37,295 bases of DNA from an uncultured Gammaproteobacteria bacterium (lineage in GTDB: Bacteria; Pseudomonadota; Gammaproteobacteria; GCA-001735895): the NCBI GenBank assembly GCA_963976575.1, contig CAXBMV010000001.1, positions 1-37,295 on the forward strand. Direction: 5' to 3'. Numbering within the stretch: position 1 is the stretch's first letter; the number at the start of each line of letters is the position of its first letter. The notes under the pieces were generated by a model. It was not told the DNA's origin. It made no database searches and saw nothing but the letters and a program-made list of their open reading frames with translations. Position numbers and translations under genes: made by a program. Positions 1 through 37,295 of this stretch are shown one piece after another.

Positions 1-491
1 TTTTTGAAATCATCGCCAGGAATCAAACCCAGCGCCTGACCATTCTTCAAGATCCGGGTACCCTTGCCGGGCATGTAATTGAAAATGAACTGGTCACCGG
101 CGACCGCACTGGTTTCGAAGTAACCATTGAATTGATCGATGCGTGATTTCAGGTTAGCGAGGATTTCTGCCGTCTGGTTTTTTTCGAAACCCTCGCGCCA
201 GGCCTCGAGCAGTTTTTCACTGGATACTTCCTTGTAGACAAAATCCAGCTGGATACGCCAGGGCCCGGGGGCTGACAAAATTTCGGCGACGTTTTCAGAC
301 TTACGCGTCAGGTAGAGCGAGCCGACGTAGACATCCACCCAGAACTTTTCACGCAGGCCGATGCCATTGAGTAACAGCTTCTGGCCATCCTCTGCCTTCA
401 CTTCATCGTCGACGAAAACCCCTGATAGTTCGGCGGCGACGAGAAAAGAAGAGGGAAAACAAAGAATTGCAGCAATCAGTAGTCGTTTCAT
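1..491 (-). CDS. chalcone isomerase-like family protein, secreted; 3' end outside window
   Basis: I translated the minus strand from the ATG at 489-491. It reads MKRLLIAAILCFPSSFLVAAELSGVFVDDEVKAEDGQKLLLNGIGLREKFWVDVYVGSLYL... The signal peptide and the LNG-G-R-K-YV-LYL block are typical of bacterial chalcone-isomerase-like proteins. The ORF runs off the left edge. Confidence 0.65.
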   Translation of the reverse strand, partial: MKRLLIAAILCFPSSFLVAAELSGVFVDDEVKAEDGQKLLLNGIGLREKFWVDVYVGSLYLTRKSENVAEILSAPGPWRIQLDFVYKEVSSEKLLEAWREGFEKNQTAEILANLKSRIDQFNGYFETSAVAGDQFIFNYMPGKGTRILKNGQALGLIPGDDFK

Positions 492-555
492 TGATTAAAC
501 CTCGAGCACTATTAGCGCAGTGTAAGCCCGCATCCGGGCAATTGGAACCCCGTGG

Positions 556-1158
556 CTAGCCCTTGCTGACTGACTCAGGTTTGATGTACTGGATGACGCC
601 GAGACGTATCAATTCGGCATGAAGAATAACTGCCCGGTCGGCGCAGTCGGGGATTTCGAGCAAGCGTTGTTTCAGATTCGATTCCAACGGTAACAGGTAG
701 ATGAGCTGGTAGAGTACATCCGAGAATCCGGGCTGCTGCTCAAAGACTTTGCCCTGCTGGGCACCGATGTGTTCGAGCAATTCGAGCATATAGTAAAACT
801 GCTCGGGGATTTCACTGGTATTGTTCTCTTCGAGGATATCGATTTCGGCCAGGGTCAGCCCGTCACTCTGGGTAGCGGTCGATTTTATTTCGAAACGCTG
901 CTCCCCCAGGGCGGTGATACCGAGCAGCCCGTCGGCGCGATGTTCCCAGTCACAAATGCTTGCGGTGGTACCGATGGTGTAGATATCCGAGTCTGCCAGG
1001 GTCTCTTCTCCCTTGTATATCAGGATGACGCCAAAATGACTCTGGTCACGCATACACCTGGCAATCATATCCAGGTAACGCGATTCGAATATTTTCAACG
1101 GCAACTTGTTGCCGGGCAGCAGGACGGTTTTCAGGGGGAAAAGGGGAATTTCAGCCAT
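556..1158 (-). CDS. Lon protease N-terminal (LON substrate-binding) domain protein
   Basis: The track ORF is 556..1212. IPLFPLKTVLLPGNKLPLKIFESRYLDMI is the classic start of a Lon-N domain. I prefer the ATG at 1158 (MAEIPLFPL) because the TTG at 1212 would overlap ubiX. Confidence 0.75.
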   Translation of the reverse strand: MAEIPLFPLKTVLLPGNKLPLKIFESRYLDMIARCMRDQSHFGVILIYKGEETLADSDIYTIGTTASICDWEHRADGLLGITALGEQRFEIKSTATQSDGLTLAEIDILEENNTSEIPEQFYYMLELLEHIGAQQGKVFEQQPGFSDVLYQLIYLLPLESNLKQRLLEIPDCADRAVILHAELIRLGVIQYIKPESVSKG

Positions 1159-1174
1159 TGTTCGCCATGCCTGC

Positions 1175-1786
1175 CTAGTCTGCCCCCCAGCGTGGGGACA
1201 ACTGGTTTTCAATATTCAACTGATCAAGAATGCGCGAGACGACAAAATCGACCAGATCTGACACCTTGCTGACGCCCTGATAAAACCCGGGGTTGGGCGG
1301 CATGATGATCACGCCGATACGCGCCAGCTTGAGCATGTTTTCCAGGTGTATTGCGGAAAACGGTGATTCACGCGGCACCAGGATGAGCGGCTTGCGCTCC
1401 TTGATGACGACGTCGGCAGCGCGGTGTATCAGATTATCGCTGGTGCCGCTGGCGATTGCAGCCAGGCTGCCCATGGTGCAGGGGCAGACCACCATGGCGT
1501 CGGCCACCGATGAGCCACTGGCCGCTGGTGCGGTCCATTGGTCTTTTGCATAAACGCTGATCTGCTCGGCATCGGCGTCGAAATAGTCGATGAGTTGCTG
1601 TCGAATTTTCTGCGGCGAGCCGGTGAGTTTTAACTCGGTTTCCATGCCGATAACGATTTGTCCGGGCTGCGAGGTTATAAACTGAACGTGGACCCCGCTA
1701 CTCAGTAATTGCTCGAACAGGCGCAGCGTGTAGGCGGCGCCGGAAGCACCGGTCATGGCCAGTGTAATGGTTTCGGGTTTCATCAC
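1175..1786 (-). CDS. ubiX: flavin prenyltransferase UbiX
   Basis: 203 aa. It contains LAMTGASGAAYTLRL, CPCTMGSLAAIASG and VPRESPFS blocks characteristic of UbiX/Pad1 flavoproteins. Confidence 0.85.
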   Translation of the reverse strand: MMKPETITLAMTGASGAAYTLRLFEQLLSSGVHVQFITSQPGQIVIGMETELKLTGSPQKIRQQLIDYFDADAEQISVYAKDQWTAPAASGSSVADAMVVCPCTMGSLAAIASGTSDNLIHRAADVVIKERKPLILVPRESPFSAIHLENMLKLARIGVIIMPPNPGFYQGVSKVSDLVDFVVSRILDQLNIENQLSPRWGAD

Positions 1787-3090
1787 TTGTTGTTTGATTT
1801 TTCTGCTTCAACCAGCTTATCGGTTGTCTGCGATAGTCGCGAGATCAGGTTTTCGAGAAAGATTCGATAGTATTGCAACTGGGTTTCGGTCGAGGCCTGA
1901 TCCATCAGCGAAGTGCTTACCGTCATCAGCGATACTTCGGTGCGCGCGACTATAGTGGCGATACGTGGTTGCTGGGTGAGGAATGCAATTTCACCGAAAC
2001 AGTCTCCCTGCTTCATCTTGCCGATGGTTTTGCCTGACTTCACTACTTCGACGCCACCCTTGGCAATAATATAAAAAGCGGTTTCCATCTCACCCTCGGT
2101 GACTATGACTTCGCCTTTCTTGAAATCCTTCCATTCGCTGGCGTTCACTACCTCGGTGATCTGTTCGTCGCCAAAATCCTTGAAGAAGGCGAGGAAACGC
2201 AGGGTTTTCCATTTTTCCTGCATATCGATGCGCTTGCCGACTTCGCGCAATCGACCGAAGGCGTTGCTCAAGTCCTTTGCCAGCAGGTAGGCCGATTCGT
2301 GGCGATTATATATTATCTTCTGCATCGCCTTCTCGGCGATCTTGGCGATATGCTCGGGTACTTCCGGATTCAGTGAGATAATCGGCTCGGGTTCCAGATT
2401 GCTGATCTTGTAGATCAGCGATTCCAGGCTGCTGGCCTTGTAGGGCGTTCTGCGTGCCAGCAATGCGTACATCACGGCACCCAGTGAATAAATATCGGAT
2501 TGCGCTACCAGGCGCTTTTCCTCGGAGAGTTGCTCCGGGGGCATGTACATGGGTGAACCCTGTAGCTCGGTATCCTGGCTCTCGAAGCCGACATCGATAT
2601 GGGCGATGCTGAAATCCATGATCTTCACCTCACCATCGTTGCTGAGCATGATGTTGCCCGGTTTCAGATCGCGGTGGATGACGCCTTCGCGATGCACGTA
2701 ATCGAGCCCCTTGGCGCATTGGTAGATCACGTCGACCACCTGGTTGGGGGTCAGGGTTTTACCCCCGGTGACATAATCCTGCAGAGTGACACCGTCGACA
2801 AATTCCATGACGATATAATTGAGATCACCTTCCTGGCCGGCATCGTATACGCTGACCACCGAAGGGTGGTGCATGCGTCCGGCGCTATACACTTCGCCGA
2901 AGAAAGCCTCGCGCATTTTTTGCTTGGTCCCGGGGTTGAGGTCTTCCTGGGAATGCGCCACCTTGATCGCCACGGTACGTTGTACGAAAGGATCGAAAGC
3001 TTCATAGACAACGCCCATTGCGCCACGACCGATGCGGCGCTTGATTTCATACTTGGCAATTTTTGTCGGGCGTTGCGATTTGTCGGTCAT
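1783..3090 (-). CDS. Ser/Thr protein kinase fused to a C-terminal cyclic-nucleotide-binding domain
   Basis: 435 aa. Hanks kinase motifs are present: GRGAMGVVY, AIK, HRDLKPGN, DFS and MPPE. The C-terminal part has FGEIAFL...PRIATIVA, a cNMP-binding FGE/R[ST]A signature. It overlaps ubiX by 4 nt. Confidence 0.85.
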   Translation of the reverse strand: MTDKSQRPTKIAKYEIKRRIGRGAMGVVYEAFDPFVQRTVAIKVAHSQEDLNPGTKQKMREAFFGEVYSAGRMHHPSVVSVYDAGQEGDLNYIVMEFVDGVTLQDYVTGGKTLTPNQVVDVIYQCAKGLDYVHREGVIHRDLKPGNIMLSNDGEVKIMDFSIAHIDVGFESQDTELQGSPMYMPPEQLSEEKRLVAQSDIYSLGAVMYALLARRTPYKASSLESLIYKISNLEPEPIISLNPEVPEHIAKIAEKAMQKIIYNRHESAYLLAKDLSNAFGRLREVGKRIDMQEKWKTLRFLAFFKDFGDEQITEVVNASEWKDFKKGEVIVTEGEMETAFYIIAKGGVEVVKSGKTIGKMKQGDCFGEIAFLTQQPRIATIVARTEVSLMTVSTSLMDQASTETQLQYYRIFLENLISRLSQTTDKLVEAEKSNNK

Positions 3091-3096
3091 ATTCGA

Positions 3097-4455
3097 TTAA
3101 CGAGATTGCATGGCCTGAATCAGGCGATTGTGTATGTTATCAAAGCCTCCATTGCTCATAATAACGATTTGGTCTTGTTGCTGACAATTATCGACCAAAT
3201 AACGAATAATTTCTTCGATATCGGCCTTGATTTCGACATGGGCGCTGCTAGCCGCCATGGTTGGAGCTATATCCCAGCTCAAATCCGGATTGTCGCAGAG
3301 TAAAACCTGATCGGCGGCATCAAGCGCTCGCCCGAGTTGCGCGGCGTGTATTCCCATTTTCATCGTATTGGAACGGATATCGAGCACTGCGAACAGGCGC
3401 CCCGGTGTGTTGTGTTTTAACGCCTGCAGGGTTACTTCGATGGCGCTTGGGTGGTGGGCAAAATCGTCGACAATGCGCACACCGTCTATTTCGGCGATGA
3501 TTTCCTGACGACGTTTTACGCCTTTGAACTGTGCCAGCGCCTCTAGTGAAACTTCGATGGAGACGCCGGCGTGACGTGCAGCGAGGATCGCGGCGGTGGC
3601 GTTTAGCGCGTTGAACTGTCCGCTCTGGGGAAGCACGAGCGGGTAACGCTGCTGGCTTGCGCTATCCTGCAAAACCGAATCGGCATCCAGGTAGAAATCG
3701 GTCTTGCCGGGGGTGAGCGAAAATCCGCATTGCTCACTCCAGCAACCCTGGGCCAGCACTTGCTGAAGCGCAGCGTCATCGCGATTATCGATGATCATCG
3801 CGCTCGCCGGCAGCGTACGGATGAGATGATGGAACTGTCGCTGAATCGCGGCGAGGTCGTCGAAAATATCGGCGTGATCAAATTCCAGATTGTTTAGTAT
3901 CAGGCTGCGCGGATGATAGTGAATAAACTTCGAGCGCTTGTCGAACAGTGCCGAATCGTATTCATCCGCCTCGATCACAAAAAACGGGCTGTCGCCGAGT
4001 TTCGCCGACTGCGAGAAATTCTGGCTGATGCCACCTATGAGATAACCCGGGTTGAGTCCTGCGTATTGCAGGATCCAGGCGAGCATGCTGCTGGTGGTGG
4101 TTTTGCCGTGGGTGCCGGCCACTGCGAGTACCCAGCGATTCTGTAGTACCTGCCGGTATAACCATTCTGGCGCGGAACTATAGGGCAGGCCGCGATCGAG
4201 AATTGCCTCAAGCTGCGGGTTGCCGCGAGAAATAGCGTTACCGATGATGTAGCAGTCGCAATCCTCGGGCATCGAGTCGACGCTGTAGCCTTCGTGCAAG
4301 CGGATTCCGGCCTGCTCCAGCTGGGTACTCATCGGTGGGTAGACGCCGGCATCCGAGCCTTCCACCTCTATGCCAAGCTCGCGCGCCAGCAGCGCGATTC
4401 CAGCCATGAAGGTGCCGCATATGCCAAGGATATAAATTTTCACTTGAACATCCAT
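3097..4455 (-). CDS. mpl: UDP-N-acetylmuramate:L-alanyl-gamma-D-glutamyl-meso-diaminopimelate ligase
   Basis: 452 aa. It is colinear with E. coli Mpl as I recall it: ILGICGTFMAG, VAGTHGKTTT, EADEYDSALFDKRSKF, NNLEFDHADIFDD, DDFAHHP, RSNTMKMG and MSNGGF. Confidence 0.92.
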   Translation of the reverse strand: MDVQVKIYILGICGTFMAGIALLARELGIEVEGSDAGVYPPMSTQLEQAGIRLHEGYSVDSMPEDCDCYIIGNAISRGNPQLEAILDRGLPYSSAPEWLYRQVLQNRWVLAVAGTHGKTTTSSMLAWILQYAGLNPGYLIGGISQNFSQSAKLGDSPFFVIEADEYDSALFDKRSKFIHYHPRSLILNNLEFDHADIFDDLAAIQRQFHHLIRTLPASAMIIDNRDDAALQQVLAQGCWSEQCGFSLTPGKTDFYLDADSVLQDSASQQRYPLVLPQSGQFNALNATAAILAARHAGVSIEVSLEALAQFKGVKRRQEIIAEIDGVRIVDDFAHHPSAIEVTLQALKHNTPGRLFAVLDIRSNTMKMGIHAAQLGRALDAADQVLLCDNPDLSWDIAPTMAASSAHVEIKADIEEIIRYLVDNCQQQDQIVIMSNGGFDNIHNRLIQAMQSR

Positions 4456-4970
4456 ACCGCAACAATCAGGTAGTTAAAGAAAAAAACAAACGATATCACG
4501 GCAGAAAGCTGTGTTGAGATAGCAAAAGCGCGCTTGAATATCAATGACAACACGGCCAGATACCAGATGGCAATCAAAAGCCTGACCGAAAACAACAGGC
4601 TCACTGCTCTACCGCTGTCCGCGGCAAAGCTCACAGCGTAGTGATAAGCCGGAAGTGATACCGCGGTAATAATCAAATTGATACCGATCAAAGCGGAAAG
4701 GGTTTGCTGAAAACGCGGCAGGGTTTTCTTCATCCTCAGGCCGAGGTAGGTGATCATTCCGAGCATCGCCAGTTCCAGAAGTATTTCTGCGCTAATCGTC
4801 AGATAGGTTCGTTCCGGTTCGACCAGAAACAGCCCGAGCAGCAGGTAGGCAAACAGGCTAAGCAGGATGCAATAGGGATTGGCTGGTAATCGATCGGGGC
4901 TGGACAGGAACAGGCACATCGATGCGTAGTGCCTGAGGCAAGTTAGCCATTGCCCAAGGGTTTGCGCCAT
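4440..4970 (-). CDS. multi-pass inner-membrane protein, function unknown
   Basis: 176 aa with about 5 hydrophobic helices. It lies directly upstream of mpl with a 16-nt overlap. I recognised no family. Confidence 0.6.
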   Translation of the reverse strand: MAQTLGQWLTCLRHYASMCLFLSSPDRLPANPYCILLSLFAYLLLGLFLVEPERTYLTISAEILLELAMLGMITYLGLRMKKTLPRFQQTLSALIGINLIITAVSLPAYHYAVSFAADSGRAVSLLFSVRLLIAIWYLAVLSLIFKRAFAISTQLSAVISFVFFFNYLIVAVWMFK

Positions 4971-5101
4971 ATTAACAACCGGAATTTGCGGGAAGCCCCA
5001 TGATCACTTAGATGGCAGTGGAACACAATAAGGCGGGAAAATGAATGTTGAAAAATTCTCAGTTGGTTATAATCACGCCCATTTTCGGCAACTCGAATAA
5101 C

Positions 5102-6025
5102 ATGAGCCACACACACACCACCGATTTAACCACCTTTCAGGGCCTGATTCAGGCCCTGCAAAATTTCTGGTCGGCGCAGGGTTGTGTGATCATGCAGCCG
5201 CTGGATATGGAAGTCGGCGCGGGAACTTTTCATCCGGCAACCTTTATCCGTGCGATTGGCCCCGAACCCTGGCGGGCAGCATACGTGCAACCCAGCCGTC
5301 GTCCCGGCGATGGGCGCTATGGCGAAAACCCGAACCGGCTGCAGCATTACTTCCAGTTCCAGGTGATACTCAAACCCTCGCCCGATGATTTCCAGGCGCT
5401 TTATCTGGCATCCTTGCAGGCGCTTGGTTTCGATCCGCTGGTGCACGACATCCGCTTTGTCGAGGATAACTGGGAATCACCCACTCTGGGTGCCTGGGGA
5501 CTGGGCTGGGAAGTCTGGCTGAATGGCATGGAAGTTACCCAGTTCACCTATTTTCAACAGGTAGGCGGACTCGAGTGCCGCCCGGTATCGGGAGAGATAA
5601 CCTACGGTATCGAGAGGCTGGCCATGTATCTGCAGGGTGTCGACAGTATTTATGACCTGCTCTGGAGTCGCGGCCCCGCGGGCGATATCAGCTATGGCGA
5701 TATTTATCATCAGAACGAGGTTGAGCAATCCGCTTATAACTTTGAGCTGGCCGATACTGAGGCGCTGTTCCACTGGTTTGATGTCTGTGAATCCCAGTGT
5801 CAGCAGTTGATCGAGCAGAAGCTTTCGCTACCGGCCTACGAGCAGGTAATGAAGGCTTCGCATGCCTTTAACCTGCTCGATGCGCGCCATGCTATTTCGG
5901 TAACCGAACGCCAGCGATTTATTCTGCGGGTTCGAGCGCTGTCGCGGGCGGTAGCGCAAACTTATTTCGAATCCCGAGAAGCGCTCGGTTTTCCGCTGAT
6001 CAAGCAGGTGGCTGGCGATGAATAG
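5102..6025 (+). CDS. glyQ: glycine--tRNA ligase alpha subunit
   Basis: Track ORF 5045..6025. [40 protein letters not shown] and [16 protein letters not shown] are near-invariant GlyQ blocks. The ATG at 5102 gives the usual length. Confidence 0.95.
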
Positions 6026-8081
6026 CACTTGTCTGGTGGAGCTTGGAACCGAGGAATTGCCGCCGAAATCCTTGCAGATTCTGTCGCAGGCTTTTGCCGA
6101 GAACCTGCGTTTGGGACTGCTCGAATACGACCTCGCGGCGGCCTCGATAAAAACTTATGCCACACCTCGACGACTGGCGTTGCTATTGCAGGATGTTCCC
6201 GTGCAGCAAGCCGATCAGACGGTCGAGAAACGCGGTCCCGCGCTCGATGTCGCATTCGACAGCGAAGGCAAGCCCTCCGGTGCGGCACTTGGCTTTGCGC
6301 GTTCCTGCGGCGTGGATATTGCGCAACTGGAAAGGCGCGAAACAGACAAGGGTAGCTGGTTGTATTTTACTCGCGAACAGCCCGGAAAACGCCTCGCTGA
6401 GCTCTTGCCCGAACTGATCAGCAAGGCGCTACAAAAGCTTCCCATCGCCCGGCGCATGCGCTGGGGTGATCGCGACGACGAGTTCGTACGCCCGTTAAAA
6501 TGGCTGGTGTTGATGCTGGATAGCGAACTGATCGAGGCCGAAATACTCGGGCAGCATTCATCCACACATACCTATGGTCACAGGTTTCACGCACCCGCAG
6601 CCATTGAGATTGCAAAGGCCGATGATTATGCGGATTTGTTGCGCAGTCAGGGTATGGTGATAGCCGATTTCGCTGAGCGTAAGACGGCGATAAGAGACAT
6701 GATCGAGAAGGCGGCGAGCCAACTGGGTGGACAGCTACCCATCGATGAAAATCTGCTCGACGAAGTCACTGCGTTGGTGGAATACCCCGCTGCGGTATGC
6801 GGTTCATTTGACGCCAGTTTCTTGCAGATCCCGCAGGAAGTGCTGGTGATGACCATGCAGGATAATCAAAAGTATTTCGCCATCTACGACGAGGCGGGCA
6901 AGTTGTTACCCCATTTTATCGCCATTGCCAATATCGATAGCCTCGATCCCGCCGTGGTCGGCAATGAACGCGTCATCAGGCCGCGCTTTGCCGATGCGCG
7001 CTTTTTCCTCGAGCAAGACAATAAACAGGGGCTGGAGCGGATGCGAGGGCGTCTGGCATCTGTGATATTCCAGAAAAAGCTGGGCAGTATTGGCGACAAG
7101 ACTTTGCGTCTTACCCGTCTGGCCAAGTATATCGCCAGTCAAACCGGTGCGGACCAGGATCTGGTGCGCCGGGCTGCAGAACTCTGCAAGGCTGACCTGA
7201 TGAGTGACATGGTCGGTGAATTTCCAAAGCTGCAGGGCGTTATGGGGCGATATTATGCTCAGCATGAACAGGAAAACGGCGAAGTCTGCATCGCCTTAGA
7301 ACAGCACTACTGGCCAAGATATTCAGGTGACAAGCTGCCGCAATCTGATATCGCCCAGGCGATAGCGCTGGCCGACAGACTGGACAGTCTGGTGGGCATA
7401 TTTGCGATCGGACAAAAACCCACCGGCGACAAGGATCCTTTTGCCTTGCGCCGTGCCGCGCTCGGCGTGGTGCGTATCCTGATCGAGAGTCGCCTCAACC
7501 TCGATCTGGCAGACCTGTGTCGTTCCGCAGCAGAAGGTCACGCCAGGGAACTCGAAGCCGCCAATGTGGTTGATGATGTAATCGAATATATTTTCGATCG
7601 ACTGCGCGCTTACTACCAGGAACAGGGGATAGGCTTCGATCTTGTCGACGCGGTAACCTATAACCAGCCAGGCTTACTCTACGATTGCGAATTGCGTGTC
7701 AGGGCGTTGCACCAGTTTCAGGGGCACGAAGCTGCACAATCGCTGGCCGCGGCGAACAAGCGAATCAGCAATATTCTGAAGAAACAGGCCGACAGTGGTA
7801 CTGCCGTCGTCGATGCAGGTTTATTCAGCGAGGATGCAGAGCGGCAGCTTTTTCAGCAGCTGCTAGAGTTACAGGATACGGTGGCAGCCTTATTTTCACA
7901 GGGTGAGTATTTGCAGGGCCTGAACCGGCTCGCGGATTTGAGGCCTGCAGTGGACTGTTTTTTCGACGATGTCATGGTAATGGTAGACGACGATGCGGTG
8001 AAAAATAACCGGCTTGCACTGCTTGCACAACTACTGCAAAGTTTCCGCAAGGTGGCAGATTTCTCGCGGATTCAATCCTGA
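6018..8081 (+). CDS. glyS: glycine--tRNA ligase beta subunit
   Basis: 687 aa with an 8-nt overlap with gly[23 protein letters not shown] and [11 protein letters not shown] blocks are typical of GlyS. Confidence 0.95.
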
Positions 8082-8114
8082 GTTCCGGTTGGTTAAACAC
8101 AGAGGAGATGGTCA

Positions 8115-8660
8115 GTGGCAAAAATGGTAATCCTGGACAGGGATGGTGTCATCAATCATATCGCTGAGGATGACATAAGCTCTGTAGACGCATGGGAACC
8201 TATTGCTGGTAGTATCGAGGCGATTAGCCGTTTGAAAAAGGCGGGTTACCTGGTGACTATCGCCAGTAACCATTCGGGCATATCCCGGGGGTTATATAGC
8301 GAAGACGAACTGAACGCGATGCATGAAAAACTGAATCGCCTGCTGGAAATGCGCGGCACCGGTGTCGATGGCATATTTTTCTGTCCGCATGGCCCTGAGG
8401 CCAATTGCATATGCCGTAAACCCAAACCCGGTTTACTTTTCCAGATTGCAAAAAAATTCAATATCGATCTCACTGTGACGCCCTTAGTCGGAGATAACAT
8501 CAGCGATATCAAGGCCGCAAAAATGGTCAATGCCTTGCCAGTGCTGGTACGCACCGGCAAGGGCGAGTACGTCATGCAGCATTATCCGGAAGCACTCGAC
8601 GTTCCGGTTTACGACGATCTCGCGCATTATGTCCGCGAAACCCTGCGACGCAACAAGTAA
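8115..8660 (+). CDS. gmhB: D-glycero-beta-D-manno-heptose-1,7-bisphosphate 7-phosphatase (HAD family)
   Basis: 181 aa with a GTG start. It has the HAD motif I LDRDGVIN, the Zn-loop CPHGPEANCICRKPKPG, and VGD. Confidence 0.85.
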   Translation: MAKMVILDRDGVINHIAEDDISSVDAWEPIAGSIEAISRLKKAGYLVTIASNHSGISRGLYSEDELNAMHEKLNRLLEMRGTGVDGIFFCPHGPEANCICRKPKPGLLFQIAKKFNIDLTVTPLVGDNISDIKAAKMVNALPVLVRTGKGEYVMQHYPEALDVPVYDDLAHYVRETLRRNK

Positions 8661-8663
8661 GAA

Positions 8664-9425
8664 ATGACAAGCCCGCTTTATCGATTCTTCCTGGTACTCA
8701 GGTCCACCCTGTTCTGGATTGTGTTTCTGCCGGGAATATTGCTCGCGGCGACAATTGTGTCGCTGAGCTTTTTCATGCCGCTGGGTTTTCGCATCGCGGT
8801 CATCAAGATCTGGATAGCTATCACACTTTGGACGCTGAAAGTATTCTGTGGACTGAAGTATGAGGTAGAGGGTCTGGAAAATATTCCGCAGGATGGCTTT
8901 ATCATCATGAGCAAGCATAGCTCGACCTGGGAAACATTGGCGCTGCAAAAATTTTTCGAGCCGCTGGTCTGGGTGGTAAAGCGCGAACTGACCAGGCTTC
9001 CCTTCTTCGGTTGGGCCCTGTTGGCGATGAATGCAATCGCGTTAAATCGCGGCACTGGACGCAAGGCGATCAACCAGTTGATCAGCGAAAGCAAGGCGCA
9101 TATGGACAAGGGCCGAATCCTGATGTTGTTTCCCGAGGGTACCCGAGTATTGCCGACCCAGCACAAACCATTCAAGCTCGGCGGTGCGATCGTGTCGCAA
9201 CGTACCGGTTACGCGGTATTACCGATAGCGCATAACGCGGGGGAGTTCTGGCCCAGGCATAGCTGGATAAAATGGCCGGGTACGATTCGCGTAGTCATAG
9301 GAAAACCAATTTCTCCCGATGGCAAGAAACCCGAACAAATCATAGCCGAGGTTGGCGACTGGATTACCCGGGAGTGCGAGCGCATTAGCGATAAGAAGCA
9401 ATTGCGCCGCCTCGGTATCAAGTAA
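8664..9425 (+). CDS. plsC: 1-acyl-sn-glycerol-3-phosphate acyltransferase
   Basis: 253 aa with N-terminal TM segments, an acyltransferase H-box variant (SKHSSTWE) and the FPEGTR motif. glyQS-gmhB-plsC synteny is common in gammaproteobacteria. Confidence 0.85.
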   Translation: MTSPLYRFFLVLRSTLFWIVFLPGILLAATIVSLSFFMPLGFRIAVIKIWIAITLWTLKVFCGLKYEVEGLENIPQDGFIIMSKHSSTWETLALQKFFEPLVWVVKRELTRLPFFGWALLAMNAIALNRGTGRKAINQLISESKAHMDKGRILMLFPEGTRVLPTQHKPFKLGGAIVSQRTGYAVLPIAHNAGEFWPRHSWIKWPGTIRVVIGKPISPDGKKPEQIIAEVGDWITRECERISDKKQLRRLGIK

Positions 9426-9459
9426 TCCATGAGACGAGGCCTGGGGTATAGTTCCGCTT

Positions 9460-10767
9460 ATGAAGCCAGCGATCCAAAAATGCTGCCGCGCCAGGGCAGC
9501 TAAATTTATTCTGCTTTGCCAGCTGCTGTTGCTGGCAGCCTGTTCCGAAGGTGGCAGCCCCTTTGCCATCACGGGTTGCAGCATCGCGCAACAGAATGAA
9601 ACCGTGCACAAGACTATGCTGGACAGCTATTACTGGTATGACAGGGTAGCAAGCAGTATCGACTACAATGCTTTCGCGTCCCCCGCGGAAACCCTCGATT
9701 ACCTGCGCTATGCGACACTGGATCGATTTTCTTACATCAGCCCGCAAGCCGACTTCAGCAATTTCATTAACAACGGTACTTACCTGGGCTATGGATTCGC
9801 TTACAAGGTTGAGAGCGATGACAGTGTCTGGGTGCAATTCGTTTATACCCTGTCGCCGGCCACCACAGCAGGTCTGCAGCGCGGAGACCGCATACTCAGC
9901 GTTAACGGACAGCCGGTGGCCAGCATTATCGCCGCCGATAGTTGGGGCAGCGTATTTGGCGCAGACCTGGCGGGCCTCCCGCTTGCGCTGGAAATACAAC
10001 GAAACATGGCGCTGCAAACCCTGAGTATGAGCAAGGCAACAGTGACGATCAATACGGTATTGTTCAGCGATATCATCGATAACGGCACAAACAAAATCGG
10101 TTATCTGGTATTCAACAACTTTCTCAACACGTCGACAGCCGAGTTTGCGCCGGTATTTGCCCAGTTCAAGACGGCTGGTGTCGATCGATTGATACTCGAT
10201 CTTCGCTACAACGGTGGTGGAAGCGTCCCGGTTGGCAGAGAGCTGGCCAGTTATATCAAGTCCAGCGCGGTTGCCAATAGCGAGGTTTATGTCGAACTGC
10301 GCTATAACAACCGGCACCCGGAATACAATTTCGCCTTTTATTTTTCACCCAGGGCGAATTCGCTGGGGCTTGCCGAAGTCACTGTTATTACCAGCGAGGC
10401 GACCTGTTCTGCCAGTGAGCAATTGATATCGGGTCTGGACCCTTATCTCGATGTCACTACCATAGGTAGTCGCAGCTGCGGCAAGCCGGTGGGGATGAAC
10501 CCACTCAATTTTTGTGACTCCACGCTATTGGCAGTGAATTTTGCCAGCTTTAATGCAAACCGGCAGGGGGATTATTACAGTGGTATCCCGGCCGACTGCG
10601 CGGCTGGTGACGATCTCGCTTTTGCGCTAGGCGACCCCGCCGAACCGATGCTGCAGGCGGCCAGGCACTATGTTGAGAACCGTAGTTGCCTGACGACTCC
10701 ACGGCCGCAGCAGCAGCCGGCAAGGCGACCAGCTGTCGGACTGGAGGCGATGATCGGTGCGGTATAG
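9460..10767 (+). CDS. S41-family peptidase lipoprotein with PDZ-like region
   Basis: 435 aa. It has a lipobox (LLLAACS), a PDZ-like GLQRGDRILSVNG, the S41 core ILDLRYNGGGS, and the Ser-containing TSEATCSASEQLISGL. Confidence 0.8.
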   Translation: MKPAIQKCCRARAAKFILLCQLLLLAACSEGGSPFAITGCSIAQQNETVHKTMLDSYYWYDRVASSIDYNAFASPAETLDYLRYATLDRFSYISPQADFSNFINNGTYLGYGFAYKVESDDSVWVQFVYTLSPATTAGLQRGDRILSVNGQPVASIIAADSWGSVFGADLAGLPLALEIQRNMALQTLSMSKATVTINTVLFSDIIDNGTNKIGYLVFNNFLNTSTAEFAPVFAQFKTAGVDRLILDLRYNGGGSVPVGRELASYIKSSAVANSEVYVELRYNNRHPEYNFAFYFSPRANSLGLAEVTVITSEATCSASEQLISGLDPYLDVTTIGSRSCGKPVGMNPLNFCDSTLLAVNFASFNANRQGDYYSGIPADCAAGDDLAFALGDPAEPMLQAARHYVENRSCLTTPRPQQQPARRPAVGLEAMIGAV

Positions 10768-11395
10768 ATTCCTCGGATGTTTGTTATGCCTCTTTTGCAA
10801 CTTCGCTGCTGCCGGTTGGACCGGGGTGAGCGTCACCCTGGGTGAAAGCACTTCGGACTGGCAGTTTGGCGGTGAAAAACGTGAAGCCCGTAGTGGCTGG
10901 GTAGCCCTGCAAATCGAGGAAAAATCGGCCAGCGAGCTGCGCATCGGCGCCAGTATCGGCCATTCCAGCCTGCGAGTGGCGGCCAGCAGTCCGTTGAATA
11001 CACAAAAATTCGATACCCAGTTTGTCGGTGTCTACCTGCGTCAACCAGTCAGGCTGAGCGATCATATCTCACTGGAGGGTCTTTTTTCCTACCATTACAA
11101 TAGCGGCAGAAATAACGATGAAATGAACAGCTTCGAAGTGGATTGGAGCGAGACCCGGCTGCAACTCGGCCTCAGCGCCAGGTTCGCAAACATCAGGATC
11201 ACGCCTTTCATTGCCTATAACCACGTCGATGGCGATATCGACAGCAGCGCAGGCATCGAAATTTTCGAGCTGGACGAGCCGCAAAGCAGCGGTATTCGTT
11301 TTGATTACCTGCTAGAGCCTAGTGCTTTCGTGCGTTTTGAGTTTCAGTCGGGGGCCAACGAGGGCGGTTTCCTGTCTTTTGTAAGGCAGTATTAA
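10757..11395 (+). CDS. small outer-membrane beta-barrel protein
   Basis: 212 aa with a signal peptide, alternating hydrophobic pattern and a C-terminal aromatic residue (..FVRQY). It overlaps the S41 peptidase gene by 11 nt. Confidence 0.6.
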   Translation: MRYRFLGCLLCLFCNFAAAGWTGVSVTLGESTSDWQFGGEKREARSGWVALQIEEKSASELRIGASIGHSSLRVAASSPLNTQKFDTQFVGVYLRQPVRLSDHISLEGLFSYHYNSGRNNDEMNSFEVDWSETRLQLGLSARFANIRITPFIAYNHVDGDIDSSAGIEIFELDEPQSSGIRFDYLLEPSAFVRFEFQSGANEGGFLSFVRQY

Positions 11396-12105
11396 GCGCC
11401 GTTCAGGTAATTGTTTTTTTGCGCGCTGTAAGTTTCTACCAGTTCGTCGATTTTTGCCTGGTCAAATTCACGCAAGCCGCTCAATACCATTTTCTTTTGT
11501 CCACGGCCTACGCGCTCGCCATTACAGCTCAAATCATAATTAAGCGCTACGTCGCCACGTTTGCCGTAGAGGCGGAACAGACTTTCGGAAAGCGTCAGGT
11601 CAACAGAGTCGATGTCCAGGCGGTCCAGCGAAATACGCATATGGTCGTAAATCACCAGCGGTCTTTCGGTGTTGATCATGACGTTGTTCTGTTTCATCAA
11701 GGGTACCAGCACATGCGGAAAGGTATGCCCTGAGAATTCGACGTAGTTTCGCGTCAACGATTCGATCAGTTGTGCATCCCGGGTTTGTGCGCCGTCGGTG
11801 GAGACATCCAGATACTTCTTGTCGTTATCATCGTAAATCGATATCTCACGCGCATTGACCTCGGGTAAGATTAGCGTGGTATCTTCGTTAACCATGCCGG
11901 AAAAAGAAATACCCATGGTCTGGCGTAAACCATAATGGTGGATAATGACCGCAAACAGCAGATCACCCGGAACGCAGAAGCGTTTCGAGTCTTCATCGTG
12001 GATGGTATTGAAATCACCCGCCACTGATTTTGCAAAATCGCTGGCCTGTTGTCGGGTGAAGGTAAGTCTGGATTCTTCCAGGTTGTAGTATTTTTCTAGA
12101 TTCAT
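11392..12105 (-). CDS. conserved hypothetical protein (possibly DUF3581-like)
   Basis: 237-aa clean ORF with core-like composition. The family assignment is from memory only and is weak. Confidence 0.55.
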   Translation of the reverse strand: MNLEKYYNLEESRLTFTRQQASDFAKSVAGDFNTIHDEDSKRFCVPGDLLFAVIIHHYGLRQTMGISFSGMVNEDTTLILPEVNAREISIYDDNDKKYLDVSTDGAQTRDAQLIESLTRNYVEFSGHTFPHVLVPLMKQNNVMINTERPLVIYDHMRISLDRLDIDSVDLTLSESLFRLYGKRGDVALNYDLSCNGERVGRGQKKMVLSGLREFDQAKIDELVETYSAQKNNYLNGA

Positions 12106-12213
12106 TTTTATTCTCGGGTTAACTTCCTGCGGCCCAGAATGCTATCTTAACCCATTTTCCAGAGGGGAAGTAACAAGTGCTTTTGACAGTCTTCGAGACG
12201 GCCCGACCAGATC

Positions 12214-14100
12214 ATGCTCAGTTTCACTAATCTGGCGTTGAGGCGTTCGGCCACGCTGTTATTCAGCGACGTCGATTTCAAGGTGCATAGTCGCCAGAGG
12301 GTTGGTTTGACCGGAGCAAACGGCAGCGGCAAATCGTCGCTGTTTGGTTTGATTCGTGGTGACCTCAGTGTCGATCAGGGCGAATTCAGTATGCCGCGCG
12401 ACTGGGTCATCGCCGAGGTTGCCCAGGAAGCCGACCTGTCTGATCAGGCAGCGATCGAATATGTTATCGATGGAGATCAAGAGCTTCGCCAGGTCGAGGC
12501 CCGCCTGGCGAAGGCCGAGATCAGCCACGACGCGCACGAAATCGCCGCCTGCCACGAGCGTCTGCTGGAAATCGACGGCTACCAGGGAATAAGTCGTGCC
12601 GCGCGCCTGCTCTCCGGACTGGGTTTCAAGGATGGCGATATCCGCCACCCAGTGAAGAGTTTTTCAGGCGGCTGGATCATGCGCCTCAATCTGGCGCGGG
12701 CGCTGATGTGTCGTTCGGACCTGCTGTTGCTCGACGAGCCCACCAACCATCTCGACCTCGACGCGGTGATCTGGCTGGAGCAATGGCTGCGCCAGTACGG
12801 CGGAACCCTGCTGCTGATTTCGCACGACCGCGACTTTCTCGATGCGGTGGTCGAGTGGGTTCTGCATATTGAAAATCAAGCGGTAGACCTGTACCGGGGT
12901 AATTATTCCGCCTTCGAGTTGCAGCGCGCTGAACGCCTCGCGCAGCAGCAGGCCGGTTATCAGAAACAACAGCAAAGCATTGCTCATATGCAGAGTTTCA
13001 TCGATCGCTTCAAGGCCAAGGCGAGCAAGGCGAAGCAGGCGCAAAGCCGCATCAAGGCACTGGAGCGCCTGCAGCTGATCTCCCCGGCGCATATCGATTC
13101 CCCATTTCATTTTGAATTCCGTGCCCCGCTGGCTTTGCCGACTTCGCTACTGAAGCTCGATCAGGTTTCTACCGGCTACGGCGAAATCACCATCCTGTCG
13201 GCGATTAACTTTTCCTTGATACCGGGCGAGCGCATCGGCCTGTTGGGCCTGAATGGCGCCGGTAAGTCGACTTTCATCAAACTGCTCGCCGGGGAATTGC
13301 AGGCCGGTAACGGTAGCATGACGCGGTCGAAGGATTTACGTATTGGCTACTTTGCCCAGCACCAGGTGGAGCAGCTGGATCTGTCTGTTAATGCACTATT
13401 GACCATGCAGCGGCTGGATGCGAACCTGAGCGAACGCGAAATTCGCAGCTATCTGGGTGGATTTAATTTCAGGGGTGAAAAGGTGTTGCAGATTGTTTCC
13501 AGCTTTTCCGGCGGCGAGAAGGCGCGGCTGGTGCTGGCCTTGCTGATCTGGAATCGCCCGAATCTGCTGTTGCTGGACGAGCCGACCAATCACCTCGACC
13601 TGGAAATGCGCCTGGCGTTGAACCAGGCGCTGCAGGGTTTTGACGGCAGCGTCATCCTGGTGTCGCACGACCGCCATCTATTGCGCAGCGTTTGCGACGA
13701 CCTGTGGTTGGTTGATAGCGGTCAATTGCAGCGCTTCGAACAGGATGTAGACGCCTATCCGGCCTGGCTGGCGGGGCGCAAGGCGCGTGGTAGCGATAGT
13801 CCAGGTGATAGCCCGAACGAGAGTATCCCGGCGCTGGATCAGAATGCGCTGCGCAAGCAATTGAGGACGCAGCAAAACCAGCTCAACAAAATCGAAAATG
13901 AAATGAGTAAGTTAAACCGTGTCGACGAGGCCTTGCAGGAGAAGCTGGCGGATAGCAGTATTTACCAGTCAGAAAATCGAGAAGTCCTCGAAAAGACCCT
14001 GGCCGAACAGGCTGAGTTCGCGCGAAAGCTGAAGCAGGCCGAAGAGGACTGGATGAATTTAAGCGAGCAAATCGAAGCCTCGGAACGTCTCGTCGGTTAA
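12214..14100 (+). CDS. yheS: ABC-F family ATPase (YheS-like translation factor)
   Basis: 628 aa with two ABC cassettes: GANGSGKSS / LLLLDEPTNHLD and GLNGAGKST / LLLLDEPTNHLD. It has an inter-domain linker, a C-terminal coiled coil and no TM domain. It is colinear with E. coli YheS as I recall it. Confidence 0.9.
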   Translation: MLSFTNLALRRSATLLFSDVDFKVHSRQRVGLTGANGSGKSSLFGLIRGDLSVDQGEFSMPRDWVIAEVAQEADLSDQAAIEYVIDGDQELRQVEARLAKAEISHDAHEIAACHERLLEIDGYQGISRAARLLSGLGFKDGDIRHPVKSFSGGWIMRLNLARALMCRSDLLLLDEPTNHLDLDAVIWLEQWLRQYGGTLLLISHDRDFLDAVVEWVLHIENQAVDLYRGNYSAFELQRAERLAQQQAGYQKQQQSIAHMQSFIDRFKAKASKAKQAQSRIKALERLQLISPAHIDSPFHFEFRAPLALPTSLLKLDQVSTGYGEITILSAINFSLIPGERIGLLGLNGAGKSTFIKLLAGELQAGNGSMTRSKDLRIGYFAQHQVEQLDLSVNALLTMQRLDANLSEREIRSYLGGFNFRGEKVLQIVSSFSGGEKARLVLALLIWNRPNLLLLDEPTNHLDLEMRLALNQALQGFDGSVILVSHDRHLLRSVCDDLWLVDSGQLQRFEQDVDAYPAWLAGRKARGSDSPGDSPNESIPALDQNALRKQLRTQQNQLNKIENEMSKLNRVDEALQEKLADSSIYQSENREVLEKTLAEQAEFARKLKQAEEDWMNLSEQIEASERLVG

Positions 14101-15536
14101 CTGCCGTAACACTCGCTGACAATGCCGCCCAGGGTAATCAACGCATTCTTGTTGGTTTCGGTCCAGGGGTAGCCACAATTGATGCGGATATAGTTTTTAA
14201 AGCGGCGCGTCGCTGAAAACAGGATTCCCGGGGTGATGCCGATGTCGTGTTCCAGCGCACGATTGAAAATGTCGATGCCGTTACAACCCTTTGGCATTTC
14301 TACCCAGAGCACGTTGCCACCACGCGGGTTGGAGATATAAGTCCCTGGTGGAAAGCATTTTGCAATCATGAAACGACCCTTGTCGATTTGCTCGCCCATC
14401 GACGCGCGCAGCTTGACCAGGTGCCTGTCGTACTGGCCGCTGCTGAGGTATTCGGCCATTGCCATCTGGTTGATCGACGAGGTGGCCGAAGACCAGGCTT
14501 GCTTGTATTCGAGATATTCCTTGTGGTAGCGCCCTGCGAGCACCCAGCCGATGCGGTGTCCCGGTGCCAGCGTTTTAGAAAACGAAGAGCAGCTCAACAC
14601 GATATTGTTGAGATCGTAGGATTTGGCAGGGCGGGGCGCCTTGTCGCCAAAATAGACGCTGCCGTAGACGTCATCCTCAATTAGCGGAATGTCACGTTCT
14701 GCCAGCAGGTTGACCAACTCGCGTTTGCGTTCTTCCGGCATCTGGCAGCCGAGTGGGTTGCTGATGTTCGGCGACGCCAGCACAGCCTTGATTTCCATGG
14801 TATCGAAGGCTTCTTCCAGCGCCTCAAGGCTCAAGCCGGTTTCCGGGTCGGTTTCGATTTCGACCGCGAGCATGCCCATTTTCTCGATCATGCGCAGCAC
14901 CGCAAAATAAGTCGGCGATTCAACCGCGATGATATCGCCGCGCTTGGCCACGGTGCGCAGGCTGATCGACAATGCCTCGGTGGCACCGGAAGTGATGATA
15001 ATATCGTCCGGATTTACGCGGGTATAGTTTGAAGCGTATTGTTGGGCGATTTGCTCGCGCAGCTTCATATCCCCCGGTGGGAAAATATAATCCATGCTTT
15101 TTTGTGGATAGCGACTGATGATGCTGCGTGTGGCGCGAGTCAGTGACTTCACCGGCATGAATTCAATGGAAGGTTTGGCGGTGCCGAAGGGAATGATGCG
15201 CGGGTTGTTGGCATTGCGAAAAATTTCTTCAAACAAATCACCGAAGCGAACGCGGCGCGCGTGGCGTGAGCTCGAGGTCGATTTTGGAATACTGTTTATC
15301 TGCTTCGACAGTGCATTGATGAAAAACCCCGACTGCGGCTTGGCGGTAAGGATTTCCTGGTCTTCGAGGTTGACGTAAGACTGGGTTATGGTGGCGATAC
15401 TGACGCCGAGCTGCTTGCTCAATTTGCGCAATGAAGGTGCTTTGTCGCCGGGCTTGAGGTCACCCTTCTCTATCAATTCGTTGATGTAGCGGGAAACCTG
15501 GTCATATTTGAAGGAATCGGGGCGTGAAACTGTCAT
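14097..15536 (-). CDS. MocR/GabR-type regulator (GntR wHTH fused to fold-type I aminotransferase-like domain)
   Basis: Track ORF 14097..15569 has a TTG start; I prefer the ATG at 15536 (MTVSRPDSF). The N-terminal GntR HTH reads LPSLRKLSKQLGVSIATITQSY. The long PLP-aminotransferase-like body includes SFSKTLAPGHRIGW, a Lys-containing SxSK motif. Confidence 0.85.
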   Translation of the reverse strand: MTVSRPDSFKYDQVSRYINELIEKGDLKPGDKAPSLRKLSKQLGVSIATITQSYVNLEDQEILTAKPQSGFFINALSKQINSIPKSTSSSRHARRVRFGDLFEEIFRNANNPRIIPFGTAKPSIEFMPVKSLTRATRSIISRYPQKSMDYIFPPGDMKLREQIAQQYASNYTRVNPDDIIITSGATEALSISLRTVAKRGDIIAVESPTYFAVLRMIEKMGMLAVEIETDPETGLSLEALEEAFDTMEIKAVLASPNISNPLGCQMPEERKRELVNLLAERDIPLIEDDVYGSVYFGDKAPRPAKSYDLNNIVLSCSSFSKTLAPGHRIGWVLAGRYHKEYLEYKQAWSSATSSINQMAMAEYLSSGQYDRHLVKLRASMGEQIDKGRFMIAKCFPPGTYISNPRGGNVLWVEMPKGCNGIDIFNRALEHDIGITPGILFSATRRFKNYIRINCGYPWTETNKNALITLGGIVSECYGS

Positions 15537-15576
15537 GGTGTCGACCAAACTGTAATGTAGGGATTTCAAAAAAATT

Positions 15577-15599
15577 GTAACTGTTATTGTAACAGTTAC
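15577..15599. promoter_or_regulatory. perfect 10-bp inverted repeat GTAACTGTTA-ttg-TAACAGTTAC, candidate MocR operator
   Basis: Read directly 41 nt upstream of the preferred MocR start. Further TGTAAC/GTTACA half-sites lie at about 15671-15677 and 15685-15690. Confidence 0.45.
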
Positions 15600-15739
15600 G
15601 CCACTAATATTACATTATTGCTGCTTAGGCAGACGGATTGAAAGCTGGCTTCAGGTTGAAACCAGCGAATTGTAACTAAGGTTGGTTACATTGGCTACAA
15701 GTTAAAACCCCCTCCTCCTCCTCAGGTTTTGACTTCTTT

Positions 15740-15773
15740 GCCACCAGATCGAAAGATCTGGTGGCATTTTTTT
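15740..15773 (+). terminator. rho-independent terminator with no annotated upstream gene
   Basis: GCCACCAGATC-GAAA-GATCTGGTGGC forms a perfect 11-bp stem, followed by A and seven T. On the opposite strand the stem is followed by AAAGAAG, so it is functional only on the + strand. Confidence 0.65.
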
Positions 15774-16075
15774 GCCTGCGATTCGGCAAGAGCCTGAATT
15801 GGTCAGGAATGAACACAGGCAAACAGGTTCCGAGCAAGGGGTACAATTCTGACAATGCCCGGGCCACTTGCTTTTTAGTCGCCTCGAAACTATCTGCGGC
15901 CCCAAATGATGCGAAAACTCCAACACGCAACTCTAGTGCGTTGAATCTCCTCAAAGTACTTGTTTGCAGAACCGCTTTTCGGTGCAGTAACACATTGATT
16001 TGACTAGCCGCAACTATAGCCTCGATATAGTCGGGAAACCTAACCTTATAAGGGGTATAGTGGTGTCTCAGTAGA

Positions 16076-16086
16076 CCCCCCCCCCC
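16076..16086. repeat. homopolymeric C tract, 11 nt
   Basis: gtagaCCCCCCCCCCCattt, read directly, 64 nt upstream of the CheB/CheR fusion start codon. Confidence 0.9.
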
Positions 16087-16149
16087 ATTTCACAAGGCGA
16101 TAAATGACATATGCAGCCGATGAAATAAAATTACAAAGGTGGATATGTC

Positions 16150-19146
16150 ATGGAAACTCGGAAACCAACACAAAAGTCACTCGCCAACCGCAAGCAGCCC
16201 ACTAAAATACAACCTGCTGAAAACAAGCAACCTGCCACCGAACATCCTGATGAGATGGGTTTTCCTATCGTTGTGCTTGGCGCTTCGGCTGGTGGACTAG
16301 AAGCTTTTGAGGCTTTTTTCAACACGACATCCGCTGTTTCGGGCATGGCATTTATCCTCATTGCACACCTCGATCCTACCCACATCAGCCTGTTACCCGA
16401 GCTGGTGCAAAAGCGAACCAAAATGCAAGTCCATAAAATAGTGGATGGCACGAAAGTTGAGCCTGACAACGTCTACGTGATTCCGCCGAATAATGACTTA
16501 ACAATCCTCAACGGTATTCTCCAGTTAATGCGTCAATCGCGGCCGCGAGGTGTCAATCTGCCCATCGACATATTTTTTCGTTCGCTTGCGCGCGATCAGG
16601 GTGCCAATGCGATTTGCATTATTCTCTCCGGCACGGGCACCGATGGTACCCTGGGTTTGAAGGCGATCAAGGGCGAAGTGGGCATGGTGATGGTGCAGGA
16701 CGAGGATTCGGCCAAATACGATGGCATGCCAAGAAGTGCGATCGCCACCGGACTTGCCGATTATGTTCTGCCACCCGATCAAATGTTTGCACAATTGCTC
16801 AAATATACCCGTCACAGTTTGCAGGTTGCCGCTCCTTTTAAGTCGAGCATCGAAGGCAATGCTGCAAACGCTTTGCAGAAAATCTACATCTTGCTTCGAA
16901 CACAAACCGACCACGACTTTTCGCTCTACAAAAAGAACACCATTTGCAGGCGCATCGAGCGGCGCATGGCCGTCAATCAAATCGATGATATCAATGAGTA
17001 TGTGCTTTACCTAAAGAACAGTGAGCGCGAAGTAAATATCCTGTTCCAGGAATTATTGATCGGGGTGACCAACTTTTTCAGGGATGCGGAAATGTTCGAC
17101 ACGCTGAGCGAGAAGGTGCTGACTAAATTGCTCGAAGAGAAACCCGATGGTTACACCATTCGAGTATGGGTGGCTGGATGCAGCAGTGGCGAGGAGGCCT
17201 ATTCGCTGGCGATTATTCTGCAGGAGTGCATGTCGCGGATAGATCGCCAGTTTAATGTACAGATCTTTGCCACGGATATCGATGAAGGTGCAATCAACTC
17301 TGCGCGCGCCGGCATCTATCCTGCGAGCATTCAGGCCGATGTTTCGCCAGAGCGCCTTAAACTCCATTTCACCAAGGAAGACGATGGCCAGTTTCGCATC
17401 AAGAAATCGATTCGCGAATCACTGGTATTTGCCTCGCATAATGTCATCAAAGACCCGCCATTTACCAAGCTCGATATTATGTCCTGTCGCAACCTTTTGA
17501 TTTATATGGGGCCTGAGTTGCAGAAAAGATTACTGCCAATTTTTCATTACGGTTTGAAACGGGATGGAATTTTGTTTCTCGGTTCGTCTGAAACCATTGG
17601 CCAGGATGGTGTCGAAATGTTTACAACGCTCGACAGAAAAGGCAAAATTTTTCGTCGCAAGCAAATCGCCGGCATTGGACACAAGATGCAGGACTACCCG
17701 ACTACTCCCGCCCGTCTGGAGATAGAAGTACCGGAAGTATCGGGTAGCATACGGCGCGCAGAAGAGATCAGCGCTTTGCAACTGGTCGAATCAATTCTAC
17801 AACAAAGCAAGGCCCCGCCCTGTGCCGTCATAGATGATGCCTGCAACGTGGTTTACATTCATGGTCGTACTGGTCGTTATCTGGAGCCAGCAGAAGGGAA
17901 AATCAGCGTCAATATCCTGGAAATGGCCCGACCAGGTTTGAAAGTGGTGCTCACCGCAGCAATCCGTAAGGTGGCGTTGAATAAAGAAGAAATTTGTCAC
18001 CGCGATTTGGAGGTTCAATGTGACGAGGACATTATCACCGTGGATTTATTTGTTAAGCCAATTCTGGAGCACAGTATCACGCGCGGGCTGATGATGGTGA
18101 TCTTTGAAGAGAAAAGTCCGTCTGCGTCAAAAAGCCAGAAACAAAATAAGTCGTTGGAAAAGAAGTTAAGTAGTAAAAGCCCCGAAGACATTGAACGCGA
18201 GTTGCTTTATGCCAGAGAAAACCTGCAAATTACGGTGGAGGAGCTGGAGGCATCGAACGAAGAATTAAAATCAACTAATGAGGAGCTGCAAAGCACCAAT
18301 GAAGAATTGCAAAGCACCAACGAAGAAATGGAAACCTCGAAGGAGGAATTGCAGTCACTGAATGAAGAGTCAATTACCGTAAACGCCGAACTACAAAGTC
18401 ACATCGACGAGCTGTCCAAAGCTAACGATGATATGAAAAACCTGCTCGATAGCACCGACATTGCCACCTTGTTTCTGGATAAGGATTTGTGTATTCGCCG
18501 CTTTACACCGGGGACGACTGAAATCATACCGCTGTCACGAGCCGACGTTGGGCGGCCGATTAGCAATTTTTCAAATACTCTGCTCGACACAAACCTGAGC
18601 GAATACGGCAGCAAGGTACTCGATGATCTGGCTATTCGCGAATTGGAGGTAAAATGTCTGGATGGCCGTATTTTTGCGATGAGGGTTCGCCCCTATCGAA
18701 CAATAACCAATTTGATCGATGGCGTTGTTGTCACTTTCGAGGATATTAGCGAGCGCAAGCGCAGCGAACAGATTGTCAATGAAACGGCGTATCGTTACCG
18801 AATTATGTTCGACCTCGCGAGTGACTCGATTGTAATGGTTAATGCAAGAACGGGGGGTATAAAAGAATCAAACCGCAATGCTCGAGAGCGCCTTGGCTAC
18901 TCGCTGGAAGAATTCCAGCAACTGGCGATACAGGATATCGAGGCCGTCGAGAACCCACGTGAAGTGTTGGCGCATTTGGCAAAACTCGTCAGCCAGAGAA
19001 GCGGGTTTTTCGAGACCCGGTACAGGACAAAGACGGCTAAAATTTTAAACGTAGTGGTGAAAGTTCAAGCTTTTACCATCGACCAAGAAAACTTCCTGCT
19101 ATTCGCCTGGCCCCCCGCTGACGAACGTCAGGCTATCTCTGACTGA
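16150..19146 (+). CDS. CheB methylesterase / CheR methyltransferase fusion protein with coiled coil and PAS domains
   Basis: 998 aa. The CheB-like part has VVLGASAGGLEAF and SGTGTDGT. The CheR SAM-binding block is VWVAGCSSGEEAYSLAI. STNEELQ heptad repeats are followed by two PAS-like segments. No output domain follows. Confidence 0.9.
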   Translation: METRKPTQKSLANRKQPTKIQPAENKQPATEHPDEMGFPIVVLGASAGGLEAFEAFFNTTSAVSGMAFILIAHLDPTHISLLPELVQKRTKMQVHKIVDGTKVEPDNVYVIPPNNDLTILNGILQLMRQSRPRGVNLPIDIFFRSLARDQGANAICIILSGTGTDGTLGLKAIKGEVGMVMVQDEDSAKYDGMPRSAIATGLADYVLPPDQMFAQLLKYTRHSLQVAAPFKSSIEGNAANALQKIYILLRTQTDHDFSLYKKNTICRRIERRMAVNQIDDINEYVLYLKNSEREVNILFQELLIGVTNFFRDAEMFDTLSEKVLTKLLEEKPDGYTIRVWVAGCSSGEEAYSLAIILQECMSRIDRQFNVQIFATDIDEGAINSARAGIYPASIQADVSPERLKLHFTKEDDGQFRIKKSIRESLVFASHNVIKDPPFTKLDIMSCRNLLIYMGPELQKRLLPIFHYGLKRDGILFLGSSETIGQDGVEMFTTLDRKGKIFRRKQIAGIGHKMQDYPTTPARLEIEVPEVSGSIRRAEEISALQLVESILQQSKAPPCAVIDDACNVVYIHGRTGRYLEPAEGKISVNILEMARPGLKVVLTAAIRKVALNKEEICHRDLEVQCDEDIITVDLFVKPILEHSITRGLMMVIFEEKSPSASKSQKQNKSLEKKLSSKSPEDIERELLYARENLQITVEELEASNEELKSTNEELQSTNEELQSTNEEMETSKEELQSLNEESITVNAELQSHIDELSKANDDMKNLLDSTDIATLFLDKDLCIRRFTPGTTEIIPLSRADVGRPISNFSNTLLDTNLSEYGSKVLDDLAIRELEVKCLDGRIFAMRVRPYRTITNLIDGVVVTFEDISERKRSEQIVNETAYRYRIMFDLASDSIVMVNARTGGIKESNRNARERLGYSLEEFQQLAIQDIEAVENPREVLAHLAKLVSQRSGFFETRYRTKTAKILNVVVKVQAFTIDQENFLLFAWPPADERQAISD

Positions 19147-19203
19147 TCAACCACGGAGTAATGCTCGACGAGATTCAACATCTCCAACACAGGGAAGACA
19201 CGG

Positions 19204-19488
19204 ATGGACAAAAAAGTGAAAGACTGGCAGCCGCATGTGTCAGACCACGCAAAACTGTGCAGCCGAGCGGGAAAAATGATGGCGTCTGGCAATGCGAATA
19301 ACAAAATTGACTACGCGATGCTAAAGTCGATCAACGAAGTCGGTCAGGTGATGGGCATGAAAACCATCGCAGAATTCGTCGAAAGCGCAGAAATTAAAGG
19401 TATGTTAGAAGCCATCGATGTGAATTACGCGCAGGGTTACGCAATCGGGCAACCCATTGATGTAAAGGCGCTGTTGGCAAGCGGCTAA
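19204..19488 (+). pseudogene. EAL-domain C-terminal remnant
   Basis: The last ~60 aa (MLKSINEVGQVMGMKTIAEFVESAEIKGMLEAIDVNYAQGYAIGQP) match the end of EAL phosphodiesterase domains. The first ~35 aa have no EAL character. At 94 aa it is far too short for a functional EAL domain. Confidence 0.5.
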
Positions 19489-19601
19489 GAAGCCAGTAAC
19501 AAATAACTCTGCTTCTATTGCCGTACTACGAGTGTCGATCGCCTCTGGTGGGTCGCTATTTGCCGCTGTCTGGACTAAATGTGGAAGTCCGTTTTGCGAA
19601 G

Positions 19602-19629
19602 TTGATAGAAAATGGCGCGCTCGGCGGGA
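19602..19629. repeat. 28-bp direct repeat copy A (att-like, contains tRNA acceptor-arm-like sequence)
   Basis: TTGATAGAAAATGGCGCGCTCGGCGGGA is identical to 20762-20789. Confidence 0.85.
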
Positions 19630-19901
19630 TGGATGTGGGCACTGTAATCAGCGCTTAACACTACCAGCATAACGTTAAGCAGACGATCTTTAAGCGGTCA
19701 AAGTTGGTGAAGCTGACGATTTAAGCGCGGACACCCATGAAAGTGAGGCAAGCGTGAATCTTCGGCCACCGGCGGACGCCCGGGTTCAATAAGTTAAACC
19801 CGTAAAGCGAACCAAGGTAACCTTTAAGGTGCTTCAGAGTTCCCTGGAGTTATAAAGGGTACATCAAGACGCAATGAGTTGGTTTATACGCACTAAATTA
19901 A

Positions 19902-20279
19902 TCATAAAGCCACGCCTACTACCAATGCCAAAATAAGGGCTTGCAAAAGCAAAGCAAATCCAATGCCGCCGACTACTGTTACTACGTCAGTCAATGGGTC
20001 GACTCCAGGTGGGGAAACCGGTCTTGTTATCTCGATGATCTCAATGTCTTCGATATTAAAGCTTTCTTCATTACTAAAAACGTAACCATCGGATATCGAA
20101 GTAACCTTTGTATAGTGCTCGATCCCCGATTTTGTCACCAATCGCACTTCATAACCCGGTTTAAGAACTTTAACAATTTCTTCAGTTGTCGAGTTTCCCT
20201 TGACTGGTTGCATCGTTGTGCAAGCAGACAGAGTGAAGATCACCAAAACAGACACTAAAAGATACTTTGCATGTTGCAT
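19902..20279 (-). CDS. small lipoprotein with C-terminal hydrophobic helix
   Basis: Track ORF 19902..20324. The ATG at 20279 gives MQHAKYLLVSVLVIFTLSACTT, a signal peptide plus LSAC lipobox. The C-terminus is GGIGFALLLQALILALVVGVAL. Confidence 0.55.
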   Translation of the reverse strand: MQHAKYLLVSVLVIFTLSACTTMQPVKGNSTTEEIVKVLKPGYEVRLVTKSGIEHYTKVTSISDGYVFSNEESFNIEDIEIIEITRPVSPPGVDPLTDVVTVVGGIGFALLLQALILALVVGVAL

Positions 20280-20761
20280 TTTATCTCTCCTTTGCGAGTC
20301 AATAAGGGTTGGTTCGACTAACACTTAACACTATGCGAAACATTAGTAGGGGCCGGCAAAACAGCAGAATCGTCATTTGGGGAATGCAAAATCCTTTGCT
20401 GGACTCGGTTTGCTCAATGACATTGGGTACCTTCCCAGTGTAAGGATTCGAGCTTGCGCCTGAGAATCAGGTTTAGCAATTTGTTTTTTTAAAGATATGG
20501 TGGCTACACCTGGAGGCACTGCTATTCGGTATCGTCTATCAACTTCAATCCATAATCAGTCACTATTAGGCTGACTCACCCAAAAGCTCGAAGTCGAAAG
20601 ATGTCGCCAGGTGTCGAACATGCCGCTGAAGGTGGCGGGCGCGAGTGTCTCAGCTGGGTCGTCTTTTGCTGCTTGCTGAACCCAGGTGAATGTGCGCTTC
20701 GCTGCGGTAGCAACTATTTGAGCTTAACGGCTGAAATGTCCGTTAATGAGAAATCAGCAGA

Positions 20762-20795
20762 TTGATAGAAAATGGCGCGCTCGGCGGGAGTCGAA
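20762..20795. repeat. 28-bp direct repeat copy B, extended into a tRNA T-loop-like sequence
   Basis: The reverse complement of 20773-20795 is TTCGACTCCCGCCGAGCGCGCCA. That parses as T-loop + T-stem 3' half + 7-nt acceptor strand + discriminator G + CCA. The 5' partner of the T-stem is absent, so this is a fragment and not a gene. Confidence 0.7.
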
Positions 20796-21156
20796 ATAGA
20801 GCTATAAATAATTAATATATATGGATATATTTCAGTATGAAAAAAAAATTACCACCAATATTACCACCAAACGCACAGGTGCTTCGATCTACCTACCCCA
20901 ACCAATTGGTTACCCGGAAAATTATAATATGGGCAGCGGTGATGTATAACTAATTCGTGGAGATCCAATCAAACGACTGCCTATTCTGCGGTATAGAGCC
21001 TGGTAGGATTATAGTTGGGAATGCCTTAGCTACGGACGTTGGTATTAAAGTTAAGGTATGATTTGGGAGAAACAATAATCTAATGCCCGCTCAATAATTA
21101 TTAAGAGGCCACCGGCCTCATAGATATGCTGTTGAGGTATCTAAAGGATCAAAGAA

Positions 21157-22059
21157 ATGGCGATAGTAGATCTTAGGGAGTTTGAGGAGGAGTTTGTAGT
21201 CCACTTCGGGACCGAACGAACTCGCATTAACGCTTATACCCTCGCTTCAACTTTAGTAGCTATCGCGGATGCAACTCGTGAGGCAAATCAGATTGTTAAT
21301 CCAGGCTACTCTGTTGAGGTAGTAGTTGAAGCAATTAGCCCTGGAAGCTTTCGGGCAAAGTTCAAAGCCGTTTACACCGGCGCTGGCAATTTATTCTCGA
21401 ATGACAATCTAAAGACTATCGCCCTAAATGTAGTGGCATCATATATATTTGTAAATACCTTAGCACCAGATACAGAAGTTTCTGTGCGAGTAGATGATTC
21501 TCAAGTGATTATCGAGCAAGGCGACAAAACAATTATCGTGTCTAAAGAAACACACGACGCGATGAAAAATGTCGAGAAATCCCAGAAGTTTCGTCAAGAC
21601 ATAGGTAAGGCATTTTCTGCAGTAGAAAAAGACCAGGAAATTCACAGCATTGGTATCGCTCGCTCTCTCGATGATGAAAAATCGCCGCTTGAGATACCGC
21701 GTCAAAATTTTGGTTTGCTGAGCCAAGAAGCGATTCTTGAATCTGATAAGAGAGAACTTATTGAAGCCGCAGACTTAGAAATACTAAGGGCGGTTCTTGA
21801 GCGCAGCAAACGCAAATGGGAATTTGTTTGGCGAGGCGTCAAGATATCCGCACCTGTTCTGGATGAGAAATTCTTTGATGATTTTTTCGCTCATCGGATT
21901 ACAATTGCACCAGGCGATGCACTTCGTGTTCAACTTAAAATTTACCAACGCCGAAATGAGGACACTGGAATATATACTAATGAGCGATATGAGGTTACAC
22001 GTGTAGACGAGCACGTGCCACGTATGACCCAGATTGAAAATCCCCAAGGATACGTCTAA
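21157..22059 (+). CDS. hypothetical protein
   Basis: 300-aa ORF with an AAGGA-type RBS upstream. I recognised no domain. It is the first gene of a pair with the DUF3800 gene. Confidence 0.6.
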   Translation: MAIVDLREFEEEFVVHFGTERTRINAYTLASTLVAIADATREANQIVNPGYSVEVVVEAISPGSFRAKFKAVYTGAGNLFSNDNLKTIALNVVASYIFVNTLAPDTEVSVRVDDSQVIIEQGDKTIIVSKETHDAMKNVEKSQKFRQDIGKAFSAVEKDQEIHSIGIARSLDDEKSPLEIPRQNFGLLSQEAILESDKRELIEAADLEILRAVLERSKRKWEFVWRGVKISAPVLDEKFFDDFFAHRITIAPGDALRVQLKIYQRRNEDTGIYTNERYEVTRVDEHVPRMTQIENPQGYV

Positions 22060-22137
22060 CAGGCGTATGCAGTCGGACGTGGCAGAGCCGCGCCCCTGGA
22101 AGCGTTTTACGTAAAAAGTTTGCGAAACGGATAGTAC

Positions 22138-23268
22138 ATGCCACAAAAAATCTACTTTGATGAATCGGGTTTTACTGGGAATAACCTGCTCAATAACAAT
22201 CAAACGATGTTTTCATACGGATCAGTAGCAACTTGCGATGATGAAGCTAGAGACTTTGTTGAATATCTGATTAAAAAGTATGGTGTTCAAAATGGTGAGC
22301 TAAAAGGCAGTAAACTAATAAAATACAATAAGGGAAGGAAGGCCATCTCAGAAATATTTGATATATTTCAAGGAAGAATCAAAGTGTCATTGTCAGATAA
22401 AAAGTATGCACTATCAGGAAAATTCTTTGAGTATATATTTGAACCATGCTTTTCTGAGAACAACTCATTATTTTATAACATTAACTTTCATCGTTTCATT
22501 GCCAACATTCTCCACTTGGAGTTTGTTGCAAGAGGAGCTGGTGCCGAGGAAATATTCTCAGATTTTGAAGAGTTGATGAGGAACAGCGATAATCCAGAGC
22601 TTGAGTCTCTATTCAGCACAACCGTACATCCTGAAAACTCACCAATAATGGTTCAAATTAGGGAGTTCGCACTTTGTCAAAAAGGAGCCATAAAAAAAGA
22701 ATTAGCTTCTTTGCCAGGTGATGGTGTTGCAAAGTGGATTCTTGATCTTACAAATACAGCTCTTTTCTCTTTGTTGGCTAATTGGGGGCTAGAGCATGAG
22801 CAGCTAACAGCAATATGCGATGACGCAAAACCCTTGCAGCATGATCAGCAACTATATAACGCAATGATAAATAGAGAGGATAAACACTTTTCACATATGG
22901 GAGGGGAAAAGCATCCAATTACTTTCAATTTATCCGGGCCCATACAGTTAGTTGACTCAAAAACTTATCATGGTGTGCAACTTGCTGATGCAGTTGCAGC
23001 GGCTTCAATATATGCAGTAAGTGGAGCGTCCGATAAACACGCAGAGGAATGGAAAGGTATCATTCCTGATATAGCCATTTATGGTAGTTTGTTGCCAGAT
23101 TATGATTATGTCGATTTAAATCGATATGAGGTGCAACGAAATGCAGTTGTAATGCTTGAATTGCACTCAAGAGCTACAAAAAACCAATCTTTGCTAGACG
23201 GTATGCCTGAGTATATAAATATAATTACGCAAGAACTGATTCATAACCCATTGCAAATAAATGCATAA
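22138..23268 (+). CDS. DUF3800-family protein
   Basis: 376 aa. The N-terminal KIYFDESGFTGNN matches the DESG motif at the start of DUF3800 proteins. This is recognition from memory. Confidence 0.6.
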   Translation: MPQKIYFDESGFTGNNLLNNNQTMFSYGSVATCDDEARDFVEYLIKKYGVQNGELKGSKLIKYNKGRKAISEIFDIFQGRIKVSLSDKKYALSGKFFEYIFEPCFSENNSLFYNINFHRFIANILHLEFVARGAGAEEIFSDFEELMRNSDNPELESLFSTTVHPENSPIMVQIREFALCQKGAIKKELASLPGDGVAKWILDLTNTALFSLLANWGLEHEQLTAICDDAKPLQHDQQLYNAMINREDKHFSHMGGEKHPITFNLSGPIQLVDSKTYHGVQLADAVAAASIYAVSGASDKHAEEWKGIIPDIAIYGSLLPDYDYVDLNRYEVQRNAVVMLELHSRATKNQSLLDGMPEYINIITQELIHNPLQINA

Positions 23269-23423
23269 CAAATTATTGCGCCGGACAAATTGCCGGTGAA
23301 GAAAGGCGTTATCGTGCAATAGGTAATACACTCGGTGCAGTTGGGCTGGAAGGTAGTATTGAAAAAGGAAGCACAATAACTGAAATTGCTGATAATTCCT
23401 ACATACCCAAAAATCGAGGAAAC

Positions 23424-23750
23424 GTGAACGAGAAGCAAAAAATATTAATTATCTTTGGTCTATTTGGACTCTGTGTTTTGCTGAATATAATTTTTGTTGA
23501 ATGGGCTAGCAGACCTACAGACATAGCAGAAAGATATCCTCCTCTAATAACATTATTCACTTATGAAAAAGAAATGTACGATAACACTCCTGGGTTTAAA
23601 GTCGGGTCAAGATCGTATACTCAATCACGGGCAATCGGGATATATAGTGTGCCAAGAATTAACAAAGCGGTTTCTGCTGTGGTTGGCTTGATCGTTCCGT
23701 GCTCATGGAGGACATTTAACCGGTGCGCTGAAGGTTCATTATCAAGCTGA
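23424..23750 (+). CDS. small hypothetical membrane-anchored protein
   Basis: 108 aa with a GTG start preceded by GAGGA at 5-nt spacing. It has one N-terminal TM helix (ILIIFGLFGLCVLLNIIFV). Support is weak. Confidence 0.35.
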   Translation: MNEKQKILIIFGLFGLCVLLNIIFVEWASRPTDIAERYPPLITLFTYEKEMYDNTPGFKVGSRSYTQSRAIGIYSVPRINKAVSAVVGLIVPCSWRTFNRCAEGSLSS

Positions 23751-24029
23751 TTTTTCGCGGTACTGGCCCTCGGAAGTTAAAACTGATGCATATAGTCAAA
23801 GCCAGTGCTGGGAAAAATTAGCAACCCATCGAAGCCGTGGTGTGAAATTGTAGCGGGGTCGGTATCGAAGCCGAAATCAGTGAGTTTGGCACCGGAAATA
23901 CCGGTCGAATCATCCGGACGAATCTCCGGTCAAAACTCAGTCTAATTTCGCCTTCCTAGGCTATGAACGTCCTGTCTTATTTTATTTCACCTCCTGCTTT
24001 TCAGCTTTAGTTAAATTCAAGCCAGGTCC

Positions 24030-24514
24030 TTAAAGCTCCAGGCAGTTAACCACCCAGAGATTGTGATGAATCTCGGTTACTTCGCTGTTGAGTTCAAGAT
24101 CCCTTGCTATGCTGGTGTAATCAATATGGTTACGGATTAAGTCAGGTAGTTGATCCAATTGATATAAGTCCTCTACAAGCTCAAAGGCATAGTCTGCCAG
24201 GCTACCTCGATGCAGGATAACTTCGTCCCTTCGTTTGATAGCTTCATCAAGGTGCATGATCTCTATCAGGTAGCAGATGGCTGATGCTTCATGACTATCG
24301 TCTGAATACTTGTCCAGCTCATCGAACCAGATATCGACGTTACCCTGGTTAATGTTAGTGGCGTTAAACACACGAGGGTTATCACCGTCGATGTATTCAT
24401 TTCGACTTCTTCGTAGAGAGATTTATTCATGTTGCTTTCAAACTCTTCGGTGCTGGTGAAATAGAAACCGGTGTAGCTGGTGTCGTAAGGGTTTGCGTAT
24501 AGGGTCGTTGTCAT
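24030..24514 (-). pseudogene. ArdA-like antirestriction protein, interrupted by an apparent -1 frameshift
   Basis: The N-terminal part (MTTTLYANPYDTSYTGFYFTSTEEFESNMNKSLYEEVE) is in one frame. The rest (NEYIDGDNPRVFNATNINQGNVDIWFDEL...IDYTSIARDLELNSEVTEIHHNLWVV) is in another. The frames switch at an A-run near 24395-24405. Both halves resemble ArdA-family proteins as I recall them. Confidence 0.6.
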
Positions 24515-24578
24515 GACTGTTCTCCACCCAGGTACTCCCAGACCCCACTGATCGTTGAACCAGTAGTAACGATAGTAT

Positions 24579-25046
24579 TCATAGCAGCCCTCGCTCAGCA
24601 AACGAAATCACCTCTTCACCAACGATCAGATGATCGAGAACTCGAACATCGATTAAAGCTAATGCATCCTTCAGCCGTTTTGTGATCCTCTCGTCAGCCA
24701 GGCTCGGCTCTGCGATTCCGGACGGATGATTGTGGGCAAAGATAACAGCTGCAGCGTTACAGCTCAGGCAGGCTTTCAAGACCTCTCTGGGATAAACTGA
24801 AGCACTGTCAATGGTTCCTCTGAACAGCTCATCAAAAACAATCACTCTGTTACGGTTATCTAGGAAAAGACAGGCGAATACTTCGTGCTCGTAAGCGAAA
24901 AGCTTAAGCTTTACGAAGTCCTTGCTAGCTTGCGGACTGGTCATTGGTATTGAGTCTGGATCGTATAAAAGTCGAGATTCCAGAATCTTAAGTGCCGACT
25001 CAATAATGGCATCGTCGTTTGATATAGCGATTTGATTTGTGTTCAT
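24579..25046 (-). CDS. radC: RadC-like JAB/MPN domain protein
   Basis: 155 aa with the JAMM motif AHNHPSG and LLDHLIVG-type C-terminal blocks. This is the short stand-alone RadC form typical of islands and prophages. Confidence 0.85.
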
Positions 25047-25068
25047 GATTTTCTCCAGTGAACGTTAA

Positions 25069-25107
25069 TAAAAAAGAGCCAGGACAACCGTTGAAGGTTG
25101 CTGGCTC
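25069..25107 (-). terminator. rho-independent terminator on the minus strand
   Basis: The hairpin pairs GAGCCAG..CAACC with GGTTG.CTGGCTC at 25076-25107. On the minus strand it is followed by TTTTTTAT (A-run 25070-25075). It sits just upstream of the radC RBS. Confidence 0.55.
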
Positions 25108-25400
25108 TATGGTTACGGGATGGATGTTATGACTGCTCTAATGAATTATGAGGCAGTAGGGCAGTGTTGGTGCGAGACTATGCAATGCTAAGGAATAGCC
25201 GGTGCAATAGAGCTCAAGCAGCGCGTTAACAGTAGCGTCAAGCTTCTGTTATTAGTGCTAATTGAGTGGAGTGGTGGCGAAGGGTACGGTGGTGACCGTA
25301 GCCGCGTTTGTGAAGGATGCCGCAGGCAATTTCCGTTGAATCTACCCCAATCCTATCGGAGCCTAATTACGCCATCCTTGTGCTCTGTACTACCTAGCCG

Positions 25401-25769
25401 TTATGACTTGGCCAGTTTCTTGGTGGATGCAGGAGCATCGTCGTCCAGGTCATCCTTGAGTAGGTCTGCGAGCAGCTTACCACTGCCTACGCCCACTGCC
25501 TCTATAGTGACGGACAATTCCTGACGTACGTACTTGTACGCCCTGGCGTCTGCTTCTTCCTCGGATGCTCCCTCTTGGATGAGGTAGCCCTTGGTGCTAG
25601 AGAAGGGAAGCAGGACTACTGCCTTGGTGCAAGGCACTGCTTGTCCGATGCTCTTGTTCAACAGCTCAGTACCATCGGCCAGTATCTGTGCGCCAAGGCC
25701 CACAGTGTTGATGGCTGCTGAGAATGTGTTCTTAGTTGCACGCACTAAGTTGCAAGTTGATTTACTCAT
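25401..25769 (-). CDS. hypothetical protein
   Basis: 122-aa ORF with an acidic C-terminus. No domain recognised. Confidence 0.5.
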   Translation of the reverse strand: MSKSTCNLVRATKNTFSAAINTVGLGAQILADGTELLNKSIGQAVPCTKAVVLLPFSSTKGYLIQEGASEEEADARAYKYVRQELSVTIEAVGVGSGKLLADLLKDDLDDDAPASTKKLAKS

Positions 25770-25977
25770 TTGTATTTCCTCTTTAGTAAAATGGGTCCCA
25801 TATTCCCGAAGTGGGGGGGTACCCAGCGGTACATAGCGCGGAACGCTATATACTGCCCCTACGCCAAAATTTTAAAAATCTATAAAGATTTCTGGGAAGC
25901 TGATAACGAAATTGATTGAATCGAGTAATTGATATACCTTGGGTTTTCAGTACTGGTCTAGCGGAGATATTCTGGAC

Positions 25978-26253
25978 ATGAACCGACGAGATTTTTTCAA
26001 CAGCATGGGAAGAAAGACTGCGCCAGTAGCTACTGGAGCCACTGCTCCTGCTCTCGTATATCTGAACTCGCTCAGTGACGAAATGAAAGCTTTAAGCAAA
26101 GATCTAAATGGAAAGTTAGGGGCTATATCAGCTGAAATAAAAGAACCGGTCCAGTCGCTACACAATCGCCTTGATGGTGCTGCTTTAGCAATTAGCTACC
26201 AGCAGATTCAGCTGTATTTCACGGTAAGGCAATGTCAAAGTCGACATAAGTAG
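25978..26253 (+). CDS. small protein with twin-arginine (Tat) type signal
   Basis: Track ORF 25939..26253. The ATG at 25978 gives MNRRDFFNSMGRKTAPVATGATAPALV, an RRxFF Tat motif plus an h-region. The mature part is about 60 aa with no recognised domain. Confidence 0.45.
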   Translation: MNRRDFFNSMGRKTAPVATGATAPALVYLNSLSDEMKALSKDLNGKLGAISAEIKEPVQSLHNRLDGAALAISYQQIQLYFTVRQCQSRHK

Positions 26254-26312
26254 CTGACTCCGGGAAACTTGCAATTTTTCCCATTTGTGTAGTAACTTTA
26301 GACGATTGACTT

Positions 26313-26795
26313 TTGCCAAAGATCCAGGGATGCAAATGTGTTAGCCAGGAAACTGCCTTAGTGAGTTCAAAAAAAATACAAGATACCTTTAAAAAACTGA
26401 TTGCTTCTAGTAGGCATCGCAGACTGATTGTTACGCAAAGTGAGGGGAAAAAGGTGAAGATTCACTCAAGGCCGAACTTCATAGAAATTGACGGTGTTGT
26501 TTATCAACTAGTACCAAAAAATTCTAAAGGACCGCAGCAACCCCAAACGGGAGATTTACATGGTAAAAATCCTAGAAACTACAATCGTTCAAATTCGCCT
26601 CAAAGACCAAGTTCGCACCCAAGAGAAGGTTCGCCACCAAGAGGCGCCCAATTTCGAAAAGAACCCGATAATCTTCCCGCGGAATGGGATAACTGGGAAA
26701 ACTGGGACAACTGGACCGATTGGGACAACTGGGGCAACTGGGACAATTGGGGCGATTGGACCCAATGGGACGACTGGGATAACTGGAGCAATTAA
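26313..26795 (+). CDS. candidate RiPP precursor with C-terminal (Trp-X-Asn/Asp/Gln)x12 core
   Basis: The ORF ends ...[39 protein letters not shown]-stop and lies two genes upstream of a radical SAM/SPASM gene. The start is uncertain: TTG 26313, GTG 26361, or GTG 26454. The last is preceded by GAGGGG at 6-nt spacing. Confidence 0.7.
26685..26792 (+). repeat. 108-nt coding repeat with 9-nt/3-codon periodicity (TGG-GAY-AAC and variants)
   Basis: Read directly. There are twelve consecutive TGG codons spaced exactly 9 nt apart. Confidence 0.95.
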
Positions 26796-26883
26796 TAGAA
26801 TCAGGATAATGGGTTTTTGGGGAATCATCCCCAAATGGTTATATGTTGAACCTAAGTAAATAAATTCAAATAAATATTTGACT

Positions 26884-27687
26884 ATGAGAATTTCAATATC
26901 AACGGAGATTCAATCCATTAAGGCAATAAAGCCGCTTGAATTGAACCCTAGTTCGTATTTTGATGCTAGGGAAAGACGGATGCAGGAGCGCCATTTCTTA
27001 ACATGCAATTGGGGGGCGATTGAAGAATTGGAACTTGCCCCTCCGGAGAAGGGATGCAGGTCGGACATCTATTTCGGAATTGTTTCTGGTTTGAGCGATA
27101 TGTTCTGGGCCCAGTTTGGTGACCTTGAAAAAACTCCAATTGGCGAAATCGAACTTAATGAAAAAATAAAGGTTCCAGAGTTACGAGTTGAAAACTTAAA
27201 ACAAGTCATCTCCAAACTGGAAAGCGGAGTATCTAACTTTCCACTAGAAATTTTAAATTATCACGTTCTTCTGCAAGAAGGTAATAAACGATCAGCGGTT
27301 TTCGATGGCTGGTCAAATAATTATATAGGTCTCCATGCAGATTTTCTTACTTCATGGGGCTGGGAGAATCGTAATACTTTAGAGCGAAGACTGATTGTAA
27401 ACTTAGGGGATTCCCCTAGAGTATTAGCAATATCAAACGATGATTTGATTTCTCTTAGAGATAAATATGCTGACAAGTTCAGCGAGAAAGAATGGTCTCG
27501 TTTTACCGCTACCCCAAACAGCTTTTTTGTATCAAAAGTACTCGAATGTATAGGTCCAGATTTAATAACAGGTTATATCTTGGAACCTAATGAGTTTTGC
27601 ATCTTTCCAGCTCAAAACCACATCCACGATGGATTTACAGAAGGTTTTACGGATTTTGATGTCGTGCTTAATTGCCTAGTTAACTAG
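26884..27687 (+). CDS. hypothetical protein, possible double-stranded beta-helix (Fe/2OG oxygenase-like) fold
   Basis: Track ORF 26878..27687; I prefer the ATG at 26884. I recognised no family. Candidate metal ligands are GLHADF (HxD) and a distal NHIHDG about 100 residues later. This is suggestive only. Its stop abuts the rSAM start (TAG-GTG). Confidence 0.55.
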   Translation: MRISISTEIQSIKAIKPLELNPSSYFDARERRMQERHFLTCNWGAIEELELAPPEKGCRSDIYFGIVSGLSDMFWAQFGDLEKTPIGEIELNEKIKVPELRVENLKQVISKLESGVSNFPLEILNYHVLLQEGNKRSAVFDGWSNNYIGLHADFLTSWGWENRNTLERRLIVNLGDSPRVLAISNDDLISLRDKYADKFSEKEWSRFTATPNSFFVSKVLECIGPDLITGYILEPNEFCIFPAQNHIHDGFTEGFTDFDVVLNCLVN

Positions 27688-28803
27688 GTGCGACAAATGG
27701 ATCAAGTGAAATACTTGATGCTACAGCCCACCTCTTTTTGCAATCTCGATTGTAAGTATTGCTACCTACCAAATAGAGATAATCGTGGGAAACTTGGACG
27801 CGAGACGGTGGAGCGTCTCGTACATCTCATTAACAAAGATCATTGGTTGCTAAATCCGAGGTTATCGGTCATATGGCACGCCGGAGAACCTCTGGCATTG
27901 CCCTTGAAAAAGTTTGAAGAATTAGTAATTGAAGTAAATAAAATTCGAAATGTCTCAATTCAGCACTTTATTCAAACAAACGCAACGCTAATTTCTGACG
28001 ATTGGGCAAGTTTTTTTCAGAAATACAATATTCGAATCGGTGTCAGTATAGATGGCGCACAAGAGTCACATGACTCTCAAAGACAATACCGAGATGGGCG
28101 TGGGTCGTTCAAAAAGGCAATGGAAGGTATTTCAGTTCTGCAGAAGAAGAACATTCCTTTTTCATTAATTGCGGTAGTTACCAAACAATTTTTAAATAAC
28201 ATAAATGGAAACATTCATTTTCTAGCTTCTCTTGGTGCAAAACGAATTGGGTTAAATTTTGAAGAAATCGAAAGCTCAAACTTTAAATCCTCGTTAACTG
28301 GGGAAGAGTTGGGGGAGCCGATGGGTGAGATTTATAGCAGTCTACTAGAATTGCACAATTGCGGAAAAATTCGCTCACGAGAAATCGATAGATTATTTCA
28401 GCCCGGGAAGTATAGCGACTCCGATGCTTTTTGCTCAGACCTAAAGCCATTTTCTTTCCTTAACGTTTCAAGTGCCGGTGATCTAAGCACATTTTCTCCG
28501 GAACTACTTGATGCGACTTTCAGGCGACGAAATTTTATATACGGAAATATTCACAAGGTTAAATCTTTAACGGAACTATTTTCTAGTTCATTGCTTCAGA
28601 GCGACTATAAGGAAATACTATCTGGTATTGCTAAATGCAGGAAGGAATGTGAATTTTTTGAGAACTGTGGAGGGGGAGAGGCTTCCAATAAAGTATTCGA
28701 GAACGGCACTTTTGCTAGTTCAAATACAATGCACTGCTATGTAAAAATCCAAGTGCCTATTTCCTGGGCCTCGGGCAGCAAGAATACAAAGGTCAAATTA
28801 TGA
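27688..28803 (+). CDS. radical SAM enzyme with C-terminal SPASM-type auxiliary cluster domain
   Basis: 371 aa. The N-terminal CNLDCKYC is the CX3CX2C motif. GEPL and anSME-like body blocks are present. C-terminal Cys-rich CRKECEFFENCGGGEA...HCY is typical of SPASM/twitch maturases. An alternative ATG start is at 27697. Confidence 0.85.
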   Translation: MRQMDQVKYLMLQPTSFCNLDCKYCYLPNRDNRGKLGRETVERLVHLINKDHWLLNPRLSVIWHAGEPLALPLKKFEELVIEVNKIRNVSIQHFIQTNATLISDDWASFFQKYNIRIGVSIDGAQESHDSQRQYRDGRGSFKKAMEGISVLQKKNIPFSLIAVVTKQFLNNINGNIHFLASLGAKRIGLNFEEIESSNFKSSLTGEELGEPMGEIYSSLLELHNCGKIRSREIDRLFQPGKYSDSDAFCSDLKPFSFLNVSSAGDLSTFSPELLDATFRRRNFIYGNIHKVKSLTELFSSSLLQSDYKEILSGIAKCRKECEFFENCGGGEASNKVFENGTFASSNTMHCYVKIQVPISWASGSKNTKVKL

Positions 28804-29063
28804 CAAGCCCCTACGACCCCATTACGAAAACATCTGCTTTAGCATGCATTGAATCGATTTGGAAATGACGGAGAAAGCCCGTGTAGAGCCAACTTCAGAT
28901 GCGATCAGAATGACTGCTAGTTTGATATGCTTGCTATTAACTACAACACGTCTGGAACGAGACAGCAAAGGTCTTTTCAGAGTGGTGCATGACCGCTGTT
29001 GGCCGATTCGAGCCGTTCAAGCCTAAGGTTTGAATGACTGCTTTGGAGGATGGATTAACAAGG

Positions 29064-29164
29064 TGTAGACATCGTAGACAATTATCCAGAACATCGCGTG
29101 GTGTCACTGTAGACATCGAGACATCTCGATCCAATGCCTAGCTGGTTTTTGTATGTAGACATCG
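29064..29164 (+). repeat. three direct copies of TGTAGACATCG, spaced 44 and 46 bp
   Basis: Copies lie at 29064-29074, 29108-29118 and 29154-29164, with partial echoes TAGACA (29075-29080) and GAGACATC (29119-29126). They sit in a noncoding gap between the RiPP cluster and the 3' end of the minus-strand operon. Confidence 0.8.
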
Positions 29165-29407
29165 GCATCAATAGATATTTAATTCTAAACGGGAATGATT
29201 CGCATTTAAAAGCGTGGAGATAAGAAAGCGTCTGAGAGCTTCTGAAGGGCTGCAACAGCCTGTTAAATTTCAGTTTGAGTGATGGGGCACTACAAACCGT
29301 TTTCTCGCTTTTTAAGGCTAGTGTGAAGGCTATCGTGGGTCGAGTGGGGTCTTGCGCTAGTAGTCCTCAGCAAGCGGATCTGGAATCTATAGCGCAATCT
29401 AGTTCAT

Positions 29408-31972
29408 TTAATATTCTTGCTGCCCCTCTTCCACTCCCGCTTTTATTACCGAGATAGCTAGAGCCGCTTCATGGGCAGGCAACTCTTGCAGGCGATACAA
29501 CAAAGCACCTAGTGCTGGCCTCCAAAAATTGGCACCCCAAAATCCTTCTGTATCTTCATCTAGAATCTCTTCCAGTTCAACTTGGACATCCTCTTCGCGC
29601 AAGAACTTTATTTTTTTGTCGAGAGAAATACGTACACTCAAGGCCTCAATATTTTTCGGCAAAGGCAGTCCCGCTACCCCATTGGAAAGCGACAAAATAA
29701 TACATGGCCGTTTGGTCTGCTCATGAGCCACAAGCCGTTGTTGTACAAGGTCGATCAAATGGCGGGCGTAAACATCTAAGGGTGAGAGGTTTGCGTCTAA
29801 AAGAACTACAGACCTGTTGTCGCTATCAAAATCTTTTTTAAATTGATGATCCCCTGTAACACCGATCCCGCAATCAAAAATCAGGCAACCCGATTTGTCT
29901 TTAGATCCCCACGCCTCTGCTATGAGCCTGGCTGCGATACCTTCTAAAACAAGAACTAGACCGGCGTCTAAAACAACATGTCCCGCCTGCTCTAATGCCG
30001 TAGCATGTTTCGATGATAGACCTATTGATTTCAAAGTATCGGTCAAAGGTTCGTTTTCGTGTTCCTTGGTTCTAAAGCTGTTAGCTATCTGCTCATTATT
30101 GATGGATTGACTTGGTTTATCGTTATTTTCGGGTTTGTTAATAAGCTCATCATAAATAACGACTTGCCCAAGCGTATCCAGCACTTCTGCTTTCGCCTTC
30201 TTAAGTGATTCCTTGACTGCTTTATTTATAGAGGAAGGTATTGCCTTCAGATCCTTTTCTTGCTTTGAATTTGCCTTTTTTAACTCCGCACTCTGTTTCT
30301 TAATTTTCTCAAGCTCATCCAGTAGTTCACTTTTTTCATTTATCCGAAGTTCAACTATTTTTTGGATCTCCTGATCAATTCTCACCTTGACCCTTTCATG
30401 TGTCATGGCTTGTTCTAACAAGGTGTCAATACCACTATCATGACTCTCAATATATTCTAACTCTTCCAGTAATCTTGCTTTACGCGAATCATTTTGATGT
30501 CCCTCAGCAGAATTTATCCACTCTAGTAATTTTCTCTGCTGAGCTTTTGTTAAATTATCAGGATTATCGTTGTTGCTGTTAAAAAATTTCTTTAGCGTGG
30601 ATGCTAACGTAGAGCATTCGTAAACTTCATGTGCAGGCAGTGGGCCGAGCACATGCAATCTTCCCTCAAACCTAAAAGCTTCCAGAGATCTCCAACACGG
30701 CATTCCCTCATCAAATCCATCATCTCGAGTTAAATCCTTTCCTTGAGGGCATCCAAGTATTAGCCCATCACGAAGCTGGAATAGATAGGGAGCTGTTTGA
30801 TCCAATCCAGATCTCGAAAACTGTTCTTTTATGTATTCGCGAACAGAATCATAGTCGGTGGAGTTAAATGGCACTAACTGAAGTTCGTATACGAGAGATT
30901 TTGTGCCTTTTAAATGATAGTTAGTAAAATGATCCGCGCTACCAGGTTCGTTTCTATCAATATGCCAAATACCTAGTTCATGCTTTTTAGGTTGTTTCGG
31001 ATAGTGCTGCCCAGTAAATGCTTGAACATCCCCCGAATTAGGAAAAAGAGACCTTCTGATCTCCTTGTCCTCTAGAGACAATAATCTGCCATCCCAAGAA
31101 TGAACTGCGAAGGGCTGCACAAACACAGCTGTCGCTGGTGAGTCTTTAGTGCACTTACCCACAATTTGGTCTCTATCGAAATCGAAAAGCGGCTCTTCAA
31201 AATGGTCTAGTTGAGTTATCTGGACCCCAGATGGGGCTGACTTAGAAGTACTTTTCTTCTTTGCTACACTTTTTGAATATTCGAATAGTATATTGGAGAT
31301 ATCGTTGAGGCCGAGATCGCTAAGAGCCTCCATCGAATTTTGAGTTCCTTCACTCTCTCCTTGTTTGATAAAGTACAACCCGGATAAAAAATTTGCTATC
31401 CCTTGTCGCTGATTCACCAGGTATTCATCAGGATCTTTCCCGTCAAAAACAGCTATCAAAGCAAGAGCGAGATTGGGATCAGAAAAGGAATCATCGTGGT
31501 TTACATTTTCTTCCACAGTTGTTCGCTCTTCTTCAGATGCTTGTTCGAGATCAGAATCCTGATCAGAACCATCTGGGGAAGATCTTAGGAAACTTAAAAG
31601 CTTTCCTGACAAACTGTCTGAGAATAAATGAATCAAGCAAGAACGAGCAAATCGTTTAGCATCATTTTCAGAAAGACTCTCAGTTGAATCTTCATACAGA
31701 GAATATGTTTCAACTATCTCATCAACGCTTTCAGGCTCTATCAGCGATAGATTTTTTGAAAGCCAATTTTGCACAATAGGTTCCGTAGGCTCTGGGAGAT
31801 TTAGCATGGCGGTAATTCGAGCCTCGCCTCCACGAGGTAGGTTCTGGACCTTCGCTCCCTTCATAATTAGCATGGGTCGATTAGCTGAAAAAAATTGGCG
31901 CAGCTCATCGCCACTCATACCGAAGTGAAGCAAGTATTTAAACCGTGATCTATTTATTCCTTTGTATGCCAT
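29408..31972 (-). CDS. large uncharacterised protein with acidic linker and C-terminal coiled coil; last gene of the Druantia-like operon
   Basis: 854-aa ORF that overlaps the upstream gene by 23 nt (alternative ATG at 31918). It has an acidic stretch (DGSDQDSDLEQASEEERTTVEEN) and a long heptad-like region (ELEKIKKQSAELKKANSKQEKDLK). No domain recognised. Confidence 0.7.
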   Translation of the reverse strand: MAYKGINRSRFKYLLHFGMSGDELRQFFSANRPMLIMKGAKVQNLPRGGEARITAMLNLPEPTEPIVQNWLSKNLSLIEPESVDEIVETYSLYEDSTESLSENDAKRFARSCLIHLFSDSLSGKLLSFLRSSPDGSDQDSDLEQASEEERTTVEENVNHDDSFSDPNLALALIAVFDGKDPDEYLVNQRQGIANFLSGLYFIKQGESEGTQNSMEALSDLGLNDISNILFEYSKSVAKKKSTSKSAPSGVQITQLDHFEEPLFDFDRDQIVGKCTKDSPATAVFVQPFAVHSWDGRLLSLEDKEIRRSLFPNSGDVQAFTGQHYPKQPKKHELGIWHIDRNEPGSADHFTNYHLKGTKSLVYELQLVPFNSTDYDSVREYIKEQFSRSGLDQTAPYLFQLRDGLILGCPQGKDLTRDDGFDEGMPCWRSLEAFRFEGRLHVLGPLPAHEVYECSTLASTLKKFFNSNNDNPDNLTKAQQRKLLEWINSAEGHQNDSRKARLLEELEYIESHDSGIDTLLEQAMTHERVKVRIDQEIQKIVELRINEKSELLDELEKIKKQSAELKKANSKQEKDLKAIPSSINKAVKESLKKAKAEVLDTLGQVVIYDELINKPENNDKPSQSINNEQIANSFRTKEHENEPLTDTLKSIGLSSKHATALEQAGHVVLDAGLVLVLEGIAARLIAEAWGSKDKSGCLIFDCGIGVTGDHQFKKDFDSDNRSVVLLDANLSPLDVYARHLIDLVQQRLVAHEQTKRPCIILSLSNGVAGLPLPKNIEALSVRISLDKKIKFLREEDVQVELEEILDEDTEGFWGANFWRPALGALLYRLQELPAHEAALAISVIKAGVEEGQQEY

Positions 31973-33536
31973 TTCCGAAGTTTCTATTTGGTCTCTTATA
32001 CTTTGATGAAGCGAGTATGTATGTCATTAAAGGACTAGCTAATAGGCTTCCGAGCCGCTGAAGATTATTTTGATTCGGATTATTAATGAAATTTGAGGCG
32101 ATACTAGCTGTTCGAGAATCGTATCTGCAGCGAACAACGTTTAAAATCCACTTTTCCATGTTCGATCCAATTTTCTGATTTACAGGAACCAAGAGTAAAT
32201 CGTCATCTGTCTTAGATCTGGCCGGCCGTATTTCTCCAAAGCCTCCTGCTAGCACTATTTTTTCAGATTTTTTAGGCATCGTTCCAATCAGGCCATCAAA
32301 TTTAAGATCCTCATTAACCTTTTCGACGTACCTTGCGAGTCGATCATTACTGCATATGACCTTAATTTCTCTTGCATATAGGTCCGTTTGCTTTAGATCA
32401 GTATCTGATATTAAATTCCACCGTAAATCTTCAGAGCTTAACTCAATACCATTTGGTTGTATGAGACAGCATTCCTCTACTCTAATAACAACCTGTTCAA
32501 TCCCGTCAATCAGTATAGTTACGTCTTGATCATTTAGACGGAGCCCTTCTATTTGAACGCGTTCGTCGGTAACAATGCTGAATCTAGCATTTCCAATAGA
32601 GTCTGCTGCACCTTCGATACTTATCTCGTGCGACGGGGTTTTTTGAACAACTAGAACTTCGGGTGAATCGGGGTAAATATATGCTCCATCAACCCCAATA
32701 TGATGAGGTAGGGGATGAACAACGCATGCACGTGGTCGACGCCCTCGAATGGCGCGATCGAAAAATGCTGATATACCTTCTTTTACTGAATTAAATGTAG
32801 ATGCATTGAACGTAGATGGTAACTCTACTTCGTAAACTTTCCAGTCCGCCAGAGCGCCGCGCAGCGTCCATTCAATATACGCCAAAATGTTTTCGGGCGG
32901 TAAGATTGAATCTGCTGAAACTATCCAGTATTTGCCACTCCATTCTAATGGCTCATTCTCGAATAGTATTCTCCCCCTTCCTTCACTGACGGAAAATAGA
33001 TTCATATTAGCACTGAACAGACTGGTCTGTTCGTTAATATGGTCTGATAAAGGTAGAAGGTCTCTTTCCGCTCCACACTCTAACAATGGAACCTCGGGAG
33101 TTACCGTTAACGTATGAACTTTACATAGTTGAGCTATCGTAAATTCTTTGAGCCCCGTTTTATGTTGAATCCATAAGGATCCTGTCAGCTCTGTACTGAA
33201 TGGTAATGAAGGAATGCGTACGGAAAGCTCGAAATTCGAAAACTCCTGGCGATAAGATAAAAACAATCCGCAAAGTAAAGAGTCACGCCTAGGGTAAAGA
33301 GATTCAACCTTACTCGCTGATTGCGATTTGAATCGATTTACAACGTCGGACGGGGGATGATAAAGTTCACAATCAGGTTTGGCCCGATGGCTGTAGTGCG
33401 CAAAGTGCGGTCTGCGCATCGCTCCTTGTCTCAAATGAACGGGCTCACCACAAGTCGGGCAACTCATGCCATAGCCAATATATACCCCTCTTTGGGCGCG
33501 GACGATCTTTCCTCGATAGTCCTTCGCCCAATCCAC
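31950..33536 (-). CDS. uncharacterised protein with N-terminal CoiA-like zinc finger
   Basis: 528 aa. The GTG start overlaps the stop of the upstream gene (TAGTG). The N-terminus CPTCGEPVHLRQGAMRRPHFAHYSHRAKPDC resembles the CxxC...HFAH motif of CoiA-like proteins. Confidence 0.7.
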   Translation of the reverse strand: MDWAKDYRGKIVRAQRGVYIGYGMSCPTCGEPVHLRQGAMRRPHFAHYSHRAKPDCELYHPPSDVVNRFKSQSASKVESLYPRRDSLLCGLFLSYRQEFSNFELSVRIPSLPFSTELTGSLWIQHKTGLKEFTIAQLCKVHTLTVTPEVPLLECGAERDLLPLSDHINEQTSLFSANMNLFSVSEGRGRILFENEPLEWSGKYWIVSADSILPPENILAYIEWTLRGALADWKVYEVELPSTFNASTFNSVKEGISAFFDRAIRGRRPRACVVHPLPHHIGVDGAYIYPDSPEVLVVQKTPSHEISIEGAADSIGNARFSIVTDERVQIEGLRLNDQDVTILIDGIEQVVIRVEECCLIQPNGIELSSEDLRWNLISDTDLKQTDLYAREIKVICSNDRLARYVEKVNEDLKFDGLIGTMPKKSEKIVLAGGFGEIRPARSKTDDDLLLVPVNQKIGSNMEKWILNVVRCRYDSRTASIASNFINNPNQNNLQRLGSLLASPLMTYILASSKYKRPNRNFGNGIQRNK

Positions 33537-34741
33537 TACTTTGCCGCCTCTCGCTCGTAATTATCTGTATCATCATACTCATCGGAAGAAATTAATTTGA
33601 GGAAATTTTCTCTCTCCCAATCCCTATATTTTGGCATACGCTCAGATCTAGGTATGACCCAGCGGCTAAGGGCATTACTAGCACGTTTCTTGACCGTGGG
33701 TAAGCCGACATAACGAGCTTTCTTGTTTTCTCCCCGTAGTAGTTTGATTGCGTTCGAAGCTAGTGGACAGAAAAAAACTTCCCGAGTAAGACCATGTCGA
33801 GCTAGCGCAGGGTTCATTCCAAGTCGGGAAAATGCTTGCCTTACAACTCTGAGGCGATAGTTCGGCCCTTGGCCATAATCGTGTGAATCGAAAGATTCAT
33901 CGCCTATCGATTCTAAATAGTTTTTGAGTTCGATAAACAAATCATTTGATATATGAAAATGCCCCCAACCAGATGTATATCCAATAGATTCGAAAATAGT
34001 ATTGCCATCCAAACGAAGCCTATTGTAAACAGAAGAACGACCTAAAGCTGAAGTCGTTGTAACTACTGCTAATTGAGCATTTTTACTCTTGCCCGAAATA
34101 AGACCCACAGAATCATAGTATTTAGAATGAAAAGCGTTTACGACATCTCGTGTTTGAATAAGACTGGCAATGAGTTTGCCACCTAAAAGCATATTGTATG
34201 GAGGAACCGCTCCTAACACATATGCATCCATCAAATTTACGAGAGCTTCAGATCTTCGATAATGATCCCAACCGATAAGCTCATCACGCGCTTTAAGATT
34301 AAATACAGCATCGCCTAATGCGAAAATACCGATTAATTTCCCATTACTATCGTCCCAAACGAGGAATCTCATTCGCCGCCCATATCCCTCAGATATAGGA
34401 ACACTCCAATAGTAAGTAGCGAGACGAAACAGATTGGACTGCCACGTGCCTGCTCTTATAACTTCTAACCGTGGTCGGATATCTTTAACTCGTATATCTG
34501 CCCCGGATGCAAAGTAATTTATTAGTTTGTCAGCGTGACCATTGATCCAACGACCATTATCTGCAAGTTTGACCTCTCTTTGATAAGAATGCATGTTGCG
34601 ATATGATTGCTTATCAAATCCCGGGGGTACAAGCTCCCCGTCTTCACCTTTGGTGAAATTTAGCTTCTTAAAGTGTTGTCGGATTTTTCGACGTAGACGC
34701 GCTTCCGCTCCTGGAATCTTAACTATCTTAGATTTACTCAT
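33536..34741 (-). CDS. DUF4338-like protein (DruA-like)
   Basis: 401 aa with an ATGA start/stop overlap with the helicase gene. From memory, the block GYGRRMRFLVWDDSNGKLIGIFALGDAVFNLKARDELIGW...MDAYVLGAVPPYN resembles DUF4338, the DruA family of type I Druantia. An HMM search is needed to confirm. Confidence 0.6.
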   Translation of the reverse strand: MSKSKIVKIPGAEARLRRKIRQHFKKLNFTKGEDGELVPPGFDKQSYRNMHSYQREVKLADNGRWINGHADKLINYFASGADIRVKDIRPRLEVIRAGTWQSNLFRLATYYWSVPISEGYGRRMRFLVWDDSNGKLIGIFALGDAVFNLKARDELIGWDHYRRSEALVNLMDAYVLGAVPPYNMLLGGKLIASLIQTRDVVNAFHSKYYDSVGLISGKSKNAQLAVVTTTSALGRSSVYNRLRLDGNTIFESIGYTSGWGHFHISNDLFIELKNYLESIGDESFDSHDYGQGPNYRLRVVRQAFSRLGMNPALARHGLTREVFFCPLASNAIKLLRGENKKARYVGLPTVKKRASNALSRWVIPRSERMPKYRDWERENFLKLISSDEYDDTDNYEREAAK

Positions 34742-37295
34742 ACAAGGACTCCATACGCGCCAGGTAAATCTCTAGATAATTCATAAGATGAGAATGCAAT
34801 TGTTGAACTGTTGGAATCAAATCCATAATGTTCTGGTCGCACAAGTGAGGGAAACGAATATAACTTAACCGTTTTACCTTCGTTGTTGGTTGCAATTACT
34901 GGGGCGATATTAGAACTAGACAACTGCCAACCTGCCAACTCGAGCATGTCCGCAAGCGGGCTCAAAATATTTTTTTGAGCATCAATAGAAAGAATTTGAG
35001 GCAGAGTACCCTTGATAAGATAATTGAGTAGATCGAGGCCCAAAAACCGATCCAAGGTTGAATGATGAAATCGATTTCCATAGTGCCGTAAACATTTATC
35101 GCAGGAAGAGCTGCAATCACAGTTGGTTAGCAACTTCTCAACCTGGGCAAGCACGCTTCCTATTACCTCTCCAGCCTGAGTAGCATATCCAGCACCTCCC
35201 GATAGCGTGTCATAAACAAAGATGTCTACAAAATTCTCTTCCCGAACAGGTTGAAATCTGAAACCCGCATTTATTTCTCTGATGTCAATGTCCAATTCTC
35301 TTCCAACACCCAAAACAATTGCTTCAGCAAGAGATTGAATAGCGTCAGAAATTGGAGCTCTTTCAAGCCGATCAACAGGGTTGAATCTTAGCTCTGTACT
35401 TATAGGAATATGAATCAACAATGCATCAGAATTAAAGCTGTATCCAAGATATACTCTCTCGAAACGTCCTAGGCACCGGCGACTAGAGGTGTTTCTCCCC
35501 GAAACGTTGTAATCACGTTCATGCGCACCCTGGTTAGCTTCATCAACGGCAGTTTTTCCGCACTGATTACATATTGAAAAACCATCGTGTTGGCCATTTT
35601 CCTCCTCACCTTTGTTAACCATGACGAGTTGCTGATCTCTGGCAAAAGCAATTTCACAATTTTTACCGAACTTCTTCCAATTGAAGTTACTATCTTCTGG
35701 TACCGATAGCTGAGCATTGGTCGCACTAGTAAAGACTTGATCGTCGTCGTATTCATCCACCTCTCGGCCACCGTCAGGAAATACGACTTGCGGGACAATA
35801 ACTTTCCTTGCTTCAAGTGCAGCCATACCACATAAAGGACATTCCTCGCCGCTAGGTTCTACTAACCTGAACCCTGGTGTAAACTCACATTCTGGGCAAA
35901 ATATATAGTACCGTCGCTCGGAAAAAAGTCTTGATGAACGATTCTCCACCGCAGTCGAACCGTTGGCAGCCACCGAGCCGATTCTATATGTCTTCTTATC
36001 GATAACTACAAATCGACCGGGGGCATACTCAGAGAGTGCGATATTGAGGCCTTGCTGGGGTCGTTGAATAATATTAACTTTTGTAAAGCCGTTTCGCACT
36101 TCAGGTGGCCCCTCAATTTGAAGAGCGCACAAATCCCTAGGAAAGGCATAAGAAGGAAGAAACCCGCGACTAAACAAGAACTCAATTAGTTTAAGTTCTG
36201 AGGTTTCTAGTTCATCTTCATTTGTGGGGCGAATGCGTTTCAATTCATCAAGAAACTCAACGGCCACAGTGTAAGGAGTTTTTGTATATGACTTTGGAAG
36301 CCATTCTTGAATAGCTGTAAAACAAGACTTAGCTGAATCCGCCGTTTCTAACCAACCCCTAAACGCCAGCAAGCTAAATGCACTCGCTACATTATAAAAC
36401 TCCAGTGTCTTACCTAAGACAGAGAAAACATCAGAACCACTTGGGATCGGGTTCTCAAAGTGGAAATATGCTTGTACTAGTTGAGCACGAATATGCCTCT
36501 CGATAATTTTGGGGTTTTCAATGTCTATTCCAGGGAGTGTGGGTTCACCAGATATAATTTGTTCAGGATTGTCAAAATAGTGATTGTCGTGAGGACTATT
36601 TTGGGCATAAGTCAACACAGTTGAGACTGCTGAGCCTCTGCGTCCAGTGCGGCCCGCACGTTGTTGATAGTTTTGTCTTAAGGGTGGAACATTACGGAGA
36701 CCAACAGCCACCAATGACCCTATGTCAATACCAACTTCCATTGTTGTAGTGCTACTCAGAACATCGATTGATGTATCAGATGGTTTTACAATAATATCCC
36801 TGAACAGGCGCTCAAAGTCTTCCGTAGTTGTGCTCGAGTCTTCAACATCACGATAGGATAACTGTGCTGTATGCTCTTCGACCGACAAATTGAAAGGGCT
36901 TACTTTGCCACGTAGAACATCAACTACGGGGTCTCTGAAAAAGGCCTTACGCGCACGCAAGTAATCTGTCTCCCCAGGGTTAACTGCAATTGTACCTGAC
37001 GCTAAGCAAGCCGAGCAGTGACCCCACCAATCAGAGGGGGAAACTGCAGCACAATATGGGCACTGAAACCAATTTTGGCCTTCTGTGGACAAACTTAGAG
37101 AGAGTTTATTTGGGTCCAAAAAAAGGCCATCCCGACTAGGACTCGAATGACACATAACCTCAGCAAAAACTTGGCAAATTTCTTCTAAATTTGTAACCTT
37201 ATCATTCAAGAAATCTTGGACCTGGCGATTGAAACCGCCCATTTGGTTTAGCCCGCCAGATAGTAGGTGGCCGGCAGCTTTTATTCTAACGCCTT
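34738..37295 (-). CDS. superfamily-2 helicase C-terminal part fused to a DUF1998-like zinc-binding domain (DruE-like); 5' end outside window
   Basis: The reading frame has no stop between 37243 and the window edge, so the ATG at 37242 is internal. Helicase motif V/VI-like sequences are TTTMEVGIDIGS and QQRAGRTGRRG. CxxC pairs include CPYC/CSAC, CPEC/CPLC and CNQC. The C-terminal YDTLSGGAGY...CDCSSSCDKCLRHYGNRFHH is typical of DUF1998. Confidence 0.8.
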   Translation of the reverse strand, partial: GVRIKAAGHLLSGGLNQMGGFNRQVQDFLNDKVTNLEEICQVFAEVMCHSSPSRDGLFLDPNKLSLSLSTEGQNWFQCPYCAAVSPSDWWGHCSACLASGTIAVNPGETDYLRARKAFFRDPVVDVLRGKVSPFNLSVEEHTAQLSYRDVEDSSTTTEDFERLFRDIIVKPSDTSIDVLSSTTTMEVGIDIGSLVAVGLRNVPPLRQNYQQRAGRTGRRGSAVSTVLTYAQNSPHDNHYFDNPEQIISGEPTLPGIDIENPKIIERHIRAQLVQAYFHFENPIPSGSDVFSVLGKTLEFYNVASAFSLLAFRGWLETADSAKSCFTAIQEWLPKSYTKTPYTVAVEFLDELKRIRPTNEDELETSELKLIEFLFSRGFLPSYAFPRDLCALQIEGPPEVRNGFTKVNIIQRPQQGLNIALSEYAPGRFVVIDKKTYRIGSVAANGSTAVENRSSRLFSERRYYIFCPECEFTPGFRLVEPSGEECPLCGMAALEARKVIVPQVVFPDGGREVDEYDDDQVFTSATNAQLSVPEDSNFNWKKFGKNCEIAFARDQQLVMVNKGEEENGQHDGFSICNQCGKTAVDEANQGAHERDYNVSGRNTSSRRCLGRFERVYLGYSFNSDALLIHIPISTELRFNPVDRLERAPISDAIQSLAEAIVLGVGRELDIDIREINAGFRFQPVREENFVDIFVYDTLSGGAGYATQAGEVIGSVLAQVEKLLTNCDCSSSCDKCLRHYGNRFHHSTLDRFLGLDLLNYLIKGTLPQILSIDAQKNILSPLADMLELAGWQLSSSNIAPVIATNNEGKTVKLYSFPSLVRPEHYGFDSNSSTIAFSSYELSRDLPGAYGVLV

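Follow-up and report, generated by a model that had tools for sequence, protein, structure and literature searches.

OscB, a radical SAM enzyme of the GrrM/OscB family (TIGR04261), was reported to crosslink Trp-C7 to the Cβ of Asn or Asp at position i+2 (review PMC11002830). The precursors of this family are encoded directly upstream of the enzyme and carry C-terminal W-X-N/D motifs, often in runs of 8-11. Typical GrrM precursors have signal-peptide-like leaders with a helical motif resembling ...ERLDAIRGAV..., and the GrrA-type core is rich in Gly and Asn, with a Gly-rich Trp repeat. The mic cluster (minviopeptin) encodes the precursor MicA, the radical SAM enzyme MicB, the α-ketoglutarate (αKG)/Fe(II) enzyme MicC and the ADP-ribosyltransferase MicD (PMC12912966; PDB 9VKM). 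MicC acts on the crosslinked triceptide, does not need the leader and oxidatively cleaves the N-Cα bond of a Gly that follows the ring and is not located inside it, which leaves a C-terminal amide (PMC12912966). In the Yhh system, YhhC, the Fe(II)/αKG-type partner of a 3-CyFE radical SAM enzyme, β-hydroxylates Asp in the triceptide core (PMC12186529).

The window analysed here, a 37,295-nucleotide stretch of DNA from an uncultured gammaproteobacterium, contains three genes on the + strand in the order precursor, oxygenase, radical SAM enzyme. They are best understood as a triceptide-type RiPP cassette with radical SAM crosslinking and oxygenase tailoring, a reading to which we assign a probability of roughly three in four. 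Two of the features by which a triceptide system is recognized, a CX3CX2C radical SAM enzyme and an adjacent precursor with C-terminal aromatic-X-X motifs, are present; the third, a C(sp2)-C(sp3) link from the aromatic ring to the Cβ of residue i+2, is predicted. The cassette adds a divergent new member to the triceptide class, which is already known, and does not represent a new kind of system. What appears to be new, as judged by sequence comparison, is the divergent enzyme pair, with at most 41% identity to anything found; new as well are a leader without a signal peptide or a GrrA-type match, an acidic core and the position in a defence island. Compared with GrrM/OscB systems, the cassette has an oxygenase gene inserted between the genes of the precursor and the enzyme.

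Layout and distribution of the cassette

The precursor gene is separated by 82 nt from the oxygenase gene, and the TAG stop codon of the latter (27685-27687) abuts the GTG (27688) of the radical SAM gene, as had been seen in the first reading of the sequence. The order precursor-oxygenase-radical SAM enzyme recurs in one other metagenomic lineage (L133-L135), in which a W-X-N-ending precursor is followed by a MicC-like protein (32% identity) and a radical SAM enzyme (41% identity). The precursor of that lineage has in common with the window precursor the core junction ...PD..L...E-WDN and perhaps also a motif in the leader, the counterpart segment of which is LNLGGRRYRLVPVDS, and Gly at the X position recurs in the L135 array. 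In L140 and on a plasmid of Nostoc, grrM likewise has a MicC-like gene next to it.

A search for W-X-N reading frames beside relatives of the enzyme, as proposed in the earlier note, showed that such relatives immediately adjoin W-X-N arrays in over 15 loci that are independent of one another. A metagenome scan with a (W-X-N/D)x4 DNA pattern yielded at least 120 loci, and a GrrM-like radical SAM enzyme is encoded in 12 of the 120 listed. The array ORF lies directly upstream and on the same strand in the ten of these 12 with a close full-family radical SAM match, and likewise in L138 and L139, which were found via the enzyme. Beside bona fide GrrM/OscB enzymes the contiguous W-X-N triplets number 11 in L138, 10 in L139 (one W-X-K counted), 9 each in L054, L076 and L127, and 8 in L044. 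The 12 triplets of the window form the longest contiguous run in the survey and the top of a continuum, so that the earlier claim of an array far denser than those of known precursors is not supported. A search of genome contigs with the single enzyme sequence recovered one true relative (L002), the rest being distant radical SAM proteins. In scans of IMG/VR two GrrM-like loci came up, whose precursors are of the ordinary kind with one motif, and nothing similar to MicC was found; the family can therefore not be called clearly phage-borne. Among the GenBank records of phages, all matches were partial and anSME-like.

Precursor and Trp-X-Asn array

The array that ends the precursor (26685..26792, + strand) was recovered by reading of the frame, Tandem Repeats Finder and a pattern scan and comprises, as first noticed, 36 residues in 12 unbroken W-X-(N/D/Q) triplets. 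Tandem Repeats Finder assigned to it a 9-bp period with 11.3 copies and the consensus TGGGACAAC. A DNA pattern of three W-X-(N/D) triplets had seven matches in the window, all of them within the array, against an expectation of 0.00 from 100 shuffles. The X position is occupied by six D, two G, two T, one E and one S, and the third position by eight N, three D and one Q. The core is thus acidic through its D/E residues at X and contains just two Gly, in contrast to the Gly/Asn-rich GrrA-type core. The stop is a TAA TAG double stop directly after the array, which leaves no follower peptide.

The gene was described in the earlier note as an ORF at 26313..26795 (+ strand). That ORF is real, but its 160 aa represent the maximal reading from a TTG, and the public gene calls give 144 aa from GTG 26361. 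An alternative start at GTG 26454, preceded by GAGGGG at 26442-26447, would yield 113 aa. The real start is likely one of these two GTG codons rather than the TTG.

P, R, S, N and Q are abundant in the hydrophilic leader, which contains a short 18-nt tandem repeat (26603..26642, + strand) that encodes RPSSHP / REGSPP. Direct reading of the sequence revealed no signal-like hydrophobic stretch at the N-terminus, and the leader is unrelated to those of typical GrrM precursors. Neither the precursor nor six other W-X-N precursors matched an NCBIfam or Pfam model, a word-indexed protein search with the precursor returned the self-match alone, and an HMM built from 10 GrrA-like leaders had no match in the window (best E = 0.7, to unrelated ORFs). 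A 91-aa ORF upstream (25978..26253, N-terminus MNRRDFF) was considered as a split-off leader of the GrrA type and rejected, as the ten-leader HMM matched neither this ORF nor the precursor.

The two enzymes

The radical SAM peptide maturase (27688..28803, + strand) is 371 aa long from GTG 27688 or 368 aa from the in-frame ATG 27697. Its HMM scores and conserved residues place it on a divergent branch near GrrM/OscB. The CX3CX2C motif reported in the earlier note is formed by C18, C22 and C25 in FCNLDCKYCY and is invariant across 15 relatives; Pfam Radical_SAM matches with E = 1.8e-19. The comparison with radical SAM families that the same note had called for gave the top score to GrrM/OscB (307.3 bits), followed by AmcB (272), both of them families of cyclophane-forming triceptide maturases. 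Far lower were the scores with DynA (140), the anSME model TIGR03942 (136.9, cut-off 349) and YhhB (121, cut-off 445). The curated whole-protein cut-off of GrrM/OscB, 310 bits, is missed by 2.7 bits. Bona fide members among the relatives (P0003, P0014 and the enzyme of L044) reach 394-458 bits with TIGR04261, and the orthologue P0004, a truncated gene call, 245 bits. The residues that are invariant in the family have all been kept, among them the three and four Cys and some 45 other columns. A local motif reads CGGGEASNK, as in L135, and CGGGAPSNK in typical members. The nearest relatives are 39-42% identical. Because of the score below the cut-off and this low identity, substrate and regiochemistry could differ from those of GrrM/OscB. 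PADLOC gave a generic radical SAM match to its viperin models, which was not taken as membership.

Of the SPASM-type C-terminus that had been predicted, four conserved cysteines stand, arranged as C317-x3-C321-x5-C327...C350, a pattern shared with the GrrM/OscB family. Pfam SPASM (PF13186) did not match at E <= 0.01, and the last Cys of the anSME motif CX2CX5CX3C aligns to a Glu. The four cysteines should suffice for one auxiliary cluster and fall short of the canonical 7-Cys, two-[4Fe-4S] SPASM motif, which is lacking throughout the GrrM/OscB enzymes sampled.

The 269-aa protein encoded between precursor and maturase (26878..27687, + strand; 267 aa from ATG 26884 in the public gene call) had been recorded as unknown. 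Profile, alignment and AF2/Foldseek comparisons place it in the MicC family of αKG-dependent non-haem Fe(II) oxygenases. A word-indexed protein search returned only the protein itself; relatives came from an exhaustive HMMER search, the closest being P0123 (41% identity), which lies on a 1.1-kb contig. The direct pairwise match with MicC is weak (E = 0.026), whereas the family profile built from alignment A1 matches MicC (PDB 9vkm) with E = 3.7e-59. Across 21 sequences the facial triad H153-D155-H250 and the αKG-binding R181 do not vary, and they line up with the MicC motifs GMHID, NLGREDRY and IIHDG. By contrast, Lys266, which is essential in MicC, is replaced by V263, and most sequences of alignment A1 have a hydrophobic residue at this position; two residues before it they share an invariant Asp (D261). 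The AF2 model (pLDDT 82.7, pTM 0.83) predicts a double-stranded β-helix fold. Its top Foldseek matches were αKG/Fe(II) oxygenases such as KdoO, the JmjC domains of KDM6B/UTY and FIH, together with HygX, with probabilities of 0.97-1.00 and low TM-scores of 0.3-0.4.

The locus thus shares with the mic cluster a MicC homologue that has kept the 2-His-1-Asp triad and the αKG Arg and is encoded beside a triceptide radical SAM enzyme. It differs in the absence of an ADP-ribosyltransferase and of a follower peptide to trim, in the Val in place of Lys266, in a maturase that is GrrM-like whereas MicB is PasB/daropeptide-like, and in a precursor with 12 contiguous triplets in place of the three spaced motifs (YSK, HAS, FTK) of MicA. 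With YhhA/YhhB/YhhC it has in common the pairing of a 3-CyFE radical SAM enzyme with an Fe(II)/αKG-type enzyme, and Asp, the residue modified by YhhC, is the commonest X in the array. The low YhhB score separates the maturases, and YhhC is set apart by its description as a different kind of oxygenase.

Proposed pathway, alternatives and genomic setting

We infer the crosslink chemistry by homology. The maturase would bind the leader of the 113-144-aa precursor and, by 5'-deoxyadenosyl radical chemistry, abstract the Cβ hydrogen from the residue that closes each triplet (Asn or Asp, and perhaps Gln). The Cβ would then form a bond with the indole ring of the Trp that opens the triplet, at C7 by analogy with OscB, whose reported chemistry fits every triplet of the array except WTQ. 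The product may contain up to twelve adjacent three-residue cyclophanes, each with a loss of 2 Da, to a maximum of -24 Da. Since successive triplets share no residue, the rings are expected to be adjacent and not fused, contrary to a possibility raised at first. The original interpretation of the array as a source of Trp cyclophanes is otherwise sustained by the family scores, the co-occurrence with W-X-N arrays and the motif chemistry of OscB (PMC11002830), apart from the exceptional density then attributed to it. The two sequence comparisons by which the earlier note had offered to be refuted, one of the enzyme family and one of neighbouring W-rich ORFs, both came out in its favour. The MicC-like oxygenase would subsequently tailor the crosslinked peptide through Fe(IV)-oxo C-H hydroxylation, which might lead to a stable hydroxyl group, e.g. 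on Asp at X as with YhhC, or to Cα-hydroxylation of Gly followed by N-Cα scission in the manner of MicC.

The array might instead be an out-of-frame artefact of a collagen-like repeat, (Gly-X-Thr/Ile)x12, encoded in the +1 frame by an ORF of 99 aa (26560..26859) that is open across the array. Most listed metagenome matches to the (W-X-N)x4 DNA pattern resemble out-of-frame repeats of this kind, being W/R/C-rich nonsense in the Trp frame without a radical SAM neighbour. In the window, however, T1, G2, G3 and A8 of the 9-nt unit are invariant, and T1, which would be a third-codon wobble base in the collagen-like frame, is the same in 12 of 12 units. The Trp frame is supported because the variation lies at positions 6 and 9, its own wobble positions (GAT/GAC, AAC/AAT). 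This frame also extends into an ORF of 113-160 aa that was chosen by the public gene callers. In L134/L135 the orthologous array is not strictly 9-nt periodic, and there the W frame is conserved while the collagen-like frame is an ORF of 30 codons. With a Trp-X-Asn-specific enzyme family encoded next door, we regard a collagen-like origin as highly improbable. Equally hard to sustain is the view that the maturase is an anaerobic sulfatase maturase or an enzyme of cofactor biosynthesis and the Trp-rich ORF an unrelated neighbour. Among solved structures an anSME is indeed the closest by sequence to the radical SAM core (PDB 4K36/4K37), 4K37 matching over the N-terminal 165 residues only (E = 1e-18); a C-x-C-x5-C auxiliary segment aligns, and the anSME model does match at 137 bits. 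That score is far under both its cut-off and the GrrM/OscB score, one set of auxiliary-cluster cysteines is present where anSME has two, no sulfatase gene was found among the genes of the window, and the pairing of the enzyme family with W-X-N ORFs recurs in more than 15 loci.

The triceptide reading leaves room for a multi-core precursor in which only some motifs are crosslinked or the oxygenase cuts at the Gly of WGN/WGD or at a leader Gly. Without the help of a protease, this would set free a number of short, amidated cyclophane peptides in place of a single poly-cyclophane of 36 residues. The leader-independent cleavage by MicC of the Gly N-Cα bond in a crosslinked triceptide (PMC12912966), the lack of a protease gene nearby and the Gly at X in two triplets, found again in L135, point in this direction. 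MicC, however, cuts at a Gly after the ring and not within it, the window oxygenase has not kept the Lys266 that is essential in MicC, the fragments from a cut inside a ring would be held together by the crosslink, and the alternative precedent in triceptide pathways is hydroxylation of Asp (YhhC; PMC12186529); we consider such processing rather unlikely. The genomic setting invites a further proposal, namely that the cassette is defence-island cargo with a role in phage defence or mobile-element conflict rather than in the synthesis of a classical secreted natural product. The cassette lies in a low-GC island (40-48% vs 54%), flanked on one side by PDC-S42/DUF3800/ArdA/RadC and on the other by a Druantia-like system. 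Homologous radical SAM genes are found beside AbiEi/AbiEii (L012), patatin and SEFIR/TIR (L138), RES-Xre (L140), RelE/ParE on a conjugative plasmid (L142) and a phage holin (L133-135), and an export signal is missing from the precursor. The argument is one of guilt by association only, none of the three proteins is covered by a PADLOC model apart from the generic viperin match, IMG/VR contains two relatives only, and natural-product clusters are also commonly borne on islands, so that a defence function has, in our estimate, a small chance of being correct. The same low likelihood applies to the combined proposal that the cassette is the founder of a distinct triceptide lineage borne on mobile elements, in which a single rod-like peptide of twelve adjacent cyclophanes, processed without a protease by the MicC-like oxygenase, acts inside the cell or in phage/mobile-element conflict and is not a secreted metabolite.

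No protease or transporter was found among the neighbouring genes of the window, in agreement with the first reading of the sequence. Their absence matters more here than it would elsewhere because typical relatives carry the signal-peptide-like N-termini that the window precursor lacks. Promoter and terminator scans of the window gave nothing above shuffled expectation, the Rfam scan no family, and no tRNA marking the island boundary was found.

For genome mining, the findings mean that an unbroken run of 8-11 W-X-N units is nothing unusual next to a GrrM/OscB enzyme. Since most of the other listed DNA matches to (W-X-N)n represent repeats read out of frame, which are often collagen-like, the neighbourhood and the codon positions of such matches need to be checked. 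That these clusters recurrently lie next to genes for defence and toxin-antitoxin systems offers a lead, by association only. In the cassette a triceptide-type radical SAM enzyme is paired with an oxygenase of the MicC family, which was described recently and of which this is a second, divergent example. If it is expressed, its product would be a 36-residue peptide consisting almost wholly of strained Trp cyclophanes, and the cassette is a useful test of the processivity of three-residue-cyclophane enzymes on back-to-back motifs.

The tryptophan array and its reading frame

The precursor gene (26313..26795, + strand) ends in a 36-residue array of W-X-(N/D/Q) triplets that is directly followed by a TAA TAG double stop, which bears out the Trp-X-Asn precursor described in the earlier note. 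The array runs from 26685 to 26792 (+), and Tandem Repeats Finder reads it as a 9-bp unit present in 11.3 copies with the consensus TGGGACAAC. A DNA pattern for three successive W-X-(N/D) triplets matched seven times in the window, always within the array, and not once in 100 shuffles. The maximal ORF starts at a TTG and encodes 160 aa; the public gene calls for the source contig begin at GTG 26361 (144 aa), and an alternative start, GTG 26454, lies 6 bases 3' of GAGGGG and yields 113 aa.

The frame had to be examined because most of the metagenome loci listed for such a pattern have the appearance of out-of-frame repeats, and the array can likewise be read without a stop in the +1 frame (ORF 26560..26859), as a collagen-like (Gly-X-Thr/Ile)x12 sequence of which the W-X-N reading would be an artefact. 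In the 9-nt unit, however, T1, G2, G3 and A8 are invariant, and it is positions 6 and 9 that vary (GAT/GAC, AAC/AAT). These are wobble positions when the unit is read in the Trp frame, whereas the collagen frame would make the unvarying T1 a wobble position. The Trp frame also extends into the long ORF picked by gene callers. Moreover, the orthologous array in the metagenome contigs L134 and L135 is not strictly periodic, and there the Trp-frame ORF is kept but the collagen-like frame amounts to a 30-codon ORF. The codon-position variation, the gene-called long ORF and the L134/L135 array thus favour the Trp frame, and a collagen-like product is very improbable. The loci matching a (W-X-N/D)x4 pattern (L013-L132, at least 120 matches) are mostly W/R/C-rich out-of-frame translations of other repeats, devoid of a radical SAM (rSAM) neighbour. 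Such matches are a trap for motif-based mining.

The radical SAM enzyme and its precursors

The rSAM gene abuts the preceding 269-aa ORF as claimed, the stop codon TAG at 27685-27687 being followed by the GTG start at 27688; an in-frame ATG occurs at 27697. When the 371-aa enzyme was compared with the NCBIfam models, as the earlier note had proposed, the highest score was obtained with TIGR04261, the cyclophane-forming radical SAM/SPASM peptide maturase GrrM/OscB (307.3 bits over the whole length), followed by AmcB (272), DynA (140), the anaerobic sulfatase maturase (137) and YhhB (121). Since 307.3 bits is below the curated cut-off of 310 and bona fide GrrM/OscB members scored 394-458, the enzyme is, as judged from the profiles, divergent and borderline with respect to this family; its identity as a sulfatase maturase, for which the cut-off is 349, was rejected. 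Apart from itself, its nearest relatives in a collection of 5.8 billion proteins are 35-42% identical. Invariant among 15 aligned relatives are C18/C22/C25 (CX3CX2C) and C317/C321/C327/C350, the latter being one auxiliary-cluster set. This set is what remains of the SPASM-type C-terminus ascribed to the enzyme: the canonical 7-Cys motif is missing in all 15 relatives, Pfam SPASM does not match the window enzyme, and the last Cys of the anSME motif CX2CX5CX3C is aligned with a Glu. OscB crosslinks Trp-C7 to Cβ of Asn or Asp at i+2 (review of primary work, PMC11002830), and this reported target motif is the one repeated in the window array.

When metagenomes were scanned with a DNA pattern for four W-X-(N/D) triplets in a row, at least 120 loci were obtained, and 12 of those listed contain a GrrM-like rSAM gene. 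In ten of the 12 the rSAM match is close (E <= 3e-25) and is immediately preceded by the co-oriented array ORF; the rSAM matches of L054 and L076 are weaker and several hundred bases from the array. Two loci reached from the enzyme side, L138 and L139, have the same arrangement with the array ORF upstream, so that the proposed co-occurrence of W-X-N ORFs with enzyme relatives was found from both directions. The L138 array consists of 11 triplets (WIN WGD WGN WNN WNN WAN WAD WNN WGN WGN WRN) and that of L139 of ten, including one W-X-K; contiguous runs of nine occur in L054, L076 and L127 and of eight in L044. Density of this order is therefore usual for GrrM/OscB-family precursors and not the exception that it had been taken for. 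The 12 triplets in the window are the longest run among the loci surveyed; where grrM is annotated on plasmids of Nostoc and Phaeobacter, the arrays next to it are shorter and interrupted. In L012, a small ORF (5245-5445) is located downstream, not upstream, of the rSAM gene encoding P0003, the closest full-length relative of the window enzyme (39% identity). It ends in ...TTFSDHSDWSDSWD, contiguous Phe-, His- and Trp-X-Asp triplets, which suggests mixed-aromatic arrays within the same enzyme family.

At the N-terminus of typical GrrM precursors there is a hydrophobic stretch resembling a signal peptide, together with a helical motif of the ERLDAIRGAV type, and an HMM built from ten such leaders had no match in the window. 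By contrast, the window precursor has a hydrophilic leader, inside which is a small repeat encoding 12 residues, and an acidic core (Asp in six and Glu in one of the X positions) that is not Gly/Asn-rich and is without a follower peptide. Directly upstream of the precursor, a 91-aa ORF (25978-26253, +) has an N-terminus resembling a twin-arginine signal (MNRRDFFNSMGRKTAPVATGATAPALVYL); it matched no family and no GrrA-type leader sequence.

The oxygenase and conservation of the cassette

A word-indexed protein search with the 269-aa protein returned only itself; an exhaustive HMMER search returned 20 relatives, in whose alignment G151, H153, D155, N175, R181, H250, D251, G252 and D261 are invariant. 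The profile of this alignment matched PDB 9VKM, the αKG-dependent non-haem iron oxygenase MicC, with E = 3.7e-59, compared with E = 0.026 for the protein alone. H153/D155/H250 align with the MicC facial triad H160/D162/H253 and R181 with the αKG-binding R188, but the essential K266 of MicC corresponds to V263. The AlphaFold2 model (pLDDT 82.7) has αKG/Fe(II) oxygenases as its top Foldseek matches (KdoO, JmjC domains, FIH, HygX). By the profile match and the alignment of the triad and R181, the protein previously listed as unknown falls into the MicC family. MicC is part of the minviopeptin triceptide pathway, in which it acts on the peptide after crosslinking, breaking a Gly N-Cα bond oxidatively so that the C-terminus becomes an amide; its homologues are often paired with rSAM enzymes, and the authors expect other activities in the family (PMC12912966).

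On the Nostoc sp. TCL26-01 plasmid pTCL26-01_E (L141, 489-4438), grrM has a different Fe(II)/αKG-type oxygenase on either side, a PhyH-family dioxygenase upstream and a MicC-like protein, annotated as hypothetical, downstream (E = 5.7e-78 to the profile). In L140 (804-3849), the rSAM enzyme carries a fused PF13640 oxygenase domain and has a MicC-like neighbour as well. GrrM/OscB-type enzymes seem to be repeatedly accompanied by tailoring oxygenases.

The second-closest oxygenase relative, P0124 (32% identity), is encoded on three contigs from metagenomes (L133-L135). There its gene separates a 214-aa ORF, which ends in ...PWDNSDWGNWDNWRDNPGWGNWWN, from an rSAM gene whose product is 41% identical to the window enzyme. 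Gene order and strand are the same as in the window, and both rSAM enzymes contain CGGGEASNK, in contrast to CGGGAPSNK of typical GrrM proteins. BLASTP aligns the two precursors where leader and core meet (E = 3e-6), and they may have a leader segment in common, a 15-residue window stretch corresponding to LNLGGRRYRLVPVDS, tentatively since only two sequences are compared. Precursor, oxygenase and rSAM enzyme, encoded on one strand and with their catalytic residues preserved, form a cassette that is conserved in a second lineage.

Genomic setting and predicted product

The window is the ocean metagenome contig TARA_SAMEA4397215_METAG-scaffold_1614. Bases 1 to ~15,500 (~54% GC) carry the housekeeping genes mpl, glyQ, glyS, an ABC-F ATPase and an S41 peptidase; beyond ~15.5 kb the GC content falls to ~40-48%, and this remainder looks like an island. 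At its left edge (16150-19488), a CheB-like/CheR-like/PAS fusion protein of 998 aa is followed by a 94-aa EAL-domain ORF that looks truncated. Upstream of the cassette are mobile-element or defence-island markers: a PDC-S42 candidate defence protein (21157..22059), DUF3800 (22138..23268) and, on the - strand, antirestriction ArdA (24030..24371) and RadC (24579..25046). Next after the cassette and convergent with it is a Druantia-like system (29408-37295, -) comprising the C-terminal part of DruE1 (34738..37242; 890 bits), which continues past the window end, DruA (33536..34741; 595 bits), a weak DruB/CoiA_N-like gene (31950..33536; 528 aa) and an 854-aa protein that scores best, though weaker, with DruG2 (29408..31972). 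The order E-A-B-G differs from that of textbook type I. Neighbours of other GrrM/OscB-type rSAM genes include AbiEi/AbiEii (L012), patatin plus SEFIR/TIR (L138), RES-Xre (L140), RelE/ParE on a conjugative Phaeobacter plasmid (L142) and a phage holin with a CHAP-like gene (L133-L135). This suggests mobile, conflict-related neighbourhoods of the enzyme relatives, as an association only. No transporter or protease is encoded near the cassette, in agreement with the earlier note. The window yielded neither a tRNA nor an integrase and no match to Rfam, and its promoter-like and terminator-like signals were no more than expected by chance.

Homology predicts that the rSAM enzyme removes Cβ-H from residue three of every triplet and couples the carbon to the Trp indole, giving up to 12 rings at -2 Da each, perhaps including one in the Gln-ending triplet WTQ. 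The rings would be adjacent and not fused, as had been considered possible, because successive triplets share no residues. The oxygenase would then hydroxylate a C-H bond of the crosslinked peptide, resulting either in a stable hydroxyl, such as YhhC leaves on Asp (PMC12186529), or in backbone scission at Gly as with MicC. The family scores and the W-X-N co-occurrence support a triceptide-type reading. The cassette is not a new kind of system; it is, on present sequence comparisons, a divergent example of the known triceptide class, nearest to the GrrM/OscB lineage and equipped with a MicC-family tailoring enzyme, which makes it well suited to expression work and of use as a second case of the MicC type.

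What the first reader, a model, noticed from the sequence alone, without database searches (positions are those of the whole stretch)
29408..37295. Druantia-like operon with permuted order: helicase-DUF1998 first, then DUF4338, then two unknown proteins
Four minus-strand genes are translationally coupled, with overlaps of ATGA, TAGTG and 23 nt. The first is a large SF2 helicase ending in a DUF1998-type Cys cluster (DruE-like). The second resembles DUF4338 (DruA). Established knowledge: type I Druantia is druA-B-C-D-E with the helicase last, and types II and III also end in druE. Here the helicase precedes the DruA-like gene and only two further genes follow (528 aa and 854 aa). The 528-aa size is compatible with DruB. 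The 854-aa protein fits neither DruC nor DruD by size, though a fusion is possible. This points to an undescribed Druantia-related architecture or a distinct system that reuses the DUF4338 and DUF1998-helicase modules. It sits in an AT-rich island alongside antirestriction and other defence-like genes.
Basis: partly seen in the sequence, partly recalled or inferred. Interest (0 to 1): 0.8.

Follow-up and report, generated by a model that had tools for sequence, protein, structure and literature searches.

The report
Reordered five-gene Druantia type I operon
This is a phage-defence operon of the Druantia type I family whose five genes are cyclically rotated (D-E-A-B-C instead of A-B-C-D-E) and whose last gene is a type I/type II mosaic; it represents a recurrent, apparently unnamed sub-lineage, not a new kind of system.

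Summary
Four tightly overlapping minus-strand genes lie at 29408-37295 (junctions ATGA, TAGTG, 23 nt).

- **Helicase:** it matches DruE1 (PADLOC 2.4e-268) and is cut by a scaffold gap at the window end.
- **401-aa protein:** this is DruA (Pfam PF14236, 1.8e-83).
- **528-aa protein:** this is a full-length but very divergent DruB (profile-profile 99.9%).
- **854-aa protein:** this is not a DruC-DruD fusion. Residues 4-616 match type II DruG, and the C-terminal ~300 residues match type I DruC, with a degenerate AAA+-like fold.
- **The helicase is not first:** the parent contig and 19 related genomes carry a DruD homologue directly upstream, overlapping druE.

The operon is therefore druD-druE-druA-druB-druC', a cyclic rotation of the canonical druABCDE. 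No sixth gene is conserved, and no canonical system sits alongside.

Among 80 species-level DruA loci, 18 complete and 3 truncated loci show this order. They form one clade in both DruA and DruE trees and occur in Burkholderiales, Xanthomonadales and other groups.

Defence function and mechanism are inferred by homology only. Verdict: a new variant of a known kind, of moderate interest.

The parts
34738..37295 (-). druE, C-terminal 851 codons only. The full gene encodes 1753 aa on the parent contig and the window ends at a scaffold gap inside it. YprA/MrfA-family SF2 helicase.
   Evidence: PADLOC DruE1 2.4e-268, matching profile positions 910-1767 of 1776. 39% identical and colinear to E. coli type I DruE to its C-terminus. 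Full gene at L001:493-5754, with motif I GTGSGKT and motif II DEAH read directly.
36634..36804 (-). DruE RecA2 / Helicase_C segment, including motif VI (QRAGRTGRRG)
   Evidence: Pfam PF00271 6.3e-07, residues 164-220 of the 851-aa translation. Motif read.
35089..35328 (-). DruE MZB / DUF1998 zinc-binding domain (Cys cluster CDCSSSCDKC)
   Evidence: Pfam PF09369 2e-11, residues 656-735.
33536..34741 (-). druA (401 aa). DUF4338 domain, described in the literature as a GNAT-like acetyltransferase fold.
   Evidence: Pfam PF14236 DruA 1.8e-83. PADLOC DruA1 1.5e-179. 51% identical to E. coli DruA. GNAT assignment from PMC10853773.
31950..33536 (-). druB-like gene (528 aa, GTG start). N-terminal CxxC...HxxH...C zinc ribbon, then several beta-sandwich domains and a helical C-terminus.
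   Evidence: hhalign of this clade's profile against canonical DruB: 99.9%, E 4.7e-35, 497 columns. PADLOC DruB1 and BLASTP see only the first ~66 aa. Pfam CoiA_N 1e-09. AF2 model pLDDT 81 with no PDB fold match below 1e-3.
33369..33461 (-). DruB zinc ribbon (aa 26-56). C26, C29, H44, H47 and C56 are invariant in 38 homologues.
29408..31972 (-). druC' (854 aa), a mosaic of DruG-like and DruC-like parts
   Evidence: PADLOC DruG2 3.4e-47 (aa 5-643) and DruC1 2.2e-06 (aa 495-770). Family of 409 representatives at 50% identity.
30125..31963 (-). DruC' residues 4-616: helical domain, beta-rich domain and long coiled coil, homologous to the N-terminal two-thirds of type II DruG
   Evidence: hhalign of A3 against a bona fide DruG (P0354, from a DruM-DruF-DruG-DruE locus): 99.9%, E 1.4e-35, aa 4-610 vs 5-607. 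AF2 secondary structure.
29414..30073 (-). DruC' residues 634-853: alpha/beta AAA+-like domain with a degenerate Walker A (no GK[ST]) and LDANLSP in place of Walker B hhhhDE. Homologous to the C-terminal part of type I DruC.
   Evidence: hhalign against canonical DruC: 99.3%, E 1.1e-20, 539-838 vs 253-583. BLASTP against E. coli DruC: aa 647-770, 21% identity. Foldseek top hits are AAA+ modules (dynein, Mg-chelatase BchI, TRIP13, katanin, FtsH) at E 5e-4 to 3e-2. Motifs read.

Best explanation
**What it is.** The region is the larger part of a five-gene Druantia type I-lineage anti-phage operon, transcribed right to left in the window in the order druD-druE-druA-druB-druC'. druD and the N-terminal half of druE lie beyond the window end.

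**Components.**
- **DruE** is a YprA/MrfA-family SF2 DNA helicase with intact ATPase motifs and a zinc-binding MZB domain.
- **DruA** is a DUF4338 protein with a GNAT-like fold.
- **DruB** is a zinc-ribbon plus beta-sandwich protein.
- **DruC'** joins a DruG-like helical, beta-rich and coiled-coil region to a DruC-like AAA+-type domain that appears catalytically dead.
- **DruD** has no recognisable domain.

**Likely mechanism (inferred, not shown).** DruE is the ATP-driven motor that loads on phage DNA replication or recombination intermediates, as recent preprints report for type III DruE. In types I and II its own C-terminal nuclease is reported to be inactive. The four accessory proteins, made in fixed stoichiometry through translational coupling, would then supply recognition, scaffolding and effector or modification activity. 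DruC' would provide the coiled-coil scaffold and DruA possibly the modification activity. Epigenetic self-marking, as reported for the E. coli type I system, may also be involved.

**The rotated order.** It is a stable, inherited trait of a distinct sub-lineage. It most simply arose by tandem duplication of an ABCDE operon followed by loss of the outer genes.
For: **Shown here**
- Family assignment of all five genes. Negative cross-controls for the profile comparisons gave probability below 1%.
- The canonical order in E. coli, with PGAP names druA to druE.
- The same D-E-A-B-C' order and gene sizes in B. pseudomallei, Variovorax and a 2.57-Mb scaffold, and in 18 complete plus 3 truncated of 80 species-representative loci.
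- No conserved sixth gene, and no A-B-C upstream of D or D-E downstream of C'.
- The ATGA overlap between druE and druA in 17 of 19 loci.
- The permuted loci are monophyletic in NJ trees of DruA and of DruE rooted on a type II DruE.
- A second rotation, C-D-E-A-B, in L079.
- The AAA+-like fold of the DruC' C-terminus.

**From the literature**
- DruE of types I and II has an inactivated Vsr-like nuclease domain, and these systems encode an inactivated McrB-like (CnuB) protein with a coiled coil (PMC12458937).
- Type III DruE acts on ssDNA or forked intermediates (abstracts).
- E. coli type I expression is reported to add m6A at CAGCTGNC (10.1101/2024.04.14.589459).
- DUF4338 is described as GNAT-like (PMC10853773).
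Against: - No experiment exists on this lineage. Defence activity is inferred from homology and island context alone.
- DruB, DruC' and DruD are so divergent from the characterised E. coli proteins that function may differ. BLASTP identity is 21-34% over parts only, and PADLOC E-values are only 1e-6 to 1e-10.
- The N-terminal 500 aa of DruC' has no counterpart in type I DruC.
- The McrB-specific relationship of the C-terminal domain was not demonstrated. Foldseek gave only generic AAA+ matches with weak E-values.
- The window's own druE contains a scaffold gap, so its intactness cannot be fully verified.
- The trees are NJ without bootstrap support.
Confidence: 0.82

Rival explanations
1. Two partial systems lie side by side: the tail (druD-druE) of one canonical druABCDE operon abuts the head (druA-druB-druC) of a second, so the permutation is only apparent.
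For: The parent contig ends 500 nt upstream of druE, so in this particular contig what precedes druD cannot be seen.
Against: - In 19 related loci with 4-10 kb of flank there is no druA/B/C upstream of druD and no druD/E downstream of druC'. The flanking genes are unrelated between loci.
- druE and druA overlap by ATGA in 17 of 19 loci.
Confidence: 0.02
2. It is a distinct, non-Druantia system that merely reuses the DUF4338 and DUF1998-helicase modules together with unrelated partner proteins.
For: - Standard profiles barely see the partners. PADLOC DruB1 matches only the first 60 aa, DruC1 scores 2e-06, and Pfam and NCBIfam give nothing.
- Public annotation calls the 854-aa family 'hypothetical protein'.
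Against: - Profile-profile comparison gives full-length homology for DruB (99.9%) and DruD (99.9%). It gives C-terminal homology for DruC (99.3%), with clean negative controls.
- DruE scores far better against DruE1 than against DruE2, DruE3 or DruE4.
- In the DruE tree the clade is sister to the canonical type I clade.
Confidence: 0.06
3. It is a type I/type II recombinant, an intermediate. A type I backbone (D, E, A, B) acquired the N-terminal module of type II DruG, or type II DruG and type I DruC both descend from a C'-like ancestor. On this view the lineage should be classed as its own type, not as type I.
For: - DruC' aa 4-616 aligns to genuine DruG (99.9%) but not beyond. Its C-terminus aligns to DruC.
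- In the 1.84-billion-protein library, the ~940-aa relatives match only profile positions up to about 620.
- Bell et al. group types I and II together.
Against: - There is no DruM methyltransferase and no DruF in or next to the operon.
- DruE is clearly E1-like (892 vs 323 bits).
- This is a matter of classification and is compatible with the best explanation.
Confidence: 0.1

Closest known systems
Druantia type I (druABCDE; E. coli UMEA 4076-1 type, here compared with E. coli strain 165, NZ_CP020509.1)
   Same: - All five protein families are present. DruA is 51% identical and DruE 39% identical and colinear. DruB and DruD are homologous over full length by profile comparison, and DruC over its C-terminal ~300 aa.
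- The druD/druE overlap is kept.
- Gene sizes are similar for A, B, D and E.
- The operon sits in a low-GC island.
   Different: - The gene order is D-E-A-B-C' instead of A-B-C-D-E.
- DruC is 854 aa instead of 627 aa, with a different N-terminal ~500 aa.
- B, C and D are too divergent for BLAST or PADLOC to recognise beyond fragments.
- The lineage forms a separate clade in both DruA and DruE trees.
Druantia type II (druM-druF-druG-druE; example L088)
   Same: The N-terminal ~610 residues of DruC' (helical, beta-rich and coiled-coil parts) are homologous to DruG. Both have a DruE helicase.
   Different: There is no DruM methyltransferase and no DruF. DruA, DruB and DruD are present. DruE scores as E1, not E2. 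The C-terminal domain of C' does not align with that of DruG.
'Type IV CoCoNuT' grouping of Druantia I/II (Bell et al. 2025, PMC12458937)
   Same: A YprA-like helicase is paired with a coiled-coil protein carrying a P-loop/AAA+-type domain that lacks catalytic motifs.
   Different: A McrB/CnuB-specific relationship was not shown here. The paper's text does not describe this gene order or the DruG/DruC mosaic, and its figures could not be read.
Druantia type III (druH-druE)
   Same: It shares the DruE helicase core, which is the only mechanistically studied Druantia component.
   Different: Type III DruE carries active PLD nuclease domains and works with DruH alone. Here there is no DruH, and DruE scores much lower against the E3 profiles.

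Membership tests
Druantia type I | DruA with a DUF4338 (PF14236) domain | tested here: met
   Pfam 1.8e-83, above the gathering score. PADLOC DruA1 1.5e-179. 51% identical to E. coli DruA.
Druantia type I | DruE: large SF2 helicase with a DUF1998/MZB domain, of the E1 kind | tested here: met
   PADLOC DruE1 892 bits against E2 323, E4 268 and E3 258. Pfam MZB and Helicase_C. Colinear with E. coli DruE.
Druantia type I | DruB homologue | tested here: met
   hhalign 99.9%, E 4.7e-35, 497 columns. Single-sequence and PADLOC methods detect only the N-terminal zinc ribbon.
Druantia type I | DruC homologue | tested here: inconclusive
   Only the C-terminal ~300 aa are homologous (hhalign 99.3%). The N-terminal ~500 aa match type II DruG instead.
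Druantia type I | DruD homologue | tested here: met
   It lies outside the window, on the parent contig (L001:3-500). It scores 3e-40 against the clade's DruD profile and 3.2e-10 against the canonical DruD profile. Full-length relatives hit PADLOC DruD1 at 7e-10 to 8e-09. hhalign 99.9%.
Druantia type I | Gene order druA-B-C-D-E as originally described | tested here: not met
   The order here and in 20 further loci is D-E-A-B-C'. E. coli shows A-B-C-D-E. Detection tools do not use order, so this bears on subtype, not on family.
Druantia type I | Protects against phage; each gene required | not testable with these tools
   No experiment on this lineage was found in the searched literature.
Druantia type II | DruM cytosine methyltransferase and DruF | tested here: not met
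   No methyltransferase domain in any operon gene. No conserved extra gene in the flanks of 19 loci. Compare the true type II locus L088.
Druantia type II | DruG | tested here: inconclusive
   The N-terminal 610 aa are homologous. The C-terminal domain does not align.
CoCoNuT-like (inactivated CnuB/McrB-type GTPase with coiled coil) | Coiled coil followed by a McrB-like AAA+ domain lacking catalytic motifs | tested here: inconclusive
   The AF2 model shows a long coiled coil at 476-611 and an alpha/beta domain at 634-853. Foldseek hits are generic AAA+ modules at E 5e-4 or weaker. Degenerate Walker A and B motifs were read from the sequence. No McrB-specific match was obtained.

The most novel reading that the evidence does not exclude
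The D-E-A-B-C' lineage is an unrecognised Druantia subtype that links types I and II, because its last gene carries the DruG N-terminal module fused to the DruC C-terminal module. Two different cyclic rotations were seen (D-E-A-B-C' and C-D-E-A-B) and no other shuffles. This points to operon rotation by tandem duplication under a constraint that keeps D next to E and A next to B next to C, perhaps for co-translational assembly of two sub-complexes. If true, it gives a natural handle for dissecting the still unknown type I mechanism.
Probability: 0.45. Interest if true: 0.5.

Novelty: new variant of a known kind. Interest (0 to 1): 0.42.

Why it matters
Type I Druantia gives broad protection in E. 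coli, but its mechanism is essentially unknown. Four of its five proteins have no assigned activity.

A second, deeply diverged lineage helps in three ways:
- It has the same five families, a different order and a mosaic DruC/DruG. Conserved residues across the two lineages mark the functional cores.
- The preserved adjacencies (D-E and A-B-C) suggest sub-complexes.
- The mosaic shows that DruC and DruG are built from exchangeable modules, which ties types I and II together.

There is also a practical point. Current annotation names only DruA, and sometimes DruE, in these genomes. PADLOC profiles barely touch B, C' and D. This lineage is therefore probably under-counted in defence-system censuses, including in Burkholderia pseudomallei, Achromobacter and Stenotrophomonas.

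Tried and rejected
- **Nucleotide and protein searches of reference collections.** Megablast of the region against complete E. coli genomes and against PLSDB plasmids found nothing. tblastn of the 854-aa protein against plasmids found nothing. The lineage is absent from those collections.
- **NCBIfam.** No Druantia hit for any component. PGAP's dru names evidently come from other rules.
- **PDB by sequence.** Profiles of DruA, DruB and DruC' gave only coiled-coil noise or nothing.
- **Foldseek of the DruB model against PDB.** Only insignificant Ig-like and filamin matches, so no enzymatic fold was identified.
- **DruC-DruD fusion idea for the 854-aa protein.** Rejected. DruD is a separate upstream gene, and the 854-aa profile does not match DruD or DruB.
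- **Search for a conserved sixth gene.** I looked for a methyltransferase or nuclease in the flanks of 19 loci and found none.
- **tRNA or integrase boundary for the island.** No tRNA in the window, so the island limits were not defined.
- **Supplement of Bell et al. 2025.** It covers DruE domains only and gives nothing on gene order.
Full report
**1. The observation**

ORF listing finds four co-directional minus-strand ORFs. They lie at 34738-37242 (helicase), 33536-34741 (401 aa), 31950-33536 (528 aa, GTG start) and 29408-31972 (854 aa).

The helicase frame has no stop up to the last base of the window, so the gene is truncated. The window is part of TARA_SAMEA4397215_METAG-scaffold_1614 (40,419 bp). 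It ends at an N-run inside the helicase gene, which is 1753 codons long on the full contig.

The public gene call for the last gene is 836 aa. The 854-aa start is better supported, because the first 18 residues are conserved in 40 homologues.

GC drops from 0.52-0.56 in the first 15 kb to 0.39-0.46 from about 20 kb onward. ArdA and RadC genes lie a few kb away.

**2. What the four genes are**

- **Helicase.** Pfam finds Helicase_C and the MrfA zinc-binding (DUF1998) domain. PADLOC scores it as DruE1 (2.4e-268, profile positions 910-1767 of 1776), far above DruE2, DruE3 and DruE4. It is 39% identical and colinear with E. coli type I DruE to the very C-terminus. On the full contig the ATPase motifs are intact: GTGSGKT, DEAH and QRAGRTGRRG.
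- **401-aa protein.** It matches PF14236 DruA (1.8e-83) and PADLOC DruA1 (1.5e-179). It is 51% identical to E. coli DruA.
- **528-aa protein.** Pfam and PADLOC recognise it only through its N-terminal zinc ribbon (CoiA_N 1e-09; DruB1 1.8e-06 over aa 7-65). BLASTP against E. coli DruB aligns 66 residues.
- **854-aa protein.** It hits PADLOC DruG2, the type II component, at 3.4e-47 over aa 5-643. It hits DruC1 weakly over aa 495-770.

**3. The fifth gene**

On the parent contig a partial ORF (165 codons, cut by the contig end) stops 8 nt inside the start of druE. It has no Pfam or PADLOC hit by itself.

Homologues of the 854-aa protein sit in identical contexts in three places: Burkholderia pseudomallei, Variovorax sp. 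GB1P17 and a 2.57-Mb metagenomic scaffold. In each there is a 309-330-aa gene overlapping druE, then druE (~1750 aa), druA (400 aa), a ~520-aa gene and a ~855-aa gene.

The full-length upstream proteins hit PADLOC DruD1 at 7e-10 to 8e-09. The window contig's fragment matches a profile of these proteins at 3e-40 and a profile of canonical DruD at 3.2e-10.

So the helicase is not the first gene. The operon is druD-druE-druA-druB-druC'.

**4. Are B, C' and D true homologues of the type I proteins?**

The canonical reference is E. coli strain 165, where PGAP annotates druA, druB (548 aa), druC (627 aa), druD (347 aa) and druE (1836 aa) in that order.

I built profiles from the related loci and compared them with hhalign:

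| Comparison | Probability | E-value | Aligned region |
|---|---|---|---|
| B vs canonical DruB | 99.9% | 4.7e-35 | 497 columns, full length |
| D vs canonical DruD | 99.9% | 2.3e-36 | 294 columns |
| C' vs canonical DruC | 99.3% | 1.1e-20 | C' 539-838 vs DruC 253-583 only |
| Cross-comparisons (B vs C, C' vs B, D vs B) | <1% | n/a | n/a |

A profile of 40 C' homologues aligns to a genuine DruG over C' residues 4-610 and DruG residues 5-607 (99.9%), and not beyond. That DruG is P0354, which lies in a DNA-methylase / 929-aa / 938-aa / 1981-aa-helicase locus.

An exhaustive HMM search of 1.84 billion representatives finds 409 relatives. Proteins of about 840-860 aa match end to end. Proteins of about 905-960 aa (DruG-size) match only up to profile position ~620.

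The 854-aa protein is therefore a mosaic of a DruG-like N-terminal two-thirds and a DruC-like C-terminal third. It is not a DruC-DruD fusion.

**5. Structure**

The AlphaFold2 model of DruC' (pLDDT 78) shows four parts:
- a helical domain (1-241);
- a beta-rich domain (249-451);
- a long coiled coil (476-611);
- an alpha/beta domain (634-853).

Its best PDB matches are AAA+ modules: dynein, Mg-chelatase BchI, TRIP13, katanin and FtsH. E-values are weak, from 5e-4 to 3e-2.

The sequence lacks a GK[S/T] P-loop. It has LDANLSP where Walker B hhhhDE would be, and D726, A727 and N728 are invariant or near-invariant in the family. This fits the statement by Bell et al. 2025 that Druantia I and II encode an inactivated McrB-like (CnuB) protein with a coiled coil. 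I did not obtain a McrB-specific match.

The DruB model (pLDDT 81) is a zinc ribbon followed by several beta-sandwich domains and a helical tail. It has no significant PDB match.

DUF4338 is described by Aravind and colleagues as a GNAT-like acetyltransferase fold (PMC10853773). I did not test this.

**6. How common is the arrangement, and is it a lineage trait?**

I scanned one genome per GTDB species with a DruA alignment. This returned 80 loci, which I classified with phmmer against window, B. pseudomallei, Variovorax and E. coli proteins.

| Arrangement | Loci |
|---|---|
| D-E-A-B-C', complete | 18 (plus 3 truncated but consistent) |
| A-B-C-D-E, complete | 17 (plus 4 partial or truncated) |
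| DruA / ~953-aa unknown / DruD / DruE | 25 |
| C-D-E-A-B (L079, a Planctomycetota MAG) | 1 |
| DruA alone | 13 (many on short contigs) |

Carriers of the rotated order include:
- Burkholderiales: Achromobacter pestifer, Castellaniella, Variovorax, Polaromonas, Aquabacterium;
- Xanthomonadales: Stenotrophomonas, Pseudoxanthomonas, Dokdonella;
- Methylophilus and Azoarcus;
- MAGs assigned to Planctomycetota and Nitrospirota.

All rotated loci form one clade in an NJ tree of DruA, separated from everything else at the midpoint root. They also form one clade in an NJ tree of DruE rooted with a type II DruE, where they are sister to the canonical clade. Neither tree has bootstrap support.

No further gene family recurs in the 4-kb flanks of 19 such loci. 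The druE/druA ATGA overlap is present in 17 of 19. These results exclude two ideas: that the arrangement is two partial systems abutting, and that a canonical druABCDE sits upstream.

**7. Mechanism**

Nothing is known experimentally for this lineage.

From established knowledge of the family, DruE is a YprA/MrfA-type SF2 DNA helicase. 2026 preprints on type III report that it engages ssDNA-containing or forked phage intermediates (abstracts). In types I and II its C-terminal Vsr-like nuclease is predicted to be inactive.

An E. coli type I system was reported to cause m6A at CAGCTGNC. No methyltransferase has been identified in it.

My best inference is a multi-protein machine with these roles:
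- DruE provides ATP-driven translocation or unwinding.
- DruC' is a coiled-coil, dead-AAA+ scaffold.
- DruB is a zinc-ribbon DNA- or protein-binding subunit.
- DruA is a candidate modifying enzyme.
- DruD is unknown.

Translational coupling would fix the stoichiometry. All of these roles are inferred.

Only cyclic rotations of the order were seen (D-E-A-B-C' and C-D-E-A-B). This is what tandem duplication followed by terminal loss would produce. It also keeps D next to E and A next to B next to C.

**8. Comparison and novelty**

The system meets four of the five component criteria of type I outright. It meets the DruC criterion in part. It fails only the canonical order. It lacks DruM and DruF of type II.

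The searchable literature gave no description of this order or of the DruG/DruC mosaic. Bell et al. [quoted passage not shown] Public annotation calls the 854-aa family 'hypothetical protein'.

I rate it a new variant of a known kind. It is useful for dissecting type I and for improving detection profiles, but it is not a new category of system. Interest is 0.42.

Noticed in passing
L042:10001-20761 (Paraburkholderia sp. EB58); likewise L084, L032, L040, L046 and others: A third DruA-linked architecture appears in 25 of 80 species-representative loci: DruA, then an unknown ~953-aa protein, then a strong DruD1 match (PADLOC 9e-117), then DruE (~1850 aa). The 953-aa protein has no Pfam or PADLOC hit and no profile similarity to DruB, DruC or DruD. 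These loci form their own basal clade in the DruE tree. This architecture may be less described than the finding itself.
   Followed up: partly
L079:1309-13003 (Planctomycetota MAG, WSZJ01000004.1): A second cyclic rotation of the type I operon, druC-druD-druE-druA-druB, with PADLOC-confirmed DruC1, DruD1 and DruB1. It groups with canonical-order systems in both trees.
   Followed up: partly
window 29065-29162: Three exact copies of GTAGACAT, plus partial copies, lie within about 100 nt of the 600-nt convergent intergenic region just downstream of druC'. The window holds 5 copies in all, against 0.72 expected. This may be a protein-binding array. The function is unknown.
   Followed up: partly
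window 21157-22059 (+) and 22138-23268 (+): The 300-aa ORF matches the PADLOC candidate defence family PDC-S42 (3.6e-20). The adjacent 376-aa ORF carries DUF3800 (1.7e-10). These are further defence-island-type cargo.
   Followed up: no
window 26878-28803 (+): A 371-aa radical SAM protein gives weak hits to prokaryotic viperin profiles (5.9e-11). It is directly preceded by an abutting 269-aa ORF with no family hit. The pair lies convergent to the Druantia operon.
   Followed up: no
window 24030-24371 (-) and 24579-25046 (-): ArdA antirestriction and RadC-like genes. They are typical of the leading regions of conjugative or integrative elements and suggest the island is or was mobile. No tRNA gene is present in the window.
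   Followed up: no
L002:672-7229: In a 2.57-Mb metagenomic scaffold the same operon has druE split by an IS3-family insertion (HTH_Tnp_1 plus rve genes at 2503-3674). This is a naturally inactivated copy.
   Followed up: no
window 16150-19146 (+): A 998-aa fused CheB methylesterase / CheR methyltransferase / PAS protein lies at the edge of the higher-GC part of the window, just before the low-GC island begins.
   Followed up: no
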